Source: a bacterium BMS3Abin11
Lineage (GTDB): Bacteria; Pseudomonadota; Gammaproteobacteria; BMS3Bbin11
Reading direction: 5' to 3'
Assembly: GCA_002897635.1 (NCBI GenBank)
Contig: BDTD01000007.1
Coordinates: 16,907 to 80,906 of the forward strand
Length of the DNA stretch: 64,000 nt
This document shows positions 1-64,000 of the stretch, one piece after another. The notes under the pieces were generated by a model, which saw only the letters and a program-made list of their open reading frames with translations, searched no databases and had not been told where the DNA came from. Numbering within the stretch: position 1 is the first letter of the stretch; each line of letters starts with the position of its first letter. The position numbers were made by a program, and so were the translations under genes.

Positions 1-3000
1 ATGAATGCGGGTGGCAAGAAGGCCGTAATGTGGGGCACCACACTGGATAACCTGATCTCATGGCGCATGGTGACACCGAATGCGAAGTGGCTGGAAGTCG
101 AACGACTGGATCATAATCTCGGTAAAATTCATTTACAGGATGTCGTCCGTTTCAGTGTCCAGCACTTTCAGAAAGATGGTCTGACCGCTGACGGTGAAGC
201 AGAGATACTGGAAATTCCGGGAAGTGAATTGCACCACAACGGCCTTGGTAAGGATGTCACCAACAAGTTCCTCGGTGGTCTGCCGGGGATACAGAAAGAA
301 GGCTGTGACGGGCTCATTACCTCGGCCCGCTTTATCCTGCATCGCCTGCCGGCTAACATACACACACTCTGCCTTGAATTCTTCGGCAATGATCTGACAA
401 AATCGGTTTCGACCATCGTCGACATTGTTGAGCTGGCTGAAAAGCATGAAGGCATTCTGCTGTCAGGTCTTGAGCACCTCGATGAGCGGTATGTGAAAGC
501 CGTTGGCTACACCACCAAGGCGGCACGCGCAGAGCTACCGCGCATGATCCTTTTGATTGATCTCAGCTGCGATGATGAAGAACAACTAGATCTGATTAGC
601 CAAGACATCGTCGAGCTTGCCAAACAGCGTGGCGCAGAGGGCTTTATTGCCGCCAGCGCCGAAGCCCGCCAAAGCTTCTGGCTGGATCGTGCACGTACGG
701 CTGCCATCGCTGCTCATACCAATGCCTTCAAAATCAATGAAGACGTAGTCATTCCCCTGCCACGTCTGGCTGAGTATACCAATGGCATTGAACGTATCAA
801 TATTATTCAGTCAACCAGAAACAAGTTGGCCATTATTGATGCCGTGGCCGACTACCTTGAGTCATCAGCCGCAGAGGATATCGACGAGGCCGGCTTTGGT
901 GATAGCGACGAAAGCCATACAATTATTACAGCCAAGCTGTCATCTGCAGCAGAACATCTCAAGACCATCCAGCACTGCTGGGAATCGATCATTGCAGACC
1001 CTGACAAAGCGGCTGCAGAATTTCCACGACTGGCTGCAGCATTAGACAATGACAGCGACAAAAAAAAATCCGCTTTCTCCCTGCTGCAGTCCCGGCGGCT
1101 ACGTATCTCCTATCGACGCGAAGTTGAAAAACCGTTAAAGGTGATATTCAGTGGCAAGGCCATGCGGACAGTTCGAGACCAGCTGGATAATATTCATTCT
1201 AAAGTCCGTGCCAGTCGATTATTTGTGGCGACTCATATGCATGCTGGTGACGGTAATGTACATACCAATATCCCGGTACATTCAAACGATTATGAGATGC
1301 TGCAGGAGGCCGATCATATCGTTGATGAGATCATGCAACTGGCAAAAGATCTGGGTGGTGTCATCTCTGGTGAACACGGTATCGGTCTGACAAAAATACG
1401 CTATCTTGAGCAGAGTACAATCGAGGCATTTACCCTTTACAAAAAGCAGATTGACCCGGAACAGCACTTCAATCGGGGCAAACTACTTGCCGGCAGCGGA
1501 CTGAAAAACGCCTATACCCCATCGTTCAGATTACTCGAACAGGAAGCACTGATTCTTGAAGCCAGCGCATTCGGTGAATTGAATAATGAAATCAAAGATT
1601 GTCTGCGTTGCGGTAAGTGTAAACCGGTATGTTCCACACATATCCCTGCGGCTAATTTGCTCTACTCACCACGCAACAAGATACTGGCTTCTGGCCTGTT
1701 GGTCGAAGCCTTTCTTTATGAGGAGCAGACCCGCCGTGGCATCTCGACGCGTCACTTTAATGAACTCAATGATATCGCTGACCACTGCACCATCTGTCAT
1801 CGCTGCCTGCCACCCTGCCCGGTCGATATCGATTTTGGTGAGGTGTCTTCGTTGATCAAAAACATCCTCAAAGAGAAAGGAAAAAAGCATTTTAATGCCG
1901 GTAACTGGCTGGCCATGTCCTTCCTCAATACCAGCAGCCCACGCCGCATAAGGTGGTTACGGCTGGGAATGATCAAGGCCGGTTATGTTGGGCAGCGATG
2001 GATCAATCGACTGGCCAGGCACTTCCGGCTACTGCCGGAAAACAAACGCCCGACAGTGTCGCTGGGACAGCCCGAGATACGCAGCCAGATAGTCAATTTT
2101 GTTAAAAAACCCCTGCCCTCAGATACACCTGGCCCGACCTTGCGCGCATTGCTGGATATAGAGCAATCAAACAGCATCCCGATCATACGAGATGTTGAGA
2201 AAATCACGGATAACAGTGAAACAGTCTTCTATTTCCCGGGCTGCGGCTCCGAGCGCCTGTTTAGCCAGATAGGCATGGCAACACTGGTCATGCTGTATGA
2301 GCAGGGCCTACGAACGGTTTTGCCACCCGGTTACCTGTGTTGTGGCTATCCACAAACGGCTGGCGGCGACACCAGGCGTGGCACACAGATGTCGATCGAC
2401 AATCAGGTGCTGATGCACCGCATTGCCAATACCCTTAGCTATCTGGAAATCCGCATTATCATCGTCTCCTGTGGCACCTGTCTTGACCAATTATTGAAGT
2501 ACCAGCTACAGCATATCTTCCCTGGCTGTCGAACCCTGGATATCCATGAGTTTCTGATGGAAAAAGGGCTGACGCTTGAATCCAGTGGCAAAAAATACCT
2601 TTATCATGAACCCTGTCACAGCCCGATGAAACACCATGATCCGGTCGATGTGGCCAGCAAACTGCTGGGCGCCGAGGTTTTGCTGTCCGACCGGTGCTGC
2701 GGCGAATCAGGTACCTTCGCCATATCTCGACCCGATATCGCCACACAGGTCAGATACCGCAAAGAGGAAGAACTATTCAAAAACATAGAAACCCTGACCG
2801 GCGAAACTGGCAAAGCCGAAAACCTGAAAATACTCACCTCCTGTCCCTCCTGCCTGCAGGGCATGGCACGCTACGAAAAAAGCACGGGACTGGGCACAGA
2901 TTACATCGTCGTCGAACTCGCCGCTAATTTGTTGGGGGATGACTGGATGCGTGAATCTGCCAAGAAGATACGGAAAGAAGGGATTGAGCGGGTGCTGTTA

Positions 3001-3003
3001 TGA
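1..3003 (+). CDS. FAD-binding / 4Fe-4S / CCG-domain oxidoreductase, YdiJ-like (D-2-hydroxyacid dehydrogenase family). The N-terminus is cut off by the window edge.
   Basis: ORF is open from base 1. It contains two CxxCxxCxxxCP ferredoxin motifs (CLRCGKCKPVC, CTICHRCLPPCP), C-terminal cysteine-rich CCG repeats (GlcF-like) and an N-terminal GlcD-like FAD-oxidase region. The roughly 1000 aa fused architecture matches YdiJ. Confidence 0.75.
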   Translation: MNAGGKKAVMWGTTLDNLISWRMVTPNAKWLEVERLDHNLGKIHLQDVVRFSVQHFQKDGLTADGEAEILEIPGSELHHNGLGKDVTNKFLGGLPGIQKEGCDGLITSARFILHRLPANIHTLCLEFFGNDLTKSVSTIVDIVELAEKHEGILLSGLEHLDERYVKAVGYTTKAARAELPRMILLIDLSCDDEEQLDLISQDIVELAKQRGAEGFIAASAEARQSFWLDRARTAAIAAHTNAFKINEDVVIPLPRLAEYTNGIERINIIQSTRNKLAIIDAVADYLESSAAEDIDEAGFGDSDESHTIITAKLSSAAEHLKTIQHCWESIIADPDKAAAEFPRLAAALDNDSDKKKSAFSLLQSRRLRISYRREVEKPLKVIFSGKAMRTVRDQLDNIHSKVRASRLFVATHMHAGDGNVHTNIPVHSNDYEMLQEADHIVDEIMQLAKDLGGVISGEHGIGLTKIRYLEQSTIEAFTLYKKQIDPEQHFNRGKLLAGSGLKNAYTPSFRLLEQEALILEASAFGELNNEIKDCLRCGKCKPVCSTHIPAANLLYSPRNKILASGLLVEAFLYEEQTRRGISTRHFNELNDIADHCTICHRCLPPCPVDIDFGEVSSLIKNILKEKGKKHFNAGNWLAMSFLNTSSPRRIRWLRLGMIKAGYVGQRWINRLARHFRLLPENKRPTVSLGQPEIRSQIVNFVKKPLPSDTPGPTLRALLDIEQSNSIPIIRDVEKITDNSETVFYFPGCGSERLFSQIGMATLVMLYEQGLRTVLPPGYLCCGYPQTAGGDTRRGTQMSIDNQVLMHRIANTLSYLEIRIIIVSCGTCLDQLLKYQLQHIFPGCRTLDIHEFLMEKGLTLESSGKKYLYHEPCHSPMKHHDPVDVASKLLGAEVLLSDRCCGESGTFAISRPDIATQVRYRKEEELFKNIETLTGETGKAENLKILTSCPSCLQGMARYEKSTGLGTDYIVVELAANLLGDDWMRESAKKIRKEGIERVLL

Positions 3004-3095
3004 GATGAGTTCCTGAAACCTGGAACTCACCCCCATGACAGAGACAACACCATTCTGTAGAATAAACAACCCATACATAACGAGAAACTACGTCT

Positions 3096-4388
3096 TTGAG
3101 TGATTTATCTATCTGGGTACTGTTTGTAATTCTGGTGGTACTCATTGCCTGCTCTGCTTTTTTTTCATCCTCTGAAACCGCAATGATGGCGCTTAACCGC
3201 TATCGTCTGAAAAATCTTGCTGACAAAGGACATCGCAGTGCGAAGCTGGCAAGTCGTCTGCTTGATCAGCCTGATCGACTGCTTGGTGTTATTCTGTTAG
3301 GTAATAACCTGGTCAATCTTTCTGCCGCTTCAATCAGCACTATTGCTGCCCTGCGTCTCTATGGTGAGACTGCTATTGCCGTATTTACATTCATTCTTAC
3401 CCTGATCGTGCTGGTGTTTGCCGAGGTTGCACCGAAAACGCTGGCAATGCGCCATCCTGAAAAAATTGCTTTTCCTGCGTCTTATGTACTCATCGTGTTG
3501 TTGTGGGTTTTATATCCCATCGTCTGGATCATCAATATTGTCGCTAACCGTTTTTTACGCCTGTTCAATATCAAGCCACAACACAACCGGGACGCATTGA
3601 ATAAGGACGAGCTGCGTACGGTGGTAAGCCAGGCGGAAAGCCTGATCCCCAAGAGTCACCATGACATGTTAATGAGCATCCTGGATCTGGAGCGAATCAC
3701 CGTAGAAGATATCATGGTTCCACGTAGTGCCATCGAAGGCATTGATCTTGATGATGAATGGGAAGAAATCCTGGAACAGCTGGCTACCAGCCATCATACC
3801 CGCCTGCCTGTCTTTAAGGGTAGCCTTGACAATGTGGTCGGTGTACTGCATTTACGACGGGTTATACATGCCGTACAGGCTAATGATCTTGATCGGGAAA
3901 AACTGGTAGAACTACTGCGGCCTGCCTACTTTGTGCCGGAAGATACACCGGTAATGCAACAACTACTAATCATGCAAAAAGAAAGGCGTCGCCTGGGTCT
4001 GGCGGTTGATGAGTATGGCGACCTGCAGGGCATGATTACTATGGATGAGATTCTTGAGGAAATCATTGGCGAATTTAATACTCAGGTTCCAGGCGACCTA
4101 CAGGATGTACATAAACAAAGTGATGGTTCCTACATGGTCAATGGCATGGCCTCAATTCGTGATCTAAACCGGAATTTGGGCTGGCAACTACCAGTTAACG
4201 GACCTAAAACACTGAACGGCCTTATTCTGGAAAAACTTGAAGACATTCCTCAAACCGGAACAACCATGCTGATAGACAATTATCCTGTTGAAGTAGTGCA
4301 GACCAAGGGTGCGGCAGTACGGATGGTGCGTATCTATCCACGTGTAGAATCTGTGGTCGATGAAACTGATGCAGACACGTCCTCATAA
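3096..4388 (+). CDS. CNNM/CorC-HlyC family membrane protein (DUF21-CBS pair-CorC_HlyC); probable divalent-cation efflux or hemolysin-like protein
   Basis: N-terminal 4-TM DUF21 region (LLGVILLGNNLVNL), a central CBS pair and a C-terminal transporter-associated domain. Confidence 0.85.
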   Translation: MSDLSIWVLFVILVVLIACSAFFSSSETAMMALNRYRLKNLADKGHRSAKLASRLLDQPDRLLGVILLGNNLVNLSAASISTIAALRLYGETAIAVFTFILTLIVLVFAEVAPKTLAMRHPEKIAFPASYVLIVLLWVLYPIVWIINIVANRFLRLFNIKPQHNRDALNKDELRTVVSQAESLIPKSHHDMLMSILDLERITVEDIMVPRSAIEGIDLDDEWEEILEQLATSHHTRLPVFKGSLDNVVGVLHLRRVIHAVQANDLDREKLVELLRPAYFVPEDTPVMQQLLIMQKERRRLGLAVDEYGDLQGMITMDEILEEIIGEFNTQVPGDLQDVHKQSDGSYMVNGMASIRDLNRNLGWQLPVNGPKTLNGLILEKLEDIPQTGTTMLIDNYPVEVVQTKGAAVRMVRIYPRVESVVDETDADTSS

Positions 4389-4648
4389 AGGGCTTATCTA
4401 TCAATCTTGTTTTCCTGTACTGACTATGGGGCAATTCTGCGACTGTCCAACTCACCTCAAGTACAGCGTGTAAAATACTTTAAACGCCAGGTATTCTTTA
4501 ATTGCAGTAAATAGCGGAGATTGTCGAGCAACTGTAGTAGGTGTAATTTACGTAAAAGATATACAAATCTTTGTTTAGTTTTTTTCATTAACTTCTATAA
4601 ATTTGGGCGAGTAATCTTATTAGATTTGACTGAAAAAATTATGAACTA

Positions 4649-5320
4649 TCACTCACCCATTTTCCTTGCCACCTTATCACGCACATAATGAGGCAATGCA
4701 TCCGCTGGATCAGTTTCTCTCCCCTGCCCTGATTCATGCAAGGCAATACGGGCTATATCAGCCGCATGTGGGTATTCATTATCGATGCCGGTGATCACCC
4801 TGTCAGCCGTATTCATCATCATAAATTTATCTTTGTAGCGATCCCAGCCTGTGCCAGTAAGGAGAATACTGCCACGATCCGGCAGGTTGATCTCATCAGG
4901 GGATGACACAGCAATTTCTCCTGTTAACTCAGGTGGGTCATTTTTTTTAATACGATACAAACCATGATAAACCTGATCCATGCGTGCATCGATAACACTC
5001 AGCACCCACCCCTGTTGCCTTGATGCCAGGGCAGCGAGTGATGATACGGCAATCAATTTACGCTCCCTGGCCAATGCCAGTCCCTGCATCATTGCTGCAC
5101 CGATTCGTAAGCCTGTAAATGAACCCGGACCTGAGCCATAGGCAAACAGGTCTATGTCAGCCAGACTGGCAGCATTTTCTTTGAGCAAGGTATTGATCAT
5201 CAGCAACAGATGCTCAGCATGGCCTCTGCCAATCACCTCGAATTTTTCCATCACTTCTTGCTCGGTTAGTAAAGCCACTGAGCAAGCTTCGGTAGAACTA
5301 TCCAGTGCAAGAATTTTCAT
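4649..5320 (-). CDS. tsaB: tRNA threonylcarbamoyladenosine biosynthesis protein TsaB (YeaZ)
   Basis: MKILALDSSTEACSVAL...GPGSFTGLRIG motifs of the inactive Kae1/YgjD paralog. The ATGA start overlaps the relA stop by 4 bp. Confidence 0.85.
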   Translation of the reverse strand: MKILALDSSTEACSVALLTEQEVMEKFEVIGRGHAEHLLLMINTLLKENAASLADIDLFAYGSGPGSFTGLRIGAAMMQGLALARERKLIAVSSLAALASRQQGWVLSVIDARMDQVYHGLYRIKKNDPPELTGEIAVSSPDEINLPDRGSILLTGTGWDRYKDKFMMMNTADRVITGIDNEYPHAADIARIALHESGQGRETDPADALPHYVRDKVARKMGE

Positions 5321-7524
5321 TCAGTAATTCTTCTGGCTTCATACACATTAGGTAATTCATTGATTCGCGACAGCAGCTGACTCAACCTGCTTAAGTTCTC
5401 AACTTCTATTGTCAGTTTCATCGTTGCTTCATTTGTACGGCTATTGGATTTTGTACTGACGGCCGTGACGTTGGTTTTTTCATTTGAAAGCAATGCCGTA
5501 ATATCGTGTAACAATCCTTTTCGGTCATAAGCCACTATCTGTATATCTACGGTATAAATATCCTGTTCCGGGCCTCCCCAGTTGACCTCAATGAGATGTT
5601 TATCTTCCTGATTTCTTGCACGCAGGACATTGCTGCAATCGCTGCGATGGATACTGACCCCTCTGCCCTGAGTGATGTAGCCAACAATATCATCACCCGG
5701 CACCGGCTTGCAGCACTGTGCCATATGCGTCATCAAGTTGCCGACCCCCAGAACATGTATATCGGATCGATTTTTTTTAGCAGGCTGCTGGCGTAGTTTT
5801 AACTCAGGTTCTTTTTTCGTTTGCGGACTCAGAAAACCCTGCAGTGCGTTCGCAATCTGGGTAATTTTTACTTCACTACGCCCAACTGCCGCCATCATGT
5901 CGCTAGTTTTGTTAAATTTCAATCGCTGCGAAAGTTTGTCTATGTTGACGTCTTTCAAACCAAGGCGCAGCAGCTCCTTATCGAGTATGGTTCTTCCATC
6001 CGCTGCATTCTGATCATATTCCTGATGACGGAACCATTGTTGTATTTTTGATTTCGCCCGATGTGATCGTGTGTAACCCAGGTGCGGATTGATCCAGTCA
6101 CGGCTGGGCTGGCCTTCTTTAATTGTCAGGATTTCAACTTTATCACCCGTTTTTAATTGATAGGTTAGTTGGGCAATCGCGCCATTCACCCGTGCACCAC
6201 GGCAACGGTGACCTATTTCGGTGTGTATACTGTATGCAAAATCCAGCGGGGTGGAACCGCTCGGTAAATCTATGATTTTGCCGGCCGGGGTAAATACATA
6301 GACCCGATCTTCAAATACCTGACTGCGAAATTCGGCAACAAAGTCGCTGCCGTCGGCCGCTTCATCTTTCCATTCCAGCAACTGTCTGAGCCAGGCAATC
6401 TTGCGATCAAAACTTTCATCATGACCGACCCCTTCCTTGTAGCGCCAGTGGGCGGCAACACCGAGTTCACCACGTTCATGCATGGCATGGGTACGAATCT
6501 GTATCTCCACCAGCTTGCCTTCCGGTCCACGCACGGCGGTATGAATGGACTGATAGTTATTATTCTTCGGCGTAGTGATGTAGTCATCGAACTCTTCTTT
6601 GATGTAGGGCCACAGAGAATGCGCCACCCCGAGCGCTGCATAACAATCAGGGATAGTATCGACCAGAATCCGTACTGCCCGCACATCAAATATCTGATCA
6701 ATATCCACATTTTTACGCATCATTTTGCGGTAGATACTGTTGATGTGCTTCACCCTGCCGCTAATTTCTGCCTGGATACCCACTTTATTGAGTTCATCTT
6801 CCAGTTTTTGCATGAATTGCTCGATATACACTTCACGGTCTGCACGTCGTTCATCAAGGCTTGCCGCAATTCGGTGGTATTCATCCGGCTTCAGATAACG
6901 TAGTGACAGGTCCTCTAGCTGCCACTTAAGTTGCCAGATGCCCAGACGATTGGCCAACGGGGAAAATATCTCCTGCGTCTGTGCGGCGATCTTTCGCTGC
7001 TGTTCGGCAGGGCTGTTTTTTAAATGACGTAATAGCAATAAACGATCTGCCAGCTTGATCAGAACGACCCGGACATCTTCGACCATGGCTAGCAACATCC
7101 TGCGCAGGTTCTCACCATCAATCTGCGATGACTGGCCTGTCTGTAGATTTTTCTCTGCCGCAGGCATGATATCCATGCGGGCTACGCCAGCCACCAGCCC
7201 GGCGATTGCCTCGCCAAAGTTTTGTTTAATTTTTTCTATGCGCTGCTGACCAGTAATTGAGCTGTCATGCAGTATACCTGCCACCAATGTTTCATTATCC
7301 ACCTTAAGATCGCGCAGAATGTTGGCCACCTCCAGAGACGCCAGTATCGTGCCAGCTTCATCGTCAGTCGAAACCTCGGATTGTCTGAAGGTAAAAGCAT
7401 GACGAATCAGCTCGACATCAACAGAGGACTCATCCTTGCCCCTGTTCTCGCTCTCTAGCGACTGTATCCAGTGCTCAAGATTATTGACATTAGGAGGAGT
7501 TTTGTCAGCAAGAGACCTGACCAT
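5317..7524 (-). CDS. relA: GTP pyrophosphokinase RelA, (p)ppGpp synthetase I
   Basis: RelA/SpoT family with a synthetase domain plus TGS and ACT. The HD region is degenerate (GILHDSSITGQQ), as in RelA rather than SpoT. The track ORF extends to 7620, but the internal Met (MVRSLADK...) aligns with the E. coli RelA N-terminus (MVAVRSAH...) and removes the overlap with the upstream gene. Confidence 0.8.
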   Translation of the reverse strand: MVRSLADKTPPNVNNLEHWIQSLESENRGKDESSVDVELIRHAFTFRQSEVSTDDEAGTILASLEVANILRDLKVDNETLVAGILHDSSITGQQRIEKIKQNFGEAIAGLVAGVARMDIMPAAEKNLQTGQSSQIDGENLRRMLLAMVEDVRVVLIKLADRLLLLRHLKNSPAEQQRKIAAQTQEIFSPLANRLGIWQLKWQLEDLSLRYLKPDEYHRIAASLDERRADREVYIEQFMQKLEDELNKVGIQAEISGRVKHINSIYRKMMRKNVDIDQIFDVRAVRILVDTIPDCYAALGVAHSLWPYIKEEFDDYITTPKNNNYQSIHTAVRGPEGKLVEIQIRTHAMHERGELGVAAHWRYKEGVGHDESFDRKIAWLRQLLEWKDEAADGSDFVAEFRSQVFEDRVYVFTPAGKIIDLPSGSTPLDFAYSIHTEIGHRCRGARVNGAIAQLTYQLKTGDKVEILTIKEGQPSRDWINPHLGYTRSHRAKSKIQQWFRHQEYDQNAADGRTILDKELLRLGLKDVNIDKLSQRLKFNKTSDMMAAVGRSEVKITQIANALQGFLSPQTKKEPELKLRQQPAKKNRSDIHVLGVGNLMTHMAQCCKPVPGDDIVGYITQGRGVSIHRSDCSNVLRARNQEDKHLIEVNWGGPEQDIYTVDIQIVAYDRKGLLHDITALLSNEKTNVTAVSTKSNSRTNEATMKLTIEVENLSRLSQLLSRINELPNVYEARRITE

Positions 7525-7537
7525 TAGAGTTCCCGGA

Positions 7538-8557
7538 CTAGCCTTCCGGCTGAACTTCCTGTGGGAGGCCTTTAAAGGCCTCGCCGAACCAGAAAGCCTG
7601 ATCTTTCTCGAGAAAGTCATTTACCGGCATATAATGTGAACCATCACAGGAAAAAGTCAGCCCGACCATACCATTTATAATATTAATTGAACTCGAACGC
7701 AGATAGATAGTTTCATCTGCAAAACGCAGACATTTGAACTGTTCAAAACAGGCCCTTACCTGTTCAATACTTATCGTTGCCTTACTGGTATAGGAGCGCC
7801 AGGGGTAGGCCAGCGACAGGTCTGGATCGAGTATTTCTTCAATGGTAAGAATTCGATAACTGTAAGGGTCTTCCATTAACCATAAGGAACAACGTCCGCT
7901 GGAAAAATGAATCTTGGCATGAAACACACCATGTTCAGCGAACAGTGTTTCGAACCTGGCCAGGACTTCGTCGATGTGTTCATCAAGCTGGCTGGTGTAA
8001 CGCTCCTGAAGGAAAAGTGTGCCACGAATAGCCGGGTCACCACGGTACTGATTCCACTGTGGTACCGATACCGGCAGGCTGCTGTCATGCAGGAGATCGT
8101 TAACAGAAAAGTCTGCTGCAATAAAACCCAGTAATTCATTATCTCTGTTCACAGCCTGTAGTGCGGTGATGCACTCTCTTCCATCGTAGTCGCTACGATA
8201 AACCGATGACAGCATGATTCCCATGTATGGCAAATGCTTGCTTAGAAATGGACGATTATTCAAGTCCTTGCCCATCCATGATTCATCAACTCTGTCCGGC
8301 AGGATCATGCAGCTGATCACATTCCCATCGACGTTCCAGGCATACAGCAAACTACAATCCGGGATAGCGCCAATTTCGTGCTGTAATAGCTGATCAATTC
8401 CCTGCTGATCCGGCCAGATTTCACTACACATCTCAGCCACCTCAGCGAGAGGCTTTTTGATACGCTTTGCCAGTTCTTCTTTTTTAGCCAGTGTGCGAAT
8501 ATTTACTGTATTTTGATTAGGCATTTGGATATTGGCCGTTGTAATTTCATCATTCAT
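7538..8557 (-). CDS. Hypothetical soluble protein with an N-terminal Cache/PAS-like (PDC-fold) region
   Basis: A 339 aa ORF with good coding look. Residues roughly 60-160 (YAWNVDGNVISCMILPDR...LLGFIAADFSVNDL) resemble Cache/PDC sensor folds. No TM segment and no recognizable output domain. Confidence 0.45.
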   Translation of the reverse strand: MNDEITTANIQMPNQNTVNIRTLAKKEELAKRIKKPLAEVAEMCSEIWPDQQGIDQLLQHEIGAIPDCSLLYAWNVDGNVISCMILPDRVDESWMGKDLNNRPFLSKHLPYMGIMLSSVYRSDYDGRECITALQAVNRDNELLGFIAADFSVNDLLHDSSLPVSVPQWNQYRGDPAIRGTLFLQERYTSQLDEHIDEVLARFETLFAEHGVFHAKIHFSSGRCSLWLMEDPYSYRILTIEEILDPDLSLAYPWRSYTSKATISIEQVRACFEQFKCLRFADETIYLRSSSINIINGMVGLTFSCDGSHYMPVNDFLEKDQAFWFGEAFKGLPQEVQPEG

Positions 8558-8682
8558 TCAGGATTTATACCGTTATTTTATGACAACAGTATTACATTGC
8601 AGGAGCGCCGCCTCGGCGCGATTGTCTCTGCGACTAAGAATCTTCTATAAAGAATCGCGGCGAGACGGTACTTCTACAGAAA

Positions 8683-9999
8683 TCAATCTGAACTCAGGTA
8701 TTCTACACGTATGCGCGTAATATCCGGTTCGATCTCAGCCAGCCTGGCAATTGCGACCAGCGCCTGATTCATTGATTTTTCAATTACACAGTGTGTCAGT
8801 ATAACAATCGGCACACTGGCACCCTGCTTGTGCGGTGCTTTCTGTACTATGGCCTCAATGCTAATACCATTTTCGCCCAGTATTTTAGTGACCTTTGCCA
8901 GCACATTAGGCTGATCCTGGGCCTGTAAGCGAAGGAACCAGGCGCTGCTCACCTCTTCAATAGGCAATATTGCCGTATCATCCAGCGCATCAGCCTGAAA
9001 GGCCAGGTGAGGAACACGGTTTTCAGGGTCAGTGGTCAGCGCACGCACAACGTCAACCAGATCGGCAACGACAGCGGATGCCGTCGGGTCAGCCCCGGCT
9101 CCGGCACCATAATACAGTGTTGGCCCAACCGCATCACCATTCACCAGTATCGCATTCATCACCCCATCAACATTCGCGATCAGGCGCTTTTCAGGAATCA
9201 GCGTAGGGTGAACACGAAGTTCGACGCCTTTATCTGTACGCTTTGCTATTCCCAGATGTTTAATACGAAAGCCCAGATCAGCTGCATCGGTGACATCCTG
9301 CGTGGTTAACTTGCGCATACCTTCGGTATAGGCCTTGTCAAACTGCAGCGGAATACCAAATGCAATAGAAGCCAATATTGTAAGTTTGTGCGCTGCATCG
9401 ATACCTTCCACATCAAAGGTGGGGTCAGCTTCTGCATAACCCAGCTCCTGGGCTTCCAGCAGTGCATCATCGAAGCTGCGGCCCTTGTCACGCATCTCGG
9501 TAAGAATGAAATTGCTGGTGCCGTTGATGATGCCTGCCAGCCATTGCACACGATTACCTGCCAAACCTTCTCGTACTGCCTTGATAATTGGTATGCCGCC
9601 TGCCACGGCTGCCTCAAAGGCGACGGTGACACCCATCTTCTGCGCTGCAGCAAAAACTTCATTTCCATGCACTGCAATCAATGCTTTATTGGCCGTCACC
9701 ACATGTTTGCCATTGGCGATAGCTTTTTGCACCAGTTCCAGCGATAGCGTATCACCGCCAATCAGTTCCACCACGACATCGATATCCGGATGATTAACGA
9801 TTTCAAATGGGTCTGTGGTCAGCTTGATCGAGCTGGTATCACAAATACGCTGTTTATCCAGCGAGCGTACCGAGGCCATCACAACCCGTATTTCGCGTCC
9901 CGCACGCCGGGAAATCTCATCGGCATTACGATTGAGAACATTTACCGTTCCACCACCGACTGTGCCCAGCCCTAATATGCCTATATTTACTGGTTTCAT
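8683..9999 (-). CDS. hom: Homoserine dehydrogenase
   Basis: N-terminal NAD-binding motif GILGLGTVGGG, a Hom catalytic domain and a C-terminal ACT domain. Confidence 0.9.
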   Translation of the reverse strand: MKPVNIGILGLGTVGGGTVNVLNRNADEISRRAGREIRVVMASVRSLDKQRICDTSSIKLTTDPFEIVNHPDIDVVVELIGGDTLSLELVQKAIANGKHVVTANKALIAVHGNEVFAAAQKMGVTVAFEAAVAGGIPIIKAVREGLAGNRVQWLAGIINGTSNFILTEMRDKGRSFDDALLEAQELGYAEADPTFDVEGIDAAHKLTILASIAFGIPLQFDKAYTEGMRKLTTQDVTDAADLGFRIKHLGIAKRTDKGVELRVHPTLIPEKRLIANVDGVMNAILVNGDAVGPTLYYGAGAGADPTASAVVADLVDVVRALTTDPENRVPHLAFQADALDDTAILPIEEVSSAWFLRLQAQDQPNVLAKVTKILGENGISIEAIVQKAPHKQGASVPIVILTHCVIEKSMNQALVAIARLAEIEPDITRIRVEYLSSD

Positions 10000-10049
10000 T
10001 GTTTCTCTTTTTGGTTCAGTGTTCAGTGTTCAGTAATTATACTTAATGC

Positions 10050-11228
10050 TCAGGAATCCTTACGCAGCATTTCACGTATTCCACGAACGGCCTGTCGGGT
10101 ACGCTGTTCATTCTCTATCAGGCTGAAACGGACATGGTCATCACCGTATTCACCAAAGCCAACACCCGGAGAAACGGCCACTTTCGCTTCCAGCAGAAGT
10201 TTTTTAGCGAACTCTAACGAACCCATCTCTTTATATTGATCCGGTATCTCAGCCCAGACAAACATGGTGGCCTTAGGCTTATCCACTGGCCAGCCAGCAG
10301 CAGTCAGTCCCTCACAAAGCACATCCCGGCGATGCTGGTACATATCGCGGATTTTTTCCACTTCATCATCACACTGCTCCAGCGCAACAATCGCCGCTAC
10401 CTGTATAGGTGTGAACATGCCATAATCGAGATAGGATTTCATTCTTGCCAGAGCTGAGACCAGTTCTTTATTACCAACCATAAAACCGACCCGCCATCCT
10501 GGCATATTATAACTCTTTGACAGGCTGAAGAATTCAACAGCGATATCTTTGGCACCCGGTACCTGAAGAATCGAGGGTGCCTCATAGCCATCAAAAACGA
10601 TATCAGCATAGGCTACGTCATGCACTACCCATATGTTGTGCTCTTTGGCTATTGTCACAACGCGGGTGAGAAAATCAAGATCGACACATTGCGTAGTAGG
10701 ATTTCCCGGAAAGTTGATCACCAGCATCTTGGGTTTTGGCCAGGAATTTTTGATCGCCTTTTCTATTTCAGCAAAAAAATCACCGCCTTTAACCAGTGGT
10801 ACATGACGGATATCCGCGCCGGCGATGACAAACCCGTAAGGATGAATCGGATAACTGGGATTCGGCACCAGTACCGCGTCGCCCACCTCTACTGTAGCCA
10901 GTGCCAGGTGCGCAAGTCCTTCTTTGGATCCGATGGTGACGATGGCCTCATTTTCCATATCTAGATCGACATCATATTTGCGCTTGTACCAACCACAAAT
11001 AGCCTTGCGTAAACGCGGGATACCTCGGGAAAGAGAGTAGCGATGAGTATCTGGCCGCTTCGCCGCTTCGCACAGCTTGTCGACAATAATCTGCGGTGTC
11101 GGCTGATCAGGATTTCCCATCCCGAAATCAATAATATCCTCACCCCGCTGCCTCGCCTCTGCTTTCAGCGCATTAACGATGTTAAAGACATAGGGTGGAA
11201 GTCTCTTGATACGGGCAAATTGTTCCAT
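10050..11228 (-). CDS. Class I/II pyridoxal-phosphate aminotransferase, AlaC/YfdZ-like (alanine-synthesizing transaminase)
   Basis: [15 protein letters not shown]...GMGNPD... N-terminus and [15 protein letters not shown]-lysine region typical of AlaC-type aminotransferases. Confidence 0.8.
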
Positions 11229-11320
11229 TTCTACTCAACTAAAACGCCGGGCTATCTATTCCGAAAAAACTAAGAACGATACTGGGCGATGCGTGGGGTG
11301 TCAAATGATATAAAGATATT

Positions 11321-11407
11321 GTAGGTGCAAATTCATTCGCACAAATTCGCACAAATAGATCGGGATATTAATTTTGTCCGAATGAATTCGGACCTACAAT
11401 TGAGTTC
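11321..11407. promoter_or_regulatory. 87 bp imperfect hairpin with an internal tandem TTCGCACAAA x2; lies between the DUF1289 gene and the alaC-like aminotransferase start
   Basis: GTAGGTGCAAATTCATTCG ... CGAATGAATTCGGACCTAC inverted arms, read directly from the sequence. Confidence 0.35.
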
Positions 11408-11411
11408 TTCC

Positions 11412-11606
11412 TTAACGCGTATTTATCCTTTTTTCCCTCTCTGTAACCCGGTCCAATATTTCCAGTCTGCGCGATGAACTCGTTTCACCCCATTCAAGTA
11501 TCTCCTGCAAGCTCCGAAAACAACCCCTGCAGATATCGTCGTCGTTGAGACGGCAGTTGTCTATACAGAGGGATGTTACCAGGGACTCGTTTCTTTGCTG
11601 CATCAC
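11412..11606 (-). CDS. DUF1289 domain-containing small protein (Fe-S/Zn-binding, YdhL-like)
   Basis: CIDNCRLNDDDICRGCFRSLQEILEW matches the CxxxC...CxGCxRxxxEIxxW signature. A 4 bp overlap with the upstream aminotransferase suggests co-transcription. Confidence 0.5.
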   Translation of the reverse strand: MMQQRNESLVTSLCIDNCRLNDDDICRGCFRSLQEILEWGETSSSRRLEILDRVTEREKRINTR

Positions 11607-12766
11607 TGGTTATCATTGATCCATCTCTGTATACGCCTCATTCCCTCCTGCAGGTTTTCAATAGCGTTGGCATAAGAGAATCGAACATACCTGTTGCTTT
11701 CATAGGAACCAAAATCAGCTCCTGGTGTAATGGCCACACCCGCCTGATGCAAAAGCGTGCCGCATAAGGCCATTGAATCATCACTGATTTCACTACAGTC
11801 TGCATAGATGTAAAAAGCACCTGTCGGTTTAGTTCTGACTTTAAACCCCGCCGCCTCAATCAGCGGCAGTAGCATGTCTCTGCGTTTATGAAAAACATCA
11901 CGGCGCCGGGTCAGTTCTTCTTTAGCCTCCTGCCCTAAGGCAGCCAGTGCGGCATATTGGGATAGGGTTGGTGCAGCGAGATACATATTCTGCGCCAGAC
12001 GATTTGCTGCTTCGATGAATTCGTCCGGAACCACCAGCCAGCCAACTCGCCAACCGGTCATACCGTAGTATTTCGAAAAGCTGTTGATAACAAACACCTG
12101 ATCTCCAGTATTCAATGCACTATTGGGCTTCTCACCGTAAACCAGCCCGTGATAAATCTCGTCAACGACCAGAGCCACCCCTTTCTCCTGTAGCAGATGA
12201 TAGATATAAGACAGTTGTTCGTTTGAGATTATGGTGCCGGTCGGGTTTGAAGGACTGGCTATCAGAACCACTTTGGTATTCTTCTGCCAGTGTTTCTCGA
12301 CCAGCTCAGCTGTCAGTTGATAATCTGTTGATTCGTCAACGGCGACAGATTGAACTTCTGCATTAAACAGGCTGGCAATGTGACGATTACAGGGATAACC
12401 TGGATCAGCCAGCATGATGCCGTCGCCGCTGTTTAACAGCATTGCCATCACCAGTTGCAGGGCGCCGGATGAACCGGGTGTGACCAGTATCCTGGCCGCA
12501 TCCAGATTCGAACAAAGATCATACTGGTCTGCAATAGCCTGCCTCAGTTCCGGTAAGCCGTTTGCAGCCGTATAGTGGGTTAATTTATCGTCCAGCGCCC
12601 GCTTCCCTGCTTCAATTACCGATTCGGGTGATGGGAAATCCGGCTCACCGATTTCCATATGGATGATTGAGCGGCCCTGAGCTTCCAGTTCCCGCGCCTG
12701 TGCCAGGATTCTCATCACATGGAAGGGCTCTATCGCCTCGGCCCTTGCAGCCAACCTGATGGACAT
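11603..12766 (-). CDS. Class I/II aminotransferase (aspartate/aromatic family)
   Basis: PLP-dependent fold type I: HMEIGEPDFP, SFSKYYGMTGWRVGW (PLP Lys). Confidence 0.8.
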   Translation of the reverse strand: MSIRLAARAEAIEPFHVMRILAQARELEAQGRSIIHMEIGEPDFPSPESVIEAGKRALDDKLTHYTAANGLPELRQAIADQYDLCSNLDAARILVTPGSSGALQLVMAMLLNSGDGIMLADPGYPCNRHIASLFNAEVQSVAVDESTDYQLTAELVEKHWQKNTKVVLIASPSNPTGTIISNEQLSYIYHLLQEKGVALVVDEIYHGLVYGEKPNSALNTGDQVFVINSFSKYYGMTGWRVGWLVVPDEFIEAANRLAQNMYLAAPTLSQYAALAALGQEAKEELTRRRDVFHKRRDMLLPLIEAAGFKVRTKPTGAFYIYADCSEISDDSMALCGTLLHQAGVAITPGADFGSYESNRYVRFSYANAIENLQEGMRRIQRWINDNQ

Positions 12767-13528
12767 TCAACCGTACCTTTCAATCAGGTATTCAACGGTC
12801 AGCATTTGCCCGTTAAATGAGCCATCAGGGTCGCTTATCACGTTTGCTGCGTCATTTTCATCACCAAGCTGATCAAGTACAAGGTCTGCGTCAATAAACG
12901 ACTCATCGCGCGTGTAGGCAGTCACTGTGATGATTGTCGGCAGGGCCGCGGCTCTGGCAGACAGGCAACCATTCTCGGAATCCTCAAAAGCGATGCATTC
13001 ATCTGCCTGCCAGCCCATTTCATCCAGCACCAGCTGGTAGATCTCGGCTGATGGCTTCTTGTTCTCGACGATATCCCCGGCGGCAATGATGTCGAACCAG
13101 CCCAGGGATTCATCACCCAGGTTACTGCTCAGTATATATTGTACATTCGAAGGCGCGGTTGTTGTCGCAATAGCTAAATGGATCCCCGCCTGGCGCGCTT
13201 CTTTGAATAGCCTCTCAACACCGTTGCGTAAAGGTATCAGGCCGGTTAGTAGCATATCCTTGAATATCTGCGTCTTGCTACTGTAGACCCTGGAGATTAG
13301 CGTATCTAATATCGTGTCAGCGGGGATATCAGGTTGATAATTATCAACAAAATATTTCATTCGCTCTTTGCCGCCACTAACGGTGAGTAGTTCGCCATAA
13401 GTGACCTCAGTCCAGTGCCAGCCTATTCCTAACTGCTCGAATGCCCTGTTATAGGCAACACGATGGCCATTTAGCTCAGTATCGGCTAAAGTTCCATCCA
13501 CATCAAAAATCAATGCTTTAAGTGACAT
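12767..13528 (-). CDS. cbbY: HAD-superfamily phosphatase, CbbY-like (xylulose-1,5-bisphosphate phosphatase family)
   Basis: LIFDVDGTLADTE catalytic motif together with the GHRVAYNRAF region characteristic of CbbY proteins from autotrophs. Confidence 0.65.
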   Translation of the reverse strand: MSLKALIFDVDGTLADTELNGHRVAYNRAFEQLGIGWHWTEVTYGELLTVSGGKERMKYFVDNYQPDIPADTILDTLISRVYSSKTQIFKDMLLTGLIPLRNGVERLFKEARQAGIHLAIATTTAPSNVQYILSSNLGDESLGWFDIIAAGDIVENKKPSAEIYQLVLDEMGWQADECIAFEDSENGCLSARAAALPTIITVTAYTRDESFIDADLVLDQLGDENDAANVISDPDGSFNGQMLTVEYLIERYG

Positions 13529-13637
13529 ATTAATTTAATTTTCCGTTTATCAGGAAATCCTTGTTGCAACGCACCATATAAATCTGTTATAGATGCGCGT
13601 CGTTAAAATTTCAACGGATTATGGCAGGAGACACTAC

Positions 13638-14081
13638 ATGCCGGCCAGCAAAAAAACTGACCAGAAAGATACACTGATTCACGGGATCGAACCCTACGTT
13701 GCAAAAAAACGTGAGGAGTACATGAACCCTAAACAGCACGATCATTTTCGCGATATTCTGACCGCCTGGCGGCAGGAATTACTGGATGAAGTATCACGCA
13801 CGGTGCTCTCAATGCAGGATGAAACTGAAAATCACCCTGACCCGAATGATCGTGCCAGCCAGGAGACAGACATCTCGCTGGAACTGCGTAGCCGTGATCG
13901 CGAGCGCAAACTGATCAAGAAGATTGATGAATCGCTGGATTTCATCGAAACCTCAGACTACGGTTACTGCGATTCCTGCGGTGTAGAGATTGGCATCCAG
14001 CGCCTGGAAGCACGTCCCACGGCCACCATGTGTATTGACTGCAAAACCCTGGATGAAATTCGCGAAAAACAACGCGCTTGA
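13638..14081 (+). CDS. dksA: RNA polymerase-binding transcription factor DksA
   Basis: Coiled-coil region with C-terminal C4 zinc finger CDSCGVEI...CIDCK. The track ORF starts at 13593, but the Met at 13638 (MPASKKT...) gives the canonical roughly 147 aa length. Confidence 0.9.
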
Positions 14082-14518
14082 TCGCTAGATAGAAGTTCAC
14101 GAACACCAAGCCATTCAAACCGGTATAGTTTTTTCATAATCTCCATTTCCAGACCATCTGGCCTGCTTTATTTCGCTACATTGCAAAACCTTCCTATACG
14201 CGAGAGCGCATAGAACTGCGTGATGGTGATAATTTTGGGTTCTCCCCTGGCGGCAACGTCCTGTTAAAGTGGTGCGCAGAAACTGGCAAACAAATCCCGC
14301 TAAGTGCCGCTATCGCCGTATCTGTACTCTACTGGCTCGATGTACGCATTCCTGAATTTTTAAGATCGATGGTGAAAGACGAAAGATCGAAGATAAATGA
14401 TGAAGGATGAAAGAGAAGAATCTGTAAGAATCAGCATATAATCTGACAGAATTGGCCATTGAATTAGAACTCAACCGATATGGCAACGGATGGCTATTAT
14501 CGGCCCAGCTGGAGGAAA

Positions 14519-14785
14519 TTATTCTTTTGCCCAGTTTTCATTCCTACGTAACGGGAGATCGGGTTGCTTGTTAAGAAACCCATTCTGCTCAATGAGCGCC
14601 ATCATGGTCTCATCTGAATCAGTCATAACGAAGACGGGACTTTGGTACATAGGACGTCGTATGAATTTAATGTGCCAGCCAAATGCCGTCATACGATGGT
14701 ATGTAAATAGTTGTGCTTCGTTCAAATACCCCAGCGGGTCATCGGGTATCGGCTTCACCCCTTTTCGTTTTTCTTCCTGTTCCAT
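14519..14785 (-). CDS. Hypothetical protein (88 aa)
   Basis: ORF only, in an AT-rich region poor in annotation. Confidence 0.3.
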   Translation of the reverse strand: MEQEEKRKGVKPIPDDPLGYLNEAQLFTYHRMTAFGWHIKFIRRPMYQSPVFVMTDSDETMMALIEQNGFLNKQPDLPLRRNENWAKE

Positions 14786-15283
14786 CAGCCAGTATATCTC
14801 TATGATTCAATTGAGGTGTTGTTCTTAATAATAGAGATCTGATTAATACACCCAATAAAAATAAATGTAAATGATATTTATCAAGGTAGTCTGAAATTCA
14901 GCAACGGATCCAGACTGTGTGAAAACTCTGAATCAGAATTATCGGTGGAGAATTCCAGCCAGTTTATCTTCAAATTAGCGTAAATTTTGGATGATCTATC
15001 TATTGTTGAAGTACAAAAAATTCGGTTAAATTCTAACAAAAGAATAAATAAATAAAAATACCATGCTTTCTCCTGATTTGGTTTTCAGGGAGAGCATCAC
15101 GGAAGTATAATTACGATGATAGGGGGCGGTTGATTTTGCGCTTACGATAAAGTGAACTCCAATGCTACGAGCAATATGTAAAGATAACTGACCTTGCTAT
15201 GATTGGATATTGGCAGTTCAGCGACGAAAGGCAGATATTTCCATACTGCCTGGAAGTCAGGGGGGTTGGCCTTTTAAAAAAAA

Positions 15284-15475
15284 TTAATTCATGTGCGAGT
15301 ATTCAGAATACAGCCGTTCCAGGGTTTTCTGGTCGTACATGGAATCACTACCAAGAACCTTCACCATTGTATCGTATGTTGCCTGATGTTCTTTATCCAT
15401 AAAAACTGATTTTTGAGCATCATCTTCTTTTTCCAGCCATTTCACAGTCAGAAAGGAATAAATTGATGTTTTCAT
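15284..15475 (-). CDS. Hypothetical small protein (63 aa)
   Basis: ORF only. Confidence 0.2.
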   Translation of the reverse strand: MKTSIYSFLTVKWLEKEDDAQKSVFMDKEHQATYDTMVKVLGSDSMYDQKTLERLYSEYSHMN

Positions 15476-15714
15476 TCTCAGCGCTCCTGGGAATTTTACA
15501 TATTAATGTTTCAATTCGGACACTACTAATACGACCTTAGCAATCACTCGTTACAATTGTATGACAGGGATATAAAAAGATTTCTCTATGTTACGAGTTG
15601 GTCTAGATCTTGTCTGTGTCAATTATCATTCAGGCAATAAAAAACCCACCGAAGCGGGTTTAGTAGAAGCTATGAGATTTCTTTCTACAATATAAATTAC
15701 TCTGTATTTGAAAT

Positions 15715-16848
15715 TCAGTCTGCCTTCAATTTTGATGGTTTTGGTGTATTTAGATAAACATAAATGACCATTATGCTCGCTATTATTGCGCTTATACCCA
15801 GATCATTCAGCCTATTACGCGATACAGCAATAACAACGAGTAGTAAAATCAATAAAAGTGTATTTCGTCGTAATGGCCAACGTTCACTGCTGGTCTGGGC
15901 CTGTTGTGCGATAAGCAACACCGGTAACAGGTATAGTGTAATGCTCACTCCAAAGAGCAGTGTAATATCAGGGATGGTCAGATTGCCTACGATATTTTGT
16001 CTTAGTGCCGAGGCGAATAGCGCTAAGCCGATAAATATGAACAAATGACCATAAATAATAAGATGAGCCGCGCCCAGCTCCCGATTTATGACAACACGCT
16101 CAAGCACTTCAAAATAGTGCCACCAGACTGCAGCAAGACTGATAAAGCCAAGCAAGGCAATCGTTAATACACTCACTGTCATATCTTGAGGGTTAAGTGC
16201 ACTGGTTAAACTTGCAACAGATTCACCGAGCAGGATGAGAATTAATAAACCAAATCGTTCTGGCAAGTGGTGTTTGTGAACGCTGGTTATTTTAAGCAGT
16301 GGCCGGCAACGAAATGTGGTCATAAAATCAACCAGTAAGCCTGCAGCCCAGAAGGCGTACATCCATGCCGTCGGTAAAAACGCAGAGATCAGCCACAGTG
16401 ATGCGCCGACACTAAACCCGGCGGCAAGACAGGAAGTAACCGGACGCACTTCTTTATTTGAGAAATAGACACGTAAATACATCACCACCAGCAGAGCACG
16501 TATGGCAGCATAACTGAGGGCGAACATCTTGCCTTCACCATAAAAGGCATCCTTGATATAAACTGACATCAGGGTCACCAGAAACATTTGTCCAAGGGTC
16601 AGCAGACGGTCGGCCACGCCGTCATCATAGAACCGTGTTGCATACAGTGCGTGGCCCGTCCATGCCCACCACACTGGAACAAACAGGGCAATAAACACTA
16701 TAAATTCTGTCAGCCCCAAATGACCATCATGCCCATGAGTCACCAGGTGCGCCAGCTTTGCGATAACCACCACATAAATAAGATCGTAAAACAGCTCCAG
16801 CCAACTGACCTTGTGTTTATCCATGGCGGATTGCAATATCTTTTTCAT
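15715..16848 (-). CDS. Low-temperature-requirement A (LtrA) family integral membrane protein
   Basis: WLELFYDLIYVVVI ... ERFGLLILILLGESV motifs and about 10 TM segments typical of the LtrA family. Confidence 0.65.
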   Translation of the reverse strand: MKKILQSAMDKHKVSWLELFYDLIYVVVIAKLAHLVTHGHDGHLGLTEFIVFIALFVPVWWAWTGHALYATRFYDDGVADRLLTLGQMFLVTLMSVYIKDAFYGEGKMFALSYAAIRALLVVMYLRVYFSNKEVRPVTSCLAAGFSVGASLWLISAFLPTAWMYAFWAAGLLVDFMTTFRCRPLLKITSVHKHHLPERFGLLILILLGESVASLTSALNPQDMTVSVLTIALLGFISLAAVWWHYFEVLERVVINRELGAAHLIIYGHLFIFIGLALFASALRQNIVGNLTIPDITLLFGVSITLYLLPVLLIAQQAQTSSERWPLRRNTLLLILLLVVIAVSRNRLNDLGISAIIASIMVIYVYLNTPKPSKLKAD

Positions 16849-16933
16849 TTATGAGTGTTTCTACAAACCTTGTTTGCCGGATGCTCCTCGCCTGGAATAA
16901 ATCCGGAGTCGGATCATAATCAGATAAAATTTA

Positions 16934-17587
16934 TTATTTGCTTTTGAACCCGGCGGCAACATGGCTGCCATCACAAAAAGGCTTGTTCTCAGAAGCACCA
17001 CATCGGCATAACGCTACTTCTGCTCCCTGCCAGGCAACCCGACCACTACCGCTTTTGATTGTAATATTACCGGATAACAACAGAGGGCCATCTTCCAGTG
17101 GGGTGATTTTTAATTTCCCGCCTTTCTTTGTGAGGCCTTCACCCTTCTCACCAACCGCACCGTAATCCCTGAAGCCAATTGCCTCGTGGCTGTTATCACA
17201 GAACGGTTTATTTTTTGAGTGCCCGCAGCGGCACAACGCAACTCTGAACACAACCCCTTTCATGTCATCGGCTGAGCCTTCAATATCAAGTTCACCTCGA
17301 ACAAAATAAGGGCCGTTATAGCTGACAACTACACTATTTTCCTGATCCGGACTCTCTTTAACCGTTTTCTCGTTGCTTTCATAGGTCAATGCACCACTTG
17401 GGCATCGTTCCACGACATCAATCACATCTTCTAAAGTAACAAGATCAGGTTGACACCAGGGCTGACGCCCAGTAACGAACAACTCACCTTTTGCTTGTCC
17501 ACATTCCGCGACATGAATACAGAGGCGTCCATCCCATTCGACATTAATTTTTGTTCCGGGAAAGGTATATTTTTCATTTTCACTCAT
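16934..17587 (-). CDS. CDGSH iron-sulfur domain protein with two CDGSH 2Fe-2S motifs and an N-terminal Cys-rich region
   Basis: CRCGHSKNKPFCDNSH and CRCGASENKPFCDGSH motifs. Confidence 0.85.
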   Translation of the reverse strand: MSENEKYTFPGTKINVEWDGRLCIHVAECGQAKGELFVTGRQPWCQPDLVTLEDVIDVVERCPSGALTYESNEKTVKESPDQENSVVVSYNGPYFVRGELDIEGSADDMKGVVFRVALCRCGHSKNKPFCDNSHEAIGFRDYGAVGEKGEGLTKKGGKLKITPLEDGPLLLSGNITIKSGSGRVAWQGAEVALCRCGASENKPFCDGSHVAAGFKSK

Positions 17588-17606
17588 GTTCTACTTCTCC
17601 TTATTC

Positions 17607-17873
17607 AAGGGAACCTCTGATCAATTATGCCATGCCTCTGCGAGACCTGAAGCGTGCAGCTACAAAGCGTGCTTCGCAGCGAATGGCCCGGTCCTTTGCA
17701 AGAAGCACAATACCGTAGATGTGCGCTTCAGGCCTCGCCCTGCGGGGCTTACTGTCTGATTCACACTCTGCGTTGTCACTTTTCACCAGGCCCAGGCATG
17801 CCTTCAAAGTTCCGCCTTGATTGTGAATCAGACTGTAAGCCAGAGGTATGGCATAATTGATCAGAGGTTCCCA
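17607..17873. repeat. Repeat family 1, variant copy A: 267 bp element with AAGGGAACCTCTGATCAATT terminal inverted repeats and a nested-palindrome interior unrelated to the family-1 core
   Basis: Terminal inverted repeats match family-1 copies at 25024 and 43509. Internal inverted pairs: ATGCCATGCCTCTG/CAGAGGTATGGCAT and GAGACCTGAAGCG/GCGCTTCAGGCCTC. Confidence 0.7.
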
Positions 17874-17920
17874 AGGTATTTATTTATAACATCTCCAGTA
17901 TATGCTCCTGAAGTAAATCA

Positions 17921-18610
17921 CTATGGTAAATCAAACATCATTGCAACACTGTTCCTGGTAGCAGTAAACTCAACAATATCAACTTCTTTTAGAGTAATAC
18001 CATCACCTTCGTTCAATTGATCACCATTCACGCTGATGACACCAGAAACAATATGCACATATATCGTTCGCCCTGATCCAGGTGAATGTGAAGTGGATCG
18101 ATCCGCTTTCAAATGCATCTGATAGAGACAGGCATCCTGATGGATCAGGAAGGAGCCATCACGGGCATCGGGAGAAGCTATCAATTGCAGGCCTTCCCGG
18201 GTTTCAAACTGTTTTTGCTGGTAGCCGGGTTCGATACCCAGCACATTGGGCTGAATCCAGATTTGTAAAAACTCCAGTGGTTCGGTGCTTGAGGGATTAT
18301 ATTCACTGTGGGTAACACCTGTCCCTGCACTCATGAGCTGGAATTGACCCGCGTGTAATCTTACAATATGACCCATGCTGTCCTTATGTTCAATGGTTCC
18401 TTTTTTAACGTAACTGATAATCTCCATATCCTCGTGTGAGTGTGTCGCAAAACCCTTGCCGGGCGTAACCCTGTCATCATTGATTACGCGTAATACTGAG
18501 ATCCCCATGTGTTTGGGATCGTAATAATTCGCAAATGAAAATGTGTGACGAGTCTTTAACCAGCCGTGGTCAGCCGATCCACGCTCAACGTTGTGTCGAA
18601 TATCAATCAT
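17921..18610 (-). CDS. Pirin family protein (quercetin 2,3-dioxygenase-like bicupin)
   Basis: HPHRGFETVTY-type cupin motifs (HGWLKTRHTFSF, HSHEDMEIISYV). Start moved to the internal Met MIDIRH; the track ORF runs to 18643. Confidence 0.85.
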   Translation of the reverse strand: MIDIRHNVERGSADHGWLKTRHTFSFANYYDPKHMGISVLRVINDDRVTPGKGFATHSHEDMEIISYVKKGTIEHKDSMGHIVRLHAGQFQLMSAGTGVTHSEYNPSSTEPLEFLQIWIQPNVLGIEPGYQQKQFETREGLQLIASPDARDGSFLIHQDACLYQMHLKADRSTSHSPGSGRTIYVHIVSGVISVNGDQLNEGDGITLKEVDIVEFTATRNSVAMMFDLP

Positions 18611-18634
18611 GGTAGTCCTCCAGGTTGTATTGTT

Positions 18635-18676
18635 TAAGGGCACCTCTATTCATGAATTAATAGAGGTACCCTTAAA
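18635..18676. repeat. Solo family-1 palindrome: two terminal inverted repeats abutting, with no interior (TTAAGGGCACCTCTATTCATGAATTAATAGAGGTACCCTTAA)
   Basis: Same terminal inverted repeat as the family-1 elements. Located in the pirin / LysR divergent promoter region. Confidence 0.7.
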
Positions 18677-18755
18677 CTATGATCCAGCATATCTCTTCAT
18701 TAAGAGTAAATAAATATGCTATAAAGATACTATTTGTTTCTTATTAGTTGACAAT

Positions 18756-19682
18756 ATGGATCGATTAAAGAATATGGCCCTCTTTGTAGAGGTGGTGAAC
18801 GAGGGCAGTTTCACGGCTGCAGCAGAGAAAGCAAGCCTGTCTCGCGCGCAGGTCAGTAAATCGATCATGCAGCTGGAAGAACATCTCGGTACACGTTTAC
18901 TTAACCGGACTACCCGTCGGATCAGCCTGACAGAAATTGGACACATATACTATGAACGCTGCATAGCCATTTTGCACGACATAGAAAAGATTGAAGAGCT
19001 TGCAGGGGAACAGACAAGTAAACCGCAAGGTACGCTGACCTTAAATGCACCAACCTCATTTGGTGTCCTGCATTTAAGCGAGGTGATTCCACGCTATATT
19101 AAACAGCACCCTGAAGTGCAGGTATCACTGAAACTCTCGGATCGCTTTATTGATGTAGTTGCAGAAGGCTTTGATCTCGGCATCAGAATTGCAGAACTCG
19201 AAGACACGAGTCTTATCGCGCGTAAAATTGCACCCTGCAAACGTGTATTTTGTGCCTCCCCCGAATATCTAAAACAAAAGAGTATTCCCAAAGTTCCAAA
19301 AGATCTGGTAAATCATGATTGCCTGATTTACTCGAATGAGCTGAAATCCGATAGCTGGAAACTGCATGGACCAGAGGGTATTAATTCCATCAAGGTCAAT
19401 GGTCCTGTGTGTGCGGATAACGGTGATATTCTGAAAGCTGCCGCTGTTTCAGGGCTTGGTATTACATTACTTCCCACATTCATTGTGGGCCCTGACATTT
19501 GTGCAGGACGACTGCAACAAGTTCTGCCAGACTATTGTCCCCCTGAAATATCTATCTATACCATTTTTCCTTCACATCGTTATCTGCCGGCAAAAGTAAG
19601 GACTTTTGTTGATTTTCTTTCGGATTACTTTGGTGATAACCCGAACTGGGATCAGTTTAGTAAAAAAAATGTTGCTGATTAG
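18756..19682 (+). CDS. LysR-family transcriptional regulator
   Basis: N-terminal helix-turn-helix MDRLKNMALFVEVVNEGSFTAAAEKASLSRAQVSKSI with a LysR substrate-binding domain. Divergent from the pirin gene. Confidence 0.9.
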   Translation: MDRLKNMALFVEVVNEGSFTAAAEKASLSRAQVSKSIMQLEEHLGTRLLNRTTRRISLTEIGHIYYERCIAILHDIEKIEELAGEQTSKPQGTLTLNAPTSFGVLHLSEVIPRYIKQHPEVQVSLKLSDRFIDVVAEGFDLGIRIAELEDTSLIARKIAPCKRVFCASPEYLKQKSIPKVPKDLVNHDCLIYSNELKSDSWKLHGPEGINSIKVNGPVCADNGDILKAAAVSGLGITLLPTFIVGPDICAGRLQQVLPDYCPPEISIYTIFPSHRYLPAKVRTFVDFLSDYFGDNPNWDQFSKKNVAD

Positions 19683-19742
19683 CGACCACATTACAGGGGG
19701 TGTAGAATTTTATTTTCAAAATAGGAGTTTTCTACAGCCTCG

Positions 19743-20093
19743 TCAGGCTTTGTTGCGGATTTTGGTTATTTTCTCAATATATTCAACGCCCCATTCTTGA
19801 AGTGTTTTAAGTATCGGGGTAAGAGTCAGTCCAAAATTTGTCAAGGAATATTCCACTTTTGGTGGAATCTCCTGAAATATTTTTCTATTTATAACTTGGT
19901 CAGCCTCCAGTTCTCTGAGCTGTTTTGTTAACATTCTTTGTGTAATACCAGGAATAAGGCGTTTCAGCTCATTAAAACGCCGGGTATCATTTTTCAAATG
20001 ATAAAGAATTATTCCTTTCCATTTTCCACCTATTACCGCTAATGCTGCTTCTACAGGACATCCAAAACTGCAGCCTGGTCTTTCATCACTCAT
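19743..20093 (-). CDS. HxlR-family winged-helix transcriptional regulator
   Basis: CPVEAALAVIGGKWKGIILYHL...RMLTKQLRELE signature. Confidence 0.85.
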   Translation of the reverse strand: MSDERPGCSFGCPVEAALAVIGGKWKGIILYHLKNDTRRFNELKRLIPGITQRMLTKQLRELEADQVINRKIFQEIPPKVEYSLTNFGLTLTPILKTLQEWGVEYIEKITKIRNKA

Positions 20094-20215
20094 GATTTAA
20101 TTCTCTCTTAACAGTATACATTTTGTGCCTACGTTACAAAAATGTGCGTTCTTACATGATTCGCACTTATGGCATATTATCAGGCTTCCTCATTAACTTT
20201 GCTTTGGAGACAGGT

Positions 20216-20824
20216 ATGGATACAAAAGATACAATCAAGAGTCGTCGTGCCATTAAAGAATTTAACAGTGAACATGTAATGACGGATGAAGAAGAAAAGG
20301 AATTGTTATCACTGGCTATGTTATCGCCGACGGCATTCAATATACAACACTGGAGGTTTGTGGTTGTAAAGGATAATGCGTTAAGAGAACAAATAAAAGA
20401 GGCTGCCTGGGGCCAGGCACAGGTAACGGATAGCTCCTTGTTCATTATCATGTGTGCGGATCTAAAAGCATGGGAAAAGAATCCTGCTCGATATTGGGTT
20501 AACGCGCCAAATGAGGTTCAGGATTTTGTGCTCCCTGCTATTGATGCTTATTATAGAGGGAAAGACCAGGTTCAAAGGGATGAGACGATGAGATCCTGTG
20601 GCATTGCCGCTCAAACCTTAATGCTTGCCGCAAAAGAAATGGGCTATGATTCCTGTCCCATGGATGGTTTTGATTTTGAGAAGGTTGCGCAACTTATTGC
20701 TCTTCCCGATGATCATGTAATAACGATGTTTGTTGCCATCGGTAAAGCCGCGAATGATGTATGGCCAAGAGCCGGCCAGCTTGACATGAAGGAAGTTGTA
20801 ATACGAGACGGATTTAAAAAATAG
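20216..20824 (+). CDS. Nitroreductase family protein (FMN-dependent)
   Basis: RRAIKEFNSEHV...FNIQHWRFVVV nitroreductase motifs. Start moved to MDTKD at 20216, preceded by GGAGACAGGT; the track ORF starts at 20123. Divergent from the HxlR gene. Confidence 0.85.
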   Translation: MDTKDTIKSRRAIKEFNSEHVMTDEEEKELLSLAMLSPTAFNIQHWRFVVVKDNALREQIKEAAWGQAQVTDSSLFIIMCADLKAWEKNPARYWVNAPNEVQDFVLPAIDAYYRGKDQVQRDETMRSCGIAAQTLMLAAKEMGYDSCPMDGFDFEKVAQLIALPDDHVITMFVAIGKAANDVWPRAGQLDMKEVVIRDGFKK

Positions 20825-21057
20825 CCCTAACAGGCTTTTTATTCTTTTCAGTAGAATGTGTTGTTGGTAATCATCGCAAATCTTCAATAAACTCAGGCCG
20901 AGAAAGCATGAGTATAAGAAGGATAAACGCCCTTTTTTCCAACGTCCAGGAGGTAGTTTACGGGTACTGGACAGCCATTCACCCTGCTATCGCCACAAAA
21001 AAACTTGCCGAATTGTGCACCACGTCCTATGCGGTAGATGGACTTACGTTCCTGACC

Positions 21058-24000
21058 TTACCCCAGCCAAACCCGAGCATTCCTGAACAGGCGCATCCAG
21101 CCACTGTCCTCACCCCAATCAGCAGGGTGCCACGAGTTGGCGACGGTACGAAATACCCGCTCAGGATGCGGCATCATCACAGTGAAACGGCCATCTTCCG
21201 TCGTCAGCCCGGTAATACCTTGTGCGGAACCATTGGGATTGGCAGGGTATTTTTCGGTTTTCACCCCGTAATTATCGACAAAATACATGGCGACTATGAC
21301 ATTCTGCTGGTTTTTATTGGCAACAAACTCCGCTCGTCCCTCGCCGTGCGCTACGGCAATTGGCATGGTAGAACCTGCCATGCCTGACATGAAGATAGAC
21401 GGGTTCTCGGGGATGCTGACCAGAGAACTGCGTGCCTCGAACTGCTCGGATTGATTATTAACGAATCTTGGCCAGTTTTCTGCACCCGGAATAATCTCTT
21501 TCAATGAGGCCATCATCTGGCAGCCATTACAGACACCCAGTGCAAAACTATCTTCCCGCTCAAAAAAATGGCTGAATACATCGCGTACCTGATTATTATA
21601 AAGAATCGACTTTGCCCAGCCCCCACCAGCACCGAGTACATCACCATAGGAGAAACCGCCGCATGCGACCAGTCCCTGGATCGATTCCAGTGTTTCACGA
21701 CCACTCAAAATATCACTCATGGTGATATCTACCGCATCGAAACCGGCACGATCGAAGGCCGCTGCCATCTCCAGTTGTGAATTGACCCCCTGCTCCCGCA
21801 AGATGGCCATTTGCGGACGCTTGCCGCTGTTGATATAGGGCAGACTGATATCATCGGATGGATCGAAGCTCAGCCTGGCATGTAAACCAGGGTCTTTCTG
21901 ATCCAGCAGTTGATCAAATTCCTGTCGGGCATTGTCGGGATTATCACGCAGCGTTTGTATGCGCATACTGGTCTCACTCCAGACCCGATGGTACTCGGTA
22001 CGAGAGCCATGCAGACAGACACTGCCTGCCTGAGAGAACGAGATTTCATCATTGTCGACCGGTGCGCCGATGATATGGGTGTGGGTGCCATCTGACAGGC
22101 CTTCGAGCGCAAATATAGCAATCACCTGTACAAGATTATGCCGTTGAATCTGTATCACGGCTCCCAGCTCTTCATTGAAGAGTATATTCGCTGCAGTATT
22201 GCCTAATGTATCCAGATTGATCGCCAGTCCACAGTGCCCAGCAAAGGCCATCTCTATCAGGCAGGCAAATAAACCACCATCGGAGCGATCATGATAAGCC
22301 AGTAACATGCCCATTTCGTTTAGGTTTTGTATGGCGCTGAAAAACCCGCTCATATCTGTGGCCTGATCAAGATCAGGACATTCATTGCCCAACTCGCTAT
22401 ACACCTGCGCCAGACAGGAGCCACCCATGCGATTACTACCACGGCCAAGATCAATAAAGATCAGATCTGTTTCACCCTGATCAAGCATCAGTTGTGGAGT
22501 CAGCGTTTTGCGCACATCCAGCACGGGTGCAAAGGCGGAAATGATTACGGACAGCGGTGCGGTAACAGAATGCTCCTCGCCCTGTTCCTGCCACACAGTA
22601 CGCATAGACATGGAATCCTTGCCAACTGGAATGGATAGACCCAGCGCCGGGCATAAATCCATACCGACGCTTTGCACGGTATCAAACAAATTGGCATCTT
22701 CACCCTCATGACCCGCAGGTGCCATCCAGTTGGCAGAGAGTTTGATATCCGTTATATCCTTGATACGCGAGGCGGCGATATTGGTCAGAACCTCACCTAT
22801 CGCCATGCGGCCACTGGCAGGACCATCAATTAATGCAAGAGGGGTGCGTTCTCCCACCGCCATGGTTTCACCGGTGTTCTGTTTTAGATTTGTGGCCGTT
22901 ACTGCCACATCTGCTACTGGCACCTGCCAGGGGCCTACCATCTGATCACGGCATACCAGGCCAGTCACACTGCGATCACCGATAGTGATCAGGAATGACT
23001 TACTGGCAACGGTAGGCAGGCGCAATACGCGCATGGCAGCTTCATTCAGGTCTATATTTTGTGTATTGAAAGCAACAAGCTCAGACTTCTTATGCTGTAC
23101 ATCACGTAGCATTTTCGGTGGATTGCCCAGCAATACATCCATCGGCATATCAATTGGCCAGGCCAGATCACGACAGGCTGTTGAGCTACCAGCAGGCTCA
23201 TCCACAAAGTGTTGATCATGCAAGCTCAGTTGCCGCTCTTCAGTGGCTTTCCCGACCACCGCATACAGGCATCTTTCACGCTCACAGATCTGTTTAAAAT
23301 CTTCCCAGTACTGGTCGGCAATCGCCAGTACATAACGTTCCTGTGATTCATTACTCCACAGTTGCATCGGCGACATGCCCGGCTCGTCATTTAAAATATC
23401 GCGTAGTTCAAAACTGCCCCCGCAACCTGAGTCATTCACCAACTCCGGCAAGGCATTGGATATACCCCCTGCGCCGACATCGTGGATTGACAGGATGGGA
23501 CTATCTCCAGCCTTTTCACAACAGCGGTTGATAACTTCCTGACAACGGCGCTGCATTTCAGCATTGCTGCGCTGCACAGAAGCAAAGTCGAGATCCTCGG
23601 AGCTGGTGCCGGAAGCCATGCTTGAGGCCGCACCACCGCCCAGACCGATCAGCATAGACGGGCCGCCCAGTACAACTATTCGACTGCCGTCAGGTATTTT
23701 AGATTTTTCAGTGAATCCTGCCTGTATTGAACCCAGACCACCAGCCAGCATTATCGGCTTGTGGTAGCCACGTACTTCACCGGATGGCAATGCCTGCTCA
23801 TAGCTACGGAAATAACCACAGATATTCGGCCGGCCAAATTCATTGTTAAACGATGCGGCGCCTATGGGGCCTTCGAGCATGATATCCAGCGCACTGGCAA
23901 TACGTTCAGGCTTGCCATAGTCTTTCTCCCAGGCCTGTAATGCATCAGGCAGTCTGAGATTGGAGACGCTGAACCCACAAAGCCCTGCCTTGGGTTTGCT

Positions 24001-24987
24001 GCCGCGGCCGGTTGCTCCTTCATCGCGTATCTCACCGCCCGATCCCGTTGCAGCACCGGGATGCGGCGCAATGGCCGTCGGGTGGTTATGGGTTTCCACC
24101 TTCATCAGGATATGCGCATCGCCCTCCTGCCAGCAGTAGTGACGACCATCTTCATTTAGCCGGAAGTTTGCCGTTTCATAGCCGCTGATAACTGAAGAAT
24201 TATCGCTGTAAGCAACCACAGTTCCCTGTGGATGGCTTTCGTGAGTATTACGGATCATGCCGAACAATGACTTCGATTGTTCTACACCATCGATTATCCA
24301 GTCGGCATTAAAAATTTTGTGGCGGCAGTGTTCTGAGTTTACCTGTGCAAACATCATCAATTCTACATCGGTCGGGTTCCTGCCCAGTTCAGTAAACGAC
24401 CCGACCAGGTAATCAATCTCGTCTTCTGACAGCGCGAGTCCCCATAGCTGGTTTGCTTCTAATAATGCGTTCTTGCCTTCGTTAAGCAGATCGACACAGC
24501 GCATGCTGGCAGGACTGTGCTGTTCAAATAGCAGTTCAGCCTTATCCAGTGAATCGAACACAGACTCCACCATACGGTCATGAATCAACGCATGAACTGT
24601 TTCCTTCTCAGGCGCTTCCAGAATACGATGATCTCTGGTGCTGACATGCCAGACTACACCACGCTCTATGCGCTGTACCTTTTCCAGGCCACAATGACGG
24701 GCTATGTCAGTTGCCTTGGTGGACCAGGGAGAAATCGTTCCGGGTCGCGGGATAACCAGAAAATGCTGACCGGAGACATCCATTTCATGGCGAGTCGGAC
24801 CATAATCAAGAATAACGGACAGATGGTCGAGTTCGGCTGCATCCAGGTCGCTAGAAATATTAACAAAATGACGGTAGCTTGCAGAAAGCTCATCCAGATC
24901 AGTAATTTTTACCGACAGCAGACTCCGCAGCTTGTTGAGTCGAAAATCGGAGATGGCAGGTGCACCCTGCAATGACAGAAAACCCAT
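21058..24987 (-). CDS. purL: Phosphoribosylformylglycinamidine synthase (large single-chain FGAM synthase)
   Basis: 1309 aa with a C-terminal glutaminase domain; matches single-chain PurL of gammaproteobacteria. Confidence 0.95.
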
Positions 24988-25023
24988 GAAATCAACCCGG
25001 CCTCAGTTCAAAAAGGAAAAACT

Positions 25024-25188
25024 TGGGAACCTCTGATAAATTCTGGACGAAGTACATTAACGCCTAAAATATCCAGGTTTGAGGCGCAAATCGCACGTAA
25101 TAGCTAGCAATTGCGAAGGTTTTCAGCGAAAAAACTGGTTATTTTAGGCGTGAGATACGAGTTCACGAATTAATCAGAGGCTCCCTTA
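25024..25188. repeat. Family-1 MITE-like element, subfamily b (copy C), 165 bp; fills the purL-bamC spacer
   Basis: Terminal inverted repeats GGGAACCTCTGATAAATTCTGGA / GAATTAATCAGAGGCTCCC, core AATCGCACGTAATAGCTAGCAATTGCGAAGG, and inner inverted pair CGCCTAAAATA/TATTTTAGGCG. The right terminal inverted repeat ends in the bamC stop codon. Confidence 0.8.
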
Positions 25189-26373
25189 TCTTAACTGTTC
25201 ATAAAGCAATTTTACTATTTGTGTGACCACCTTATCGGGTGCTGCAGTACCGCTTTTTGTCAGCACATCAACCTTCGTTTGCTCGCCGTCCGCTGTAAGC
25301 AATATCTGATAGATATTATCTTCTGTAGTATCCTTATTTTTCCTGAACATTTTACTGAAGAATCCGGGTTTCTTATCATGCAGCTCAGGATTGGCATAAT
25401 CAACGAAATACATCCATTTACTCATATCCCTGTCTTCTACGTTGAAACCAACTCTGTCCAGTGTCTGGCCAACCCTGCGCCATGCTATATCAATGGTATT
25501 ATTGACTATCAATCTGGGCTGACCATTTTCAGTCTTGACGATGCTGGCCCGGTCTGCTGACTTATTTGCCTTTGCCAGACTCGTTGCCGTAGCAGCTTCA
25601 CTGGCACCCATTTTGATCATTAACAACGAGAGCATTTCAGCTTCAATGTTAGGATCAGGGGGTACAGCCTCCCACACAGTACTGACAGGATCCACGTTGT
25701 TATCACTAACCACCTTTTCTACCATACCTTTGTACGTTATATATATATCAGTGGTGCCCTTGATGCGGCCAGGTTCAATTCTGATAAGATATTTATCTCG
25801 ACTGCTGGTGGTGTAAATGGATCCTAAATATTTGTTTAGAAATTTTTGTGATCCACGCAAGACACCGGATGCATAGTTGTTAGCCCAGGTCGTTTCCAGT
25901 ATCCCGGCATCCTTGTCCTCTCGCTCCAGTGCCAAACCAGAGGACAGAATGAAATCCCGCACATCCGACCATGTCGCAGAATAAGATTGATATACAACCA
26001 GCCAGCGCTGAGAACCGGCACGCTCTATGTACATCTTCGGCCCATTATCAGATCTTTTCAATGATGTTGGTTTAGCAACAGGCTTCGTCGTTCCGCTAAC
26101 ATCCGAGACAGTATTTTTTACCGTTGCAGATGAGGCTTTCTGTCCACTGGCAGCCGTAGCAGATTTTTGCTCATAAGCTGGGACACTGAGACTTTTGTCA
26201 GAGGCATCGGAACTGAGATCTGGGGGGATTTCCAGAGCTGAACGTTCTCTGCTTTCACGATAGTCCGTCAGCACTCTCTGTTTCGGCTCTTTATCCTTTT
26301 TTGACCAGCTGCAACCACTTGATAAGACAACTATAAAAGCAAGTAAAATGATTTTAGTAAAAGATTTTTTCAT
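25186..26373 (-). CDS. bamC: Outer membrane protein assembly factor BamC (NlpB lipoprotein)
   Basis: Lipobox LSSGC; position immediately downstream of dapA as in the E. coli dapA-bamC operon; pattern similarity to NlpB. Confidence 0.7.
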   Translation of the reverse strand: MKKSFTKIILLAFIVVLSSGCSWSKKDKEPKQRVLTDYRESRERSALEIPPDLSSDASDKSLSVPAYEQKSATAASGQKASSATVKNTVSDVSGTTKPVAKPTSLKRSDNGPKMYIERAGSQRWLVVYQSYSATWSDVRDFILSSGLALEREDKDAGILETTWANNYASGVLRGSQKFLNKYLGSIYTTSSRDKYLIRIEPGRIKGTTDIYITYKGMVEKVVSDNNVDPVSTVWEAVPPDPNIEAEMLSLLMIKMGASEAATATSLAKANKSADRASIVKTENGQPRLIVNNTIDIAWRRVGQTLDRVGFNVEDRDMSKWMYFVDYANPELHDKKPGFFSKMFRKNKDTTEDNIYQILLTADGEQTKVDVLTKSGTAAPDKVVTQIVKLLYEQLR

Positions 26374-26480
26374 CGTATCTGTTTGTCACTTTAAATAATT
26401 CAAAAACGTATATGCGGCTGGATTACTATACTAAATATCCAGCCCTTACTAAACCAGCGATTCTGGTATCTGCATGCTTT

Positions 26481-27356
26481 TTAATGCGTATCGGCCTTCC
26501 CCATTGCATCCCGAACACACTGATGATTTTCACTGGACAGCGCGGTCAGAGGCAGACGTATACCCGCTCCAATCAATCCCATCTGCTGCACCGCCCATTT
26601 GACAGGTATCGGATTGGCTTCAACAAACAAGTCCCGGTGTAACCCTGTAAGTGGCTGATTTACAGACTCTGCGTGCTGCCGATCCCCCTGTCGCGCAAAC
26701 ATTATCATTTCATGCATGGCCGCCGGCATAACATTTGCTGTCACTGAAATTACCCCATCACCGCCTGCCAGGACAAATTCCATCGCGGTCGCATCATCCC
26801 CTGAATACAGGGCGAATTCATCCGGCCGGTGTTTTACCAGCCATGCTACACGCCTCATATCACCTGTTGCATCCTTGAGGCCAACGATATTAGGTATTTC
26901 AGCCAGCCTCATGCTTGTCTCATCAGACATGTCACAGGCTGTGCGCCCGGGAACATTATAAAGTATTTGCGGGACATCAACAGCTTCCGCAATGGCTTTG
27001 TAATGCAGATAAAGGCCTTCCTGGCCAGGTTTGTTGTAGTATGGCGTCACGAGCAGGCAGGCATCAACACCCAATTCGGCAGATCTGGCCGTCAACGTGA
27101 TGGCTTCTCGGGTAGAGTTCGCGCCGGTACCGGCAATTATGGGAATTCGACCATTTGCCAGGCTGACCACCTGTCTGACCACATCACAGTGCTCATCAAC
27201 ATCCAGCGTAGCAGATTCACCTGTAGTACCAACAACAACTATCGCATCGGTGTGGTTGTCTATGTGGAATTCAACCAGACGCTCGAGAGCTGCCTGATCA
27301 ATATTGCCGACCTCATCCATAGGCGTGACGAGGGCAACAAGGCTACCGTAAATCAT
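26481..27356 (-). CDS. dapA: 4-hydroxy-tetrahydrodipicolinate synthase
   Basis: MIYGSLVALVTPMDEVGNID...GTTGESATL motif. Start moved to the internal Met; the track ORF runs to 27371. Confidence 0.95.
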   Translation of the reverse strand: MIYGSLVALVTPMDEVGNIDQAALERLVEFHIDNHTDAIVVVGTTGESATLDVDEHCDVVRQVVSLANGRIPIIAGTGANSTREAITLTARSAELGVDACLLVTPYYNKPGQEGLYLHYKAIAEAVDVPQILYNVPGRTACDMSDETSMRLAEIPNIVGLKDATGDMRRVAWLVKHRPDEFALYSGDDATAMEFVLAGGDGVISVTANVMPAAMHEMIMFARQGDRQHAESVNQPLTGLHRDLFVEANPIPVKWAVQQMGLIGAGIRLPLTALSSENHQCVRDAMGKADTH

Positions 27357-27407
27357 GTTAGTTGTCCGCAAATTTAACTAAGCGGGCAATATTACTGTGC
27401 TACCCGG

Positions 27408-27447
27408 TGATTGACAAGAAAAGACGCCTGCCAAAAAGCGAGGCGTC
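27408..27447 (-). terminator. Candidate rho-independent terminator: GACGCCT-loop-AGGCGTC followed by TTTTCTTGTC on the minus strand
   Basis: 7 bp GC-rich stem with a T-run, lying between the small ORF at 27826 and dapA. Confidence 0.4.
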
Positions 27448-27660
27448 AACAAAAAAGGAGAATAATAAAGAGAAAACTATTTCTTAGGGAAAATCTGATT
27501 TATTTGAAGAAACCCGTTATTGCACCCTACGGGTATTTCCTCAGCTACTTCTGTTGCGAGCACCAAAACGCGGCAAGCTCTCTATCTATGTTAAGAAACA
27601 GTCGTTTAGAGATTGCTACGTCACTACATTTCTCGCAATGACGAATAAATCAGAGATTCT

Positions 27661-27830
27661 CCAGGAGTCTGTCGGACTTAGGTAGTCGTAGCGAGCATGG
27701 TGGGAGAACGAGGACAAATGATCATGATTTTGAGGTGCATAGTGAGCCTACGCAGCGAAAAATCAGGGACATTTGTCCTCGTTCTCCCATCAGCGCAGTA
27801 GATTATCCCTAAGCCCGACAGACTCCTAAG
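27661..27830. repeat. Roughly 170 bp long imperfect palindrome (arms about 60 bp) of unknown nature
   Basis: Outer arms AGGAGTCTGTCGG(A/G)CTTAGG and inner arms GGGAGAACGAGGACAAATG / CATTTGTCCTCGTTCTCCC, read directly from the sequence. Confidence 0.7.
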
Positions 27831-28032
27831 CTGCGTGCTCGGTCAATGACTCCCTTAGCGGTGCATTGACAAACTCCCGGTGACCATCGTCATATTCGAT
27901 TTCCACTTCAGCTTCTTTCAGCCAGTGTAGACAGGGCACGTCAGTACGATAGGGAACCAGCCCATTGCTCAGTAATTCGGGATGCCCATAAAGAATTTCG
28001 TCTGTGAGCGGTATAAATATGTTTATCGTCAT
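27826..28032 (-). CDS. Hypothetical small protein (68 aa)
   Basis: ORF only. Its stop overlaps the right arm of the long palindrome. Confidence 0.25.
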   Translation of the reverse strand: MTINIFIPLTDEILYGHPELLSNGLVPYRTDVPCLHWLKEAEVEIEYDDGHREFVNAPLRESLTEHAA

Positions 28033-28257
28033 GATTTTTCGCTCCTGTAATCTGTTGCTTCACTGAAGGATTTCAATAATCTGAAAGCCTGTAGATTTCC
28101 TTAGGTATAGTGAAGCAGATCGGACTGGCAGCAGAACCCCGAAGGAATGGCAATATGATGTATAATTATGGTGAAAAAATGGTTTTTTCACAGGACGCTG
28201 ACTTCGCCCCCATACTGATATACTGTTGCGCGCGAAAACTATGGAGCACCTGCCTTT

Positions 28258-28953
28258 ATGAGTAAAAAAATTGCCATCGTCGAAGACGATCCTGATCAAC
28301 GTGAAAACTATGCTGATGCCATGACTATGCATGGCTTTGAAGTAACTACCTACCCAAACAGGCGTGAAGCGTTGAAAGGATTCAAAGACGAACTGCCAGA
28401 TCTGGCAATACTGGACATCATGCTGGAAGACGAACCCGACGGTGGATTCGACCTGTGCCGTGAGTTGCGAAGCATGTCCAGGAATCTACCTATTATTTTC
28501 CTGACCGCACGCGACAACGATATTGACACAGTATCAGGCCTGCGCCTGGATGCATGGGATTACCTCACAAAACCGGTAAATTTACAGTACCTGGCCGTAC
28601 GTGTGTCCTCATTATTCCGTATCGTTGATACCCTCAGTGCTCACACAACCACCAATGACAAGGTTTATCGACTGGGTGATTTGATGGTTGACCAGCAAAG
28701 CATGTCCATCACCTGGAAAGACCAGCCATTGAATCTCACGCTGACAGAATACTGGCTGGTAGAATCGATGTCGCGGCATCCCGGCCATGTGCGCACCTAT
28801 GATCACATGATGCAGGTTACCCGGCAAAGCATGGTTGAGCGTAATACTATTAATGGCTATATCAGAAGAATTCGTAACAAGTTCAAGGAAATTGACAGCA
28901 ACTTTGACTCCATTCAGACCGTTTTTGGTGTTGGCTATCGCTGGAAAAGCTGA
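28258..28953 (+). CDS. OmpR/PhoB-family two-component response regulator
   Basis: Receiver domain (IAIVEDDPD...LDIML) with a C-terminal winged-helix trans_reg_C domain. Confidence 0.9.
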   Translation: MSKKIAIVEDDPDQRENYADAMTMHGFEVTTYPNRREALKGFKDELPDLAILDIMLEDEPDGGFDLCRELRSMSRNLPIIFLTARDNDIDTVSGLRLDAWDYLTKPVNLQYLAVRVSSLFRIVDTLSAHTTTNDKVYRLGDLMVDQQSMSITWKDQPLNLTLTEYWLVESMSRHPGHVRTYDHMMQVTRQSMVERNTINGYIRRIRNKFKEIDSNFDSIQTVFGVGYRWKS

Positions 28954-28962
28954 GGGCCCTGA

Positions 28963-31122
28963 ATGATTCGGGTAAGTATCCGCTACAAATTACTACTGGT
29001 CATCCTGACCCTGCTGTTGATCCCCTGGATGGGCTACCAATATGTCAGGGAAATGAAGTCATTTGCCCTGCAGGGGCAGGAAGAAGCACTCCTACTAACA
29101 GCCGGCGCCATCGCCACCGTACTGCACGACCGGCCGGAGCTGTTTTCGCCTGAGAAAAGCGGCCCGGCCGTCGACAGAGAAATCGGTGACCTTCAGGTAA
29201 TGCGACTCGACCATCCCTTAACGATGGACGGCAAACTTGATGACTGGGGAAAACTGGCCGAAAATGCCGGCCATTATTCAATCCCCAAATTATTAAAGAA
29301 GCCAGAAAGAGACGAAAGCGATCTATCATTTAATCACGTACTCGGCAGTTGGGGGCGCTATCTGTATGCCCTGTTCATAGTGCAGGATGACCGGGTTATA
29401 TACCGTGATACCAGCTACCGGCGGCTGGATAACAGCGATCATCTGCGGATCTATTTACGCGACGAAAACGACAAAATGACCCGATATGCTGTGGTGGCTG
29501 CAAAACCTGGCCGCATGGATGTATATGCTATGGATGAAGATTGGCGTTACCCACTTACCGGTGATCCGATATACAGTATTGTCGGCTATTTCAGGCCGCT
29601 GAAAAACGGCTACGCGATAGAACTCCGAATTCCACGCGATATGGTGTCCGGTGATGCTCGCCTGGCTATTGCAATAGCCGATGTCGATGATCCGAAGGAA
29701 CGAAAGGTGGAAACCGTACTCGGTATTTCTGCCGCCAAGAACACTACCAAACTTGGCAAAGTACTGATTCCTTCCCCGGAGATCGACAGGATTCTCCATG
29801 GCCTGGACAAACCCGGTACACGAATCTGGGTCATTGACCAGAATAAATATGTTCGGGCACTAGTCGGCGACCTTTCTACTACACAATATAAGGCAAATAA
29901 ACTCCGTGGCTCCAACATGAAGACACTGCAACTGTGGATGAATAAACTTCTTAAACCCGTATTCAGATTAATACTGAATCCACCTGTAGCAGAGTTTAAA
30001 GACCTTCCCGATGACACTCGCGAACGAAATGAGGCTGTTATCTATCAGGTACTGGAAGGAAAACCGGCAACCGACCGGCGCCCAAGTATCGATAAAAAGG
30101 TAGAGTTGCTGATGGCAGCGCACCCCATTTTTAATAATGACAAAATCATGGGTGCTGTGATCGTCGAGCGTAGCAGCAATAACGTGGTCGCCCTGCAGAA
30201 CCAGCTGCTACAGAATCTGATTGCTGTAACGGTAATCGTCTTTGCGCTTGTTGGCGCCGCCCTGATGACCTTCGCCTGGCGACTGACCCGACGCATTAGA
30301 CGCCTCAGCATGGCCAGTGGCCATGCCATCAACCCGGAGGGACGGCTACGCTTAGAACATGGGTTACCCGATACAAAGGCGGGTGATGAAATCGGCGACC
30401 TGTCACGTAGCATTTCGGACATGCTGACACGTCTGGCACATTACACACGGTATCTGGAGCGCATGCCAGACACCCTTGCCCATGAACTGAACAACCCTCT
30501 AAACGTAGTCAATTCATCACTGGAGAACCTTGGCACTCTACATCCTGACATTGGAAAAAGTAAATATATGTCACGCGCCCGAAACGGAGTAAACAGACTG
30601 GGCTCATTGCTGGCCAGCCTGACCGAAGCCGGCAACCTGGAAGAGGCACTGGAGAGCGAACACCACGAAAAATTCAATCTCAATAAGATGCTAGCCATGT
30701 TCATAGAGGGCTATAAGGAAAGTCACCCGGAGTTCAAACAGGGCTTTATCACCCAACTGCCCGAATACCAGGTTATCCTCGAAGGCAGCCCTGATCATAT
30801 TGCACAAATGATGGATAAACTGCTGGACAATGCAATGGATTTTTGTGTACCAGGCCAACCTGTATCTTTCTCCCTCAGCGTCTGGCACCATCTGGCAATT
30901 ATCAAGATTATGAATATCGGCAAAACCTTACCTGAAGGCATGGAAGAACGGCTCTTCGATCCAATGATTTCGCTACGTCAAACAGGCGCATCACGTTCAC
31001 ACCTGGGCATGGGCCTGCATATCGTACGATTGATAGCCAATGCACATGGCGGGACAGTAGCCGCAAGAAATAATGAAGCGGGTAACGGGGTGGTCTTCGA
31101 GATCAGGCTGCCGTTTGCCTGA
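28963..31122 (+). CDS. Sensor histidine kinase with a large periplasmic domain (about 360 aa) between two TM helices, then HAMP-HisKA-HATPase
   Basis: H-box HELNNPLNVV, G-box GMGLHIVRLIANAHGG. Begins 10 bp after the response regulator stop. Confidence 0.9.
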   Translation: MIRVSIRYKLLLVILTLLLIPWMGYQYVREMKSFALQGQEEALLLTAGAIATVLHDRPELFSPEKSGPAVDREIGDLQVMRLDHPLTMDGKLDDWGKLAENAGHYSIPKLLKKPERDESDLSFNHVLGSWGRYLYALFIVQDDRVIYRDTSYRRLDNSDHLRIYLRDENDKMTRYAVVAAKPGRMDVYAMDEDWRYPLTGDPIYSIVGYFRPLKNGYAIELRIPRDMVSGDARLAIAIADVDDPKERKVETVLGISAAKNTTKLGKVLIPSPEIDRILHGLDKPGTRIWVIDQNKYVRALVGDLSTTQYKANKLRGSNMKTLQLWMNKLLKPVFRLILNPPVAEFKDLPDDTRERNEAVIYQVLEGKPATDRRPSIDKKVELLMAAHPIFNNDKIMGAVIVERSSNNVVALQNQLLQNLIAVTVIVFALVGAALMTFAWRLTRRIRRLSMASGHAINPEGRLRLEHGLPDTKAGDEIGDLSRSISDMLTRLAHYTRYLERMPDTLAHELNNPLNVVNSSLENLGTLHPDIGKSKYMSRARNGVNRLGSLLASLTEAGNLEEALESEHHEKFNLNKMLAMFIEGYKESHPEFKQGFITQLPEYQVILEGSPDHIAQMMDKLLDNAMDFCVPGQPVSFSLSVWHHLAIIKIMNIGKTLPEGMEERLFDPMISLRQTGASRSHLGMGLHIVRLIANAHGGTVAARNNEAGNGVVFEIRLPFA

Positions 31123-31187
31123 AAAGACACGATTAACGGTTCACGCTTTAATGTATTACGTAAATCGTAAGACCGTAAACCGAAAAT

Positions 31188-31589
31188 TTATTTTTTAATG
31201 CTGCTTTGATCCCAATGTACAGTGCAATCAAGTAGTGATAGTACCGATATCAGATCGTTGCGGCTGCCACGGCCCAGCACTTCTACCGGGCGAAGGTTGT
31301 CCAGATGACGATTCTTCTGTTTGATCCAGAACAGGGCCATTTGAGGATTAGTAGGATATGTTGTCCTTAAGGCATCACTGATATGTGCCAGAATCGAAAC
31401 CCGCTGCTGGATCTGTTCATCATCAGGAAAGGGCTTGTTATCGCGGTGCTGCCGTAATATACGCGTGCGCGTTCCTTCTGGAAAACCCAAAACCCGTATC
31501 TGCTGTTCAGCATCCAGCCCGAACAGATCAAGCATACGAATTATGCCCTGTGTCCGCTGCATTTTCTTTTCCCGCAATTCCTGATCCAT
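31188..31589 (-). CDS. Xre/MbcA/ParS-like antitoxin C-terminal domain (DUF2384) protein; appears orphan
   Basis: ALFWIKQKNRHLDNLRPVEVLGRGSRNDLISVLSLL matches the A..W....L....P.e.L motif of DUF2384. No RES-domain toxin gene is adjacent. Confidence 0.4.
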   Translation of the reverse strand: MDQELREKKMQRTQGIIRMLDLFGLDAEQQIRVLGFPEGTRTRILRQHRDNKPFPDDEQIQQRVSILAHISDALRTTYPTNPQMALFWIKQKNRHLDNLRPVEVLGRGSRNDLISVLSLLDCTVHWDQSSIKK

Positions 31590-31596
31590 AATATAC

Positions 31597-31679
31597 CACC
31601 TCTATAGAGTCTTAAGGGTGCCCACTATTAATTCTGGATATGTCAAATTGATATTCATGAATTTATAGAGGTGCCCTCT
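31597..31679. repeat. Truncated family-1 element (copy D): terminal inverted repeats bracket a short 30 bp interior that lacks the core
   Basis: AAGGGTGCCCACTATTAATTCTGGATATG ... CATGAATTTATAGAGGTGCCCTC. Confidence 0.65.
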
Positions 31680-31776
31680 CATCTGATATAAACTCTGTGT
31701 TTCTCAGAAAAATAGTCGAGCGCGACTATATATCACAATGCAGCCTGGCATCAAAATCAGAGGCTCCTTTAACCCC

Positions 31777-32553
31777 ATGTCCGACTTACCCTCTTCACAA
31801 CTGCTGAAAATTTCGGATCTGATTGTGGCAATTGAAGACCGGATACTGTGTCGGTCATTATCTGTTTACATGTCTGCAGGTGAAACCTGGTCTATTCTCG
31901 GCCCTAATGGATCGGGTAAAACCACCCTGCTGCTGACACTGGCTGGCCTGCAAGCTGCCCGGTCGGGGGAAGTACTACTGGATGGAGAGGTAATTTCATC
32001 TTACAGCTCACGGCAACTCGCTGTGCTGCGCAGTATGCTTTTTCAGAAAACCGATGACGCCTTTCCCGCGACGGTTATGGAAACAGTATTATCTGGGCGC
32101 CACCCACACATCCCTTACTGGCAAACCGAGACAAATGCAGATTTTAAAATTGCGCAACAGGTACTCGACAAAGTCGATATGGCTGGTTTAGAAGATCGTG
32201 ATGTCAACAACCTTTCCGGCGGCGAACGTCAGCGTGTTTCGATTGCCGCCTGTCTGGCACAGAACTCTCCTATCCGCATGTTTGATGAACCCGTCAATCA
32301 TCTTGACATGAAACATCAGAATAGTATTCTTCGTCTGATCAGTGAAAATTATCAGCGGCTTAATCTGGTGGTGCTGCAGGATATTAATCAGGCATGGCGA
32401 TATTGTAGCCATGCCTTGCTGTTATATCTGGATGGGTCGGTTGAAACTGGCAGTATTGAAGATATGTTGACTATTGAAAGACTTGAAGCTCTTTATGATT
32501 GCAGGCTGAAGATTTTACAGGATGGGGCTGATCGGTTTTATGTCCATTCATAA
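31777..32553 (+). CDS. ABC transporter ATP-binding protein (iron-siderophore/heme/B12 FecE/BtuD-like subfamily)
   Basis: Walker A GPNGSGKTT, signature LSGGERQRV, Walker B MFDEP. Start at MSDLPSS; the track ORF starts at 31738. Confidence 0.85.
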   Translation: MSDLPSSQLLKISDLIVAIEDRILCRSLSVYMSAGETWSILGPNGSGKTTLLLTLAGLQAARSGEVLLDGEVISSYSSRQLAVLRSMLFQKTDDAFPATVMETVLSGRHPHIPYWQTETNADFKIAQQVLDKVDMAGLEDRDVNNLSGGERQRVSIAACLAQNSPIRMFDEPVNHLDMKHQNSILRLISENYQRLNLVVLQDINQAWRYCSHALLLYLDGSVETGSIEDMLTIERLEALYDCRLKILQDGADRFYVHS

Positions 32554-32571
32554 ATGGGCTTGAGTACCAGA

Positions 32572-32772
32572 CTAAGGACAAAGGACTAAGGACTAAAGAT
32601 AAAGGACAAAAGAAAAAACCGTCATTCCGGCATGACTCCAGCCGGAATCCATCTATTTAAAAAAACCTGGAAACTGGCCTAAGCCGGCATGGCATAAAAC
32701 TGGGTTTGTTTTCCTCCTTAGTCCTGAGTCTTTTGTCCTTTGTCTTTAGTCCTCAGTCCTTAGTCCTTTGTC
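32572..32772. repeat. Inverted pair of decamer tandem arrays (AGGACTAAAG-like x4-5 on each side) flanking a hairpin terminator
   Basis: Left array CTAAGGACAAAGGACTAAGGACTAAAGATAAAGGACAAAAG, right array its reverse complement. Central stem ATTCCGGC/GCCGGAAT followed on the minus strand by GGTTTTTTCTTTT. Lies between convergent genes. Confidence 0.7.
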
Positions 32773-33280
32773 TATTAGTCACTTCTGCCAAAACCCTCCG
32801 CCACAGCTCAAGTTTCTCATCAAAGCACATCGCTGCATAAGCTGGGCTGGTTGATGGCAATCTCTGGTAAAATTGACCGTATTGCTGAATCTCTTCCAGG
32901 CTAAGGACGTGTTTTTTATACAATCGTTCTGCCGCACTGCCATTAAAAAAGACCGCTTTAATCGATCTGTGAGCTGAAAATAAATGGACGAAATCATTCG
33001 CCTGCTCAGAAGTGGTCTCGATACTCGAATCCAGACTACCCACCCTTTTACACATTTTTAAAACATCCCAGATACCCAGGCCACAAGCTGTCAGCATAGT
33101 ACAGCGTTCATCATAGTTGCTGCCCCGCTCAATACCGAATAATCCTTCCATAATCGTCCAGAATACATTTCGAGGGTGCGCATAATATTGCTGCTTCTGT
33201 AGTGAAGCGACACCCGGCATGGAACCCAGTATCAGGATTCTACAGTTCTTTTTTGCTACCGGATCAAAGCTTTTTATCAT
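32753..33280 (-). CDS. DNA-deoxyinosine glycosylase (hypoxanthine-DNA glycosylase, UDG family 6)
   Basis: ILILGSMPGVASL ... YAHPRNVFW motifs of HDG-type UDG-fold proteins. Confidence 0.7.
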   Translation of the reverse strand: MIKSFDPVAKKNCRILILGSMPGVASLQKQQYYAHPRNVFWTIMEGLFGIERGSNYDERCTMLTACGLGIWDVLKMCKRVGSLDSSIETTSEQANDFVHLFSAHRSIKAVFFNGSAAERLYKKHVLSLEEIQQYGQFYQRLPSTSPAYAAMCFDEKLELWRRVLAEVTNRQRTKD

Positions 33281-34434
33281 GCATCTCTCGCCAGGCGCAA
33301 GCCGGCAAACACATGGCGTTTTTCAGGCTGGTAGAAATTACGGAAGGATGGCTGGCTGACAGACTCTCCTGAATATGGACTGCGGCCTTTTAGCATGTAA
33401 TGATCATCATCAAACCAGGGGCTTGAATAACGCTCATAAGGGAAAGCCCTGAAGCCTTCATAAGGAAAAAAGGTATTGGCACACCACTCCCATACCTTGC
33501 CGGTCGTATGCATGAGCGCTGGATCGGCTTTCATGGCAGCCTCCCATTCATGTTCATGCGGTAATCGATAACCAGCATAACGAGCAAAGGCATCGGCTTC
33601 ATACCAGCTAAGTCCCGACACGGCTGCATCGGGATCAATATCAGAAAACCCCTCCTTGCTCAGTGCGCACCAGTTTCCCGAGACATCATCCAGCCAATAT
33701 TCAGGCGCACGGATTTTAGAGTCCGTTATCCATTGCCAGCCTGCCCTGTTCCAGAAACTCTCATATTGATATCCAGCGGCCTGCATAAAACCCAGGTACT
33801 CTGCGTTACTAACCGGTTTCTCAGCAATCTGAAAAGTGGAGAGTCTTACTTCATGAACCGGTTGTTCGTTATCACAGGCCAGTACATCACTGGAGCCGAC
33901 TTCGTATATGCCTTCAGCAAAAGATGCTGCTGGCGACACGGGTTCCAGTGCATTAAACTTTTTGGTCATTAAATTTGTTGCAGACTCTGTTTTCAATGCT
34001 TTCTGATACAATGCCATCTGCATGGTTTCCAGATGTTGCTGCCCGTGCTGCAGCAGAAACCAGGCTATATAGTCATTTTCAAGCAGAGGATGCTTTTGTT
34101 GGCTGGATAATAGATCAAACGATAAATTTTCCGCATCAGAAAAGTTATTTTTCAGTTTTGAAAAGTCAGTAATGCCCGGCAGCTTTCCACGTTCAGACTT
34201 ATCAATCATTTCCGGAAAATAATACTGATGCAAATCTGCAGTCCTGCTGTTGTCACCAAGCACGGCTTCCCGCAACCAGTACTGTTCGATAAATGCAATA
34301 TGCGCAAGATGCCAGCCTAACGGACTGAGATCAGGATGGTACTGAATACGTAGTTCATCCACAGAACAGGAGGAAAACTGTTTTATCAGCCGATCATGCA
34401 AAGACGATAGTCGATCTATACTAAGCCGAACCAT
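33277..34434 (-). CDS. egtB: EgtB-family sulfoxide synthase (DinB_2 plus FGE-sulfatase domains); ergothioneine biosynthesis
   Basis: DinB-like His triad region (LGWHLAHIAFIEQYW) and a C-terminal FGE-sulfatase fold (WEWCANTFFPYEGF...). The first 5 codons lie inside a MITE terminal inverted repeat. Confidence 0.7.
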   Translation of the reverse strand: MVRLSIDRLSSLHDRLIKQFSSCSVDELRIQYHPDLSPLGWHLAHIAFIEQYWLREAVLGDNSRTADLHQYYFPEMIDKSERGKLPGITDFSKLKNNFSDAENLSFDLLSSQQKHPLLENDYIAWFLLQHGQQHLETMQMALYQKALKTESATNLMTKKFNALEPVSPAASFAEGIYEVGSSDVLACDNEQPVHEVRLSTFQIAEKPVSNAEYLGFMQAAGYQYESFWNRAGWQWITDSKIRAPEYWLDDVSGNWCALSKEGFSDIDPDAAVSGLSWYEADAFARYAGYRLPHEHEWEAAMKADPALMHTTGKVWEWCANTFFPYEGFRAFPYERYSSPWFDDDHYMLKGRSPYSGESVSQPSFRNFYQPEKRHVFAGLRLARDA

Positions 34435-34683
34435 GATTAGGCGACACTCAGCTTCTCTGTGCCTTGTTCACGGCAAGGCATCGGAACGCCACTGTAGCCA
34501 TTCTACAGTAAGTTTCGATAACGAAGTCCGTGAAATGGCACAGAGAAGCCCGTAGGGAGGATCCAAAATGATCCAGCTCTGCGTTACGACTCTTGATAAG
34601 GGAATAACCATTATCTGCGAGTCGTGTCTTAATCTGAATCATTTTGGGTCCTCTGAGTGTCGCCTAATCATGGTTCGGCTTAG
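34421..34683. mobile_element. 263 bp MITE-like element with perfect 31 bp terminal inverted repeats (CTAAGCCGAACCATGATTAGGCGACACTCAG), possibly with TA target-site duplication
   Basis: Left terminal inverted repeat at 34421-34451 and right at 34653-34683 are exact reverse complements. Inner inverted pair CTTCTCTGTGCC/GGCACAGAGAAG. Flanked by TA on both sides. No coding capacity. Confidence 0.75.
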
Positions 34684-34695
34684 TAAGTACTTTAT

Positions 34696-35475
34696 TCATA
34701 AATGGATTTTTTCCGGCTCATTACAGGCATCAAAAATCATTAATGACTGAGCTGCTACTTCTGTCCAGTCATCATCATCTGTCAACGGCTCAGAAGCGAC
34801 AAGGCTTCCGCCAGGGAAAAGCGGTGGATTTACCGAATAATATAATGAAGGACAGTTACCATTGATTGCACATCGCAAGGCCCAGACTTTTCCGGGTATA
34901 GCGATGATAATATTCAATAGACCCCGTTCATCCTTTAACCATCTTTTTAGGCGGGCAACCAGTTCAATCAAAACAGAAGCCGGATCATTACTACCAGTTT
35001 CCCACATGATCTGCTTGAATAGAATAAACAGGTGCTCTGAATCGGTATTGCCTTCAATCAAATCTTCAAACTCAGGCTTAAATTCACGCCGCAGACATGA
35101 CCTTAAAGTCCGGGAAAATTGATTTATGTAACCATTGTGCATGAAATGATACTTTTCATCCGCATAGGGCATGGTGTTGGCAAGATTAATCGGGATATTC
35201 GTAGTCGCGCTACGCACTACTGCTACCCATGTTTTAGATTCAAGCCCGCGACCAAGTTCTGGAAGGTTCGGATCCGTCCAGATAGGCATGGTCTGGCGAT
35301 ATCGCAATGGTTTGCCAAGCTGATCGAACCAGCCAAAGCCGTAGCCATCTGCATTCAGCCTGGCTTCCATCATTTCTCTTGGTGCCCATGACTGTTTCAC
35401 CAGACTATGCTCCGGCTTGAGTAGTAATTCTTCAAGTCGCAAAGCTGGGCCAATATAAGCTGCAAGTCTGCACAT
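34696..35475 (-). CDS. egtC: Class II glutamine amidotransferase-like amidohydrolase EgtC
   Basis: N-terminal Cys2 (MCRLAAYIGP) Ntn-hydrolase signature. Positioned between egtD and egtB. Confidence 0.75.
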   Translation of the reverse strand: MCRLAAYIGPALRLEELLLKPEHSLVKQSWAPREMMEARLNADGYGFGWFDQLGKPLRYRQTMPIWTDPNLPELGRGLESKTWVAVVRSATTNIPINLANTMPYADEKYHFMHNGYINQFSRTLRSCLRREFKPEFEDLIEGNTDSEHLFILFKQIMWETGSNDPASVLIELVARLKRWLKDERGLLNIIIAIPGKVWALRCAINGNCPSLYYSVNPPLFPGGSLVASEPLTDDDDWTEVAAQSLMIFDACNEPEKIHL

Positions 35476-35625
35476 AATATTTTCAGGTAGTAAGGGTATC
35501 TCTATTTACTCATGAATAATCATATTGAATCCAGAACCTGTCATATCCAGAACTAATAAAAGCCCCCTGTTGTTTATAACAGGTCACTAAGTATAATGAA
35601 AAAAATTTAAAAACAAAGGAAAGCT

Positions 35626-36636
35626 ATGCAGGAAACAGCAGAATTAGACACAGGGCGATTCCAGTTAAACCGGTTGTCTTCAGACCAACACCTGAACTCT
35701 CTCGCTGAGGATGTTCGTCATGGACTGATGTCAGTGCCTCGGACACTGCCACCAAAATACTTCTATGACGAACGTGGCTCAAAACTATTTGATCATATAT
35801 GCCAGACAGAAGAGTATTATCTGACGCGCGCAGAATCGACCCTCCTGAAAAGACATGCTGATGAAATCATTGCAACAACACGTCCCAATGCCATTGTTGA
35901 ATATGGTAGTGGTACATCAGAAAAAACGGAAATCCTCATTCAGGCGGCTAACCTGCAATATGACTGGTTACACTACCTACCACTGGATGTTTGTGAAGAA
36001 ATTCTTGTTGAGGCGGCCGATCGTCTGATTGAAAGATTTCCCGCGTTATCTATTGATGCCTGGCATGGCGACTTCGTTGATGGCATGGATCATTTTAAAA
36101 ATGACCATGAACGTAGCCTCTATACATTTCTTGGCAGCTCACTGGGTAACCATTCTGAAAAAGAAGCAATAGGATTTCTCTGCAATGTAAGGAATACCAT
36201 TAAAGATAGCGACTGGTTTCTTCTAGGTGTTGATATGGTCAAGGATCATGCCATTTTAAATGCTGCCTATAATGACAGCAGGGGCTATACAGCAGAATTC
36301 AACCTGAACTTACTCAATGTTCTTAACCAGGCGCTTGATGGCGACTTTAACAAAAAAAAGTTTAAGCACCATGCCTTTTTCGATACTGAAAATTCCCGTA
36401 TCGAAATGCGACTGCAATCCTGTTGCCAGCAGGCCGTGACGCTTCGTGATATAGATCTGAAAATTGAATTTGAAGAAGGAGAGCATATCGTAACGGAGTA
36501 CAGTCGCAAATATACGGCCGATTCTATACAGCAATTATTAAGCAAAGCAGGATTCAAACCACAGAACATCTATACCGGCAATAACAATGAATTTATGTTG
36601 ATTCTTTCTAGTTGTTCAAAAGCAGATAAAGGATGA
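35626..36636 (+). CDS. egtD: L-histidine N-alpha-methyltransferase EgtD
   Basis: YFYDERGSKLFDHICQTEEYYLTRAE ... GSGTSEKT motifs of the EgtD methyltransferase family. Confidence 0.85.
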   Translation: MQETAELDTGRFQLNRLSSDQHLNSLAEDVRHGLMSVPRTLPPKYFYDERGSKLFDHICQTEEYYLTRAESTLLKRHADEIIATTRPNAIVEYGSGTSEKTEILIQAANLQYDWLHYLPLDVCEEILVEAADRLIERFPALSIDAWHGDFVDGMDHFKNDHERSLYTFLGSSLGNHSEKEAIGFLCNVRNTIKDSDWFLLGVDMVKDHAILNAAYNDSRGYTAEFNLNLLNVLNQALDGDFNKKKFKHHAFFDTENSRIEMRLQSCCQQAVTLRDIDLKIEFEEGEHIVTEYSRKYTADSIQQLLSKAGFKPQNIYTGNNNEFMLILSSCSKADKG

Positions 36637-36683
36637 ATGGTTTCAAGTTTCAGGTTTCAGGATGAAAGAGTAAACCACTACTT

Positions 36684-37994
36684 ATGACCAGAAGCACCAC
36701 ACATCTAGCACCTAGAAAAGAACTTATTTCCTGGGCGATGTATGATTTTGCTAATTCTGGCTATACCACGGTTGTTTTAACCGCTATTTTTAGTGCCTAT
36801 TTCGTTGGCGTTATTGCCGCTACTACGGATGGCACTAGTAATGGCACAGGAACCTTGCTGTGGAGTATAACCATTGGTATTGCCAATATATTGATACTTA
36901 TTACAGCCCCTGTCCTTGGTGCGATTGCAGACTACTCCGCATCGAAAAAGAAGATGCTCGCCTATACCACCGCAGGTTGTATTGGGATGACGGCCCTGCT
37001 AGGATTTACTGGGCCGAACCAGCTTTTTCTCAGTATGTTTTTTCTGGCCGGCTCAGCTTTTTTGTTTGGTACGGGTGAGAATCTTATCGCTGCTTTTTTG
37101 CCAGAAATTGCCCCGCCAGATAAAGTCGGCAAAGTATCCGGCTTCAGTTGGGCACTCGGCTACATCGGTGGATTGTTTGTACTCACTGTGAGCCTGGCCT
37201 ATATCGAGGTGGTAAAACCACTGGGGCAGACAGCAGAACAATATGTCCCAGTCACTTTATGGATTACTGCCCTGGTCTTTGCCATCGCCTCAGCACCCAC
37301 ATTTCTCTTCCTGAAAGAAAGACAACAGGCTAGCCTGGATTCACCCTCCTCCATTTTCAGCTATACCCGAATCGGTTTTTCGAGACTGCGACAAACCCTG
37401 CAGCGCAGGCGCCAGTTTCGTGACCTGTTTCGTTTTCTTCTGGCATTGTGCATTTTTAGCAGCGGTGTCTATACCGTCATCGTTATCGCGGCCATCTATG
37501 CCCAGCAAGTCATGCACTTCTCCACCACAGAAAACATCGTCATGATTATGGTGGTTAATATCACCGCAGCAGTAGGCGCATTTGTCTTTGGCCTGTTTCA
37601 GGATCAACTGGGAGCCAAACGTACACTGGAACTGACATTACTTATATGGATACTCGCCATTGCTGTTGTATGGCAAGGTGATACAAAGACCCAATTCTGG
37701 ATTGCCGCCAATTTAATTGGTCTGGCCATGGGCTCCAGCCAGTCTGCCGGACGTGCCCTGGTGGCCCTGTTCGCTCCGGAAGGTCGCTCAGCAGAGTTTT
37801 TTGGCCTGTGGGGCCTGTCAATCAAACTGGCCGCCGTCATTGGTCCCATGAGCTATGGACTCATCGCCTGGTACAGCAACGGCGACCAGCGCCAGGCCAT
37901 TTTTTCCACACTTATGTTTTTTGTTGTAGGATTAATCGTCCTGTTTACTGTAAATGAAAAACGTGGGCGAGAAGCGGCTGTTGTTGGGGAGTAG
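36684..37994 (+). CDS. MFS transporter, UMF1/Atg22-like family
   Basis: 12 TM segments with a WAMYDFANSGYTTVV N-terminal signature. Confidence 0.8.
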   Translation: MTRSTTHLAPRKELISWAMYDFANSGYTTVVLTAIFSAYFVGVIAATTDGTSNGTGTLLWSITIGIANILILITAPVLGAIADYSASKKKMLAYTTAGCIGMTALLGFTGPNQLFLSMFFLAGSAFLFGTGENLIAAFLPEIAPPDKVGKVSGFSWALGYIGGLFVLTVSLAYIEVVKPLGQTAEQYVPVTLWITALVFAIASAPTFLFLKERQQASLDSPSSIFSYTRIGFSRLRQTLQRRRQFRDLFRFLLALCIFSSGVYTVIVIAAIYAQQVMHFSTTENIVMIMVVNITAAVGAFVFGLFQDQLGAKRTLELTLLIWILAIAVVWQGDTKTQFWIAANLIGLAMGSSQSAGRALVALFAPEGRSAEFFGLWGLSIKLAAVIGPMSYGLIAWYSNGDQRQAIFSTLMFFVVGLIVLFTVNEKRGREAAVVGE

Positions 37995-38260
37995 AAGTTC
38001 CAAGATCCAGGTTCCAAGTTCCAAGTTCCAAGTAAAGGTCAAAAGCTATTAACCACAGAGGACACGGAGGTACACAGAGGAAAAAATTCTACAGATTTAA
38101 TAAACATACTAAGCATCAGCGCTATCGCTTAGTTTCAGCTCATATCTGTGGCCGAAATATATAGCAACTGAAAACCTCTGTGCACCTCCGTGTCCTCTGT
38201 GGTAAATGCTTTTAGTCTTTAGATTTTAGCTTGGAACTTGGAACCTGGATCTTGGAACTC
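37995..38260. repeat. Composite repeat: an octamer array (GTTCCAAG x4.5), then a family-2 BIME-like element (29 bp CACAGAGGA arms flanking 94 bp), then a reverse octamer array (CTTGGAAC x4)
   Basis: ACCACAGAGGACACGGAGGTACACAGAGG at 38052-38080, and its reverse complement CCTCTGTGCACCTCCGTGTCCTCTGTGGT at 38175-38203. Confidence 0.85.
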
Positions 38261-38279
38261 TATCTTTTTAACCCCATAT
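38251..38279 (+). promoter_or_regulatory. Candidate sigma-32 (RpoH) heat-shock promoter for clpB: -35 CTTGGAA, 14 bp spacer, -10 CCCCATAT
   Basis: Matches the sigma-32 consensus CTTGAAA-N13-15-CCCCATNT. Sits 37 bp upstream of the clpB ATG. The -35 box is the last unit of the octamer array. Confidence 0.5.
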
Positions 38280-38315
38280 AACGTGCAGAATATGAATCTT
38301 TGAGGATTTAAAACC

Positions 38316-40895
38316 ATGCGAATGGATAAACTAACCAGCAAATTCCAGATGGCTATAGCGGATGCACAGAGCCTGGCGGTTGGGCGTGATAATCAATACA
38401 TTGAGCCGGTTCATCTGATGGCGGCTCTGATGGATCAGGAAGGGGGTAGCGTGCGTCCTATCCTGGCGCAGTCCGGTGTTAATATAGCCGCTTTACGTTC
38501 CAGCCTGGATGCTGCACTGGATCGCCTTGCTACGGTAGAAGGAACGGCTGGTGAAGTACATCTTTCTAATGACCTTGGTCGTCTGCTTAACGTCACGGAC
38601 AAGCTGGCACAAAAACGAAATGACCAGTATGTCTCCAGTGAACTTTTTGTCCTCGCTGCGGTTGATGATAAAGACACGTTGGGTGACCTTTTACGCAAAG
38701 CAGGCGCTATTCGCGGTGCGTTAGAAAAAACGATTGAGGAAGTGCGTGGCGGTGAAAATATTGATGACCCTAATGCAGAAGAACAACGTCAGGCACTGCA
38801 AAAATACACCATCGATATGACCGAACGCGCTGAGCAGAATAAACTTGACCCGGTGATTGGGCGCGACGATGAAATTCGCCGTACCATTCAGGTACTGCAG
38901 CGTCGCACAAAGAACAACCCGGTACTGATCGGTGAACCAGGAGTTGGAAAAACTGCTATTCTGGAAGGCCTGGCTCAACGCATCGTCAACAATGAAGTTC
39001 CCGAAGGTATGCGAGGCAAGCGTTTGCTCTCGCTTGATCTCGGTGCCCTGATAGCAGGTGCGAAATTCCGCGGTGAATTTGAGGAACGGCTAAAGGCAGT
39101 ATTGAATGACCTGGCCAAGCAGGAAGGCAATGTCATTTTGTTCATTGATGAATTGCACACCATGGTCGGTGCCGGCAAGGCAGAAGGTTCTATGGATGCC
39201 GGCAATATGCTGAAACCCGCCCTCGCACGTGGCGAGTTACACTGCGTTGGCGCGACCACGCTGGACGAATACCGTGAATATGTGGAAAAGGATGCAGCAC
39301 TTGAACGCCGTTTTCAGAAAGTACTGGTCGATGAGCCCAGTGTTGAAGACACTATTGCCATCCTCCGCGGACTGCAGGAACGCTACGAAGTCCACCATGG
39401 TGTTGATATCTCCGATCCGGCTCTGGTAGCCGCCGCCACCCTGTCCCATCGCTATATCGCTGATCGTAACCTGCCAGACAAGGCGATTGATCTGATTGAC
39501 GAAGCCGGTGCCATGATCCGCATGGAGATCGACTCCAAGCCGGAAGAAATGGACAAGCTTGATCGCCGCCTGATCCAGCTCAAGATCGAGCGCGAGGCGG
39601 TAAAGAAAGATACCGATGATGCTTCAAAAAAACGCCTGGTCGATCTGGAAGCAGAAATCTCTGAACTGGAGAGAAAATACTCCGATCTGGATGAGGTCTG
39701 GAAAGCGGAAAAAGCCTCAGTACAGGGTGCCACCCATATCAAGGAAGAACTGGAAAACGCCCGCAATGAACTGGAGAATGCCCGTCGTGCCGGCGACCTG
39801 GGACGCATGTCAGAGATTCAATACGGACGCATTCCTGAATTAGAAAAACAGCTGGAAACAGCCGAGGAGGCTGCTGAAAACACGGAGATGACCCTGCTGC
39901 GAAACAAGGTCACCGAAGAGGAAATAGCTGAAATTGTCTCGAAATGGACAGGTATCCCTGTATCGAAGATGCTGGAAGGCGAGCGTGACAGACTACTTCG
40001 TATGGAAGACACCCTTGGCAAACGTGTAATCGGCCAGTCCGAGGCCATTACTGCCGTTTCCAATGCCATCAGGCGTTCACGTGCCGGCCTGTCTGACCCA
40101 AACAGGCCAACCGGTTCGTTCCTGTTCCTGGGACCAACCGGTGTCGGTAAAACCGAACTGACCAAGGCACTGGCTAATTTCATGTTTGATACAGAGGAGG
40201 CCATGATTCGAATTGATATGTCCGAATTTATGGAGAAACACTCTGTCGCACGTATGATTGGTGCCCCACCAGGCTATGTCGGCTACGAGGAAGGAGGTTA
40301 CCTGACTGAGTCTGTTCGCAGAAAACCCTACGCTGTTATTCTCCTTGATGAAGTAGAAAAAGCACATCCAGATGTCTTCAATATCCTCCTGCAAGTCATG
40401 GACGAAGGTCGCCTGACTGATGGCCATGGCAGGACTGTCGACTTCCGCAATACAGTCATCATTATGACCTCCAATATAGGCTCTGATGTCATTCAGGAAA
40501 TGTCCGGCGAGGATAATTATGATGCAATGAAGGAATCCGTACTCAACATTGTCGGTACGCACTTCCGCCCTGAATTCATCAACCGAATTGATGAAATCGT
40601 CGTCTTCCATCCGCTGAATCGTGAGCAGTTGCGAGGCATCGCAGCGATTCAGACGCAGTATCTTAGTGATCGCCTGCAGGATAGAGACCTTGAATTGAAA
40701 TTCACAGAAACTGCACTCGATCTGATCGCCGCAGAAGGCTTTGACCCGGTTTACGGTGCCAGACCGTTGAAACGTACGATTCAAAACGAAGTCGAGAATC
40801 CGCTTGCACAGGAAATTCTCGGCGGAAAATTTCTGCCGGGTGACCTAATTGAGGTCGATGTATTAGATGGCGCGTTCATCTTCAACAGAAAATAG
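38316..40895 (+). CDS. clpB: ATP-dependent chaperone ClpB
   Basis: Two AAA+ modules ([16 protein letters not shown]), a middle coiled-coil domain, 859 aa. Confidence 0.97.
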
Positions 40896-40956
40896 CTAAC
40901 TATTGATAAAAAAGCTATTAACCGCGGAGGGCACAGTGGCCCCGAGAAGTAAAAAT

Positions 40957-43494
40957 ATGGACCCCTCAGCCAAGCCAGTCTGGAACAGGCGCTGGTTTCG
41001 TATAACTTCTGTTATTGTTATTGTTTTTGCACTAATTCTAACGGCACTACCCTTCGTCATCAGCGGTGTAATGAAGTCCTGGTTGCTGGAAAATGTCGCC
41101 GATAATGTTGCGATAGAAAATATAGACTTCAACCCATTTACCGGCACGATAGCCGTGTATGGACTCGATGTCAGGATCGATGATAAACCAGTAATCTCAG
41201 ACTCCCTTGTGTACCTGGATATCAGCCTGACAGCCTTGTTCAAAAAGAGCATTACTATCGAATCTGCAACTATAGATAAACTGGAGATCAATATTGAACA
41301 AACTGCTGATGGCAAGATTCGCATCGGCAGCCTGATGATAGACCCCGGCAAAGCACCAGATAAAAAGGTCAAAGAAGAAATTGGGAAAGAAGTTGCCTGG
41401 TGGCTGGACTTAGAAAAAATCACGGTTAATGAGAGCGTAGTAAATTATACAGGTCCTCAGCTGACGACTAGCCTGTTTCTTGATAGTGTTTCCCTGCAGA
41501 ACCTAAGCACAAAACCGGGTGACCAGTCTGCAAAGCTCAATCTGAAGGCCCGTCTAAATAAATCAGACATCAGTGCCACGATAACCCTGGATCAGCTAAC
41601 ACCTGAAATTAGGGCTGGTGGTAACATCTCGATTCAAAAAATTAACCTCAATGAATTTGCCGGACTAACTACCGACTTACTCGACAGGCTTGCTGGCCTC
41701 ATTGACCTGTCAGGCAAGTTTTCAGTCTCTGTCTCACAGAATAGCGATATTGATGCCAGCTATGCCGGCAACACATTAATAAACAGCATTGATGTGAGCA
41801 GCAAAGATTTTACCCTGGCGGGTACTGAGCTTAACTGGGACGGTAACTTGTCGTTTAAGACTCAATCAGTTAGCTCTCGGAAAATAATCAAATTTGATGG
41901 CAAGCTGAATGCTAATGAACTCGCTCTCGACCTGGCTAAACAAAACCTCTCTATCCAGCAACAGGAAATAAGCCTGAATCCTCAACTGTCACTGCAAATA
42001 ACAGATGAAGCGACAGGCTTAAGTGGGACTACGAATGTCCAGGCCAGCGGAACGCTTATAAAGGATACGGCAAAAAACCTGACACTACTGACTATCAAAA
42101 ATCTGGATGTGAACGATGTCCAGGCAGAAAGTCTGCAGCAGGTAAAAATCAGCAGTATTACTATTAAGAAAACTGGCTTAATACAAAGGCAGGATAGCAA
42201 GCAGCCTGCCATTACCATAGGTGAAACCATTTTCACTGACCTCAACTATGATCGTAACGAACTGGCAATACAGAACGTAGCAATGAGCAAACTGACGGGC
42301 AGTTTAGTGCGTGAGAAGAATGGCTCAATCGACATCAGCAATGACTTACAAACATCTGATAAGGTCAACATAAAAGCTGGTACAAAGAAAGGGCCAGAAA
42401 CCAGGGAAACTCAGACTAGTACCGAAAAGGCGTCTTCTAATAAATTTTTTGGGATAAAAATTGCAGAATTTAGTGTCAGGGACAACAGCAAGATTCAATT
42501 TACCGACAAAACAGTCTCACCTGTATTCACATCTACACTTGACATCAATACACTAAAAATCACGGACATTAACAGCAGCAAACCTGATCAGGCAATTGCA
42601 ATCAATCTGGATGGCAAGCTTAATAATTACGCCACACTTGCAGTCAATGGCTCGGTCAAACCTTTTAAGAAGCAACCTGACGTCGACCTGAAGATCAAAC
42701 TTAATAATCTGAATATGGTTGCGTTGTCACCATACGTCATTTCATCGACAGGCTATTTAATACACGCCGGCCAGCTGAACCTGGATTCAGCAATTTTGAT
42801 CAATAACGGCCGTATCGATGCCAAAAATACCTTTTTCATGAAAAAACTCAGTATGGATGAGGCGGATACAACAATAGCCAGGGAAAATGCCGGCAGTATA
42901 GGCATGCCGCTGGACAAGGCACTCGATATGTTGCGTGACAGGAATGACAATATCAAACTTGAAATACCCATCAAAGGCAAGCTGGATGAAATCAAAATTG
43001 GAACTGCTCAGATCCTCAATACCGTGTTAAAAAAGGCTACAACAGTAGGCATGAAGACCTATCTTATTTATGCCTTTCAACCCTATGGCGCATTAATTAT
43101 GGTAGGTCAGGCAGTTGGCAAACAGGCTGGTAAAATAAACCTGGAACCTGTCATATATGAAGCAGGTGATAGTGACCTGACAAGAAAACAAAAGAAATAT
43201 CTGGGAAAATTAGGCAAAGTCATGCAGGACAGGCCGAAGATTGATGTGCAGATCTGTGCATACACTACCATTGCTGACCTGTCTCTTAAAAAGGATTCAG
43301 CAAAAGAAAAAGGATCTGATGAGCTATCTCAACGACAGATTGATAAATCGTTTAAGCTCGGCTCAGAGAGACAAAAAACAATTAAGGACTATCTGATCTC
43401 AAAATTCAAAATAAATAATGGACGCCTGATACTGTGCGAACCTGAATACGATGATAGAAAAGATGCCAGGCCCAGGGTAGAATTGTTTATTTAA
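40957..43494 (+). CDS. AsmA-like/DUF748 family large envelope protein with an N-terminal TM anchor
   Basis: N-terminal TM (WFRITSVIVIVFALILTALPFVI) followed by a long predicted beta-rich repeat region typical of AsmA/TamB-like DUF748 proteins. Start at MDPSAKP with GAGAAG upstream; the track ORF starts at 40903. Confidence 0.55.
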   Translation: MDPSAKPVWNRRWFRITSVIVIVFALILTALPFVISGVMKSWLLENVADNVAIENIDFNPFTGTIAVYGLDVRIDDKPVISDSLVYLDISLTALFKKSITIESATIDKLEINIEQTADGKIRIGSLMIDPGKAPDKKVKEEIGKEVAWWLDLEKITVNESVVNYTGPQLTTSLFLDSVSLQNLSTKPGDQSAKLNLKARLNKSDISATITLDQLTPEIRAGGNISIQKINLNEFAGLTTDLLDRLAGLIDLSGKFSVSVSQNSDIDASYAGNTLINSIDVSSKDFTLAGTELNWDGNLSFKTQSVSSRKIIKFDGKLNANELALDLAKQNLSIQQQEISLNPQLSLQITDEATGLSGTTNVQASGTLIKDTAKNLTLLTIKNLDVNDVQAESLQQVKISSITIKKTGLIQRQDSKQPAITIGETIFTDLNYDRNELAIQNVAMSKLTGSLVREKNGSIDISNDLQTSDKVNIKAGTKKGPETRETQTSTEKASSNKFFGIKIAEFSVRDNSKIQFTDKTVSPVFTSTLDINTLKITDINSSKPDQAIAINLDGKLNNYATLAVNGSVKPFKKQPDVDLKIKLNNLNMVALSPYVISSTGYLIHAGQLNLDSAILINNGRIDAKNTFFMKKLSMDEADTTIARENAGSIGMPLDKALDMLRDRNDNIKLEIPIKGKLDEIKIGTAQILNTVLKKATTVGMKTYLIYAFQPYGALIMVGQAVGKQAGKINLEPVIYEAGDSDLTRKQKKYLGKLGKVMQDRPKIDVQICAYTTIADLSLKKDSAKEKGSDELSQRQIDKSFKLGSERQKTIKDYLISKFKINNGRLILCEPEYDDRKDARPRVELFI

Positions 43495-43508
43495 CTGTAG
43501 ACTAGAGC

Positions 43509-43672
43509 TAAGGAACCTCTGATTAATTCTGGACGAAGTAGATTGCGACTAAAATATTCAGGTTTAAGGCGCAAATCGCACGTAATAGCTAGCTATTGCG
43601 AAGGTTTGCAACGAAAAAACTGGATATTTTAGGCGTGAGATACGAGTCCACGAATTGATCAGAGGTTCCCTA
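43509..43672. repeat. Family-1 MITE-like element, subfamily b (copy E), 164 bp
   Basis: AAGGAACCTCTGATTAATTCTGGACGAAG ... core AATCGCACGTAATAGCTAGCTATTGCGAAGG ... CGAATTGATCAGAGGTTCCC. The right terminal inverted repeat AGAGGT sits 6 nt before the ATG of the next gene and acts as its Shine-Dalgarno sequence. Confidence 0.8.
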
Positions 43673-43674
43673 AC

Positions 43675-45282
43675 ATGACTAAACTCATCAATGCTCTGCT
43701 AAACCCGTCGGTCTACGACCATGCTGTAGATAAGATCGAACTCCTACAGACCCATATCTCATGGGTCATACTCACCGGAGACTTTGCCTATAAAATCAAG
43801 AAGCCAGTGAACTTTGGATTTCTCGACTTTTCATCTCTGGGAAAGCGCAGGCATTACTGTGAGGAAGAATTACGCCTCAATCGACGCCTTGCTCCACAAC
43901 TCTACCTGGATGTCATCACCATCACGGGCAGTGAAGAACTGCCTGCCATAAACGGTACTGGAAAGGTGCTGGAATATGCAGTAAAGATGCGGCAATTTCC
44001 GACAGAAAGCCTCCTTATCAACATGATTAATACCGGTGATCTTAGAGAAATCCACATGGACTGGCTGGCACATAGTATTGCCAGTTTCCATCATCAAACA
44101 GGTGTGGCAAAAGCTGGAGCTGAATTCGGTACATTAGCTGCCGTTGAAAAACCGGTAAAGGAAAACTTCCAACAGATTCGTCAACATATTCAGAATACAG
44201 AAATCCTGAAACAGCTGGATGCAATAGAGGGATGGTGTACTGATGTTTTCTTTAATCTGGAAACAGCATTTCGTAAACGCAAACAGGATGGTTTTATTCG
44301 CGAGTGCCACGGCGATTTACATCTTGGCAACATTATCCTGCTGCATGAAAAAATCATTCCTTTTGACTGTATCGAATTTAATGAAAATCTTCGCTGGATT
44401 GATGTCCTAAGTGAAATCGCGTTCCTTGTTATGGATCTGGAGGATCATCAGCGACCGGATCTTGGTAGACATTTTCTAAACAAATACCTTGAACTGACTG
44501 GGGACTATAGTAACCTCAATATATTTCAATATTACAAAGTTTATCGCGCTATGGTGCGTGCAAAAATTAATACCCTCCAACTAAAGCAGGAAGGAATGGC
44601 TCAATCTCAAATAAAAGCCATATATAAACAATGCAAAAACTACGTCAATCTGGGCAGTAGCTATATTATCGACCAGAAACCTGTGTTGATAATTATGCAT
44701 GGCTTCAGTGGTTCGGGTAAAACAACGGTTAGCCAATTTATTGTTGAAGCCTTGCCGGTAATACGAATTCGTTCTGATATTGAACGCAAACGTCTATATA
44801 AACTAAAGCCCACAGAAAAAAGCCTGTCTGGAATCAACAAAGGTGTCTATAATGATGAGGCATCCCGAAAAACATATAACCATCTTCGAAGACTCGCAGA
44901 AGATATTCTCCTTGCAGGCAAATCAGTGATTGTTGATGCTGCTTTTTTACAGGCCGAACAACGTAAACAATTCGCAGAACTTGCATCTATACACAATATG
45001 CCTTACCACATCATTGACTGCCATGCTGAACGTGGAATACTGGTACAACGTATTTCTGAAAGACAAATTTATGGCAACGATGCCTCGGAAGCATCACTGA
45101 AAGTTCTTTACAATCAGCAGGAAAATCATGACCCGCTAACGGATGAAGAACGGGCTATATCTTTCACTATAGGGAGTACTGAAGCCATGGCTATCAAAAC
45201 AGTGACTGACCATCTCGGTGCACTGATCCGCGGCCGTACCGTACCAGATAGTTTTCCCGACGAGAAAACCCCTTATCGTTAA
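43675..45282 (+). CDS. Bifunctional aminoglycoside-phosphotransferase-like kinase / AAA (zeta-toxin-like P-loop) protein
   Basis: N-terminal APH/choline-kinase fold with HGDLHLGNI (Brenner motif) and a C-terminal Walker A GFSGSGKTT. Confidence 0.7.
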   Translation: MTKLINALLNPSVYDHAVDKIELLQTHISWVILTGDFAYKIKKPVNFGFLDFSSLGKRRHYCEEELRLNRRLAPQLYLDVITITGSEELPAINGTGKVLEYAVKMRQFPTESLLINMINTGDLREIHMDWLAHSIASFHHQTGVAKAGAEFGTLAAVEKPVKENFQQIRQHIQNTEILKQLDAIEGWCTDVFFNLETAFRKRKQDGFIRECHGDLHLGNIILLHEKIIPFDCIEFNENLRWIDVLSEIAFLVMDLEDHQRPDLGRHFLNKYLELTGDYSNLNIFQYYKVYRAMVRAKINTLQLKQEGMAQSQIKAIYKQCKNYVNLGSSYIIDQKPVLIIMHGFSGSGKTTVSQFIVEALPVIRIRSDIERKRLYKLKPTEKSLSGINKGVYNDEASRKTYNHLRRLAEDILLAGKSVIVDAAFLQAEQRKQFAELASIHNMPYHIIDCHAERGILVQRISERQIYGNDASEASLKVLYNQQENHDPLTDEERAISFTIGSTEAMAIKTVTDHLGALIRGRTVPDSFPDEKTPYR

Positions 45283-45462
45283 TCCACGGGGTACAATCAA
45301 AACATTATTTCAATTAAAATCCATCCACAATGCATATTATAATCATCGCCTGGCTGTATGTTATGATGATGGTCTCGATCAGTTACTGGCCGGATCATTT
45401 CGGTATTATTTGGCGTTTTGTTCTGTTTGGGCTGCTACCTGCTTTTTTATGGTTCAAAATGG

Positions 45463-46236
45463 TTATGTTTGTCCGGCGCCGGCCTGATGATCAAGCCAGA
45501 TCAGCGTCGCCATCCGACCACAGTCTCCCTGTCGACGATGCGAAAAAAAACGCTGCTGGTCAGTAAAAGTGCAGTAATTACCACCACTTACTTCAGTAAC
45601 CCCGGACATCAGCAAACGAAGACTCGCCAGTTTATAGATATCGACCAGCCATTTGCCTTTTTTGGTTGATTCTCTGCACCAGCCTTCCTGTGTTACGTTG
45701 TTATATTCCATCTTAGTGGAAAGCCGCGAAACAACTTCTTCGCCGACCTCAAATTTTTCAGGTCCAATGGCAGGGCCCAACCAGGCAAGAACGTCGTCAG
45801 CCGGGGAAAATTTCTTTACACCAGCTTCCAGGATGCCATCAGCCAGGCCACGCCAGCCAGTGTGAAGGGCTGCGACACGCAACCCCTTTCGGTCAGTCAA
45901 TAGTACGGGTAGACAATCAGCGGTCATCACTGCGCAGACTGTTTCAACCTTTGTCACAGTGCTGCCATCTGCTCTGTAGTCAGGCTCTGCCCGGTCAATA
46001 TCTACAATTCTGGTTGAGTGATACTGATCAAGCCAGTGTGGCTGGTTACGCAAACCCAATAATTGCTGAACCCGGCTACGATTCTGCATCACGGCCTGTT
46101 CGTCATCATGCACATGAGCGGCCAGGTTCATGCTGTAATAGTTTCCCCGGCTGACCCCACCATGACGGGTAGTACTCACAGCACGCACATGTGCTGGTGC
46201 CGGCCAGTCAGGTATCAACCAGTCATGAGGCGGCAT
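45463..46236 (-). CDS. pgeF: Purine nucleoside phosphorylase / polyphenol oxidase-like YfiH
   Basis: DUF152/laccase-domain motifs (ALHTGWRG, C...H). The rluD-pgeF neighbourhood is conserved as in E. coli. Confidence 0.85.
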   Translation of the reverse strand: MPPHDWLIPDWPAPAHVRAVSTTRHGGVSRGNYYSMNLAAHVHDDEQAVMQNRSRVQQLLGLRNQPHWLDQYHSTRIVDIDRAEPDYRADGSTVTKVETVCAVMTADCLPVLLTDRKGLRVAALHTGWRGLADGILEAGVKKFSPADDVLAWLGPAIGPEKFEVGEEVVSRLSTKMEYNNVTQEGWCRESTKKGKWLVDIYKLASLRLLMSGVTEVSGGNYCTFTDQQRFFSHRRQGDCGRMATLIWLDHQAGAGQT

Positions 46237-46247
46237 ATTGATCAGGA

Positions 46248-46419
46248 ATGCCCTTTAAGGGCGTCTCTATTAATTCTGGATAGATCAGATTGTATTCCAA
46301 CTCGTTCATATCAAGGCAAGGATCGCACGTAATAGCTAGCTATTGCGAAGATTCTTAACGCAGAGAGGGACGAGTTGGGATGGAAGATGAATATTCATGG
46401 ATTAATAGAGGCGCCCTTT
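46248..46419. repeat. Family-1 MITE-like element, subfamily a (copy F), 172 bp
   Basis: AAGGGCGTCTCTATTAATTCTGGATAG ... CATATCAAGGCAAGGATCGCACGTAATAGCTAGCTATTGCGAAGATTCTTAACGCAGAGAG ... CATGGATTAATAGAGGCGCCCTT. The right terminal inverted repeat encodes the last 8 codons and the stop of rluD. The element's internal ATG opens a 28-codon ORF that overlaps the pgeF start. Confidence 0.85.
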
Positions 46420-47399
46420 TTGTCATCTCTAAGTACATCTACCAGCAACTGCATATCTGCTGGCATAGGCACCGTCCAGCTCAGCAATTCACCACTGACA
46501 GGGTGATGCAAAGCCAGTGTTTCAGCATGTAGAGCCTGTCTCCGGAAACCACGCAGGGTATTTAGCAGCTGTCCGGAAGATGCCGGCGGCACATGCAGGC
46601 GTTTTCCGTAGACTGGATCGCCGGCGATAGGATGACCCTGCCAGTTCATGTGGACACGGATTTGATGTGTACGGCCGGTTTCAAGTGTCACCCTGACCAG
46701 GGTATGGGCACGGAACTTCTCTTCTACCCGGTAATGCGTCACGGCCGGTTTGCCACGGTTGTTTACGGCCATTTTTGTACGTTCACGGCTATGCCGGCCA
46801 ATCGGGGCGTCAATCGTTCCGCCTGCCACAATCTGAGAAACGATCACCGCCAGATATTCACGTCTAACCTGCTTCTCCTGTATTGCTTCAACAAGGGCCT
46901 TTACCGCCTTTTCATTACGCGCTATTACCAGCAGGCCCGTCGTTTCTTTGTCAATTCGATGTACAATTCCGGCCCGTGGCAGCACCGCCAGCGATTCGTC
47001 GAAGTGCAACAGGGCATTTAGCAGTGTGCCATCAGGGTTACCCGTTCCCGGATGTACGACCAGACCCGCCGGCTTGTTGATGACAAGAATATCTTCATCC
47101 TGGTAGACCATATCCAGAGGAATATCCTGAGCCTGAGAGTCAGTCGCTACCGGTGCAGGCACATGAATCACTACAGCCTGCCCTTCCCTTACCTTCGTTT
47201 TTTGCCCTTCAGCTTTCCCGTCCAGGGTCACCCGCCCATCTTTTATCCAGTGCTGAATTGCCGAACGGGAATATTGGCCGAACAGGGTCGCTAATGCTTT
47301 ATCGAGACGAAAACCGTTACATAATTCAGGGATTATCCCCTGTAACAGGGTTTCTTCACATTGATGAAGCACTAGATTCGGGTTATCCTTCGGTTCCAT
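46395..47399 (-). CDS. rluD: 23S rRNA pseudouridine(1911/1915/1917) synthase RluD
   Basis: S4 domain plus RluA-family catalytic motif HRIDKETTGLLVIA. Confidence 0.92.
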   Translation of the reverse strand: MEPKDNPNLVLHQCEETLLQGIIPELCNGFRLDKALATLFGQYSRSAIQHWIKDGRVTLDGKAEGQKTKVREGQAVVIHVPAPVATDSQAQDIPLDMVYQDEDILVINKPAGLVVHPGTGNPDGTLLNALLHFDESLAVLPRAGIVHRIDKETTGLLVIARNEKAVKALVEAIQEKQVRREYLAVIVSQIVAGGTIDAPIGRHSRERTKMAVNNRGKPAVTHYRVEEKFRAHTLVRVTLETGRTHQIRVHMNWQGHPIAGDPVYGKRLHVPPASSGQLLNTLRGFRRQALHAETLALHHPVSGELLSWTVPMPADMQLLVDVLRDDKKGASINP

Positions 47400-47412
47400 T
47401 TCTGAACACTAT

Positions 47413-48216
47413 ATGCAGCAATCTTCAATGAACGCCACAAGACTCCTTTTAATAATAACATTACCGCTGATTCTATCAGCTTGCTCCTGGTTTAAGGACA
47501 ATGAAAAGGTTGATGATACTGTCCCGGCACAAACCCTCTATTCCAGGGCCAAGAAAGAGCTCACATCAAATAACTGGGAAGCCGCAATTAAGCAGTACGA
47601 AGCACTACGCGTCCGGTATCCTTTTGGTAAGTATTCGCAACAGACCGAGATGGAACTGGCTTACGCCTATTACAAAAATGGCGAACCGGAACTGGCTATC
47701 GCCGCTGCAGACCGCTTCATCCACAACTATCCTACCCAACCAAATCTGGATTATGCCTATTATCTAAAAGGCCTGTCTGACTTTAAAGACAGTAAATCTA
47801 TCATGGACAGGATTACAGGGGGCTACGATTTCTCAGATCGCGACCCAAAAGCCGCATTGCAGGCCTACAAGGATTTCTCAATTTTGCTGGAGAAGTTTCC
47901 CGAAAGTCGTTATGCCGACGATGCCCGTCAACGAATGAGATTTATCCTGGAAACGCAGGCTGTACATGAAATCAGGGTGGCGCGTCACTATCTCAAAATC
48001 GAGGCCTATGTTGCTGCCCTGAACCGGGCAAAATATGTCATTGAGCACTACCAGCGCACCCCTTCTGTTGAGGACGCACTTGGACTGCAAGCCACTATCT
48101 ACGCCACCATTGGCATGCCGGATCTGGCAAATGACAGTCTCAGGGTACTCAAACTCAATTTCCCGAAAAGTCGTTATATAAAGCGGGCCGAGAAATTACT
48201 GGCTAAAAAAGGGTGA
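47413..48216 (+). CDS. bamD: Outer membrane protein assembly factor BamD (YfiO), TPR lipoprotein
   Basis: Lipobox LSAC and TPR repeats. Divergent from rluD as in E. coli. Confidence 0.9.
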   Translation: MQQSSMNATRLLLIITLPLILSACSWFKDNEKVDDTVPAQTLYSRAKKELTSNNWEAAIKQYEALRVRYPFGKYSQQTEMELAYAYYKNGEPELAIAAADRFIHNYPTQPNLDYAYYLKGLSDFKDSKSIMDRITGGYDFSDRDPKAALQAYKDFSILLEKFPESRYADDARQRMRFILETQAVHEIRVARHYLKIEAYVAALNRAKYVIEHYQRTPSVEDALGLQATIYATIGMPDLANDSLRVLKLNFPKSRYIKRAEKLLAKKG

Positions 48217-48237
48217 TTGGTGGTTTGAAGTTGGTAA

Positions 48238-48936
48238 CTAACGTAGTGATTTGTCTATAAATTGTGCTTCAGGACATTTCACCATAACAGCAGCTACAAA
48301 CTTTTCATCAGCCTGCCACTGCCTGACTGACCAGTCACTATCGTTAGCACACCCAAGTTTATCCCTGATTTTAAGATCACCCTTCTCTGATAGCAGGCAT
48401 TCAAACCGATCCAGTCCAGCCAGTAGTTTCATTCCACGCGCCTTAACAGCGGCCTCTTTCAATACCCACATTCTGTAAAACAGGCTGTCATTATCACTCG
48501 AATCAATCAGAGAGCTTTCTTCTTCAGTAAAAAAACGGCGAGCTAGTGCTGCATAATCACGGTTAGCCTGAATTTGTTCAATATCGATACCTATATCACT
48601 CTCAGCTGCCACAGACAGCAGGAAGCAATGACCGCTATGGCTGAGGTTAAAACGCAACTTTGGTGGCCCAGTTGCCAGCTCTGGTTTGCCATTTTCACCC
48701 GGGATGAAAGTGAGTTCATTCGCCGGACATCTAACATAGCTTTCCAGGATTAACCGTAGAGCGGAACGAGTCCGGAGAAAGCGCGACCTGGCTTTATGGT
48801 GACTTAAGCCGGCAAAGCGGGTTATTTCATCGTCCGATAGAAGCTCCGGTAAATCCAGTGCTGGGTCATCCAGTGAAAGACTCCAGATATGAACTGTACC
48901 GTTGGCTGGCAAAGCCTGTTCACTAATGCGTATCAT
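48238..48936 (-). CDS. 4'-phosphopantetheinyl transferase (Sfp/EntD type)
   Basis: FNLSHSG ... GIDIE ... WVLKEAAVKA motifs. Confidence 0.8.
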   Translation of the reverse strand: MIRISEQALPANGTVHIWSLSLDDPALDLPELLSDDEITRFAGLSHHKARSRFLRTRSALRLILESYVRCPANELTFIPGENGKPELATGPPKLRFNLSHSGHCFLLSVAAESDIGIDIEQIQANRDYAALARRFFTEEESSLIDSSDNDSLFYRMWVLKEAAVKARGMKLLAGLDRFECLLSEKGDLKIRDKLGCANDSDWSVRQWQADEKFVAAVMVKCPEAQFIDKSLR

Positions 48937-50611
48937 TCGTTAACACGTGCCGCATATAAGCTGAAGTAATGGGATAGCGCCGATCTCTGCCGAAAGCTCT
49001 TTTTGTTATTCGCACTCCGGGCGCAGCCTGTTTGCGTTTATATTCATTCAGATCTACCAGGTAAAGAACCTTTCGCACCGTGTTGCGATCAAAGCCTTTC
49101 GCCACGATTTCTTCAAGTCCACAATCATCTTCTATATACATTTCAAGAATAGCATCAAGAATTTCATATACCGGTAGTGAATCTTCATCCTTCTGATCAT
49201 CAGCCAGTTCAGCACTCGGCGGCCGGTCTATCACGCGCTGCGGGATTACCTGCGACTGACTATTACGCCAGTTTGCCAGCTCATAGACCAGCATCTTCGG
49301 TACATCTTTGATCACTGCATACCCCCCCGCCATGTCACCATAAAGGGTGGCATAACCAACTGCCATTTCACTTTTATTGCCGGTGGTCAACACAATGCGA
49401 CCCTGTTTGTTGGATATGGCCATCAATATAATTCCTCGACAGCGAGCCTGAATGTTCTCTTCGGTGGTATCGACTGCTGCTGCGGCAAAAGTCTCCTTAA
49501 GACCGTCAAGAAATGCCATAAACATCGGTTCGATAGTGATGGTCTGGTAATGCACACCGAGTACCCCGGCCTGCTCCCTGGCATCCTCAATACTCATGGA
49601 CTGGGTATAGCGCGAAGGCATAAGTACAGCCTTAACATTCTCCGCGCCTAGTGCATCACTGGCAATGACCAGTGTCAGTGCGGAATCGACACCGCCCGAC
49701 AGTCCGATTACCGCCCCCTTGAAGCCATTTTTTAATGCATAGTCACGCACACCAAGCACAAGTGCCCGGTATACATTTTCAATTCGGGGTAAATCAGGAG
49801 CAAGTACTGACGGCTCTGGCTGTAAACCTTTATCAGCGCAGGTAATTTCAATCAACGAAAGATCTTCTAAAAACACCGGTGCCTGCAGAACACGTGCACC
49901 GCTGGCATCAACAACAAAAGAACCACCATCAAAAACCAGTTCATCCTGACCGCCAACCATATTGACATAGACCACAGGCACAGAATTTAATCGTGCCTGC
50001 TCTGCAACCACTGTTATACGTTCAGCCCGCTTGTCCATATGATATGGTGACGCGTTGAGATTAAGAATAAGCTTCGCACCGGCCTGAACTGCCTGCCTGG
50101 CAGGGCCATCCTGCCAGATGTCCTCACAAATGGTGACACCGATCTTTCCTGCATATGTTTCCACTATGCAAGGGCTGCCACCCGCAGTGAAATACCGTTT
50201 TTCATCGAAAACGCCGAAATTAGGCAGGCTCTGTTTGTCATAACGCGCTATCTGCACACCATCTTTAATTATTACGGCAGAGTTATACAAACAGTCTTCT
50301 TCCTGCATCGGACAACCGATAATAGCCGTGATGCCATGCACATGTCTGCAAAGCTCATCCAGCACTTTACGGGTATCAGCGATAAAGCCATGACGCAACA
50401 ATAGATCTTCAGGTGGATAGCCCGTCAGGTTAAGCTCAGGGAAAAGAATAATATCTGCACCCAGTTCATCCCTGGCCCGCACCACCCACTGCAGTATTTT
50501 GTCAGCATTCCCCTGCAGATCTCCAACCAGACAGTCATGCTGAGCGAGGGCAATTTTCAAGGACGCCCCGGTTGATACTGGATGATCAGATTGTGATTCA
50601 AAACCAGTCAT
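48923..50611 (-). CDS. nadE: Glutamine-dependent NAD+ synthetase (nitrilase-like domain plus NAD synthase domain)
   Basis: N-terminal CN-hydrolase domain and C-terminal SGGVDS PP-loop. The first roughly 17 codons of the track ORF lie inside repeat copy G. The true start may be the TTG at 50559, giving (M)KIALAQ. Confidence 0.9.
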   Translation of the reverse strand: MTGFESQSDHPVSTGASLKIALAQHDCLVGDLQGNADKILQWVVRARDELGADIILFPELNLTGYPPEDLLLRHGFIADTRKVLDELCRHVHGITAIIGCPMQEEDCLYNSAVIIKDGVQIARYDKQSLPNFGVFDEKRYFTAGGSPCIVETYAGKIGVTICEDIWQDGPARQAVQAGAKLILNLNASPYHMDKRAERITVVAEQARLNSVPVVYVNMVGGQDELVFDGGSFVVDASGARVLQAPVFLEDLSLIEITCADKGLQPEPSVLAPDLPRIENVYRALVLGVRDYALKNGFKGAVIGLSGGVDSALTLVIASDALGAENVKAVLMPSRYTQSMSIEDAREQAGVLGVHYQTITIEPMFMAFLDGLKETFAAAAVDTTEENIQARCRGIILMAISNKQGRIVLTTGNKSEMAVGYATLYGDMAGGYAVIKDVPKMLVYELANWRNSQSQVIPQRVIDRPPSAELADDQKDEDSLPVYEILDAILEMYIEDDCGLEEIVAKGFDRNTVRKVLYLVDLNEYKRKQAAPGVRITKRAFGRDRRYPITSAYMRHVLTNDTH

Positions 50612-50773
50612 ATCAAGACAAGGATCGCACGGCCGCTCATTGACATCCTGTCACTGCGGCACTTGTACATCCCTGTACGTCGTAATAGCTGGCTATTGCG
50701 AAGATTCTTAACGCAGAGATGGCTGGTTTTGAATTCAAGATGATTATTCATGTATTAATCGGGGCGCCCTTCA
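50558..50773. repeat. Family-1 MITE-like element, subfamily a (copy G), with a degenerate left terminal inverted repeat and a roughly 50 bp insertion inside the core
   Basis: CTGGATGATCAGATTGTGATTCAAAACCAGTCATATCAAGACAAGGATCGCACG-[insertion]-TCGTAATAGCTGGCTATTGCGAAGATTCTTAACGCAGAGATGG ... CATGTATTAATCGGGGCGCCCTT. Confidence 0.75.
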
Positions 50774-50880
50774 AGTTTGTTTCATCATTTATCAGTGATT
50801 TAAAATAACAATCAGATGATACACTGCTGGTCAGCTTTTCTCAGCAGAGAAGATAGGGGTGAATTTTATTTTAGGATCAA

Positions 50881-51012
50881 AAGCTATACACCACAGAGGT
50901 CACAGAGGAAAGAAAAATATTTGGCTGCAAACCATGCACAACAACCTTAATCCTCTTTCTGCTTCATACTGGAAGTGATTCATGCATTCCAATTTTAACC
51001 TCTGTGTCCTTT
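50881..51012. repeat. Family-2 BIME-like element, shorter arms (ACCACAGAGGTCACAGAGG ... CCTCTGTGTCC), interior about 90 bp
   Basis: Preceded by the AAAAGCTATACACC leader shared with the copy at 38041. Directly follows family-1 copy G. Confidence 0.7.
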
Positions 51013-51266
51013 ATGGCGAAAAATGATGTTAAAAAATGCAAACTGAAGTCCACAATTCTCTGCTCGATATTTCACCTGACGAATGGGACACGTTGAACCA
51101 TGATAACAACCCTTCCATCAGTTATGCCTTTCTCAGTACCCTCGAGGAATCAGCGAGTACAGGTGGGAGAAAAGCGCATGTTACTCATTATCAACAAATA
51201 TTAAATAAATATAGCCCTTTTCGAAATGACACCAAAAATGACTAACCAGTTGATATACTGTTACTC

Positions 51267-51959
51267 ATGCAATTAATTACCGCCGACACACCTGAAACAC
51301 AGTTTCCATCACCAAATTCCGCATCAGAGGAAGGTCTGGTCGCTGTCGGTGGAAAAATCACCACTAAACGGGTACTAAGTGCCTATCGACAGGGGATTTT
51401 CCCCTGGTACAGTGAAGATCAGCCGGTATTATGGTGGTCACCCGAGCCACGCGCCGTTCTCTATCCTGATGAGATAAAGATCTCTCGCAGTCTTAAAAAA
51501 ACGCTGCGCCACAACAATTTCAGTATCACGGCCGACACAGCGTTCAGTGAAGTGGTAAATGCCTGTGCCGGCCCGCGCACACAGTCGCCAACAGGCGGCA
51601 CATGGATCACCGCTGAGATGATGGATACCTATAACCAGCTTCACCAGCTAGGCTACGGGCACTCTATCGAGGTCTGGAACGAAGAAAAGCTTGCTGGTGG
51701 TTTGTATGGCCTGTCACTGGGCTCCGCCTTTTTTGGTGAATCTATGTTCAGTCATCAGTCGAACGCCTCCAAGCTTGCGCTGGTTTATCTGGCAAAATTT
51801 TCTAAATCCAGAGGCATAGATTTCATCGACTGCCAACTGCCTACCGACCACCTGGCAAGCATGGGGGCCGTCAATCTTAGCCGCAAAGAATACCTGAGGA
51901 TTCTCGAAACTGCGCTGAAACATCAGGATCACATAAAATACTGGCAGCTTGATGGCTGA
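51267..51959 (+). CDS. aat: Leucyl/phenylalanyl-tRNA-protein transferase
   Basis: GIFPWYSEDQPVLWWSPEPR signature. Confidence 0.92.
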   Translation: MQLITADTPETQFPSPNSASEEGLVAVGGKITTKRVLSAYRQGIFPWYSEDQPVLWWSPEPRAVLYPDEIKISRSLKKTLRHNNFSITADTAFSEVVNACAGPRTQSPTGGTWITAEMMDTYNQLHQLGYGHSIEVWNEEKLAGGLYGLSLGSAFFGESMFSHQSNASKLALVYLAKFSKSRGIDFIDCQLPTDHLASMGAVNLSRKEYLRILETALKHQDHIKYWQLDG

Positions 51960-51970
51960 TTGCCAATATA

Positions 51971-52134
51971 AAGGGCACCTCTATTAATTCATGGATATTC
52001 ATCTCACATCCAAAATCGTCCATCTCTGCGTTAAGAATCTTCGCAATAGCTGGCTATTACGTGCGATCCTTGCCTTGATATGAACGATTTTGGATGCAAT
52101 CTAATCTATCCATAATTAATAGAGGTACCCTTAA
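51971..52134. repeat. Family-1 MITE-like element, subfamily a (copy H), reverse orientation; fills the aat-bpt spacer
   Basis: AAGGGCACCTCTATTAATTCATGG ... TCTCTGCGTTAAGAATCTTCGCAATAGCTGGCTATTACGTGCGATCCTTGCCTTGATATG ... CCATAATTAATAGAGGTACCCTT. Confidence 0.85.
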
Positions 52135-52140
52135 GCCTAT

Positions 52141-52848
52141 ATGTCCGTTTCTGATCTCAGTTTTTTCCTTTCTACTACACATGAATGCAGCTATCTGCCG
52201 GATCGTGAGGCCGCATCACTGGTCGCAGACCCTACGGTTAAGCTGGATACTGCAAACTATTCGGAATTAATTCAGCTCGGTTTCCGGCGCAGCGGTGGAA
52301 TGGCCTATAGACCTCACTGCAGGGCATGCCAGGCCTGCGTAGCAATCCGTATCCCTGTTAGCCAATTTCATCCTTCCCGTGGACAAAAACGTATCTGGAA
52401 AAAGAACAATGATCTGGAATTCACCAGCCTGCCGTTCGCCTTCCACGAAGAGCACTATCAACTGTATCAACGATACCAGTCTGCCAGACATTACGGCGGC
52501 AGCATGGATATCGACGACCGTGAAAAATATACAAACTTCTTTACCGCTAGCGGACTTGAAACCCGCCTGCTTGAATTTCGCAGTGCCGGAGAACTGCTTT
52601 GTGTTGCAGCAATCGACTGGTTGCCGGCAGGCCTGTCCTCCATGTACACCTTTTTTGATCCTGAACAGAACAACCGAGGACTAGGTGTCTACGCTATCCT
52701 CTGGCAAATTATGAAAGCACAGGAAATCGGCCTGCCACATGTCTATCTGGGTTACTGGATAAAAGAATGCGACAAAATGTCCTACAAAACCCGCTACCGG
52801 CCGTATGAACTGTTTCAGCAACAACGATGGCATCGGGGCGTGGACTAA
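52141..52848 (+). CDS. bpt: Aspartate/glutamate leucyltransferase (arginyltransferase-family Bpt)
   Basis: ATE_N/ATE_C family with CxxC (CRACQAC) and the conserved aat-bpt-infA arrangement. Confidence 0.9.
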   Translation: MSVSDLSFFLSTTHECSYLPDREAASLVADPTVKLDTANYSELIQLGFRRSGGMAYRPHCRACQACVAIRIPVSQFHPSRGQKRIWKKNNDLEFTSLPFAFHEEHYQLYQRYQSARHYGGSMDIDDREKYTNFFTASGLETRLLEFRSAGELLCVAAIDWLPAGLSSMYTFFDPEQNNRGLGVYAILWQIMKAQEIGLPHVYLGYWIKECDKMSYKTRYRPYELFQQQRWHRGVD

Positions 52849-53091
52849 GGATGAAAGGGGAAAGGGGAAAGGGGAAAGTTCCAAGTTCCAAGATCCAAGC
52901 AAATTCAAAGCCTCATATCACTGAGGTACATGGTTTTGACTTGGAACTTGGAACTTGGAACTTGGATCTTGGAACTTGGAACTTGGATCTTGGAACCTGG
53001 AACCTGGAACCTGGAACCTGGAACTTGGAACTTGGATCTTGGAACTTGGATCTTGGAACTACAGCACCCCGTGTCCTCTGTGGTTAAAATG
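52849..53091. repeat. Tandem repeat block: (GAAAGGGG)x3, (GTTCCAAG)x3, a 40 bp spacer, (CTTGGAAC-like octamer) x about 15, then half of a family-2 terminal inverted repeat (CCCCGTGTCCTCTGTGG)
   Basis: Period-8 array at 52940-53060 with CTTGGAAC/CTTGGATC/CTGGAACC variants. All overlapping six-frame ORFs are low-complexity LGTWNLDLGTWNL-type artefacts. Confidence 0.9.
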
Positions 53092-53229
53092 TACATGGAT
53101 TCATTAAAATTGCTTTTAAATACCAAATTATCGCCTAAAATTGAATATGAGCGTATTCAGACCTTTACCCCTGACTCCTGTTGGTGCATCATACGCGCCC
53201 ATATTTTCATTTAAAGAGACCTGGTTGCT

Positions 53230-53448
53230 TTGGCAAAAGAAGAATCCATTGAAATGGAAGGGACTATCATTGATACCCTTCCCAATACCACTTTCAAGGT
53301 AGAGCTTGAAAACGGCCACGTTGTGACTGCTCACATATCAGGAAAGATGCGCAAGCATTATATTCGTATCCTGACCGGGGATAAGGTTACTGTACAGCTG
53401 ACCCCTTACGACCTTAGCAAAGGACGTATTACATACCGCGCTCGATAG
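53230..53448 (+). CDS. infA: Translation initiation factor IF-1
   Basis: [70 protein letters not shown] matches IF-1 almost position by position. Confidence 0.97.
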
Positions 53449-53786
53449 TTTTATTTCTTTTTCCTTCGCTTCCTCAATTTAACCTGCATTTTTCGTCCTT
53501 CATGGACGATCGTCTTTCATTTTTATTCTTTTTCTTGAATAAAGCTAAGTTTTTCGTCCCTTATGGGAACACCAGCCATGCGCAAGCACAAAAAAGACAG
53601 AAGTGAACTAGCCATATAGGGCAAAACCCTAATCTGGGTGCAACCCTAACTCTGGAAAAAATTCGCATAGTGAGATAAAGTGGCACAATCTGTTAGCTGC
53701 CTTAATCCGAGCTGTTCTGGTAAGGCAAACGGGCTGCAGCATATTGCAAACCAGATTTACAACAACATCAGTAACAGGAACTACTT

Positions 53787-54680
53787 ATGTCAAAAAAACA
53801 TCCAGTCGTTGCCATTACTGGCTCTTCAGGCGCCGGCACTACAACCGTCAAAGATGCCTGCGAACATATTTTTTTCCGCCAGGAAATCAGACCCCTGGTA
53901 ATCGAAGGTGATAGCTTTCACCGCCTGGATCGCGCAGCATTCAAGCTCGCTGTGGCCAAACATGATGCTGAAGGGAATAACTCATTCAGTCATTTCGGGC
54001 CGGAATCCAATCATTTCGACAAAATCGCCGAAACCTTTCAGTCTTATGGCGAAACAGGTGGCTGTAAACGCCGCTATTACATCCACAGTGATGAAGAAGC
54101 GCTGTTCCACAATGAAAGACTGGGTGGAGAAACTTATAAAGCCGGAGAATTCACTCCCTGGGAGGAAATAACAGAAGACTCAGATCTGCTTTTTTATGAA
54201 GGCCTGCACGGCGGTGTAAAAGTTGACGGTACGGATGTCTCAAAATTTGTAGATCTGCTTATTGGTGTGGTTCCAGTGGTGAATCTGGAATGGATACAGA
54301 AAATTTTCCGTGATAATTCTCAGCGTGGCTATTCAGCAGATGTCATTGTCGACACCATCCTGCGTCGTATGCCTGACTATGTGAATTACATCACACCGCA
54401 GTTTTCTCGCACAGACATCAATCTGCAGCGCGTTGCAACGGTGGATACATCCAATCCTTTCATTGCCAGAGATATTCCTACACCGGATGAAAGTTTTGTC
54501 ATTATCCGCTTCAGGGATCCGACAAAGTTCAATATCAATTTCCCATATCTACTTAACATGGTTTCTGACTCCTTCATGTCACGGCAAAATACCATAGTCA
54601 TACCAGGCGGCAAAATGGGCTATGCCATAGAATTGATACTGTCGCCGATTATCCAGAATATGATCGCTAACAAAGCATAG
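53787..54680 (+). CDS. prk: Phosphoribulokinase
   Basis: P-loop AITGSSGAGTTT. Full-length similarity to bacterial PrkB/CbbP (about 290 aa): EGDSFHR, LLFYEGLHG motifs. Confidence 0.92.
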   Translation: MSKKHPVVAITGSSGAGTTTVKDACEHIFFRQEIRPLVIEGDSFHRLDRAAFKLAVAKHDAEGNNSFSHFGPESNHFDKIAETFQSYGETGGCKRRYYIHSDEEALFHNERLGGETYKAGEFTPWEEITEDSDLLFYEGLHGGVKVDGTDVSKFVDLLIGVVPVVNLEWIQKIFRDNSQRGYSADVIVDTILRRMPDYVNYITPQFSRTDINLQRVATVDTSNPFIARDIPTPDESFVIIRFRDPTKFNINFPYLLNMVSDSFMSRQNTIVIPGGKMGYAIELILSPIIQNMIANKA

Positions 54681-54774
54681 AGATAAAAGCCATAAACAAA
54701 AAAGCCGGACCAATATGATCCGGCTTTTTTTACCCGATTTTTTCTAAACAATCGGTCACATCTGTATCAGTGCC

Positions 54775-54930
54775 TTACTTAATTTTAGCTTCCTTGTAGT
54801 CCACATGCTTGCGTACTACCGGGTCAAACTTCTTCATCACCAGCTTTTCCGTCATGGTGCGCTTGTTCTTGGTGGTGGTGTAAAAATGGCCAGTGCCAGC
54901 ACTGGATACAAGTTTGATTTTTTCGCGCAT
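54775..54930 (-). CDS. rpmG: 50S ribosomal protein L33
   Basis: 51 aa [54 protein letters not shown], below the 60 aa cutoff of the track. Sits immediately downstream of rpmB as in the conserved rpmBG operon. Confidence 0.85.
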
Positions 54931-54941
54931 GATTTAGCTCC

Positions 54942-55178
54942 TTATATCTTTTCGCCACGTGCGCGCATTTCTGTCAGCACAGTGTCGATTCCTTTCTTGT
55001 CCAGGATACGCAGGCCTTTGCTGGAAACGCGGAGTTTTACCCAGCGATTCTCACTCTCCACCCAGAAATGGCGATAGTGCAGATTAGGCAGAAAACTGCG
55101 ACGTGTTTTGTTGTGGGCATGGGAAACATTGTTCCCACGTACCGTGCGTTTACCTGTAATTTGGCATACTCTGGCCAT
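54942..55178 (-). CDS. rpmB: 50S ribosomal protein L28
   Basis: [33 protein letters not shown]... full-length L28. Confidence 0.95.
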
Positions 55179-55377
55179 TACTAAAGTCCTTACGAGCTTC
55201 TTGTTCAGATAGATTATCTGGTAAATAAACCGGCTACTGCCGGAAAGGCGCGAATTTATACCAGATTTCAGCCCATTTGAACACCCCGAATCAGTAATTA
55301 TGACAGGAAAAGTTAATAAATACCCTGTAAATCTAGAATCCCAAATAAATCAAAAACCTTTTTAGTTTTTTTTATAC

Positions 55378-56052
55378 TCACATCAATCCCCGCTCCGAAA
55401 ATGATATGGGCAGACCATCACCAACAATAAAATGATCCAGCACACGAACATCCACCAGCCCCAGAGCCTCCTTAAGGCGGCTGGTCAGGGCGATATCTGC
55501 CTGACTGGGTTCGGCTATGCCTGACGGGTGATTATGCGCCAGAATGACCGCTGCGGCGTTGTGGTGTATGGCTTTTCGCACGATCTCACGTGGATGCACC
55601 GAGGCGCCGTCAATGGTGCCGTTGAAACATTCTTCGAAACAGATCAGACGATGGCGGTTATCAAGGAACAATACACAGAACACTTCAGCCTGCCGGTCAC
55701 GTAAACTAGCCTGAAGATAATCACGCACATGCTCCGGACTGGTAAAACACTCCCGCTCACCCAGGTACTCTGCATAATGCCTGCGAGCTATCTCAAGCAC
55801 CGCCTGGCATTGGACATAGGTCGCCATACCCAGTCCCTTACCCTGACAGAAGCTTTTCTGATCTGCCGTCAGCATAGACCTCAGGCCGCCAAATTCTTTT
55901 AATAAACACCGTGCCAGATCGACCGCGCTCATCCCGGCAGTGCCTGTTCGCAGCAAAATCGCCAGCAATTCAGAATCACTCAGCGACTGGGGGCCCTTAT
56001 GTAACAGTTTTTCACGCGGGCGTTCATTTTCAGGCCAGTCCTTAATCGACAT
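55378..56052 (-). CDS. radC: RadC-like JAB/MPN domain protein (UPF0758)
   Basis: HhH-like N-terminus and a JAMM motif HNHPSG...D. Start at MSIKDWP, preceded by GGAGACAAGG; the track ORF runs to 56073. Confidence 0.9.
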
Positions 56053-56096
56053 CCTTGTCTCCATTATTTTCAACTGTGAAAGTCAAAAGACTTTTT

Positions 56097-56243
56097 ACCA
56101 CAGAGGACACGGAGGACACAGAGGTTTTTTATTATTGTGTACCCGTTGCTTCGTTAAATTTGGTGTCAGACGAGGACTTCGATGGTTGTTTATTACTTCT
56201 AGAAGATTTTCCTTTCCTCTGTGTCCTCTGTGTCCTCTGTGGT
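56097..56243. repeat. Family-2 BIME-like element in the radC / coaBC divergent intergenic region
   Basis: ACCACAGAGGACACGGAGGACACAGAGG at 56097-56124 and CCTCTGTGTCCTCTGTGTCCTCTGTGGT at about 56216-56243, bracketing 90 bp. Flanking leader and trailer motifs (GTCAAAAG..., ...TTTAGATTTTGATC) are shared with the copy at 38035-38230. Confidence 0.85.
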
Positions 56244-56314
56244 GAAAACCTTTAGATTTTGATCTTTCACTCATTTTATCGAAGTACAACCCCTTTCTGC
56301 GCTAAAATAACGCC

Positions 56315-57532
56315 ATGGAAGAGCTTACAGGCAAAAACATACTCCTGGGCATCACCGGCGGCATTGCGGCCTATAAAAGTGCCGTGCTATGCCGTGATCT
56401 GATACGGATGGGCGCTGAGGTTCGGGTCATCATGACTGAAGCGGCGACGCATTTTATAACGCCGCTTACTCTGCAGGCATTAAGTGGCCACCCTGTCCAC
56501 AGCGACCTGTTTGCCGTTGAGGCAGAGCATGGCATGGGGCATATTAAGCTGGCGCGCTGGGCTGACAGGGTTCTTATTGCACCGGCCAGTGCACAAACCA
56601 TTGCCAGGCTTGCGCATGGTGAAGCTGATAATCTGTTGACCACTACCGTGTTGGCCAGCGAGGCACCCTTGCTGATTGCGCCGGCGATGAATACAGTCAT
56701 GTGGCAGGATGCGGCTATGCAGGGAAATATAGACCTGATGCTTGCTCGTGGTGTAACAATACTCGGCCCAGCTAGCGGAGATCAGGCCTGTGGTGAAGAT
56801 GGCCTCGGCCGCATGCTGGAACCGTCAGAGATCATTGAACATCTTCAGCTACAACTGCAACCAGAATTGCTTGTCGGGAAGAACATCGTCATCACAGCAG
56901 GACCCACCTGGGAAGCCATTGATCCTGTACGGGGCCTGACCAATCACAGCTCCGGCAAGATGGGTTTCGCTCTGGCTAGCGCCCTCCATGATGCGGGGGC
57001 AAACGTCAAGCTGATTTCTGGGCCTGTCCACTTACGTCCGCCACATGGCGTAGACTGCATCAATATCACCAGTGCACTGGAAATGGCTGATACCGTAAAG
57101 GATAATATCTCCGACTGTGATATTTTTGTCGCTGTTGCCGCTGTCGCTGATTATCGGCCGGTAACTAACGCAAACCAGAAAATAAAGAAGAAAGCTGAAA
57201 CACTTACTCTGGAACTGGTACGTAACCCGGATATCCTTGCCATGGTCGCCGCCCTGGAGAATGCGCCATTTACCGTCGGTTTCGCTGCTGAAACTGAAAA
57301 TATTACCGAGTATGCAGCACAAAAATTAGCCGAAAAAAGAATAGATTTGATTGCAGCAAACCCTGTCAGCGGCGACAATAGCGCGTTTGATTCAGAATCA
57401 AATGAACTGACCCTGTTTGACCGCAACGGTAATAGTCATCTCAGCCGCTGCAGTAAAAGCCTGCTGGCCCAGAAACTGACTAAGGAAATTGCACAACGCT
57501 ATCATGAAACATATCCAGCTAAAGATACTTGA
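56315..57532 (+). CDS. coaBC: Bifunctional phosphopantothenoylcysteine decarboxylase / phosphopantothenate-cysteine ligase
   Basis: N-terminal flavoprotein domain ([10 protein letters not shown]) and C-terminal DFP domain. Confidence 0.95.
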
Positions 57533-57959
57533 TTCAAGAATTGGAAATGTGATTCCTCTACCGGAACACGCCACAAAGGGTTCTGCCGGTGTCGACCTGC
57601 GTGCCTGCCTGGATCAACCAATAACGGTAAAACCCGGTGAGACCCACCTCATCGGTACGGGTATTGCTATCCATGTTGCAGACCCCGGCTTTGCCGCCAT
57701 GCTGCTGCCCCGCTCAGGCCTCGGCCACAAGCATGGTATTGTCCTCGGCAACCTTATTGGCCTGATCGACTCAGACTATCAGGGCGAACTGAAGGTCTCC
57801 TGCTGGAACCGTGGCGATACTGAATTTACAGTAAAACCCGGCGAACGTATCTGTCAGATGATTATCGTTCCCGTCGTTCAGGCAAAATATGAAATCGTAG
57901 AAGAATTTGATGAATCTGATCGCGGTGCCGGCGGCTTCGGTCATACCGGCACTCACTAA
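57504..57959 (+). CDS. dut: dUTP diphosphatase
   Basis: Five dUTPase motifs ([27 protein letters not shown]). Start at MKHIQ with AAGGAA upstream; overlaps the coaBC end as in E. coli. Confidence 0.95.
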
Positions 57960-58007
57960 CCAGCAGCAAACAAACACCAAAACTAACAGAAACGGAATCA
58001 GCCACCA

Positions 58008-59405
58008 ATGACCCAGCAAGATGTACGCAGCAAAAGCTTCCCCGATGAAATTTTCAAGGCCTACGATATCCGCGGTATAGTAGACAAAACACTGACTACC
58101 GACATCACCCGCAAGGTCGGTCAGGCATTTGGCACCGAAGCCCTGTCCAGAGATGTAGACACGGTAGCTATTGCGCATGATGGTCGACTGTCCGGGCCTG
58201 CGCTTAACGCCGCGCTTATTGAAGGCCTGCTGGCAAGTGGCTGCAATGTTATCGACATCGGCATGGTGCCGACCCCTGTGCTGTACTTTGCCACCTATCA
58301 TCTCAATACCGGCACCGGCATCATGATCACCGGCAGTCATAATCCCCCTGAATACAATGGTCTGAAAATGGTCATGGCCGGAGAAACACTGGCCGGTGAT
58401 CGTATCCAGGAATTGAAGCAACGCATACTCGATGGCAATTTTTCTAACGGCCATGGCCAACTCAGAGAAGAAGATATCAAATCTGCCTACATCCAACGTA
58501 TTCTGTCAGAAGGCTTGCTGTCACGCGAATTGCATGCCGTGGTGGATTGCGGCAACGGTGTTGCCAGTGAAATAGCCCCTGAGTTATTCACGAAACTGGG
58601 CTGTAAAATTACCCCGCTGTTCTGTGAAACAGACGGAAATTTCCCCAACCACCATCCAGACCCCAGCCAGCCCGACACACTGAATGACTTAATCCGTACC
58701 ATGCATGAAACCAGTGCAGACATCGGCCTTGCTTTCGATGGCGATGGCGACCGTCTGGGTGTGGTGACGACGGAGGGAAAAATCATCTGGCCGGATCGTC
58801 AATTGATCCTGTATGCCAGGGACATCTTAAAGAAATCCCCTGGCGCCCATATCATCTACGATGTCAAATGCTCACAAACCGTTGATGCAGAAATCAGGCG
58901 TGCGGGTGGCAAACCTGAAATGTGGAAAACTGGACATTCCTTTATCAAGGCAAGGCTACGAGAAACCGGTGCAGAACTGGCGGGCGAAATGAGCGGTCAT
59001 ATATTTTTCAACGACCACTGGTATGGCTTCGACGATGGGCTCTATGCCGCAGTGCGCCTGTTGCACATACTGGCAAACGATACACGCAATGCTTCAGAGG
59101 TCTTTGCAGATCTTCCCGATACGGTAAATACACCTGAACTTGGCCTGACCATGGTAGAAGGTGAGCATTACAGGCTGATTGACGAACTGATTGCCAAAGC
59201 TGAGTTCCCTGATGGAAAAGTCAGTAAAATTGACGGCCTGAGAGTCGATTTTGATAATGGTTTCGGGCTGGTAAGGGCCTCCAATACCACACCAAAACTG
59301 GTATTCCGCTTCGAAGCAGATAATGAAAAAAACCTTGAAACTATCATGCAGCGCTTCAGAGATTTAATCAATGACACACGGCCCGGCCTTGATCTTCCTT
59401 TCTGA
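58008..59405 (+). CDS. algC: Phosphomannomutase/phosphoglucomutase (alpha-D-phosphohexomutase, AlgC-like)
   Basis: Active-site TGSHNPPEYNG, metal loop DGDGDR, sugar loop GEMSGH. Confidence 0.88.
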   Translation: MTQQDVRSKSFPDEIFKAYDIRGIVDKTLTTDITRKVGQAFGTEALSRDVDTVAIAHDGRLSGPALNAALIEGLLASGCNVIDIGMVPTPVLYFATYHLNTGTGIMITGSHNPPEYNGLKMVMAGETLAGDRIQELKQRILDGNFSNGHGQLREEDIKSAYIQRILSEGLLSRELHAVVDCGNGVASEIAPELFTKLGCKITPLFCETDGNFPNHHPDPSQPDTLNDLIRTMHETSADIGLAFDGDGDRLGVVTTEGKIIWPDRQLILYARDILKKSPGAHIIYDVKCSQTVDAEIRRAGGKPEMWKTGHSFIKARLRETGAELAGEMSGHIFFNDHWYGFDDGLYAAVRLLHILANDTRNASEVFADLPDTVNTPELGLTMVEGEHYRLIDELIAKAEFPDGKVSKIDGLRVDFDNGFGLVRASNTTPKLVFRFEADNEKNLETIMQRFRDLINDTRPGLDLPF

Positions 59406-59420
59406 AGACACAGGCTAACC

Positions 59421-60728
59421 ATGCCAAAAGCCCATTTTCGTAAAACACGGCGTCAGCTAACTTCTCGCCGGGTGTGGCGGACGCGTCTGGTTTTCTGGTC
59501 GGGTGCTGTGCTGGTCGGCCTGGCAGCCACAGCACTTGCCATCAGCAGCGACCGTGCAGGACAGGCTTTCTCACGTATTCTTGAAACGAGCCCCTATATC
59601 CCAATAGTTCTGACACCCTTAGGGCTGGTACTGATCACATGGTTAACCCGAAGCTTTGTCCCGTCTGCCGAGGGCAGCGGCATCCCGCAGGTAATTGCCG
59701 CCCTGCAGATAAAGCACGACTCAGATAGAAGAGATATTTTGTCACTGCGCATGGCGTTCAGCAAAGGCTTACTCGTCATACTTGGTATTATTTCCGGTGC
59801 ATCCATCGGTCGTGAGGGGCCAACGGTTCATATCGCCGCAGCTATTACCTATGCCATGTCGCGTATTGCTCGCTTTCCTCTGCATGATATCGGCAGAGGT
59901 CTGATTGTTGCCGGCGCTGCCGCCGGTCTGGCAGCCGCTTTCAATACACCTCTGGCCGGTATTGTTTTCGTAATCGAAGAAATCCGCCGCAGCTATGAGA
60001 AAAATACCAGCGGTACCATACTCACTGCTGTCATCATTGCAGGAATGACGGCTTTGACTATACAGGGCGATTACCAGTATTTTGGTACAGTAACCACCAG
60101 TCTTGAACTCTCACAGATGCTTGGCGTAGTCATTACCACTGGTGTTATCGGTGGCCTGGCAGGAGGTCTTTTCGGCGCCCTGCTATTAGTTGGCACACGC
60201 AAACTGACAAACTTCCGCAATAGCCGCCCCTACGCTCTGGCACTGCTGTGCGGCTTATCATTAGCGGGTCTTGGCCTGGCATCCGGCGGCCTGACCTATG
60301 GCACGGGCTATGCTGAAGCCCAGAACCTGGTTAGCGGAGGGGAAAGCAACGGCTTCTCCTATGCCCTGATGAAACTCTCAGCCACCATCATATCCTACTG
60401 GAGCGGTATACCCGGCGGTATATTTTCCCCCTCCCTGTCTGTCGGTGCCGGTATCGGAGCCGGTATTGCAGAATGGTTCCCAACAGTTCCTTCTGCTGCC
60501 GTTATACTTCTTGGTATGGTGGCCTACTTCACTGGTGTCGTACAAACGCCAATTACCGCCGTAGTCATCATCATGGAAATGACAGCGGAGCAAAGCTTAT
60601 TGCTGCCCCTGATGGCCACCGCATTGATTGCCGAAGGCATCTCAAAACTCATCAATCCAAAATCCATCTATCGCCAGCTGGCTATGGATTTCATGAAAGA
60701 CGTGCATAAGAAGAAGCATGGTAAATGA
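59421..60728 (+). CDS. ClC-family voltage-gated chloride channel / H+-Cl- antiporter
   Basis: GREGP selectivity motif, GIPGGIFSP, multi-TM. Confidence 0.85.
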   Translation: MPKAHFRKTRRQLTSRRVWRTRLVFWSGAVLVGLAATALAISSDRAGQAFSRILETSPYIPIVLTPLGLVLITWLTRSFVPSAEGSGIPQVIAALQIKHDSDRRDILSLRMAFSKGLLVILGIISGASIGREGPTVHIAAAITYAMSRIARFPLHDIGRGLIVAGAAAGLAAAFNTPLAGIVFVIEEIRRSYEKNTSGTILTAVIIAGMTALTIQGDYQYFGTVTTSLELSQMLGVVITTGVIGGLAGGLFGALLLVGTRKLTNFRNSRPYALALLCGLSLAGLGLASGGLTYGTGYAEAQNLVSGGESNGFSYALMKLSATIISYWSGIPGGIFSPSLSVGAGIGAGIAEWFPTVPSAAVILLGMVAYFTGVVQTPITAVVIIMEMTAEQSLLLPLMATALIAEGISKLINPKSIYRQLAMDFMKDVHKKKHGK

Positions 60729-60789
60729 CGATGTTTTACGTATTATGTGTTACGAATTACGTAAAACCTGAATCGTAATATGTAAAACG

Positions 60790-61155
60790 TTATTTCCCCA
60801 TAGCCTCAGGTGGTACCCCCACCAATTTGGCCTCTGGGATCCGTGACTTAACATAAGTACTCAATTCCAGCACCAGCCCTGGTTTGTGTTTGATAGATAC
60901 CCATAGAAGATTTAAAGGAACATTCAGATCAACAAAAACGACTTCCTTGTATTGACTGAGTATCTCGGCGAGGATGTCGACTTTACAGCGCAGAATAGAT
61001 TCAGCCTGATCACGCAGCCCGGGAAACAACATCATAAAATCTCCCAGTGCGTTGCCCTCGCCATCATGTGTCGGTACACGTTCATGCAACGGCTCATTAG
61101 GCAACAGTTCAAGCGAACATTTTAAATTTGTACTATTTTTCTTCTCAGGTAGCAT
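60790..61155 (-). CDS. Hypothetical protein (121 aa); third gene of the cyclase operon
   Basis: ORF 14 bp downstream of cyclase subunit B on the same strand. No recognizable domain. Confidence 0.35.
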   Translation of the reverse strand: MLPEKKNSTNLKCSLELLPNEPLHERVPTHDGEGNALGDFMMLFPGLRDQAESILRCKVDILAEILSQYKEVVFVDLNVPLNLLWVSIKHKPGLVLELSTYVKSRIPEAKLVGVPPEAMGK

Positions 61156-61169
61156 AGCTCACAGATCAA

Positions 61170-62219
61170 CTAATATTCATCAAGTTTAGTCCCTGTATTC
61201 TCTGATGCAAGTGGAGGATTTGACATTTGTAGTTTCTCCAAATCCTGCAAAACATGATCTGACAGACTATCCTGTAAATGAAAGATGCTGGAACCATCCT
61301 GTTCGACTCTGCCGGATGCCAGGATAAGTCCTGCAGGTAAACTACTAAGAATGTATTCTATATTTACATTTCCTGAAACCTGACGCAGCTTTACCAGTAG
61401 TTTTGTTGTAGCAGAGGATCGATCACTCACCAAAACAAGATCAAATACATCATGGATACCAGAGAGTCGAGATCTGACAGCCATTTCTATACCCTCAAGA
61501 TGAACAACGCTTTCATTATCCTGAGCCTGGTTTACAAATGCTGGAACATATAGATTGATAACATCCCGAGCCTGTGTAGAAGAAACCATGTTCTGCGTCC
61601 AGATAAAGGCAGCGATCAATCCCGTCAGAATTACCAGGAGAATATACCTTGCACTTCTTTGCTGCCTGTATCTATTCAAGCTTGCGAAGAACTGGCGCCT
61701 CATTTCCCGCCCCCTGCTACGACTAGCCTGGCCATCAGGCAGGTAGGCATACAATGGCATTCGAATATCGAAATTCTTTAGATCATAAGTACCTAAAGCA
61801 ACTAATCTCTGTCTTTCACTGGCCTTTAGATGCTGAAAGACCGTTCGAGACAGGCATATTCCACCTGCCCGTGCGCAATATGGCAGGCGTGAAGCCAGGT
61901 TCACATCCGCGCCCTGTAACCTGCCCTGTCGAAATAGCACTTCTCCAGTATGCAGGCCGATTCTTAGAATAAACTGAGACAGAATCTGTTGCAAAGAAAT
62001 TGCAGCATTGAACGCCAGCGTGGCGTCGGGAAAATAAGCGTATAATTCACCTATCCTGATCTCCAGCAACTTACCATGAAAACGCTTCAAATGATCACGC
62101 AGAAACCCCTGATGCTCTTCTAGTCGACATGAGACTACAGGTATCTCTCTTTCATTCTCTGCCGTCTCGGTAACCTGGACAAACATAATGGTTACAACAC
62201 TGCAATGCGTTTCAGGCAT
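61170..62219 (-). CDS. Membrane-anchored class III nucleotidyl cyclase-like protein, subunit B: degenerate metal-binding Asp residues, intact Asn/Arg transition-state motif
   Basis: Cyclase homology domain with LRIGLHTGEVL and GADVNLASRL (Asn and Arg present). The first metal Asp is replaced (IMFVQV) and the second position is GE. One TM segment (ILLVILTGLIAAFIW), then a roughly 140 aa C-terminal domain of unknown function. Confidence 0.6.
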   Translation of the reverse strand: MPETHCSVVTIMFVQVTETAENEREIPVVSCRLEEHQGFLRDHLKRFHGKLLEIRIGELYAYFPDATLAFNAAISLQQILSQFILRIGLHTGEVLFRQGRLQGADVNLASRLPYCARAGGICLSRTVFQHLKASERQRLVALGTYDLKNFDIRMPLYAYLPDGQASRSRGREMRRQFFASLNRYRQQRSARYILLVILTGLIAAFIWTQNMVSSTQARDVINLYVPAFVNQAQDNESVVHLEGIEMAVRSRLSGIHDVFDLVLVSDRSSATTKLLVKLRQVSGNVNIEYILSSLPAGLILASGRVEQDGSSIFHLQDSLSDHVLQDLEKLQMSNPPLASENTGTKLDEY

Positions 62220-62348
62220 AGGATTTCCTTATCCTCTGTAAGATGGTTAACAGGTTGCGAATGAGACAAAATACATCAGAACCACATTTTACCCAAATAA
62301 ATTAAAATGAATATTATGAGAAAACGGGCTTAATAGAGGGATCCAAAA

Positions 62349-63419
62349 TCAGGAACCTAGCCACGCAAGAATGTTTTCAGTAATCTGTCTTTCCATTTCT
62401 GCAAGGTTATTTATACTACCAGTAACCACACCACCGGATGCCTGCACCTTCCCGTTCTGCTCAAAAATTCCCCATGTCAGTCTTACATGCTCTGCATTTT
62501 GCTGGAAACTGAAAACAAGCCTGAAGGCAGAACTACTGCCATACTTTTTGTCAGCATTTGTGTCGGGTTTTGATGCACCCTTAACAGGAAGAAGATTTAC
62601 ACCAGCTATCGAATTTACGCTCGTTTGTATTCGCCTGGCCATGTCGCTGAGTTCTTTGCCGAATCCACCACTGGAAAAATCCCTGATCTCAGTAACTTCA
62701 ATATACCGAGTCTCAATTTCAGGCTTACTACTTGCGAACATTAAAAACAGTATTGTGGCTACCACCAACAATGGAATTTCAACAACAGGAGATATAATAG
62801 TTACATTTAAGTTGTCCAGATATTCGGTCTTCAGATACTCAAGTAAAAATCCCTGACGCCTGAGGAAAGCCTGTTTCTCTTCATATAGATAAAATACTGG
62901 CACTGTATCGGATAAAAAGCCCAGATCATGCCTGCCCAGTGGATAGGCATATACTGGAAAGTCCGGAGTAATTTCATCAATAATGGTTTTGCTGACGCAT
63001 AGCCCATCTGCACGACCTAAAGATTGAAGACAGGTAGCAGCTGCCAGTGAAAGCTGTTGCTGGCTTTCTTTTTCTCCCTGTTTACTGGAGGAGTGAATAC
63101 CGATTCGCGCAGTTATGCCTGGTTCTTCGGATGAAAGATTCCATGCATTGAGGGCTTCCTGTATGGCAAAACCAGCCTTTACTGCAGATTTGCAGGTTCT
63201 GAAGCTTGCTGAAATCGCATCACCGGTAAATTCAATCCCAAAACCAACTGCTTTTTCGATGATGGGTACCAGTATGGACTGGAAGGTTTCATAAAGATCA
63301 ACCCCTTTACGCTGATCTTTCTGCATGATCAGCGAAGAGCCGACTATATCAGCTACCATATAGGTTAAGGGCATCTCTATTAGTTCTGGATAGTTCAGGT
63401 TTGATTCAAAAGTTGTCAT
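62349..63419 (-). CDS. Membrane-anchored class III nucleotidyl cyclase-like protein, subunit A: metal-binding Asp pair present, Asn/Arg motif absent
   Basis: VADIVGSSLI (first metal Asp), EFTGDAISASF (second metal Asp) and ARIGIHSS. The region homologous to GxxVNxASRL reads GLCVSKTII, so Asn and Arg are lost. One TM segment and a C-terminal domain paralogous to subunit B. The first 20 codons of the track ORF derive from repeat copy I; the likely true start is the Met at 63359 (MVADIVGSS...). Confidence 0.6.
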   Translation of the reverse strand: MTTFESNLNYPELIEMPLTYMVADIVGSSLIMQKDQRKGVDLYETFQSILVPIIEKAVGFGIEFTGDAISASFRTCKSAVKAGFAIQEALNAWNLSSEEPGITARIGIHSSSKQGEKESQQQLSLAAATCLQSLGRADGLCVSKTIIDEITPDFPVYAYPLGRHDLGFLSDTVPVFYLYEEKQAFLRRQGFLLEYLKTEYLDNLNVTIISPVVEIPLLVVATILFLMFASSKPEIETRYIEVTEIRDFSSGGFGKELSDMARRIQTSVNSIAGVNLLPVKGASKPDTNADKKYGSSSAFRLVFSFQQNAEHVRLTWGIFEQNGKVQASGGVVTGSINNLAEMERQITENILAWLGS

Positions 63420-63528
63420 ATCAAGGCAAGGATCGCACGTAATAGCTAGTTATTGCGAAGATTCTTAACGCAGAGATGGCAGCTTTTGGATTGAACATGA
63501 GTATTCATGAATTAATAGAGGTGCCCTT
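63366..63528. repeat. Family-1 MITE-like element, subfamily a (copy I), 163 bp; the best-preserved copy, fills the parC-cyclase spacer
   Basis: AAGGGCATCTCTATTAGTTCTGGATAG ... CATATCAAGGCAAGGATCGCACGTAATAGCTAGTTATTGCGAAGATTCTTAACGCAGAGATGG ... CATGAATTAATAGAGGTGCCCTT. Confidence 0.9.
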
Positions 63529-63541
63529 GAGGGCGCAGTTG

Positions 63542-64000
63542 TCATTTCCTTTCAATGATAATTTTATCCACCAACCGGTAACCTTTCGGTAGCAATCGTC
63601 CACGTTGTGCACGGGCACCCCAATAGTCATCCATCTCAGCAGACTTCAGGCGACGGTATCGCTTGCCAGCATAGACCAGTAGTTTCTGACCATTCTTGAA
63701 TACCATCGCAGCTGCCAGTTTTTCTTCACCCGTCTCAAATTTCTTTGTCGGAATGTTAATCAGCTTAACGCCTTTACCGCGTGCCATAACCGGTAAGTCT
63801 TCGATGCTGTATACCAGTAAATGCCCTGTTGAACCCGCCAGGGCTAGCCAGTCGTTCACGATATCGCCAACTTGTACCGGCTGCAATATATCGGCACCCT
63901 TTGTCAGTTTAAGCACCACCTTGCCCTTACGGTTTTTACTTTGTAGGTCACCGAGACGCGTGACAAAACCATAGCCTGCGCTGGTAGAAAGCAGGAAATA
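63542..64000 (-). CDS. parC: Type IIA topoisomerase A-subunit C-terminal beta-pinwheel domain, probably ParC (topoisomerase IV subunit A). The 3' end of the gene is in the window; the 5' end runs past the window edge.
   Basis: GKGVKLI...blade-like repeats. The short C-terminal tail after the last blade fits ParC better than GyrA. Confidence 0.5.
   Translation of the reverse strand, partial: YFLLSTSAGYGFVTRLGDLQSKNRKGKVVLKLTKGADILQPVQVGDIVNDWLALAGSTGHLLVYSIEDLPVMARGKGVKLINIPTKKFETGEEKLAAAMVFKNGQKLLVYAGKRYRRLKSAEMDDYWGARAQRGRLLPKGYRLVDKIIIERK

Follow-up and report, generated by a model that had tools for sequence, protein, structure and literature searches.

Inverted arms of tandem nonamers around exchangeable interiors: a probable small mobile repeat of a marine gammaproteobacterium whose arm sequence recurs across bacterial phyla and phages

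Three intergenic spacers of the window analyzed here (the whole stretch of 64,000 nucleotides) harbor copies of a repeat, c1, c2, and c3, made of two inverted arms of tandem nonamers around an A/T-rich center. On balance, we lean toward the view that they are small, non-coding, hairpin-forming mobile repeats, MITE/REPIN-like and non-autonomous, that are moved by a factor acting in trans. They are not true BIMEs, integron sites, or a demonstrated inverton, and they are unusual in their tandem-nonamer arms, in the conservation of these arms across phyla, and in the replacement of their cargo at fixed sites.

RESULTS

Three armed elements, a solo arm, and a relic in the window

The three copies lie in the MFS/clpB (c1), NAD-synthase/aat (c2), and radC/coaBC (c3) spacers, and all arms and boxes are given here on the + strand. 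The left arm of c1, ACCACAGAGGACACGGAGGTACACAGAGG (38052-38080), is built as ACCACAGAGG-ACACGGAGG-T-ACACAGAGG and contains three cores with the head outermost; the right arm (38175-38203) is its reverse complement, with an extra T/A between units 2 and 3. The arms enclose an interior of 94 nt with 33% GC (38081-38174). A left flank box, GGTCAAAAGCTATTA (38037-38051), pairs with GCTTTTAG of the right flank, where the box AAATGCTTTTAGTCTTTAGATTTTAG spans 38204-38229, and we read these boxes as target palindrome or flank rather than cargo. The whole of c1 is nested within a second, outer inverted repeat, a separate palindrome of heptamer arrays with (AAGTTCC)5.6 on the left (37995-38033) and (CTTGGAA)4.3 on the right (38230-38259), and a sigma-32-type promoter of clpB has the final unit of the latter as its -35 box. 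A scan for sigma-70 promoters and terminators around c1 stayed at shuffle level.

Copy c2 has a left arm of two units only, ACCACAGAGGTCACAGAGG (50890-50908), preceded by the box GATCAAAAGCTATAC (50875-50889) and followed by a 90-nt interior (50909-50998) and a decayed right arm, CCTCTGTGTCCTTTATGGCG (50999-51018). Both arms of c3 (56097-56124 and 56216-56243) have three units; they surround an interior of 91 nt (56125-56215), with the box AGTCAAAAGACTTTTT before them (56081-56096) and the box GAAAACCTTTAGATTTTGATC behind (56244-56264). A solo right arm, ACCCCGTGTCCTCTGTGGT (53066-53084), stands directly after a 17-unit ACTTGGA heptamer array. Just past the clpB stop codon, the box AAAAGCTATTA and a decayed solo left arm, ACCGCGGAGGGCACAGTGG..., form a relic (40910-40949). 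Finally, the rpmB-radC spacer contains an unoccupied site, AAATCAAAAACCTTTTTAGTTTTTTTT (55347-55373).

All copies listed in the initial annotation were thus recovered, at the same positions or a few bases off, and its description of a distinct repeat family with inverted arms of tandem 9-mers holds far above chance: the two-unit pattern has 9 matches in the window versus 0.01 expected, and CACAGAGG alone has 13 versus 1.7 expected. In the window, the arms start with TT(A/C)ACCACAGAGG, contain two or three CACAGAGG cores with a period of 9 to 10 nt, and measure 19 to 29 nt, while whole elements measure 129 to 152 nt and have A/T-rich, non-coding interiors. The three interiors cannot be aligned with each other in either orientation (|z| <= 3.2), as had been claimed, and c3 has the reverse A-run/T-run polarity of c1 and c2. 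Conserved leader and trailer boxes had also been reported; the leader is indeed present in c1, c2, c3, and the relic, while the trailer TTTAGATTTT occurs in c1 and c3 only.

We then considered folding. Strong folds were obtained for c1 with its outer arms as DNA (z = -16.4) and for c3 as RNA (z = -8.6), but the fold of c2 is no longer significant (z = -1.2). Four arms folded alone gave -0.1 to -1.0 kcal/mol (z from -1.2 to +0.1), indicating that an arm does not fold on itself. Indeed, the c3 left arm is devoid of T, the right arms of c3 and c1 are devoid of A, and only one T is present in the c1 left arm; arms nearly lacking one base can hardly pair with themselves.

Interiors are exchanged at orthologous sites while arms and flanks are kept

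The host is an uncultured marine gammaproteobacterium, and its relatives carry the label Arenicellales. CoaBC and ClpB proteins identical to those of the window are recorded under the name bacterium BMS3Bbin11. At the radC/coaBC site, the element is present in the window, in the sister genome (locus L249), and in L080, and the CoaBC identities (92%, 86%, and 87%) group the window with L249 and leave L080 as the outgroup. The left arm is identical in all three (27/27 aligned positions) and the right arms carry at most two changes each. Between the window and L080, the arms match at 27/27 and 25/27 positions, while the flanks are about 70 to 80% identical. The interiors of L249 and L080 are homologous (67/97 identical, z about 9), whereas the window interior aligns with neither of them (z = 3.2 and 1.9, and nothing in the reverse orientation). 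Because L249 and the outgroup have a common interior, that of c3 is the derived one, replaced while arms and flanks stayed in place. In the more distant L250-252, only a decayed solo left arm is found, joined straight to the right flank, and L253-255 have no arm. Arms thus degrade into solo arms and relics.

The c3 interior has the same orientation in all six assemblies shown from the same population. Unit number shifts by whole 9-mers: exactly one is missing from the right arm of the strain variant L126, which is left with two units.

A similar picture was obtained upstream of clpB. The sister genome (locus L260) has the element there within the same boxes and heptamer arms, with an L249-type interior to which the c1 interior is as unrelated as it is to the other interiors of the window. 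L256-258, whose ClpB is 99% identical, have no 9-mer element, and each heptamer unit in both of their arms differs by one base from the window. L261 has neither the 9-mer element nor the heptamer palindrome and shows a single CTTGGAA at this place. Downstream of clpB, full elements are present in L260 and L261 where the window retains only the relic, and the L260 interior at this site holds a copy of the window's other repeat family.

At radC/coaBC and upstream of clpB, relatives therefore have the same arms and flanks around another interior, which bears out the proposal of a variable cargo between constant ends. Inversion does not account for the replaced interiors (reverse z <= 3.4, no profile matches). 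A profile of L249-type interiors found no match at the three elements of the window, even at E = 100, and the window interiors had no match among the 120 metagenome loci listed, which are mainly from soil Acidobacteria rather than from close relatives. Acidobacterial ortholog groups behave as the window sites do, with constant arms and interiors that are variable or invaded.

Arms and interior are copied jointly to new places

In L249, two copies with 94% identical interiors lie about 800 bp apart in opposite orientation. The second is in the rpmB-radC spacer, which is unoccupied in the window, L121, and L250 and reads CAAAAACC-TTTTTAG in all of them. A third copy in the same genome, GCA_036986095.1 (L260), has the same interior type (z = 5.6 to 7.5). 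Since a spacer filled in L249 is empty in the window, arms and interior move together; this is the one clean filled/empty pair, and its "empty" state could also represent excision. The initial annotation had called the family not MITE-like on the ground that MITEs share interiors. This does not hold for GCA_036986095.1, where three copies have one interior (z = 5.6 to 19) and one of them occupies the spacer that is empty in the window. Interiors likewise recur within other genomes (L269, L326, and the Ga0256829 contigs), whereas the three copies of the window do not share theirs.

The flank boxes differ at several positions between the near-identical L249 copies, and a box-like sequence is already present at the unoccupied site of the window. 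The boxes are therefore target or flank sequence, contrary to their initial assignment to the element, and the mobile unit extends from ACC to GGT. Direct repeats were not in excess at any offset from 0 to 6 in 35 elements, and the filled/empty comparison of the rpmB-radC spacer likewise revealed no target duplication. Copies sit in the center of A/T-rich imperfect palindromes (CAAAAGC ... GCTTTTAG), which gives nested palindromes, and the two flanks of a copy are often inverted complements (CAAAAGC…GCTTTT). Pre-existing palindromes may thus be entered at their center, which would explain the nesting.

We also compared the two arms of each element. In 62 register-safe elements, arm-arm agreement exceeded expectation at flank position -1 (35 versus 23.4), position 15 (48 versus 36.3), and position 20 (33 versus 21.4), a covariation that is confounded by lineage. 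A cleaner case is c1, where both arms have the same 1-nt insertion that is absent from the L260 ortholog.

Pfam searches of the 49 ORFs of the window revealed no transposase, recombinase, RAYT, or reverse transcriptase, so that the suggested search for a tyrosine recombinase or RAYT was negative there. No recurrent neighbor protein family was found beside the arms in about 240 bacterial and metagenome loci. The only recurrent neighbors were phage-lineage clusters and orthologous housekeeping neighborhoods. Nor did the bacterial loci, taken with about 8 kb around each match, contain a long autonomous version, that is, a heads-out pair 0.6 to 6 kb apart with a transposase inside.

The arm sequence occurs in about 16 phyla and in phages

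The initial annotation had named restriction of the arms to this window as a finding that would count against it; the arms are found in other genomes, phages, plasmids, and metagenomes as well. The arm 19-mer ACCACAGAGGWCACRGAGG has at least 120 loci in species-representative genomes (one per species), while about 17 matches are expected by chance according to our own uniform-model estimate. About 16 phyla are represented among the genome matches listed. Acidobacteriota are the most numerous, and Planctomycetota, Bacteroidota, Cyanobacteriota, Gemmatimonadota, Desulfobacterota, Chloroflexota, Nitrospirota, Bacillota, and Pseudomonadota are among the others. Isolates with the 19-mer include Bacteroides, Nostoc, Cronbergia, Geomonas, and Gemmatirosa, and PLSDB plasmids or chromids with the arm belong to Gemmatirosa (27 and 21 places), Bacteroides, Scytonema, and Pseudoalteromonas. 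At least 120 IMG/VR viral contigs carry the 19-mer and at least 120 metagenome loci carry the arm, while 5,426 Escherichia coli genomes gave no arm match. That phages and about 16 phyla have one arm sequence in common points either to horizontal spread or to recognition by something very conserved.

The arm consensus is TT(A/C)ACCACAGAGG-A-CAC(A/G)GAGG-N-CACAGAG, with an A-rich stretch, often CAAAAGC, 5 to 8 nt upstream. About half of the genome matches listed have an inverted partner within 400 nt. Paired heads-out elements range from 46 to 342 nt in total length (median, 100 nt), and the smallest versions are plain hairpins with loops of 6 to 12 nt. Apart from heads-out pairs, the layouts elsewhere include nesting, solo arms (common among the matches listed), and heads-in pairs (…CCTCTGTGGTTAA-loop-TTAACCACAGAGG…), the latter in L016, L022, L032, L046, L056, L061, and L112. 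Gemmatirosa copies are nested in GCCGCAGAGG arms, and interiors often contain other hairpins with tandem-repeat arms. The purine strand presents a Shine-Dalgarno (SD)-like AGAGGA or GGAGGA every 9 nt, and in one phage lineage the arm lies a few codons past start codons, in frame.

No Rfam family matched the 64-kb window at gathering score, and nothing relevant appeared at E <= 10; the best sub-threshold match over c1 was a plant microRNA model with 26 bits versus a threshold of 200. Exact arm strings searched in 8 million full texts gave one chance match, in a zebrafish paper, and we found no published account of a nonamer-armed element in Rfam or the searchable literature. Known motifs, namely DnaA boxes (TTATCCACA versus TTAACCACA), CsrA sites, sigma-54 promoters, parS, and 16S rRNA complementarity beyond the SD core, all fit poorly.

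Most copies are intergenic and without strand bias

The elements are mostly intergenic, and a count by arms gave 101 in co-directional, 18 in convergent, and 13 in divergent spacers; these gene-position counts depend on ORF calls that are crude in foreign loci. Promoter-bearing spacers had been given as the typical location, and the clpB, aat, and radC/coaBC spacers are real, but elsewhere co-directional or convergent spacers prevail. Solo arms are evenly divided between the transcribed strands (22 sense versus 21 antisense), and 20 of them are in convergent versus 5 in divergent spacers. Paired elements lie at a median of 24 nt past the upstream stop codon and 44 nt ahead of the next start codon.

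DISCUSSION

Bacterial MITEs such as Correia, RUP, ERIC, and Nezha are non-coding elements of about 50 to 300 bp with terminal inverted repeats (TIRs). The elements described here resemble them, and the MITE superfamilies defined by their TIRs, in size, in having TIRs and no ORF, in their presence or absence at orthologous sites, in interiors shared within a genome, in nesting, and in differing interiors behind the same ends. Unlike MITEs, they show no target-site duplication and no cognate insertion sequence was found in the bacterial loci examined, their TIRs have an internal repeat with a period of 9 nt, solo arms are abundant and heads-in pairs exist, and the ends are conserved beyond any known bacterial MITE family. 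There is also some likeness to the small dispersed repeats (SDRs) and heptamer repeats of cyanobacteria that Elhai et al. reportedly described in 2008, the SDRs being said to be confined to cyanobacteria. TAACTGA heptamer repeats occur in Beggiatoaceae, cyanobacteria, and Bacteroidetes as direct, strand-biased repeats just upstream of start codons (MacGregor 2015, PMC4679880). Short repeats within heptamer arrays, nested insertions, and the same short unit in distant phyla without a known vector are common to these repeats and to ours; however, a CACAGAGG core is not known from the description of either.

The REP/BIME unit is an imperfect palindrome, a stem-loop of 20 to 40 nt with an unpaired GTAG or CGTC tag at one end, and a RAYT (Y1/HUH) gene flanked by the repeats belongs to the same genome. 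With REP/BIME/REPIN and TIRYT repeats, our elements have in common short intergenic singletons and inverted dimers that give long hairpins, the lack of target duplication, and persistence at orthologous sites. Their organization is closest to that of REP/REPIN and of the TIR repeats of Y1 transposases (PMC3733652). Indeed, REP elements occur singly or as inverted dimers, either heads-out or heads-in, with spacers of 20 to 100 bp that are conserved or variable (Di Nocera et al. 2013, PMC3733652), and Y1 transposases flanked by TIRs (TIRYTs) are reported above all from Acidobacteria (PMC3733652), the phylum with the most matches listed. In spite of this, we consider it unlikely that c1 to c3 are genuine REP/BIME (REPIN) elements kept by a RAYT encoded elsewhere in the genome. 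Their arms are made of a tandem non-palindromic 8-nt core instead of stem-loops, a single arm reaching about 0 kcal/mol with z about 0; they lack the GTAG/CGTC tag and have TT(A/C)ACC heads and decaying tails; they cross about 16 phyla, while REP sequences are lineage-specific; and no Y1 gene lies near any arm examined. The BIME or REP doublets of the initial annotation are thus not supported, as the arms have no fold of their own and neither the tag nor, among the window ORFs and beside the arms, a RAYT was found. Its other suggestion, a recombination-site pair, fares worse: that the arms are crossover sites of an exchangeable segment, as in an inverton or a cassette, seems to us very improbable. 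Segments of about 90 bp between inverted arms in spacers upstream of genes, interiors that differ at orthologous sites, and the opposite polarity of c1/c2 and c3 would all suit such a system, and integron attC sites and invertons do have inverted conserved ends, a variable center, and a hairpin fold. No inversion was seen, however: the radC/coaBC copy has one orientation in 6/6 assemblies shown, and replaced interiors are not mutual inversions (reverse z <= 3.4). The copies are dispersed singly in housekeeping spacers, none of the 49 window ORFs encodes a recombinase, and heads-in pairs, solo arms, and loops of 6 to 12 nt do not fit. There is likewise no integron integrase, cassette array, or R/L core site, and the ends are ACCACAGAGG, not GTTRRRY.

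A more serious alternative, which we nevertheless hold to be rather unlikely, is that the arrays function in the host. Arrays of CACAGAGG would then be bound, as DNA or RNA, by a very conserved component or regulator, with the hairpins acting in mRNA stabilization or processing, termination, or nucleoid organization, so that the elements would be selected and their mobility incidental. Arms that are near-invariant at orthologous sites while interiors and flanks diverge, an arm sequence kept across about 16 phyla, and SD-like AGAGGA/GGAGGA motifs every 9 nt together with the in-frame arms after phage start codons speak for it, as does a mild tendency, seen in REPs too, to lie just after stop codons and in convergent rather than divergent spacers. 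On the other hand, solo arms are as often sense as antisense (22 versus 21), relatives whose ClpB is 99% identical differ in having the element, copies are free to decay (as in c2, in the relic, and in the solo arms of L250-252), no Rfam family matches, and the adjoining genes are functionally unrelated. Moreover, the lack of any match in 5,426 E. coli genomes means that no universal machinery needs the arm motif. The least probable explanation in our view is that the palindromes were made in place by slippage and template switching, without transfer between loci. Such a process does appear to have produced the outer heptamer arms, whose right arm resembles an amplified clpB -35 box (L261 has the single CTTGGAA) and whose units in both arms all differ from L256 by the same base, and slippage also varies the copy number of the 9-mers. 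But the same arm of 19 to 29 nt with its head in about 16 phyla, and near-identical whole elements at different loci of one genome, rule out an independent local origin for the 9-mer arms and leave it viable for the heptamer arms only.

We thus return to a mobile repeat moved in trans as the preferred reading. Its unit, from ACC... to ...GGT, has a free interior enclosed by two inverted arms. Each of these is a polar array with the head TT(A/C)ACCACAGAGG followed by one to three more CACAGAGG cores, spaced with a period of 9 to 10 nt, that decay inward. The arms may be the recognition sites of a trans-acting enzyme encoded outside the window. As insertion leaves no target duplication, our leading guess is a HUH/Y1 (RAYT/TIRYT) transposase that targets hairpins or single strands. 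Passenger DNA would make up the interior, swapped by re-insertion at the same preferred site or by conversion through arm homology, and the two arms could be kept matched by intra-strand, hairpin-templated correction. To our knowledge, the miniature repeats described from bacteria (REPs, MITEs) are each limited to a species or genus, and the mobilizing enzyme, where known, co-evolves with its repeat. For a non-autonomous element without a visible partner, a motif of 19 nt or more in about 16 phyla is difficult to account for, and arms that remain almost unchanged at orthologous sites with flanks of about 70 to 80% identity fit host constraint as well as a selfish element. We put forward, as a tentative hypothesis that we would not yet bet on, that an undescribed sequence-specific system, present in much of the bacterial domain and in some phages, recognizes arrays of the nonamer CACAGAGGA with TTAACC at their head. 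It could be a new mobilizing enzyme of very broad host range that targets hairpins or palindromes, or a conserved host factor that the elements exploit.

The elements adjoin core genes and promoters (clpB, coaBC, and aat), vary in length between strains, and will disrupt or confuse metagenome assemblies. One arm sequence is common to many phyla and to phages, and the center that it encloses changes even where the chromosomal site stays the same. If one enzyme family accounts for this, it would represent an unusually promiscuous, hairpin-centered DNA insertion with defined ends and no footprint, of interest for genome plasticity and perhaps also as a tool; if a host factor lies behind it, a new and widespread regulatory or structural DNA or RNA signal has been overlooked. 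Should the hypothesis of an undescribed recognition system be true, these elements would be the first miniature bacterial repeat superfamily with ends of 19 to 29 nt shared across phyla and a freely exchangeable cargo.

Proposed origin of the heptamer arms at clpB

Upstream of clpB, the c1 copy of the 9-mer element is nested in an outer heptamer palindrome (arms at 37995-38033 and 38230-38259), and a putative sigma-32-type clpB promoter was found at 38251-38279, consisting of CTTGGAA, a 14-nt spacer, and CCCCATAT, followed by 37 nt to the ATG. The -35 box of this putative promoter is the final unit of the right heptamer arm. We compared this region with the clpB upstream regions of relatives, including L260. 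One of them (L261) harbors a single CTTGGAA and lacks the arrays, while three others (L256 to L258) harbor (CTTGAAA)3 at clpB, with a mirror (GTTTCAA)3 upstream; CTTGAAA matches the sigma-32 -35 consensus exactly. From these sequences, the heptamer arms look as if they had been seeded in place from the clpB promoter box and mirrored afterwards.

Further heptamer palindromes and a second repeat family

The compound tandem-repeat block at 52853-53060, composed of (GAAAGGG)3.7, (AAGTTCC)3.4, a 40-nt center, and (ACTTGGA)17.4, is a second heptamer-armed palindrome, the right arm of which is strongly expanded. Directly 3' of it lies a solo 9-mer arm (53066-53084). Another palindrome with tandem-heptamer arms, built from GGACTAA/GACAAAG units, is located at 32561-32781 (arms of 53 nt, 87% complementary), and short heptamer arrays are present in further spacers at 10014, 14373, 31159, and 36639. 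Elsewhere, tandem heptamers of this kind have been described from cyanobacteria and Beggiatoaceae.

The window also harbors a separate family of about 165 nt with the ends AAGGGCRCCTCTATTAAT… and …ATTAATAGAGGYGCCCTT, presumably the first repeat family of the initial annotation. Copies are located at 46255-46419, 50559-50771, 51969-52134, and 63365-63528, and partial ones at 25061-25186 and 43509-43672. In the clpB relative L260, a copy of this family (about 3830-4000) is inserted within a 9-mer element, in its interior.

9-mer arms and coding sequence

All 9-mer arms, for example those of the c3 copy (56097-56124 and 56216-56243), are free of stop codons in all frames of both strands, because each strand lacks one base, T or A (nearly so in the left arm of c1). 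Since, in addition, their period is exactly three codons, the arms could lie within coding sequences without causing truncation. By crude ORF calls, about 20% of the foreign copies lie inside ORFs.

In one phage lineage (at least 39 loci with shared proteins among IMG/VR loci L127 to L246, e.g., L135, L148, L158, L166, L180, and L185), solo arms are located 2 to 3 codons past ATGA-overlapped start codons, in a frame predicted from the sequence to read T-T-E-D-T-E. In 60% of cases, no stop codon interrupts this frame for 60 codons or more, compared with 17 to 21% for the other frames. The number of arm units differs among homologous phage genes.

Palindrome centers

At the same places, further palindromic repeats are found that are specific to other lineages. 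In L251, a distant relative at the radC/coaBC site, this is a GC-rich hairpin with 27-nt arms (tgtgggaggcgcgccctcgcggcgaa…, at about 400-500), and in Acidobacteria it is a gagcctgccctgagcgaagtcgaaggg repeat within 9-mer elements (interiors of L367, L281, and L314). These palindrome centers may be general insertion hot spots.

Follow-up and report, generated by a model that had tools for sequence, protein, structure and literature searches.

Copies of the element in the window

At positions 46259-46416 of the 64-kb window, the whole stretch of DNA analysed here, a repeat element sits within the last codons of rluD and upstream of pgeF, both of which lie on the minus strand. The family to which it belongs consists of non-coding, non-autonomous miniature transposons (MITEs) of about 158 nt that have been recently mobile. 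A repeat search of the window groups the copies as families D2-D6, and six full copies are present together with deleted and variant ones (Table 1). A covariance model (CM) trained on copies from other genomes and then run on the window gives 138-169 bits for five of the full copies and 112 bits for the sixth, which bears out the family and the six full copies proposed in an earlier, sequence-only reading of this DNA. The truncated, terminal-repeat-only and variant copies named in that reading are likewise real by sequence and covariance model, and the two subfamilies that it separated were both found again in many other genomes.

The element ends were redefined as running from a terminal GG(G) to a terminal (C)CC, and the flanks of each full copy are 4 nt resembling TTAA. 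For the copy under study, an extent of 46248-46419 had been given. The copy itself stands, but the first 7 nt, ATGCCCT (46248-46254), belong to the host flank, since they are present at the empty site of relatives, and the next four (46255-46258) are the left flank copy. The right flank reads TTTT, so this copy of the duplication has decayed.

The copy upstream of nadE carries an additional segment of 49 nt (50632-50680) within its upper loop. This insert is also present in locus L043, and a copy in L060 likewise spans 209 nt. The copy in the aat/bpt spacer is the only one in the window with its folding strand on the minus strand. In the variant at 17607-17873, the two hairpins lie at 17640-17738 (plus strand) and 17746-17841 (minus strand), and score 38 and 28 bits over model positions 32-128.

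Table 1. Positions of the elements and their parts in the 64-kb window.
Feature	Position	Strand	Basis
MITE full copy, subfamily a (copy under study)	46259-46416	+ (strongly folding strand)	CM R1, 155 bits
Left flank of this copy, 4-bp target duplication TTAA	46255-46258		Single CTAA at relatives' empty site
Right flank of this copy, 4-bp target duplication	46417-46420		TTTT on + strand; junction alignment
Left terminal inverted repeat, basal helix arm GGGCGTCTCTATTAATTCTGGAT	46259-46281	+	Consensus helix 1
Right terminal inverted repeat, opposite basal helix arm	46393-46416	+	Consensus helix 1
Inner hairpin module, ~97 nt	46289-46385	+	Model positions 32-128
Apical stem-loop CGTAATAG-CTAG-CTATTGCG ("palindromic core" of the sequence-only reading)	46328-46347	+	Helix 4
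Full copy, subfamily b, purL/bamC spacer	25026-25184	+	CM, 138 bits; neighbours by Pfam
Full copy, subfamily b, CTAA at both flanks, DUF748 gene/AAA_33 gene spacer	43512-43669	+	CM, 169 bits
Full copy, subfamily a, upstream of nadE	50561-50769	+	CM, 112 bits
Full copy, subfamily a, aat/bpt spacer	51973-52130	-	CM, 158 bits on - strand
Full copy, subfamily a	63369-63526	+	CM, 149 bits
Internally deleted copy, both ends kept	31616-31676	+	CM, 27.6 bits, model positions 1-159, interior absent
Terminal-repeat-only remnant	18638-18671		Sequence; CM scan
Variant with the same kind of terminal repeats and two module-like hairpins	17607-17873	+	CM
Second MITE family, 32-bp perfect terminal repeat (ACTAAGCCGAACC...), TA flanks	34420-34684	-	Sequence; terminal repeats
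Inner module inside second MITE	34557-34653	-	CM, 52 bits, E about 1e-9

Target duplications, empty sites and the search for a transposase

The modal element length is 158-160 nt, no copy is protein-coding, and the interior forms one continuous hairpin. The terminal inverted repeats of about 23 bp constitute helix 1, whose 23 positions are 96.5% paired over 57 copies. Identical 4-nt flanks were found in 30 of 60 well-delimited copies, compared with 17% in a cross-element control, and ten of these 30 identical pairs are non-palindromic direct repeats (TCAA, TTCA, TTGA, GTAA). Non-palindromic flanks in mutual reverse complement, as an extended terminal repeat would give, occur in 0 of the 60 copies.

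Three of the insertion sites in the window are vacant at the same place in relatives. At the site of the copy under study, rluD and pgeF abut or overlap in L122, L123 and L124, and the empty site of L123 holds one CTAA. The genes on either side of the 43512-43669 copy are 12-16 nt apart in L122 and L123, where this site is also empty, and the aat-bpt site is occupied in L245 (98% amino acid identity) and vacant in L246 and L248. The copies are recent insertions into very short operon spacers or gene ends, and those in the window are young, with no conservation at orthologous positions. Near-identical copies inside single MAGs (e.g. L024, L034, L088 and L108) represent recent bursts. Taken together, the terminal repeats, duplications, empty sites and fold agree with the mobilised, highly structured, non-autonomous element that had been proposed. 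Separately, tandem clusters of copies were seen in L066 and L095.

Pfam scans of the large ORFs of the window revealed no transposase domain, as the sequence-only reading had also held, and Pfam scans found no Y1 (RAYT/HUH) gene within the window. Nor was a transposase found between distant terminal-repeat pairs or beside solo repeats in about 1 Mb of related loci and the window; the distant pairs enclose housekeeping genes such as bioA, rsmE and lepA. We infer that the family is mobilised in trans by a DDE transposase making 4-bp staggered cuts, presumably in the style of IS5, IS701 or IS1182.

A hairpin that favours one strand

In an alignment of 57 sequences, the entire element forms a rod-like hairpin of 62 pairs. 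Compensatory substitutions, which had been named as the feature to look for, are present in 44 of these pairs, including 17 of the 23 in helix 1. Paired cells amount to 95.6%; the corresponding figures are 79% for shuffled and about 40% for slid controls, and none of 500 shuffles reached the observed values. G·T pairs number 398 and A·C pairs 43. Of the pair cells, 11% are G·U, and GU, UG and Watson-Crick pairs are about equally frequent at some positions; this share and these mixed wobble positions suggest RNA helices, of which they are typical.

The mean fold energy is -78.5 kcal/mol for the sense strand and -53.6 kcal/mol for the antisense strand, with the sense strand folding more strongly in 57 of 57 copies, and the covariance model gives 130-170 bits against 40-70 bits for the same comparison. 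For the copy under study, the RNA fold reaches -81 kcal/mol (z -11.6) on the plus strand versus -44.5 on the minus strand. With energy parameters for DNA, too, the strand-specific fold is significant (-31.7 kcal/mol, z -6.9). Its internal loops, asymmetric and rich in purines, are conserved and remain invariant where the stems vary at 44 of the 62 pairs. Plain cut-and-paste transposition does not explain a conserved hairpin fold of one strand.

At the apex, the loop is CYRG, often in the non-palindromic forms CTGG or CCAG, and the apical stem shows compensating substitutions in divergent copies. The invariance of the central palindrome in the 57-sequence alignment is a product of the search pattern for the core with which the copies were gathered. 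What had been taken for a dimeric DNA-binding palindrome is the apical stem-loop of the strand-specific hairpin, with a non-palindromic loop and a stem that covaries.

An inner module shared with a second MITE family

Model positions 32-128 mark a stretch that recurs within elements with other terminal repeats. The features of this inner module include a variable apical stem and conserved loops, namely tandem GA/GA, UCAAGGC opposite AACGCAGA, and GCA opposite AA. Within the window it recurs in the element at 34420-34684, whose terminal repeats are unrelated to those of the ~158-nt family and which also occurs in L030.

Tentatively, this inner hairpin of about 97 nt may be a previously undescribed, widespread structured module, of RNA or single-stranded DNA, needed for propagation by several unrelated miniature transposons. 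It would act, for example, as a binding site for a host or transposon protein on the folded single strand. If this is true, carriers of the module are structure-dependent mobile elements and not passive deletion derivatives of insertion sequences.

Distribution and comparison with known repeats

The core pattern was found in at least 120 stretches in other genomes, and among the loci listed (L002-L080) at least 45 species-level genomes carry it, so the family is not confined to this locus. The carriers are mostly marine, sediment or symbiotic Gammaproteobacteria, and the family spans many orders.

A scan of the whole window against Rfam release 15 gave no matches at gathering thresholds, and a permissive scan returned only sub-threshold hairpins of plant and animal miRNA precursors (e.g. 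MIR2630, whose 41 bits fall short of the 144 required). When the element and the 17607 variant were compared with plasmid sequences by BLAST, the only hit was a chance one of 32 nt, and the exact core had no match in viral contigs. A loose module pattern gave 120 matches in viral contigs, which were dismissed as chance because their stem complementarity is random. A full-text literature search for the core and terminal-repeat sequences returned no papers, and a keyword search returned general MITE literature only. In Rfam, the plasmid collection and the literature searched, the family thus matches no described RNA family or repeat, in line with the sequence-only reading. A Nezha-like cyanobacterial MITE, a candidate prompted by heptamer repeats, was rejected on the gammaproteobacterial gene content (BamC, single-chain PurL, aat, bpt). 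Inspection by eye for an IHF site, a kink-turn, a XerCD dif-like core, hammerhead motifs and a 10-nt identity to 23S rRNA yielded nothing beyond chance.

Several known families share features with the one described here. Correia elements (CREE/NEMIS) of Neisseria are also MITEs; they measure about 100-160 bp, end in terminal inverted repeats and abound in short gene-adjacent spacers. They have a TA duplication and are known only from Neisseria, whereas the present family has a 4-bp TTAA-like duplication and gammaproteobacterial hosts across many orders, and so falls outside the Correia definition. The whole of the present element is, moreover, a conserved strand-specific rod with invariant loops, and no sequence similarity to Correia was seen. 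Transcripts of Correia elements form long hairpins that are cleaved by RNase III (PMC10969869).

ERIC/IRU elements of Enterobacteriaceae and Vibrio resemble the present family in being imperfect palindromes over their whole length (about 127-160 bp), conserved across genera, intergenic and located inside transcription units. They differ from it in sequence, ends and host range, and to our knowledge no module common to shells with different terminal repeats has been reported for ERIC. ERIC acts on mRNA in an orientation-dependent way that involves RNase E (PMC10969869).

MITEs of the IS5, IS701, IS1182 and IS630 types, the bacterial counterparts of plant Tourist and Stowaway, combine terminal repeats with a short AT-rich duplication, as is the case here (4 bp, TTAA-like, in the ~158-nt family and TA in the second family). 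Like the present family, they form hairpins and lack coding capacity, and they are mobilised in trans, as the present family presumably is. Unlike them, the present family has no parent insertion sequence with these ends in the window and about 1 Mb of loci, and its interior, a conserved structured module, does not obviously derive from an insertion sequence by deletion. The duplication lengths of the two families are those that we take to belong to particular insertion-sequence families. REP/BIME elements with RAYT are likewise dispersed extragenic palindromes with a one-strand fold and tandem clusters. They consist of units of 20-40 nt with neither terminal repeats nor duplications, in contrast to the 158-nt length, 23-bp terminal repeats and 4-bp duplications found here. 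The present family is therefore not a member, and the REP/BIME kinship that had been suggested is not supported.

What the fold may be for

The reading that we favour, with a probability of roughly 45%, is that these are MITEs whose functional form is a structured RNA. The one-strand fold, the module common to unrelated MITEs and the young, non-orthologous copies together suggest that the fold is kept via the propagating lineage. We infer that selection acts on this lineage and not on a host function at each locus. An RNA-level role is possible, and it may operate as follows. Sense transcription of a copy would produce a long, nearly perfect RNA hairpin, which would be bound at its conserved loops and then processed like double-stranded RNA, comparable to the action of RNase III on Correia transcripts. 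Sense insertions within operons could be counter-selected, leaving an excess of copies antisense to their neighbours. MITE transcripts are known to be processed by RNase III and RNase E (PMC10969869).

In other genomes, copies between co-directional genes are antisense in 37 cases and sense in 17 (about 68% antisense). This also counts against the RNA reading, as the strongly folding strand is absent from host mRNA in two thirds of such copies, so most copies would yield no sense RNA by read-through. Also counted against it are the lack of an autonomous partner in about 1 Mb of flanks and of a sigma-70-like site in two scanned copies.

The main rival, which we consider somewhat unlikely, keeps the same MITE and places selection on a fold of single-stranded DNA, formed on one strand when replication unwinds the DNA. 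The fold-back form, with its terminal repeats paired in cis, would be a substrate or cofactor for excision and amplification or, alternatively, would be what stability selection acts on. Copies folding on the lagging-strand template would be lost or would move, leaving an excess on the C-rich strand, that is, the leading-strand template. Such an excess is seen: in 70 of 103 loci it is the C-rich strand that folds, a share that rises to 82% where the skew is strong. Once the coding-strand effect is removed from the GC skew, this holds in 41 of 60 cases (p = 5.5e-4), among them all 5 copies oriented in the sense direction of neighbouring genes, in 8-kb loci where transcription-linked and replication-linked biases are only partly separable. 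Within the window, five of the six copies are on the uniformly C-rich plus strand, despite genes being divided about 50:50 between the strands. This replication-skew bias fits a DNA-level process at least as well as the RNA reading. The sharing of the module by shells that imply different transposases points to a general DNA-level process, and the significance of the fold under DNA parameters and conservation at the level of propagation and not of the locus are also in keeping with this rival.

For this rival alone, an analogy is provided by integron attC sites, which function in the fold of one DNA strand, have conserved unpaired bases and are biased in orientation relative to replication. 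Unlike the present family, they are not transposons, lack terminal repeats and duplications, are poorly conserved in sequence, and occur in cassette arrays beside an integrase. Several points weigh against single-stranded DNA. The 11% of G·T pairs, with some near-fixed wobbles, would be less expected in DNA helices selected for stability, and conserved asymmetric loops require a specific reader, of which we know none in DDE transposition. The leading-strand template is, in addition, the less exposed strand, and the 8-kb skew estimates are noisy and based on small numbers.

It is improbable that this is an ordinary MITE with a functionless hairpin, in which the symmetry of the arms would come from the origin of the element or from arm-to-arm conversion and conservation from recent horizontal spread; we disfavour this explanation. 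Hairpins over the whole length are common among MITEs (PMC10969869), and the youth of the copies at their sites and the near-identical bursts in single MAGs would be in keeping with it. It leaves unexplained the 9:1 ratio of G·T to A·C, the strand gap of 25 kcal/mol in 57 of 57 copies, the invariance of asymmetric loops beside stems that vary at most of their pairs, and the presence of one and the same module in shells whose terminal repeats are unrelated.

It is very improbable that the element is of the REP/BIME or IS200/IS605 type, with a Y1 (HUH) transposase moving it in the form of single-stranded DNA. Under this mechanism no duplication arises: the TTAA on the left would represent the target, and that on the right a cleavage site belonging to the element itself. 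A strand-specific hairpin and a replication-strand bias are typical of these elements, and an empty site with a single tetranucleotide would also be expected. Against this, non-consensus flanks match copy by copy, even in two L113 copies that differ from each other (TTCA/TTCA in one and TCAA/TCAA in the other), which points to duplication and not to an element-borne cleavage site. A whole-length hairpin with 23-bp terminal repeats is also unlike REP units of 20-40 nt or subterminal hairpins, and the window holds no Y1 gene.

The sequence-only reading had envisaged a regulatory cassette in double-stranded DNA, a promoter or a dimer-bound palindromic operator set in fixed orientation beside start codons, which we find scarcely credible. 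All four subfamily-a copies of the window do turn the same end to a start codon and the core is close to palindromic, but elsewhere orientation is just 68:32, and other copies occupy spacers between convergent (14) or divergent (17) genes. Copies come to lie near start codons because they insert into operon spacers of very small size or into the ends of genes, sites that are vacant in relatives with the same operons. A consensus scan of the copies at 43512-43669 and 46259-46416, a weak test on two copies, found no sigma-70-like site inside them, which speaks against an internal promoter. A symmetric dimer site would not keep the conserved asymmetric loops by which the arms differ, nor does it fit the often non-palindromic apical loop and the covarying stem.

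Implications

MITEs are usually regarded as passive shells in which the terminal repeats alone matter. The present family, found in at least 45 species, and a second family with different ends both retain a fold that is specific to one strand and has invariant loops. That this fold persists although individual insertions are young suggests that propagation or tolerance reads the single strand in its folded form. Should that form function as RNA, the elements would make up a candidate new RNA family that is embedded in mobile DNA and not represented in Rfam, and operon expression could be affected in sulfur-oxidising symbionts and sediment bacteria. Should it be DNA, they would support the fold-back model of MITE amplification with data from bacterial genomes.

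The copies also have practical consequences. They break assemblies, mark recent strain-level differences, part genes that overlap in relatives, and alter gene ends, as at 46259-46416, where the C-terminus of RluD is replaced. Sedimenticola selenatireducens DSM 17993, one of the carriers, is a culture-collection strain, so experiments should be feasible.

Copies and boundaries of the element

The sequence-only reading had proposed a dispersed family of MITE-like elements, and the family is real: a repeat search recovers it (families D2-D6), and the copies proposed share ends and core. R1, a covariance model of the element derived largely from copies in other genomes, assigns scores to six full copies in the window, and the deleted copy, the terminal-repeats-only remnant and the variant already noticed were recovered as well. 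At the end of rluD, the interval 46248-46419 proposed earlier does contain the element but is slightly overlong on its left side. Bases left of 46255 are host sequence, found at the empty site of relatives, and the element itself corresponds to the 46259-46416 copy.

Element copies and other repeat or gene features in the window
Feature	Position	Strand	Model score (bits)	Remark
Full copy	43512-43669	+	169	
Full copy	51973-52130	-	158	
Full copy (rluD/pgeF)	46259-46416	+	155	
Full copy	63369-63526	+	149	
Full copy	25026-25184	+	138	
Full copy	50561-50769	+	112	
Extra segment	50632-50680			49 nt, two small hairpins, between ATCGCACG and CGTAATAGC of copy 50561-50769
Deleted copy	31616-31676			
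Terminal-repeats-only remnant	18638-18671			
Variant	17607-17873			terminal repeats of the rluD/pgeF copy's type, 32 nt; two module-like hairpins in opposite orientations
Variant, first hairpin	17640-17738	+		
Variant, second hairpin	17746-17841	-		retains lower UCAAGGCG/CAACGCAGAG loop only
Second MITE family	34420-34684			265 nt; 32-bp perfect terminal repeat ACTAAGCCGAACC... (ACTAAGCCGAACCATGATTAGGCGACACTCAG); TA flanks
Inner module	34557-34653	-	52	inside the second MITE
Solo terminal-repeat-like sequence	27641-27660			
Adjoining hairpin	within 27641-27827		35 (weak)	about 160 nt
FemAB-like/Acetyltransf_6 gene fragment	within 50770-51266			about 69 aa; directly adjoins copy 50561-50769
Ergothioneine-biosynthesis-like genes	33277-36636			flank the second MITE
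Other hairpin repeat family	37997-38272; 52878-53101; 56086-56260; also 40910-40956; 50879-50925			

The extra segment of copy 50561-50769 recurs at the same position in an Arenicellales MAG (L043), and a further copy from that MAG (L060), whose extent of 209 nt equals that of copy 50561-50769, likely carries it too, judging by extent. The segment represents an expansion that was inherited or else a tiny nested element; L093 and L115 contain other inserts within copies. The hairpin within 27641-27827 could be a decayed relative of the element or an unrelated palindrome.

Evidence for transposition

These repeats are MITEs that duplicate a 4-bp, TTAA-like target and have inserted recently. Sixty copies were delimited from terminal GG to terminal CC, with a modal length of 158-160 nt. 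Their outer 4-base flanks are identical in 30 of the 60 (TTAA 18, TCAA 4, TTCA 4, and TTGA, GTAA, ATAT and TATA once each); pairing the left flank of one copy with the right flank of another gave identity in only 17%. Ten of the identical pairs are non-palindromic direct repeats, and non-palindromic flanks are reverse-complementary to each other in none of the 60 copies, so the flanks represent a target duplication and not an extended terminal repeat.

Empty sites in relatives are direct proof of transposition. Three relatives (78-86% PgeF identity) have rluD and pgeF overlapping or separated by 5 nt, and an alignment of this junction places the window's 158 nt, together with an additional 4-mer, at a single CTAA, with perfectly matching host sequence on both sides. 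The element has inserted into the last codons of rluD (46395-46420), whose reading frame runs into the element and stops at a TGA in its terminal repeat; the last few codons are replaced by the MITE, and the two genes are separated in the window. Two relatives also lack an insertion at the DUF748/AAA_33 junction, where copy 43512 lies. The aat-bpt junction, the site of copy 51973, is occupied in a relative of 98% identity, but in those of 91% and 83% it is empty. This pattern of empty and filled sites indicates insertions of species age. In another relative (L247:2390-2500, 84% identity) the aat-bpt spacer is 111 nt long and ends in ...CTATAGGTACCCATATG, like a decayed right end of the element; it may record an old insertion at this site or one that arose independently.

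Recent bursts elsewhere are indicated by near-identical copies in one Thiotrichaceae MAG (L024, L034, L088, L108). Two or three copies in tandem, spaced by 3-4 nt (L066:7556-8000, L095:2871-3190), are consistent with renewed insertion into the TTAA that forms again with each copy. All features that define a MITE were tested and found, apart from a cognate insertion sequence. As the sequence-only reading had stated, the window lacks a transposase: none of its ORFs has a transposase domain. No autonomous partner was found in about 1 Mb of loci, where distant pairs of terminal repeats all enclose housekeeping genes and solo terminal repeats abut host genes.

A strand-specific fold with invariant loops

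In an alignment of 57 copies, RNAalifold predicts one unbranched rod of 62 pairs, 44 of which show the compensatory double changes that the sequence-only reading had proposed to look for. When this structure is imposed, 95.6% of cells are paired, against 79% in column shuffles and about 40% with partners slid; both sides have changed in 605 cells (189 expected). None of 500 shuffles reaches the observed values. The stems are variable and the loops invariant: a symmetric GA/GA (tandem G·A), UCAAGGC opposite AACGCAGA, and GCA opposite AA. The apex reads CGUAAUAG-CYRG-CUAUUGCG; that it does not vary in this alignment is an artefact of the search pattern used to collect copies. Copies outside that pattern retain the apical stem through compensating changes (CCAAUAG/CUAUUGG in L066; GAUAAUGG/CCCUUAUC at 34557-34653), and the apical loop is often a non-palindromic CUGG or CCAG. 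The apex is therefore a stem-loop rather than a duplex operator, and the proposal that the palindromic core is a dimeric DNA-binding site is not supported.

The fold is specific to one strand. Summed over all pairs and sequences, G·T combinations number 398 and A·C combinations 43, counts that would swap on the opposite strand. All 57 copies fold better on the aligned strand (means -78.5 vs -53.6 kcal/mol; Wilcoxon p = 5e-11), the alignment fold scores -86 against -32 on the other strand, and R1 gives 130-170 bits on the folding strand and 40-70 on its reverse. For the rluD/pgeF copy the values are -81 kcal/mol (z -11.6) against -44.5 (z -5.1); with DNA energy parameters its folding strand is still significant (-31.7, z -6.9).

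One module in different shells

Model positions 32-128 were matched alone in other contexts, and this inner module is the conserved unit. It lies within a second MITE family in the window, in two more hairpins of L026 and, as two module-like hairpins, in the variant 17607-17873. Shells implying different transposases thus carry one structured module. The second MITE, which also holds a second, unrelated hairpin, occurs again in another phylum-level MAG (L030:1766-2030), and its ends and TA flanks suggest an IS630-type partner.

Distribution and comparison with known families

The core CGTAATAGCYRGYWATTGCGAAG, scanned once against 185,579 species-representative genomes, matched at least 120 stretches. 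The family is not confined to one locus: among the matches listed, at least 45 species-level genomes carry it, counted by record title. Carriers include Sedimenticola (with the named strain S. selenatireducens DSM 17993), tubeworm symbionts (Endoriftia and the symbionts of Escarpia and Lamellibrachia), Ca. Thiodiazotropha, Thiotrichaceae/Thiotrichales, Chromatiales, Arenicellales, Competibacteraceae, Xanthomonadales/Lysobacterales and many unclassified marine MAGs. Full copies in two bins labelled non-proteobacterial, Rhodothermales (L067, 78-kb contig) and Anaerolineae (L028, 4-kb contig), could stem from horizontal transfer or from mis-binning. Neither the IMG/VR viral contigs nor the plasmid collection contains the core.

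The sequence-only reading had recognized no named family; likewise, the element matched no Rfam family, and no searchable paper contained its core or terminal-repeat sequences. The element is not REP/BIME, and although Correia and ERIC elements are closest in their working, as hairpin transcripts within operons, it belongs to neither because target duplication, sequence and hosts differ. Three features are unusual: its breadth, with several orders and at least 45 species represented; covariation of an RNA-like kind, together with strand asymmetry, along its whole length; and a structured module common to shells with different ends.

Orientation and the functional form of the fold

Since the insertions are young and not conserved at orthologous sites, the fold must presumably be maintained in the propagating lineage, and something probably reads the folded single strand. 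We tentatively favour RNA as its functional form (probability about 0.45). G·U accounts for 11% of pair cells, with GU, UG and Watson-Crick pairs about equally frequent at some positions, and both the tandem G·A and the asymmetric, purine-rich loops are of a kind typical for RNA helices. RNase III, for Correia elements, and RNase E, for ERIC, are known to act on MITE transcripts (PMC10969869). Against RNA, a scan of two copies detected no internal promoter, and read-through is not expected to transcribe the folding strand of most copies.

Between co-directional genes the folding strand is antisense in 37 copies and sense in 17; 14 copies lie in convergent and 17 in divergent spacers. The constant orientation towards start codons read from the window is thus only a 2:1 tendency across genomes, and copies sit beside start codons because they insert in operon spacers a few bases long. 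If RNA is the functional form, a very stable sense hairpin would be counter-selected inside operons, producing the antisense excess.

The main rival, which we consider somewhat unlikely, is a fold-back of single-stranded DNA that is used, or is selected, at replication. It would account naturally for selection at the level of propagation, for reuse of the module by different transposon shells and for a bias linked to skew. The folding strand is the C-rich strand in 70 of 103 loci (82% of those with strong skew), in 41 of 60 once the coding-strand effect is subtracted (p = 5.5e-4) and in all five copies sense to their genes, although in 8-kb loci transcription- and replication-linked bias are not fully separable. 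The window's + strand is uniformly C-rich, its genes are split about evenly, and five of its six copies fold on +. A passive by-product (a neutral palindrome or arm-to-arm homogenization), expected to show neither strand asymmetry nor retained asymmetric loops, a duplex promoter or operator, and a REP/BIME or IS200-type element each fail specific tests.

Gene content and neighbouring features

The contig belongs to an ENA metagenome assembly. The window's genes are gammaproteobacterial rather than cyanobacterial (BamC/NlpB, single-chain PurL, aat, bpt, infA, rluD-pgeF beside bamD, relA/spoT, dksA), and the closest named homologues of its proteins are from Arenicellales and unclassified gammaproteobacterial MAGs. 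In relatives L246-L248 the interval from nadE to aat contains a FemAB-like/Acetyltransf_6 gene that is intact (about 380 aa); the fragment in the window, shared with relative L245, is a gene loss beside a MITE insertion. The ergothioneine-like genes encode DinB_2/FGE-sulfatase (EgtB-like), GATase_4 (EgtC-like) and Methyltransf_33 (EgtD-like) proteins. The other dispersed hairpin family has long inverted arms containing ACCACAGAGGACACGGAGG, and some of its copies are flanked by tandem heptamers, (GTTCCAA)n ... (TTGGAAC)n.

Follow-up and report, generated by a model that had tools for sequence, protein, structure and literature searches.

Class III nucleotidyl cyclase domains all pair head-to-tail. 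In the C1/C2 core of mammalian membrane adenylyl cyclases and in the alpha/beta core of soluble guanylyl cyclase (sGC), the two paired domains are complementary paralogues, with one carrying the pair of metal-binding Asp residues and the other the Asn, the Arg, the Lys and base recognition, an arrangement with one active and one degenerate site. According to reviews, bacterial class III cyclases homodimerise and have two equivalent sites, and the asymmetric one-site design is described as a eukaryotic invention that came about via gene duplication and fusion (PMC9552081). Our literature search returned no described example of a bacterial two-gene heterodimeric class III cyclase; GcyB and GcyC of R. 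centenum have been termed non-catalytic subunits, and their annotation is that of hypothetical proteins.

Here we describe two adjacent genes, A and B, in a window of 64,000 nucleotides (the whole stretch of DNA that was analysed) from the gammaproteobacterium BMS3Abin11, whose products, judged from their sequences, are most likely a bacterial two-gene counterpart of the animal adenylyl cyclase two-domain design. As in C1/C2 and sGC, the two cyclase domains are complementary paralogues. Unlike C1/C2 and sGC, they are encoded by separate bacterial genes, each with its own transmembrane (TM) helix and periplasmic domain, and they fall in a bacterial subgroup with a short arm, closest to 3mr7, Ma1120 and LipJ. 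After 3mr7, the mycobacterial class IIIc cyclases Ma1120 and Rv1900c/LipJ (solved as 4wp9 and 1ybt) are among their closest solved relatives by profile. These are soluble or differently fused homodimers in which every chain has the full metal ligands and the Arg, unlike A and B. The Rv1900c homodimer is reportedly asymmetric in structure. Ma1120 has a natural Ala at the Asn position, as does A (PMC4215837).

AdvA of Acinetobacter baumannii and PA4961 of Pseudomonas aeruginosa resemble A and B in being gammaproteobacterial, membrane-anchored proteins with a cytoplasmic cyclase-homology-like domain. PA4961 presumably lies near parC (PA4964). Their topology is the opposite of that of A and B, with the TM and periplasmic part at the N-terminus and the cyclase-like domain at the C-terminus; they have no dimerisation arm and 2/8 active-site residues, no activity was found for them, and they have been linked to topoisomerase-targeting drugs (PMC13060281). 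Set against that description of AdvA, A and B fall outside this class, given their opposite topology and the complementary residues that they retain.

The domain order of A and B is shared with bacterial cyclase-TM-TolB_N-like-TPR receptor cyclases of 600-760 aa. Both proteins have the N-terminal cyclase, single TM segment and periplasmic TolB_N-like domain of this group (the fold being modelled for A and assigned by homology for B), but both end after the TolB_N-like domain and lack the C-terminal periplasmic TPR, with no TPR Pfam match. Profile matches to these receptor cyclases span the full length of A, and the nearest members have Glu at the Lys-specificity position. A cyclase domain ahead of the membrane segment, which the earlier note on this DNA had considered an unusual topology, is thus the layout of a large family (N-terminal cyclase, one TM, periplasmic TolB_N-like domain, plus TPR).

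The A/B locus

The window contains the three minus-strand open reading frames previously reported, encoding A, B and a 121 aa protein (Table 1), along with all of the motifs that the earlier note quoted. The start codon of gene A is uncertain, with M1 at 63419 backed by conserved N-termini in P0001 and P0010, and many relatives having a start nearer to the VADIVG motif. The genes for A and B lie 129 nt apart and encode separate polypeptides with one TM segment each, whereas C1 and C2 are joined in one chain with a 2x6TM architecture.

Table 1. Positions of the features discussed in the text, numbered along the window.
Feature	Position	Strand	Remarks
Gene A	62349..63419	minus	356 aa; C1-like (metal-binding) subunit
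A cyclase homology domain	62865..63368	minus	about residues 18-185
A metal Asp D24	63348-63350	minus	
A metal Asp D67	63219-63221	minus	
A single transmembrane segment	62730..62798	minus	about residues 208-230; hydrophobic segment
A periplasmic C-terminal domain	62352..62708	minus	about residues 238-356; TolB N-terminal-like alpha/beta fold (predicted)
Gene B	61170..62219	minus	349 aa; C2-like subunit
B cyclase homology domain	61725..62207	minus	about residues 5-165
B Asn107	61899-61901	minus	
B Arg111	61887-61889	minus	
B single transmembrane segment	61596..61652	minus	residues 190-208
B periplasmic C-terminal domain	61230..61562	minus	about residues 220-330; homologous to that of A via the long p1/p2 pair
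121 aa open reading frame	60790..61155	minus	14 nt downstream of B; neighbour, not dedicated partner
parC-like gene (topoisomerase IV subunit A), 3' end	63542..64000	minus	directly upstream of A, same strand

The A/B pair sits directly downstream of parE-parC, and its host range is a narrow group of uncultured Gammaproteobacteria. The parC stop codon is abutted or overlapped by the start of A in most relatives, and in all relatives the locus keeps its place, with parC on one side and, on the other, a conserved housekeeping block (ClC channel, phosphomannomutase, dut, coaBC, radC, rpmB, rpmG). The conservation of genomic context that the earlier note had proposed to look for was borne out for the two cyclase-like genes: wherever both genes were visible in a locus, A adjoins B, and this extends to the A-like clusters that have diverged most. 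Synteny was identical in every recovered A/B locus, and independent genomic contexts were sought but none was found, so that the adjacency has been passed on by descent and does not count as independent evidence that the two are coupled. The pair has been inherited vertically; local G+C is 0.42-0.45, compared with about 0.50. A promoter and terminator scan of 60600-63700 gave counts that differed by no more than ~1 standard deviation from those expected after shuffling, and nothing resembling a terminator on the gene strand. When ten proteins of 217-259 aa from other parts of the window were scanned with Pfam, no CRP-type cNMP receptor was detected.

Reciprocal loss of catalytic residues

Both proteins have class III cyclase domains, with B resembling the cyclase homology domain (PF00211) by Pfam and by profile, and A by profile. 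B passes the Pfam Guanylate_cyc model with 25.4 bits against a cut-off of 21.9, and A has no Pfam match. When family profiles were compared with solved class III cyclases, the A-family profile matched 3mr7 (E=8.5e-10) and Ma1120 (E=1e-6), and the B-family profile gave a better match to 3mr7 (E=3.7e-15). No non-cyclase chain in the solved-structure library reached a significant E-value with either profile, and the sole NCBIfam match was to the LipJ cyclase domain, far below cut-off. The length of the dimerisation arm in A and B agrees with that of 3mr7, as judged by eye from the profile alignments. By BLASTP, the two proteins share 23% identity (E=6e-7) over their cyclase domains only, which identifies them as real but distant paralogues.

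Independent profile alignments to 3mr7 and Ma1120 placed the catalytic residues identically. As had been proposed, A keeps both metal-binding Asp residues, D24 and D67, each of which is present in 22/22 sequences of an A-family sample whose members are as little as about 41% identical. A also has the GSS phosphate loop. The Asn, Arg and gamma-phosphate Lys positions of A are occupied by Ala126, Cys130 and Gly167, respectively. While the loss of the Asn and the Arg is therefore real, the earlier note had placed it in GLCVSKTII, which belongs to the next strand; the two positions in fact lie within LSLAAATCLQ. Across the A family, Asn is found at its position in 0/22 sequences and Lys at its position in 0/22, with every A having Gly or Cys at the latter, and Arg is found at its position in 9/22.

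The pattern in B is the reverse. The two metal-Asp positions are filled by Gln15 and Gly57, with Q and G in 28/28 and 28/28 B-family sequences. The first Asp had correctly been read as lost; the Glu that was thought to have replaced the second is the invariant Glu58, the residue next to the Gly57 that stands in register. Asn107 and Arg111 are retained, as previously read, as is the gamma-phosphate Lys148, and all three are invariant (each 28/28 aligned sequences). The single exception is the L003/L004 lineage, where B carries N107S and Q15R and where the Asn is absent from both A and B. Base recognition also departs from the canonical Lys/Asp pair, in agreement with the earlier note: Glu63 of A and Glu53 of B occupy the Lys-specificity position, and Arg100 of B the Asp-specificity position, which is K/R across the family.

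The full catalytic set of two Asp residues, Asn, Arg and Lys is found in neither A nor B and is complete only across both. As in C1/C2, the metal ligands lie on one domain, and the Asn, the Arg and the base-recognition residues on the other, the L003/L004 lineage excepted. The earlier note had named two outcomes that would speak against reciprocal degeneration: a complete catalytic set in each subunit alone, or a recent duplication with random substitutions. We saw neither, since A lacks the Asn, the Arg and the Lys, B lacks both Asp residues, and the two are distant paralogues (23%) whose pattern is family-wide, holding over the 22 A-family and 28 B-family sequences. In unsaturated comparisons, dN/dS was 0.23-0.31 for both genes, indicating purifying selection, and both evolve much faster than the neighbouring genes. 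Taken together, these alignments indicate that the complementary residue pattern is not chance, and that the reciprocal degeneration is a real feature of old standing, which purifying selection has conserved. A-like forms without the Asn and the Lys are limited to six 50%-identity clusters, and 133/148 of the nearest relatives are catalytically complete.

Periplasmic domains and the longer p1/p2 pair

One hydrophobic segment was found in A (208-226) and one in B (190-208), consistent with the single TM helix previously assigned to each. In B, the 20 residues preceding this segment include 6 K/R, against 1 after it, which places the cyclase domain in the cytoplasm. The C-terminal domain of A, whose AlphaFold model has a pLDDT of 76.6, is TolB_N-like. 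The earlier note had described the C-terminal domains of the two proteins as paralogues of roughly 140 aa. They are shorter than this (about 115-135 aa, with aligned stretches of 125 and 137 aa), and the direct similarity between them is marginal, with none found by BLAST and an hhalign E-value of 0.007 at a probability of 5.5%. Their homology is, however, established by transitive profile matches through an intermediate, the p1/p2 pair of locus L010; hhalign to the p1 and p2 periplasmic domains gave E=5e-13 and 5e-12.

This longer p1/p2 pair occupies the same locus in L010 and L015. The best match of A is p1 and that of B is p2, and both are orthologous pairs. A small lipoprotein gene lies between p1 and p2 and is absent between A and B. 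The catalytic residues also differ: p1 has the full Asp/Asp/Asn/Arg/Lys set, whereas A has lost the Asn, the Lys and often the Arg, and p2 is already without the Asp residues. We infer that the A/B pair descended from a longer cyclase-TM-TolB_N-TPR pair in which only the p2 partner was degenerate. Because p1 is complete and p2 Asp-less, the asymmetry would have deepened stepwise, from a complete p1 and an Asp-less p2 to an A without Asn, Arg and Lys and an Asp-less B; it would thus have arisen from a bacterial pair, independently of C1/C2 and sGC.

A candidate composite active site and its alternatives

The simplest reading of these sequences is that A and B would form an obligate heterodimer with one composite site, and we think the chances somewhat better than even that they are the subunits of a single inner-membrane receptor-type class III nucleotidyl cyclase. 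Their cytoplasmic N-terminal cyclase domains would pair head-to-tail. On residue mapping, the A side of the composite site would provide both metal-binding Asp residues together with the GSS loop that binds phosphate, and the B side the transition-state Asn and Arg, the gamma-phosphate Lys and base recognition (Glu53, Lys/Arg100). The symmetry-related site, made up of Gln15, Gly57 and Glu58 of B with Ala126, Cys130 and Gly167 of A, would be catalytically dead, with an invariant B side, and may have a structural or regulatory role like that of the forskolin site of animal cyclases. Lacking metal ligands, a B:B dimer should show no activity, and an A:A dimer, with neither Arg nor Lys, should be crippled in the window lineage. 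The TolB-N-terminal-like domains, on the strength of a predicted fold for A and homology for B, probably detect or bind some component of the envelope and regulate the catalytic dimer. With regard to the substrate, Glu at the Lys-specificity position together with Lys/Arg at the Asp-specificity position argues against ATP; this charge-reversed pair would favour GTP, or a base with the same donor/acceptor pattern, and the A:B heterodimer possibly prefers GTP. In Ma1120, the K101E mutation reduced AC activity by 92% and increased GC activity about fourfold at pH 7.5 (PMC4215837).

The heterodimer is favoured by the fact that the residue pattern holds while the A and B sequences otherwise diverge to about 40% identity. 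Against it stand the Arg kept in 9/22 A sequences, the N107S change of B in L003/L004, and the fast evolution of both genes, which is also expected of relaxed pseudoenzymes, and there is a precedent in AdvA, a membrane-anchored cyclase-like protein without activity (PMC13060281). We would put forward only tentatively, as something that may be so but probably is not in every part, a more specific proposal: a split bacterial core like that of C1/C2 or sGC alpha/beta, acting as an obligate heterodimer whose asymmetry was acquired independently and stepwise, with the conserved degenerate site as a regulatory pocket, an envelope cue received via two different TolB-N-like domains, co-transcription with topoisomerase IV, and cGMP or another non-cAMP product, the latter because the base-recognition pair (Glu plus Lys/Arg) is charge-reversed.

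Neither protein has the whole catalytic set by itself, A has no Pfam cyclase match, A and B diverge far faster than the flanking genes, and the Asn is missing from both subunits in L003/L004, all of which would fit a pair of non-catalytic pseudo-cyclases, a membrane scaffold or receptor pair using its cyclase-like domains for protein contacts or nucleotide binding only. Because the genes follow parE-parC, such a pair would perhaps act in the envelope, in division or in chromosome segregation; in most relatives, A begins right at the parC stop or overlaps it, and the inactive membrane cyclase-like proteins AdvA and PA4961 have a cell-division role and a link to fluoroquinolone susceptibility (PMC13060281). 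We nevertheless regard this as unlikely, since the invariance of D24, D67, N107, R111 and K148 is hard to explain without catalysis or nucleotide/metal binding, and since the arm length agrees with 3mr7 (by eye from alignments) and the profiles of A and B hit no non-cyclase solved chain at a significant E-value. Alternatively, A might be a self-sufficient, low-activity homodimeric cyclase, and B an inhibitory or regulatory paralogue that titrates A into half-active heterodimers. An Ala at the Asn position does not prevent activity in Ma1120 (PMC4215837), so loss of the Asn alone does not disable A:A, and its absence from A is weaker evidence than the earlier note assumed. The Arg is kept in some A sequences, and p2 is the sole degenerate member of the pair in the sister lineage, where p1 is fully competent, which implies an ancestral state of an active enzyme with a degenerate partner. 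This arrangement is improbable, however, for A as it stands in the window lineage, with Cys at the Arg position, and for the A family as a whole, with Gly or Cys at the Lys position; moreover, the invariance of the Asn, the Arg and the Lys across 28 aligned B sequences would be unnecessary in a pure inhibitor, because these residues matter only opposite a metal-binding partner.

The 121 aa protein was also considered as a third component, as the earlier note had suggested, since its gene lies on the same strand, 14 nt from B, and follows B in all A/B loci. We think a dedicated three-gene signalling module very unlikely. In L011 and L012, the 121 aa gene holds the same syntenic position although no cyclase is there, and in L013 and L014 it follows clpS-clpA; its family is wider, with 191 clusters; and the protein is far more conserved, at 83-94% identity where A and B are at 39-92%. 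It had no Pfam, NCBIfam or PADLOC family and no solved relative by sequence, and of the structural comparisons that the earlier note had called for, that of the A C-terminal domain gave a TolB_N-like match, while the 121 aa model yielded only generic ferredoxin-like matches. Finally, there is next to no likelihood that A and B are a Pycsar-type anti-phage cyclase system or another mobile defence module. PADLOC returned PycC matches for both proteins (A, E=1.2e-4 over residues 15-92; B, E=0.039), but these are weak and cover only part of the proteins, and there is no neighbouring effector gene. Local G+C is somewhat lower, but the pair has been inherited vertically. With parC, the ClC channel and housekeeping genes as neighbours in a conserved synteny found in all relatives, we rejected the defence-island reading on context.

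If A and B do form an obligate heterodimer, they would be a conserved bacterial pair with the same division of labour as the animal enzymes, achieved without fusion, and a case of this asymmetry evolving independently. The p1/p2 pair, phylogenetically next door, would then be a living intermediate with one degenerate partner, and A/B would be a simple pair of proteins in which to study the purpose of a degenerate site. The analysis also points to a clade in which the base-recognition residues depart from the adenylyl cyclase rule, and draws attention to the TolB_N-like periplasmic sensor module, with or without TPR, which is uncharacterised and attached to hundreds of cyclases.

Catalytic residues divided between two paralogues

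Genes A and B encode paralogous membrane-anchored proteins whose cyclase domains diverge strongly from one another. B lies above the Pfam cyclase model cut-off (25.4 bits vs 21.9, covering its C-terminal half), while A has no match in Pfam; the sole NCBIfam match, to the LipJ cyclase domain, is sub-threshold, and the PADLOC matches of A/B to PycC are weak and partial only. By BLAST, A and B share 23% identity across ~150 cyclase-domain residues (E=6e-7) and show no direct similarity elsewhere. We recovered 25 homologous clusters for A and 32 for B, besides four B matches that are multidomain cyclases of the ordinary kind. Every one comes from a metagenome or MAG, several on common contigs; 22 A-family and 28 B-family sequences were aligned. 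The family profiles match the solved class III cyclases 3mr7, Ma1120 and LipJ (A, E=8.5e-10; B, E=3.7e-15), and alignments to these were used to place the catalytic positions, in agreement with the A-vs-B BLAST alignment.

Catalytic positions in the A and B families
Position	A (22 sequences)	B (28 sequences)
Metal Asp 1	D24, 22/22	Gln15, 28/28
Metal Asp 2	D67, 22/22	Gly57, 28/28, then invariant Glu58
Phosphate loop	GSS, 22/22	
Asn	Ala/Val/Leu, never Asn	Asn107, 28/28
Arg	Cys/Ser/Arg; Arg 9/22, window Cys130	Arg111, 28/28
Gamma-phosphate Lys	Gly/Cys, never Lys	Lys148, 28/28
Lys-specificity	Glu63, 22/22	Glu or Asp (residue 53)
Asp-specificity	variable	Lys or Arg (residue 100)

These counts bear out the complementary catalytic loss described in the earlier note, two of whose placements were errors of register: the Asn and Arg equivalents of A sit in LSLAAATCLQ rather than GLCVSKTII, and the Glu it read at the second Asp position of B adjoins that position. 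The Glu53 and Lys/Arg100 of B reverse the Lys/Asp pair of adenylyl cyclases. Both genes are under purifying selection: in unsaturated comparisons, dN/dS is 0.26-0.31 (A) and 0.23-0.30 (B). In one divergent lineage (L003, L004), B carries N107S and Q15R and the partner A retains Arg; the canonical Asn is missing from both subunits there.

Domain architecture and origin of the pair

A and B each have one hydrophobic segment, and a clear positive-inside bias in B places its cyclase domain in the cytoplasm; between cyclase and membrane, neither protein has a HAMP or other transducer domain. A model of the A C-terminal domain, built from a 20-sequence alignment (pLDDT 76.6), matched HpaA (11.2), the TolB N-terminal domain (11.0), a flagellar basal-body protein of the LPHT ring (9.8), the CadC periplasmic domain (9.3), PelC (9.0), CsgG (8.9) and LpoB (8.2), and its predicted fold is a periplasmic alpha/beta module that is common among envelope-associated proteins. 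Using hhalign, the A domain aligned directly to that of B at only E=0.007, to that of p1 at E=5e-13, and the B domain to that of p2 at E=5e-12; p1 and p2, the long cyclase-TM-TolB_N-TPR pair of two related loci (L010, L015), align throughout. The A and B domains are thus judged homologous by transitivity (A-p1, p1-p2, p2-B). The single TM helix and paralogous C-terminal domains proposed in the earlier note are borne out; the model of the A domain is TolB_N-like.

Searched against 1.84 billion representatives, the A profile returned 9,595 proteins at E<=1e-3, and the listed matches were classed by catalytic residues. Among these, only six clusters are A-like short forms without Asn; proteins of 600-760 aa follow as the next-best matches, and 133 of the 148 newly listed matches have a complete catalytic set. 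Since the long relatives align over the cyclase, TM segment and TolB_N-like domain, the cyclase-before-TM order, previously called unusual, is the usual one in a large, uncharacterised family of receptor cyclases, to which A and B belong as TPR-less members with a split catalytic set. In the nearest long forms (P0186-P0196 and similar), the Lys-specificity position is occupied by Glu, rarely by Asp or Gln, and the Asp-specificity residue varies; more remote matches carry canonical Lys and Asp. The clade nearest A may not be composed of adenylyl cyclases.

In L010 and L015, three genes lie between parC and the small ORF. p1 and p2 share 31% identity from end to end (E=6e-80); p1 has the complete Asp/Asp/Asn/Arg/Lys set, and p2, like B, has lost both Asp and kept Asn, Arg and Lys. 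As A best matches p1 (E ~1e-30) and B best matches p2 (E=4e-48 to L015 p2), the duplication is older than the split between short and long forms. The asymmetry went further in the short-form lineage, in which A lost Asn, Lys and often Arg. The protein encoded between p1 and p2 begins with what resembles a signal peptide or lipobox (e.g. LLVGLGLSAC in L010). No Pfam family covers it, and the window, with 129 nt between A and B, lacks it.

Genomic context and the small ORF

Features of the window and of related loci
Feature	Coordinates	Strand	Remark
Gene A, 356 aa	62349-63419	-	
Gene B, 349 aa	61170-62219	-	129 nt downstream of A
121 aa ORF	60790-61155	-	14 nt downstream of B
parC-like gene, 3' end	63542-64000	-	upstream of the three ORFs
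parC-A spacer	63420-63541		122 nt
ClC channel gene		+	convergent toward A/B/121 aa ORF
Tandem arrays	56099-56124, 56215-56241		
p1, 733-736 aa	L010, L015		cyclase + TPR
Predicted lipoprotein, 136-140 aa	L010 4256-4678, L015 2317-2727		between p1 and p2
p2, 728-747 aa	L010, L015		second paralogue
A start/parC stop	L001 2678-2681, L016 2159-2162, L005 1679		overlapping or abutting
B, divergent lineage	L003 6048-7073, L004 3812-4837		
Slot without cyclase pair	L012 2719-4701, L011 5664-6754	-	
121 aa ORF relatives	L011 7001-7351, L012 7001-7339, L013 8001-8342, L014 8001-8351		

In every recovered locus the order parE, parC, A, B, small ORF is constant on one strand, facing a convergent block of ClC channel, phosphomannomutase, dut and coaBC, then radC, rpmB and rpmG. 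Because all loci have one common ancestry, the adjacency of A and B cannot count as independent evidence of coupling. The loci come from MAGs labelled Gammaproteobacteria bacterium, Arenicellales or Pseudomonadota, and only 5 of ~186,000 species genomes contain a relative of A. Identity across loci is 39-92% for A and B vs 80-96% for the parC tail, phosphomannomutase and small ORF, and G+C in the A + B stretch is 0.42-0.45 vs ~0.50 around it. A/B is a vertically inherited, lineage-specific, fast-evolving chromosomal locus and not a mobile or defence island.

In most relatives the A start codon overlaps the parC stop or lies directly against it, an arrangement suggestive of translational coupling with topoisomerase IV; in the window a spacer intervenes, and the A N-terminus is 20 residues longer than in most relatives, as it is in the homologues P0001 and P0010. 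Where a genome lacks the cyclase pair, the slot from parC to the small ORF is filled by unrelated envelope genes in the opposite orientation (in L011/L012, a FimV_N protein, a thioredoxin-TPR protein, Slp and a 17 kDa-antigen-type lipoprotein), and this slot is a variable region within an otherwise conserved block. Elsewhere in the window, two perfect or near-perfect 9-nt x3 tandem arrays, CACAGAGGA and its reverse complement TCCTCTGTG, form a 26-27 nt inverted repeat bordering ~90 nt of the radC-coaBC intergenic region, an arrangement reminiscent of a small MITE- or REP-like element; HRGHRGH and PLCPLCPLW, short ORFs listed at this place, are artefacts of the repeat.

The 121 aa ORF is a member of a widespread and highly conserved family of 112-128 aa proteins (191 clusters, wider than A/B) with the invariant motifs PL.ERVP.RD, DFM.L.PGLR and EVVF.DLNVPLNLLWVS. 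Searches of Pfam, NCBIfam and PADLOC gave no match to it, no relative of solved structure turned up by sequence, and its model predicts a generic ferredoxin-like fold. The A-B-small ORF triad is kept in every A/B locus, but relatives of the small ORF occur at the same syntenic spot in L011 and L012, where unrelated genes and no cyclase separate it from parC, and after clpS-clpA in L013 and L014, contrary to its proposed role as third module member.

A proposed composite active site and its alternatives

The best-supported reading of the residue distribution is that A and B would form a head-to-tail heterodimer with one composite site, to which A would contribute the metals and phosphate loop, and B the Asn, Arg, Lys and base-recognition residues; the second A:B site would be degenerate yet conserved. 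B:B would be unable to bind catalytic metals, and A:A would lack Lys throughout the A family and Arg in the window lineage. Little weight can be put on the loss of Asn from A: Ma1120, one of the nearest relatives of solved structure, has Ala there, is an active cyclase, and is impaired by A164N (PMC4215837). In the same enzyme at pH 7.5, K101E nearly abolished AC activity and raised GC activity about fourfold (PMC4215837). On chemical grounds, Glu53 and Lys/Arg100 of B suggest that the substrate may be GTP, or carry another base that offers the same pattern of hydrogen bonds. The periplasmic TolB_N-like domains presumably sense an envelope cue.

We consider it unlikely that A/B is instead a non-enzymatic pseudo-cyclase scaffold. 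AdvA of Acinetobacter and PA4961 of Pseudomonas, both membrane proteins, carry a cyclase-like domain that is catalytically dead; they have a non-enzymatic role in cell division and alter fluoroquinolone susceptibility (PMC13060281). The position of A/B after parE-parC fits this analogy; AdvA, however, is inverted in topology, lacks the arm and keeps hardly any catalytic residues, and the invariance of the complementary A/B set argues against a scaffold. Judging by locus tags, PA4961 presumably lies a few genes from parC (PA4964), which echoes the gene position of A/B. Somewhat less probable again is a self-sufficient A with a regulatory B, with which the p1/p2 ancestor and Ma1120 are compatible, but which fits poorly with Arg and Lys missing in A and Asn/Arg/Lys invariant in B. 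Genomic context led us to reject both a three-gene module of A, B and the 121 aa protein, which is very improbable, and a Pycsar-type defence, for which we see hardly any chance.

According to reviews, bacterial class III cyclases homodimerise to give two equivalent sites, and the pseudo-heterodimer is a eukaryotic form that arose via duplication and fusion (PMC9552081). The enzyme fold, its chemistry and the C1/C2 logic are already known; in open-access text we found no description of a natural two-gene complementary cyclase pair in bacteria, though precedent may exist. What is new for an A:B heterodimer is the split over two separate genes, the bacterial setting, the stepwise intermediate in the sister lineage (p1/p2), the paired TolB_N-like periplasmic domains and the non-canonical base-recognition residues. 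Resting entirely on sequence conservation in uncultured organisms, A/B offers a clean, testable evolutionary and mechanistic case.

Follow-up and report, generated by a model that had tools for sequence, protein, structure and literature searches.

Insertions of a mobile hairpin repeat probably beheaded nadE and a cyclase gene and left their starts in or next to the repeat

In the window (the whole 64-kb stretch of DNA analysed here), two copies of a mobile hairpin MITE very probably landed within codon 5-6 of two genes, nadE and the class III cyclase-like cyclase A, each insertion separating the gene from its own start codon. On this reading of the sequences, the MTxFES peptide at the head of both called proteins would be the translated left arm of the repeat, and both genes would now start in the repeat or next to it. 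The two loci contain the following features:

62349..63419, minus strand: cyclase A open reading frame (ORF) as called, 356 aa, class III cyclase-like, residues 1-18 repeat-encoded
63417..63419, minus strand: repeat-borne ATG, Met1 of the called cyclase A, conserved in L133 and L143
63372..63374, minus strand: second in-frame ATG in the terminal repeat, Met16 (GAG ATG CCC); family consensus GTG, ATG also in L133
63357..63359, minus strand: Met21, first Met past the repeat, in strand beta-1; the codon is CTG in L133, and orthologs P0131 and P0136 have I or L
63543..63545, minus strand: original start codon of cyclase A, beyond copy I and sharing bases with the parC stop (AAATGA)
63369..63526, plus strand: repeat copy I, core GGGCATC...GGTGCCC; nhmmer 184.8 bits, family HMM match 63368-63527
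63365..63368: target-site duplication at copy I, copy 1 (TTAA)
63527-63530: target-site duplication at copy I, copy 2, TTGA on the plus strand, i.e. TCAA (one mismatch)
48923..50611, minus strand: nadE ORF as called, 562 aa, glutamine-dependent NAD+ synthetase
50609..50611, minus strand: ATG lying in the repeat, encoding Met1 of the 562-aa NadE as called
50558..50560, minus strand: TTG at the repeat/flank junction, ancestral Leu5 codon and candidate new start, with repeat-derived GGGG upstream
50559..50771, plus strand: repeat copy G, 213 nt, with a nested 49-nt insert at ~50632-50680
50771..50788, minus strand: remnant of the ancestral nadE start, ATG ATG AAA CAA AC(-) T TGA, reading MMKQT and a stop at the hairpin base
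50816..50844, minus strand: promoter-like site CTGAGA-17-TATCAT, within a block that repeat-bearing and repeat-free genomes both conserve

Because remnants of the ancestral starts lie on the far side of both repeats, the insertions would have beheaded both genes. Element-free NadE starts MKQSLKIALAQ, with homolog N-termini reading MKQSL... or MMKQSL..., and the empty site in L138 (ATG AAA CAA AGC TTG AAA ATT), together with L139, which was likewise compared, places the insertion point inside codon 5-6. In the window, the start remnant ATGATGAAACAAAC (50788-50775) stands beyond copy G, leaving the ancestral ATGs upstream of the repeat at 50788/50785, and the frame from the copy G ATG at 50611 reads MTGFESQSDHPVSTGAS-LKIALAQ before continuing as the 562-aa ORF. 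Since the promoter-like block is conserved upstream of copy G, the nadE mRNA should include the whole repeat. Cyclase A relatives without the element begin MTTAPLTYMVADIV, and the empty sites in L134, L135 and L142 again put the insertion point inside codon 5-6; joining the flanks after excision of copy I gives MTTAPS-TYMVADIVGSS in frame (MTTAPSTYMVADIV). An ATGA stop/start overlap with parC is present in the element-free L134, L135, L136 and L142 and was broken by the insertion of copy I. The ancestral ATG at 63545 is now followed by a remnant frame of 26 codons (63465..63545) terminating in the repeat apex, and the frame from the copy I ATG at 63419 reads MTTFESNLNYPELIEMPLTY-MVADIV before continuing as the 356-aa ORF. 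An earlier sequence-only reading had noted the in-frame fusion of copies I and G to cyclase A and NadE, which we recovered (62349..63419 and 48923..50611), and had attributed MTxFES to the repeat and not to homology between the two proteins. The attribution was borne out, as MTxFES was absent both from NadE relatives with 78-89% identity (N-terminus MKQSLKIALAQHD) and from cyclase A relatives (MTAAPSLIYMVADIV, MTTPGLTYIVADIV and similar); the comparison with element-free NadE that it had proposed gave the MTxFES-free N-terminus above. Nor is the similarity due to chance, because nhmmer shows the window copies to be homologous repeats (E = 1e-55 to 1e-57).

The family-1 element is a palindromic hairpin repeat of ~162 nt (158-165 nt, or 213 nt with the nested insert), with terminal inverted repeats (TIRs) GGGCRCCTCTATTAAT... 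and ...ATTAATAGAGGYGCCC, the entire element forming an imperfect palindrome. A family HMM search found six full and three partial copies in the 64 kb of the window, those other than copies I and G being:

46257..46418, plus strand: copy F, in the rluD-pgeF interval; the final 8 codons and stop of rluD (46395) come from its right end
51971..52132, minus strand: copy H, between aat and bpt, with a terminal-repeat GAGG 15 nt upstream of the bpt ATG at 52141
43510..43672, plus strand: subfamily-b copy, with 4 nt separating its end from the start codon of gene 43675..45282 (...CAGAGGTTCCC followed by TAAC ATG; Shine-Dalgarno (SD) score -7.0)
25025..25187, plus strand: subfamily-b copy, overlapping the stop of ORF 25186..26373
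31616..31677, plus strand: partial/degenerate copy
34561-34649, minus strand: partial/degenerate copy
35493-35544, minus strand: partial/degenerate copy

At least 120 loci in other genomes carried the repeat, including ~100 full-length copies in ~50 genomes, and our comparative set comprised 102 full-length copies from ~50 genomes. The hosts were numerous marine Gammaproteobacteria, mostly sulfur-oxidising, and the family is abundant in sulfur oxidisers of environmental importance and in animal symbionts (Endoriftia, the symbionts of Escarpia and Lamellibrachia, Thiodiazotropha, Sedimenticola). No coding capacity was conserved in the repeat, whose arm frames contain frequent stops and do not keep a start codon. 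The repeat is a non-coding, mobile, MITE-like hairpin element: it is short, has TIRs and no conserved coding, shows target duplication between empty and filled sites, and occurs as dispersed, polymorphic copies. A scan of 8-kb pieces around MITE copies for distant terminal-repeat pairs returned none, and within that material no autonomous transposase partner was found. We found no literature description of the exact core sequence or of MITEs in these hosts; as far as we found, the family is apparently undescribed so far, within the known class of bacterial MITEs.

Mobility was evident from orthologous sites. Copy I was missing from its site in L134, L135 and L142, copy G from its site in L138 and L139, and copy H from its site in L071, which carries the orthologous copy G. 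The target duplication was TTAA-like and 4-5 bp long: empty copy I sites in L135 and L142 held a single TTAA (ATGACAACTGCGCCC-TTAA-CCTACATGGTG) and the filled site reads TCAA...TTAA, while TTGAA was duplicated at copy G and the duplication at copy H was not clean. L136 carried a footprint-like TTAAGGGCACCCTTGA at the copy I site. The distribution of copy G was discordant with the NadE tree and therefore requires excision, recombination or repeated insertion. A systematic scan that excised every copy and looked for a restored ORF was too noisy to yield a target-duplication length or an in-gene rate, and L023, considered as an aat-bpt site, was rejected as not orthologous.

If the two genes lost their starts, the insertions might simply have inactivated them, leaving nadE and cyclase A as pseudogenes and the long ORFs as relics. 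It is true that both genes are severed from their ancestral start codons, that frame-breaking losses of 1 nt and 2 nt in two repeat-bearing species have degraded the nadE remnant upstream of the repeat, and that cyclase A evolves fast, with pN/pS of 0.55 against a close relative. Its paralog cycB and neighbouring genes gave similar values in that same pair, however, and for each gene the ORF is intact in two diverged repeat-bearing species, with a post-insertion dN/dS of ~0.14 for both (nadE against L071, dS 0.49, dN 0.068; cyclase A against L133, dS 1.45, dN 0.21); L143, at 97-99% identity to the window, was too near to test constraint. NAD synthetase is normally essential, and the window held no second nadE. 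We thus consider inactivation highly improbable. Since purifying selection persisted on both genes after the beheading, initiation must now take place within the repeat or beside it. nadE would then be a clear natural case of a normally essential gene that lost its start to a MITE, the genes having persisted for long (dS 0.5-1.5) on a substitute start. We rejected translational bypassing that sets out from the ancestral ATG because the upstream remnants hold different frame-breaking deletions in the two species.

The candidate starts are ATG 63419, ATG 63374 or ATG 63359 for cyclase A, and ATG 50611 or TTG 50560 for nadE. In public gene calls, the repeat ATG is indeed taken as the start of both the 562-aa NadE and the 356-aa cyclase A. 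The sequence-only reading had held these calls to be annotation artefacts, with NadE starting at the TTG, cyclase A at Met 63359 and the repeat ATG unused; we give this a little less than an even chance. In its favour, no candidate stands in a better SD-like context than the TTG (GGGG-N5-TTG, -5.0 kcal/mol, compared with -1.7 kcal/mol for the repeat ATGs at 50611 and 63419, which are located in the hairpin stem), so that the TTG with its repeat-derived GGGG looks at least as good as ATG 50611. Its geometry of repeat GAGG, a few nucleotides and a start codon recurs at many copies: both terminal repeats carry an outward SD-like GAGG, 6-15 nt before many start codons, and such repeat-derived SDs rank among the strongest in the window. 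Outward ORFs started 0-11 nt from the repeat end in 28 of 116 cases, a count without a formal null model that start picking may inflate, and several N-termini downstream of start-adjacent copies are canonical (e.g. MKGIILAGGSGTRL and MAKNLLIVESPAK). Beyond such copies, native SD remnants were not enriched, and the flanks often end in the TAA of the upstream gene. NadE family profiles begin at residues 17-19, with position 5 of NCBIfam PRK13981 aligning at the TTG, and a cyclase clade with 44% identity (L140) begins precisely at the Met21 position (MVADI). The nadE extension lacks protein constraint, and that of cyclase A is predicted to be disordered: in an AF2 model beta-1 spans residues 20-23 and residues 1-18 are disordered, with low N-terminal confidence and no separation of Met1, Met16 and Met21. 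Given the poor SD of the repeat ATGs, the context of the TTG and the clade starting at Met21, the called extensions may be untranslated.

Neither codon, however, is an ancestral start, and the earlier proposal does not hold in the form given: the TTG (at 50560..50558, not 50559 as then given) is the ancestral Leu5 codon, and Met 63359 is internal and is CTG in repeat-bearing L133, while both repeat-borne cyclase ATGs are kept there. TTG is a rare start codon, and the repeat ATG with its open frame is kept in both repeat-bearing species for both genes, including in L071 for nadE. Genes of this genome make little use of SD sequences overall (median -2.9 kcal/mol), and the repeat ATGs could therefore serve in spite of their poor SD. 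Of the view that the called starts are wrong, the repeat origin of the extensions stands, but the calls are not simply wrong, as both genes need a start within the repeat or beside it. Two proteins in public databases carry repeat-encoded N-termini, other callers truncate element-free cyclase orthologs to MVADI, and start calls beside the repeat are unreliable in both directions; the proper reference is the empty-site ortholog.

The outward ATG is shared by the subfamily-a copies F, G, H and I, in frame with cyclase A and nadE in the two fused copies, as had been described, and the opposite arm of copy I holds a mirror-image outward ATG (MAAFGLNMSIHELIEVPL, 63476..63592, plus strand), which had gone unmentioned there. 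In an alternative raised by the sequence-only reading, the element carries a short leader peptide (uORF) that couples translation to the gene behind it; we considered this in the form of a conserved peptide. Copy F fits in that its frame (MNELEYNLIYPELIETPLKGIPDQYAAS and a stop at 46226-46224; 28 codons, 46224-46309) overlaps the pgeF ATG at 46236, as noted earlier, and the copy H frame (MNDFGCNLIYP and a stop at 52113-52115; 11 codons, 52080-52115) does end before the bpt ATG at 52141, by 25 nt; small ORFs from the repeat arm are also sometimes called as proteins in metagenomes. Yet the arm ATG is a subfamily trait, present in 16 of the 102 full-length copies from ~50 genomes where 55 have CTG, in-frame stops are common within the repeat (e.g. 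the CCATAATTAAT variant), and the frame shifts between subfamilies. The proposed check for synonymous bias pointed the same way, the nadE extension of the orthologous copy G differing between the window and L071 by 5 non-synonymous and 0 synonymous changes, whereas the body of the gene showed 53 and 84 (Fisher p = 0.01). Substitutions instead compensate for the hairpin, and the bpt ATG is unchanged in a relative without the repeat, all of which makes a leader peptide scarcely credible. A search with a 40-aa concatenated profile, using a word index insensitive to short matches, returned 2 tiny ORFs only, and an exhaustive HMMER search of cluster representatives returned a few stand-alone ORFs of 34-55 aa and unrelated repetitive proteins, repeat fusions being missed because they were hidden behind 50%-identity representatives.

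What is conserved in the repeat, going by the substitution patterns, is the hairpin and not the peptide. Compensatory changes affect 49 of the 61 consensus pairs, along the whole stem, and one strand has an excess of G.U wobbles (620 vs 314), a bias seen in all 95 copies by the structure-based count and in 84 vs 2, with 7 ties, by an unbiased arm alignment. Copy I was predicted to fold at -96.2 kcal/mol (z -9.7) on the plus strand and -52.4 kcal/mol (z -2.9) on the minus strand, and the parC-cyclase A mRNA contains this weaker complementary strand. Such features would also suit a repeat that is chiefly a functional structured RNA or DNA, such as a regulatory hairpin or small RNA, rather than a selfish one, its position at gene boundaries reflecting function. 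The apex sequence is shared across bacterial families, and copy I is 95-96% identical in L133 though the adjacent cyclase A has diverged to the dS given above; but apex conservation is partly ascertainment, because the genome scan required the apex motif, and the L133 contig (JGI 3300003885, Ga0063294_10124367), which begins 10 nt away from the repeat, may be an assembly chimera. Were it genuine, 96% repeat identity at a dS of 1.45 would call for constraint or a recent transfer. Copy G is no better conserved than nadE (82% vs 86%), repeat copies occupy all four gene-orientation contexts, and presence or absence varies together with target duplications. Rfam 15 gave zero matches across the window at the gathering threshold and, in an E-value scan of the copy I surroundings, nothing but a chance miRNA match (E = 2.8), and a consensus scan found no sigma-70-like promoter inside copies I and G. 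On balance, a primarily functional element appears unlikely.

With a mobile MITE as the preferred reading, the insertions may have been tolerated because the element carries outward translation signals at both ends: its two terminal repeats each have a GAGG, and subfamily a adds one ATG per arm. Copies would be oriented so that the weaker hairpin strand enters the mRNA, and ribosomes translating the remnant ORFs (MMKQT and a stop in nadE; 26 codons coupled to parC in cyclase A) might open the hairpin and re-initiate downstream at a start supplied by the repeat. A "self-rescuing" MITE of this kind could, through its outward signals and weak-hairpin orientation, land at TAA/TTAA stop-start junctions, even in the first codons of essential nadE, and be tolerated, and the near-identity of copy I would then reflect selection on a new 5' control region. 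We put this forward tentatively, as a possibility on the less likely side. The nadE and cyclase A loci offer a testable system for how mobile hairpins provide translation signals.

Several known repeats resemble the family. The Correia elements of Neisseria and enterobacterial ERIC/IRU are MITEs whose co-transcribed copies form hairpins in the RNA, and like the present repeat they are multi-copy imperfect palindromes of 100-170 nt with TIRs, found at gene boundaries, polymorphic for presence with a short target duplication, and asymmetric between strands, so that orientation matters (PMC3184786, PMC10969869). Our family differs in showing no sequence similarity to them, in its TTAA/TTGAA-like rather than TA target duplication, in its hosts (marine sulfur oxidisers and symbionts of tubeworms and clams), and in the outward GAGG of its terminal repeats and the outward ATGs of one subfamily. 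The ERIC details are reportedly those of De Gregorio et al. 2005. Rickettsia palindromic elements (RPE), BOX, RUP and BRE are likewise palindromic repeats found within protein-coding genes, to which they add peptide segments, and extension of gene 5' ends by repeats has been reported before (PMC10969869, PMC3184786). RPE, however, are read through as internal in-frame inserts, whereas here the ancestral frames stop after 5 (nadE) or 26 (cyclase) codons, so the repeat would replace the N-terminus and start signals with no read-through. REP/REPIN sequences with RAYT have hairpins of 20-40 nt, often in inverted pairs, in contrast to the single ~160-nt hairpin with TIR-type ends and target duplication described here. 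Short-ORF and hairpin re-initiation, as in translational coupling or the ribosome shunt on cauliflower mosaic virus 35S RNA, would be similar by analogy of geometry: a short ORF ends at or in a long hairpin and the main ORF starts at the far hairpin base, the viral shunt being a eukaryotic 40S mechanism. Neisseria REP2 repeats and the IR sequences of Borrelia are further related systems. REP2 lacks TIRs, contains a promoter and, as far as is known, does not move, unlike our full-length palindrome, which has target duplications and showed no promoter-like site in copies I and G by consensus scan; with respect to the ribosome-binding site and ATG that mark REP2, the repeat has candidates in a GAGG 6-15 nt before many starts and in an ATG of subfamily a only. 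As a minor observation on the family itself, the nested insert of copy G recurs at the identical position in a different copy in L054.

As the sequence-only reading had described, all four subfamily-a copies of the family-1 repeat (F, G, H and I) opened a reading frame at the same internal ATG:

Copy I, minus strand: ATG 63419, reading MTTFESNLNYPELIEMPLTY-MVADIVGSS... and leading into the 356-aa ORF 62349..63419
Copy G: equivalent ATG, reading MTGFESQSDHPVSTGAS-LKIALAQ..., the 562-aa nadE ORF 48923..50611
Copy F: equivalent ATG, reading MNELEYNLIYPELIETPLKGIPDQYAAS* and overlapping the pgeF ATG at 46236
Copy H: equivalent ATG, reading MNDFGCNLIYP*, closed upstream of bpt
In addition to that reading, copy I, + strand: mirror-image outward ATG in the opposite palindrome arm, giving MAAFGLNMSIHELIEVPL (63476..63592)

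Since the four stretches were copies of one repeat (nhmmer E ~1e-55), the likeness of the frames was not chance. The attribution of the shared MTxFES N-terminus to the repeat rather than to homology held, as element-free relatives of NadE and cyclase A start otherwise. Called genes of exactly 562 and 356 aa were present in public assemblies of the same organism.

The repeat was an imperfect palindrome of ~162 nt (GGGCRCCTCTATTAAT...apex CGTAATAGCTAGCTATTGCG...ATTAATAGAGGYGCCC), with six full and three partial copies in the window. An exact-pattern scan with the 23-nt apex motif, using one genome per species, matched at least 120 loci; among the matches listed, ~100 were full-length copies and nearly all hosts were uncultured or symbiotic Gammaproteobacteria (Sedimenticola, Ca. 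Endoriftia, Escarpia and Lamellibrachia symbionts, Thiodiazotropha, Thiotrichaceae, Arenicellales). No family for the repeat was found in Rfam 15, nor a match to its core in the searchable literature. RNAalifold placed 95 non-identical copies in a single long consensus hairpin, with compensatory double changes at 49 of its 61 pairs. The strands were asymmetric: when the arms were aligned against each other, mismatches were G.U on the model (+) strand in 620 cases versus 314 on the other. For copy I, the folding energy was -96.2 kcal/mol (z -9.7) on the window + strand; the minus strand, sense for parC-cyclase A, reached only -52.4 kcal/mol (z -2.9). Copies between co-directional genes more commonly placed the weak strand in the mRNA (29 vs 14), as did all four subfamily-a copies of the window. 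The apex of copy G held a 48-49-nt insert (50632-50680) between CGCACG and TCGTAATAGC, also found at the same position in the L071 ortholog (~2921-2969) and in an unrelated copy in L054 (5726-5772). The insert forms its own hairpin with compensatory changes (GCCGC/GCGGC vs ACCGT/ACGGT) and represents a long-loop variant or else a nested mini-element.

Empty and filled sites, together with target duplications, led us to class the repeat as a MITE. In L071, an Arenicellales MAG with ~86% nucleotide identity to window 49341-52851, copy H was missing, aat and bpt lay 13 nt apart and the bpt ATG was identical. Site G was empty in two loci, L138 and L139 (ATG AAA CAA AGC TTG AAA ATT), and TTGAA flanked copy G on both sides in the window and in L071. 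Three relatives (L134, L135, L142) lacked copy I and had a single TTAA at the site, L134 sharing the gene arrangement of the other empty-site relatives:

Empty site I, L135: ATGACAACTGCGCCC-TTAA-CCTACATGGTG
Empty site I, L142: ATGAAAACTGCGCCA-TTAA-CC...
Filled site I, window: ...GCGCCC-TCAA-[repeat]-TTAA-CCTAT...

At site I in another genome (L136:3001-3045), the sequence inside the cyclase A N-terminus (TTAAGGGCACCCTTGA -> MTAVSGLRAPLTFMVADIV; also GGCTTAAGGGCACCCTTGACC -> MTAVSGLRAPLTF...) looks like the footprint of repeat excision, with two terminal stubs plus TTAA/TTGA and codons gained in frame. No terminal-repeat pair of an autonomous partner was seen in the 8-kb pieces scanned around the copies. 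For copy G, identity of the window to L071 was 82% (nadE: 86%), and the distribution of this copy did not match the NadE tree: L071 was 91.4% identical to element-free P0003 and only 86.9% to the window, a conflict that calls for precise excision, recombination or repeated insertion. Across adjacent genes, the synonymous divergence of the window from L143 varied 5-fold (0.036-0.20), suggesting a recombination mosaic. Copy I (63351-63538) was 95-96% identical to L133:1-178 over 178 nt, but the adjoining cyclase A only ~72% (nucleotides; dS 1.45), the identity dropping sharply where the repeat ends. The L133 contig starts only 10 nt from the repeat, and the near-identity may reflect constraint, recent transfer or chimeric assembly.

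Copy G inserted inside codon 5-6 of nadE, beheading the gene. The N-terminus of every NadE homolog at 78-89% identity is MKQSLKIALAQHD, MTQSIKIALAQHD or MMKQSL..., none of the element-free relatives starting MTxFES. On the coding strand, copy G was directly preceded by ATGATGAAACAAAC-TTGAA, with GGGCGCC... following; this is the former nadE start, now reading MMKQT* with its stop at the hairpin base. Its L071 counterpart (ATGAATAAAG--TTGAA) differed in its frame-breaking deletions, which fits decay following insertion. A promoter-like block farther upstream was conserved in genomes with and without the repeat, so the nadE mRNA should include the entire repeat.

Copy I likewise beheaded cyclase A, inside codon 5-6. 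Element-free orthologs begin MTAAPSLIYMVADIV, MTTPGLTYIVADIV or MTTASSMTYLVADIV, their ATG overlapping the parC stop (ATGA). The ancestral ATG persisted in the window at 63545, and excising 63369-63526 plus one copy of the target duplication restored MTTAPSTYMVADIVGSS in frame; with the repeat present, it opened a 26-codon ORF (63465..63545) closed in the apex. Gene callers had been suspected of over-extension, but the element-free orthologs showed the opposite error: in L135, L142 and relatives (proteins P0122, P0124, P0126, P0129) they were truncated to MVADI... (335 aa), and the ATG overlapping the parC stop yields MTTAPLTYMVADI....

The sequence-only reading had also offered a leader peptide encoded by the repeat, which we rejected. 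Across the family, only 16 of 102 copies had ATG as the left-arm codon, and 55 had CTG. A stop within the repeat commonly closed the frame (e.g., CCA TAA in the ...CCATAATTAAT variant, seen in copy H), and the frame differed between subfamilies. Nor did the synonymous bias expected of a translated leader appear: between the window and L071, the 16 extension codons of nadE had five non-synonymous and no synonymous changes, whereas the gene body had 53 and 84, respectively (Fisher p = 0.01). Changes in the arms of copy G between these genomes were compensatory for the hairpin (AAACC/GGTTT vs AAGGC/GCCTT), and the apparent peptide conservation is nucleotide conservation of the hairpin arm.

Between repeat-bearing genomes, dN was low relative to dS in both nadE (window vs L071, 0.068 and 0.49) and cyclase A (window vs L133, 0.21 and 1.45), so some start codon beyond the break, on its downstream side, has to be functional. 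The proposed true starts were TTG for nadE, at 50560-50558 rather than 50559, and Met 63359 for cyclase A. Neither is ancestral as a start: TTG 50560 is the former Leu5 codon, and Met 63359 occupies a hydrophobic position within strand beta-1, internal to the protein. The TTG did have the better SD-like context, with repeat-derived GGGG in front (-5.0 kcal/mol vs -1.7 for ATG 50611), and lay exactly where many repeat copies abut a real start codon; NadE family models start at residues 17-19, and the purely non-synonymous changes of the extension and the compensatory arm changes also speak for the TTG. ATG 50611 was the sole ATG candidate of nadE, and was conserved and in frame in L071 without indel or stop. 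For cyclase A, L133 retained Met1 (63419) and Met16 (63374), with CTG at Met21; in a clade at 44% identity the sole possible start was the Met21 position, and an AF2 model placed beta-1 at residues 20-23, with pLDDT <50 for residues 1-18. As this genome makes only weak use of SD sequences (median -2.9 kcal/mol, 42 ORFs), SD scores are not decisive, and we regard the pair of proposed starts as tentative, leaning slightly against it.

Both terminal repeats read ...AGAGGT(G/T)CCC outward. Among 116 repeat ends followed within 300 nt by an outward ORF no shorter than 100 codons, 28 (raw count) had the ORF start 0-11 nt past the repeat core, 19 of these with ATG. Several were textbook N-termini (MKGIILAGGSGTRL, MAKNLLIVESPAK, MTKAFRAGFIAILGR), and the SD matches of gene 43675 (...CAGAGGTTCCC followed by TAAC ATG; SD -7.0) and of bpt, just after copy H (SD -7.2), were among the window's strongest. 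The far-side flank of start-adjacent copies commonly ended ...CTAA or TTAA, the stop of the upstream gene. We infer that the repeat would target T(T)AA, with insertions surviving chiefly at tight stop-start junctions or extreme 5' ends of genes; a substitute SD carried by the terminal repeat, plus an ATG in subfamily a, may be why they are tolerated there. Remnant ORFs would retain their own initiation signals, and the cyclase A remnant its coupling to parC. Ribosomes translating these remnants would reach the base of the weak-strand hairpin in nadE and pass through its 5' arm in cyclase A, and this passage would release the 3' arm together with the junction that contains the candidate starts, a route of expression resembling classical translational coupling. 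In the rluD pseudouridine synthase gene (46395..47399, minus strand), the last eight codons and stop lay inside copy F (46395-46418), so the repeat also provides a C-terminus and stop.

MITE ORFs fused in frame with genomic ORFs are not unusual, RPEs being the extreme case (PMC10969869). Repeats can extend gene 5' ends, and Neisseria REP2 and Borrelia IR sequences deliver a promoter, RBS and ATG to downstream genes (PMC3184786). The present repeat would act like these and like the Correia and ERIC hairpin MITEs, but belongs by sequence to none of them, nor to RPE. Its target duplication is TTAA-like rather than TA; unlike REP2 and Borrelia IR it showed no promoter-like site in a consensus scan of copies I and G, and unlike RPE it is not read through.

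Other repeats occurred in the window. Tandem arrays of a 7-nt unit (CTTGGAA/CCTGGAA; GGACTAA-like) lay at 52925-53073, 37986-38045, 38201-38272 and 32561-32613 / 32729-32781, some as inverted pairs around short intergenic stretches. A second short family, AAAAGCTATTAACCACAGAGGACACGGAGG (38041-38087, 40910-40956, 50879-50925, 56086-56132; inverted partners 38185-38220, 53066-53101, 56225-56260), often adjoined these arrays; one copy lay upstream of the nadE promoter block, where L138 and L139 also have related sequences. The 22 nt before the GTG of ORF 17921..18643 (18644-18665, ctctattaattcatgaatagag) resembled the repeat's terminal region, and the family HMM reported no match there. A ~268-nt segment (17608-17875), outside long ORF matches and 88.8% identical to L086:6125-6389 from another MAG, is probably another mobile repeat. 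A 267-nt element (34419-34685) with perfect 33-nt terminal inverted repeats shared 91% identity with a copy from an unrelated MAG (L041:1765-2031); its interior matched family-1 model positions 39-126 (24.7 bits), indicating a core module common to both repeat families.
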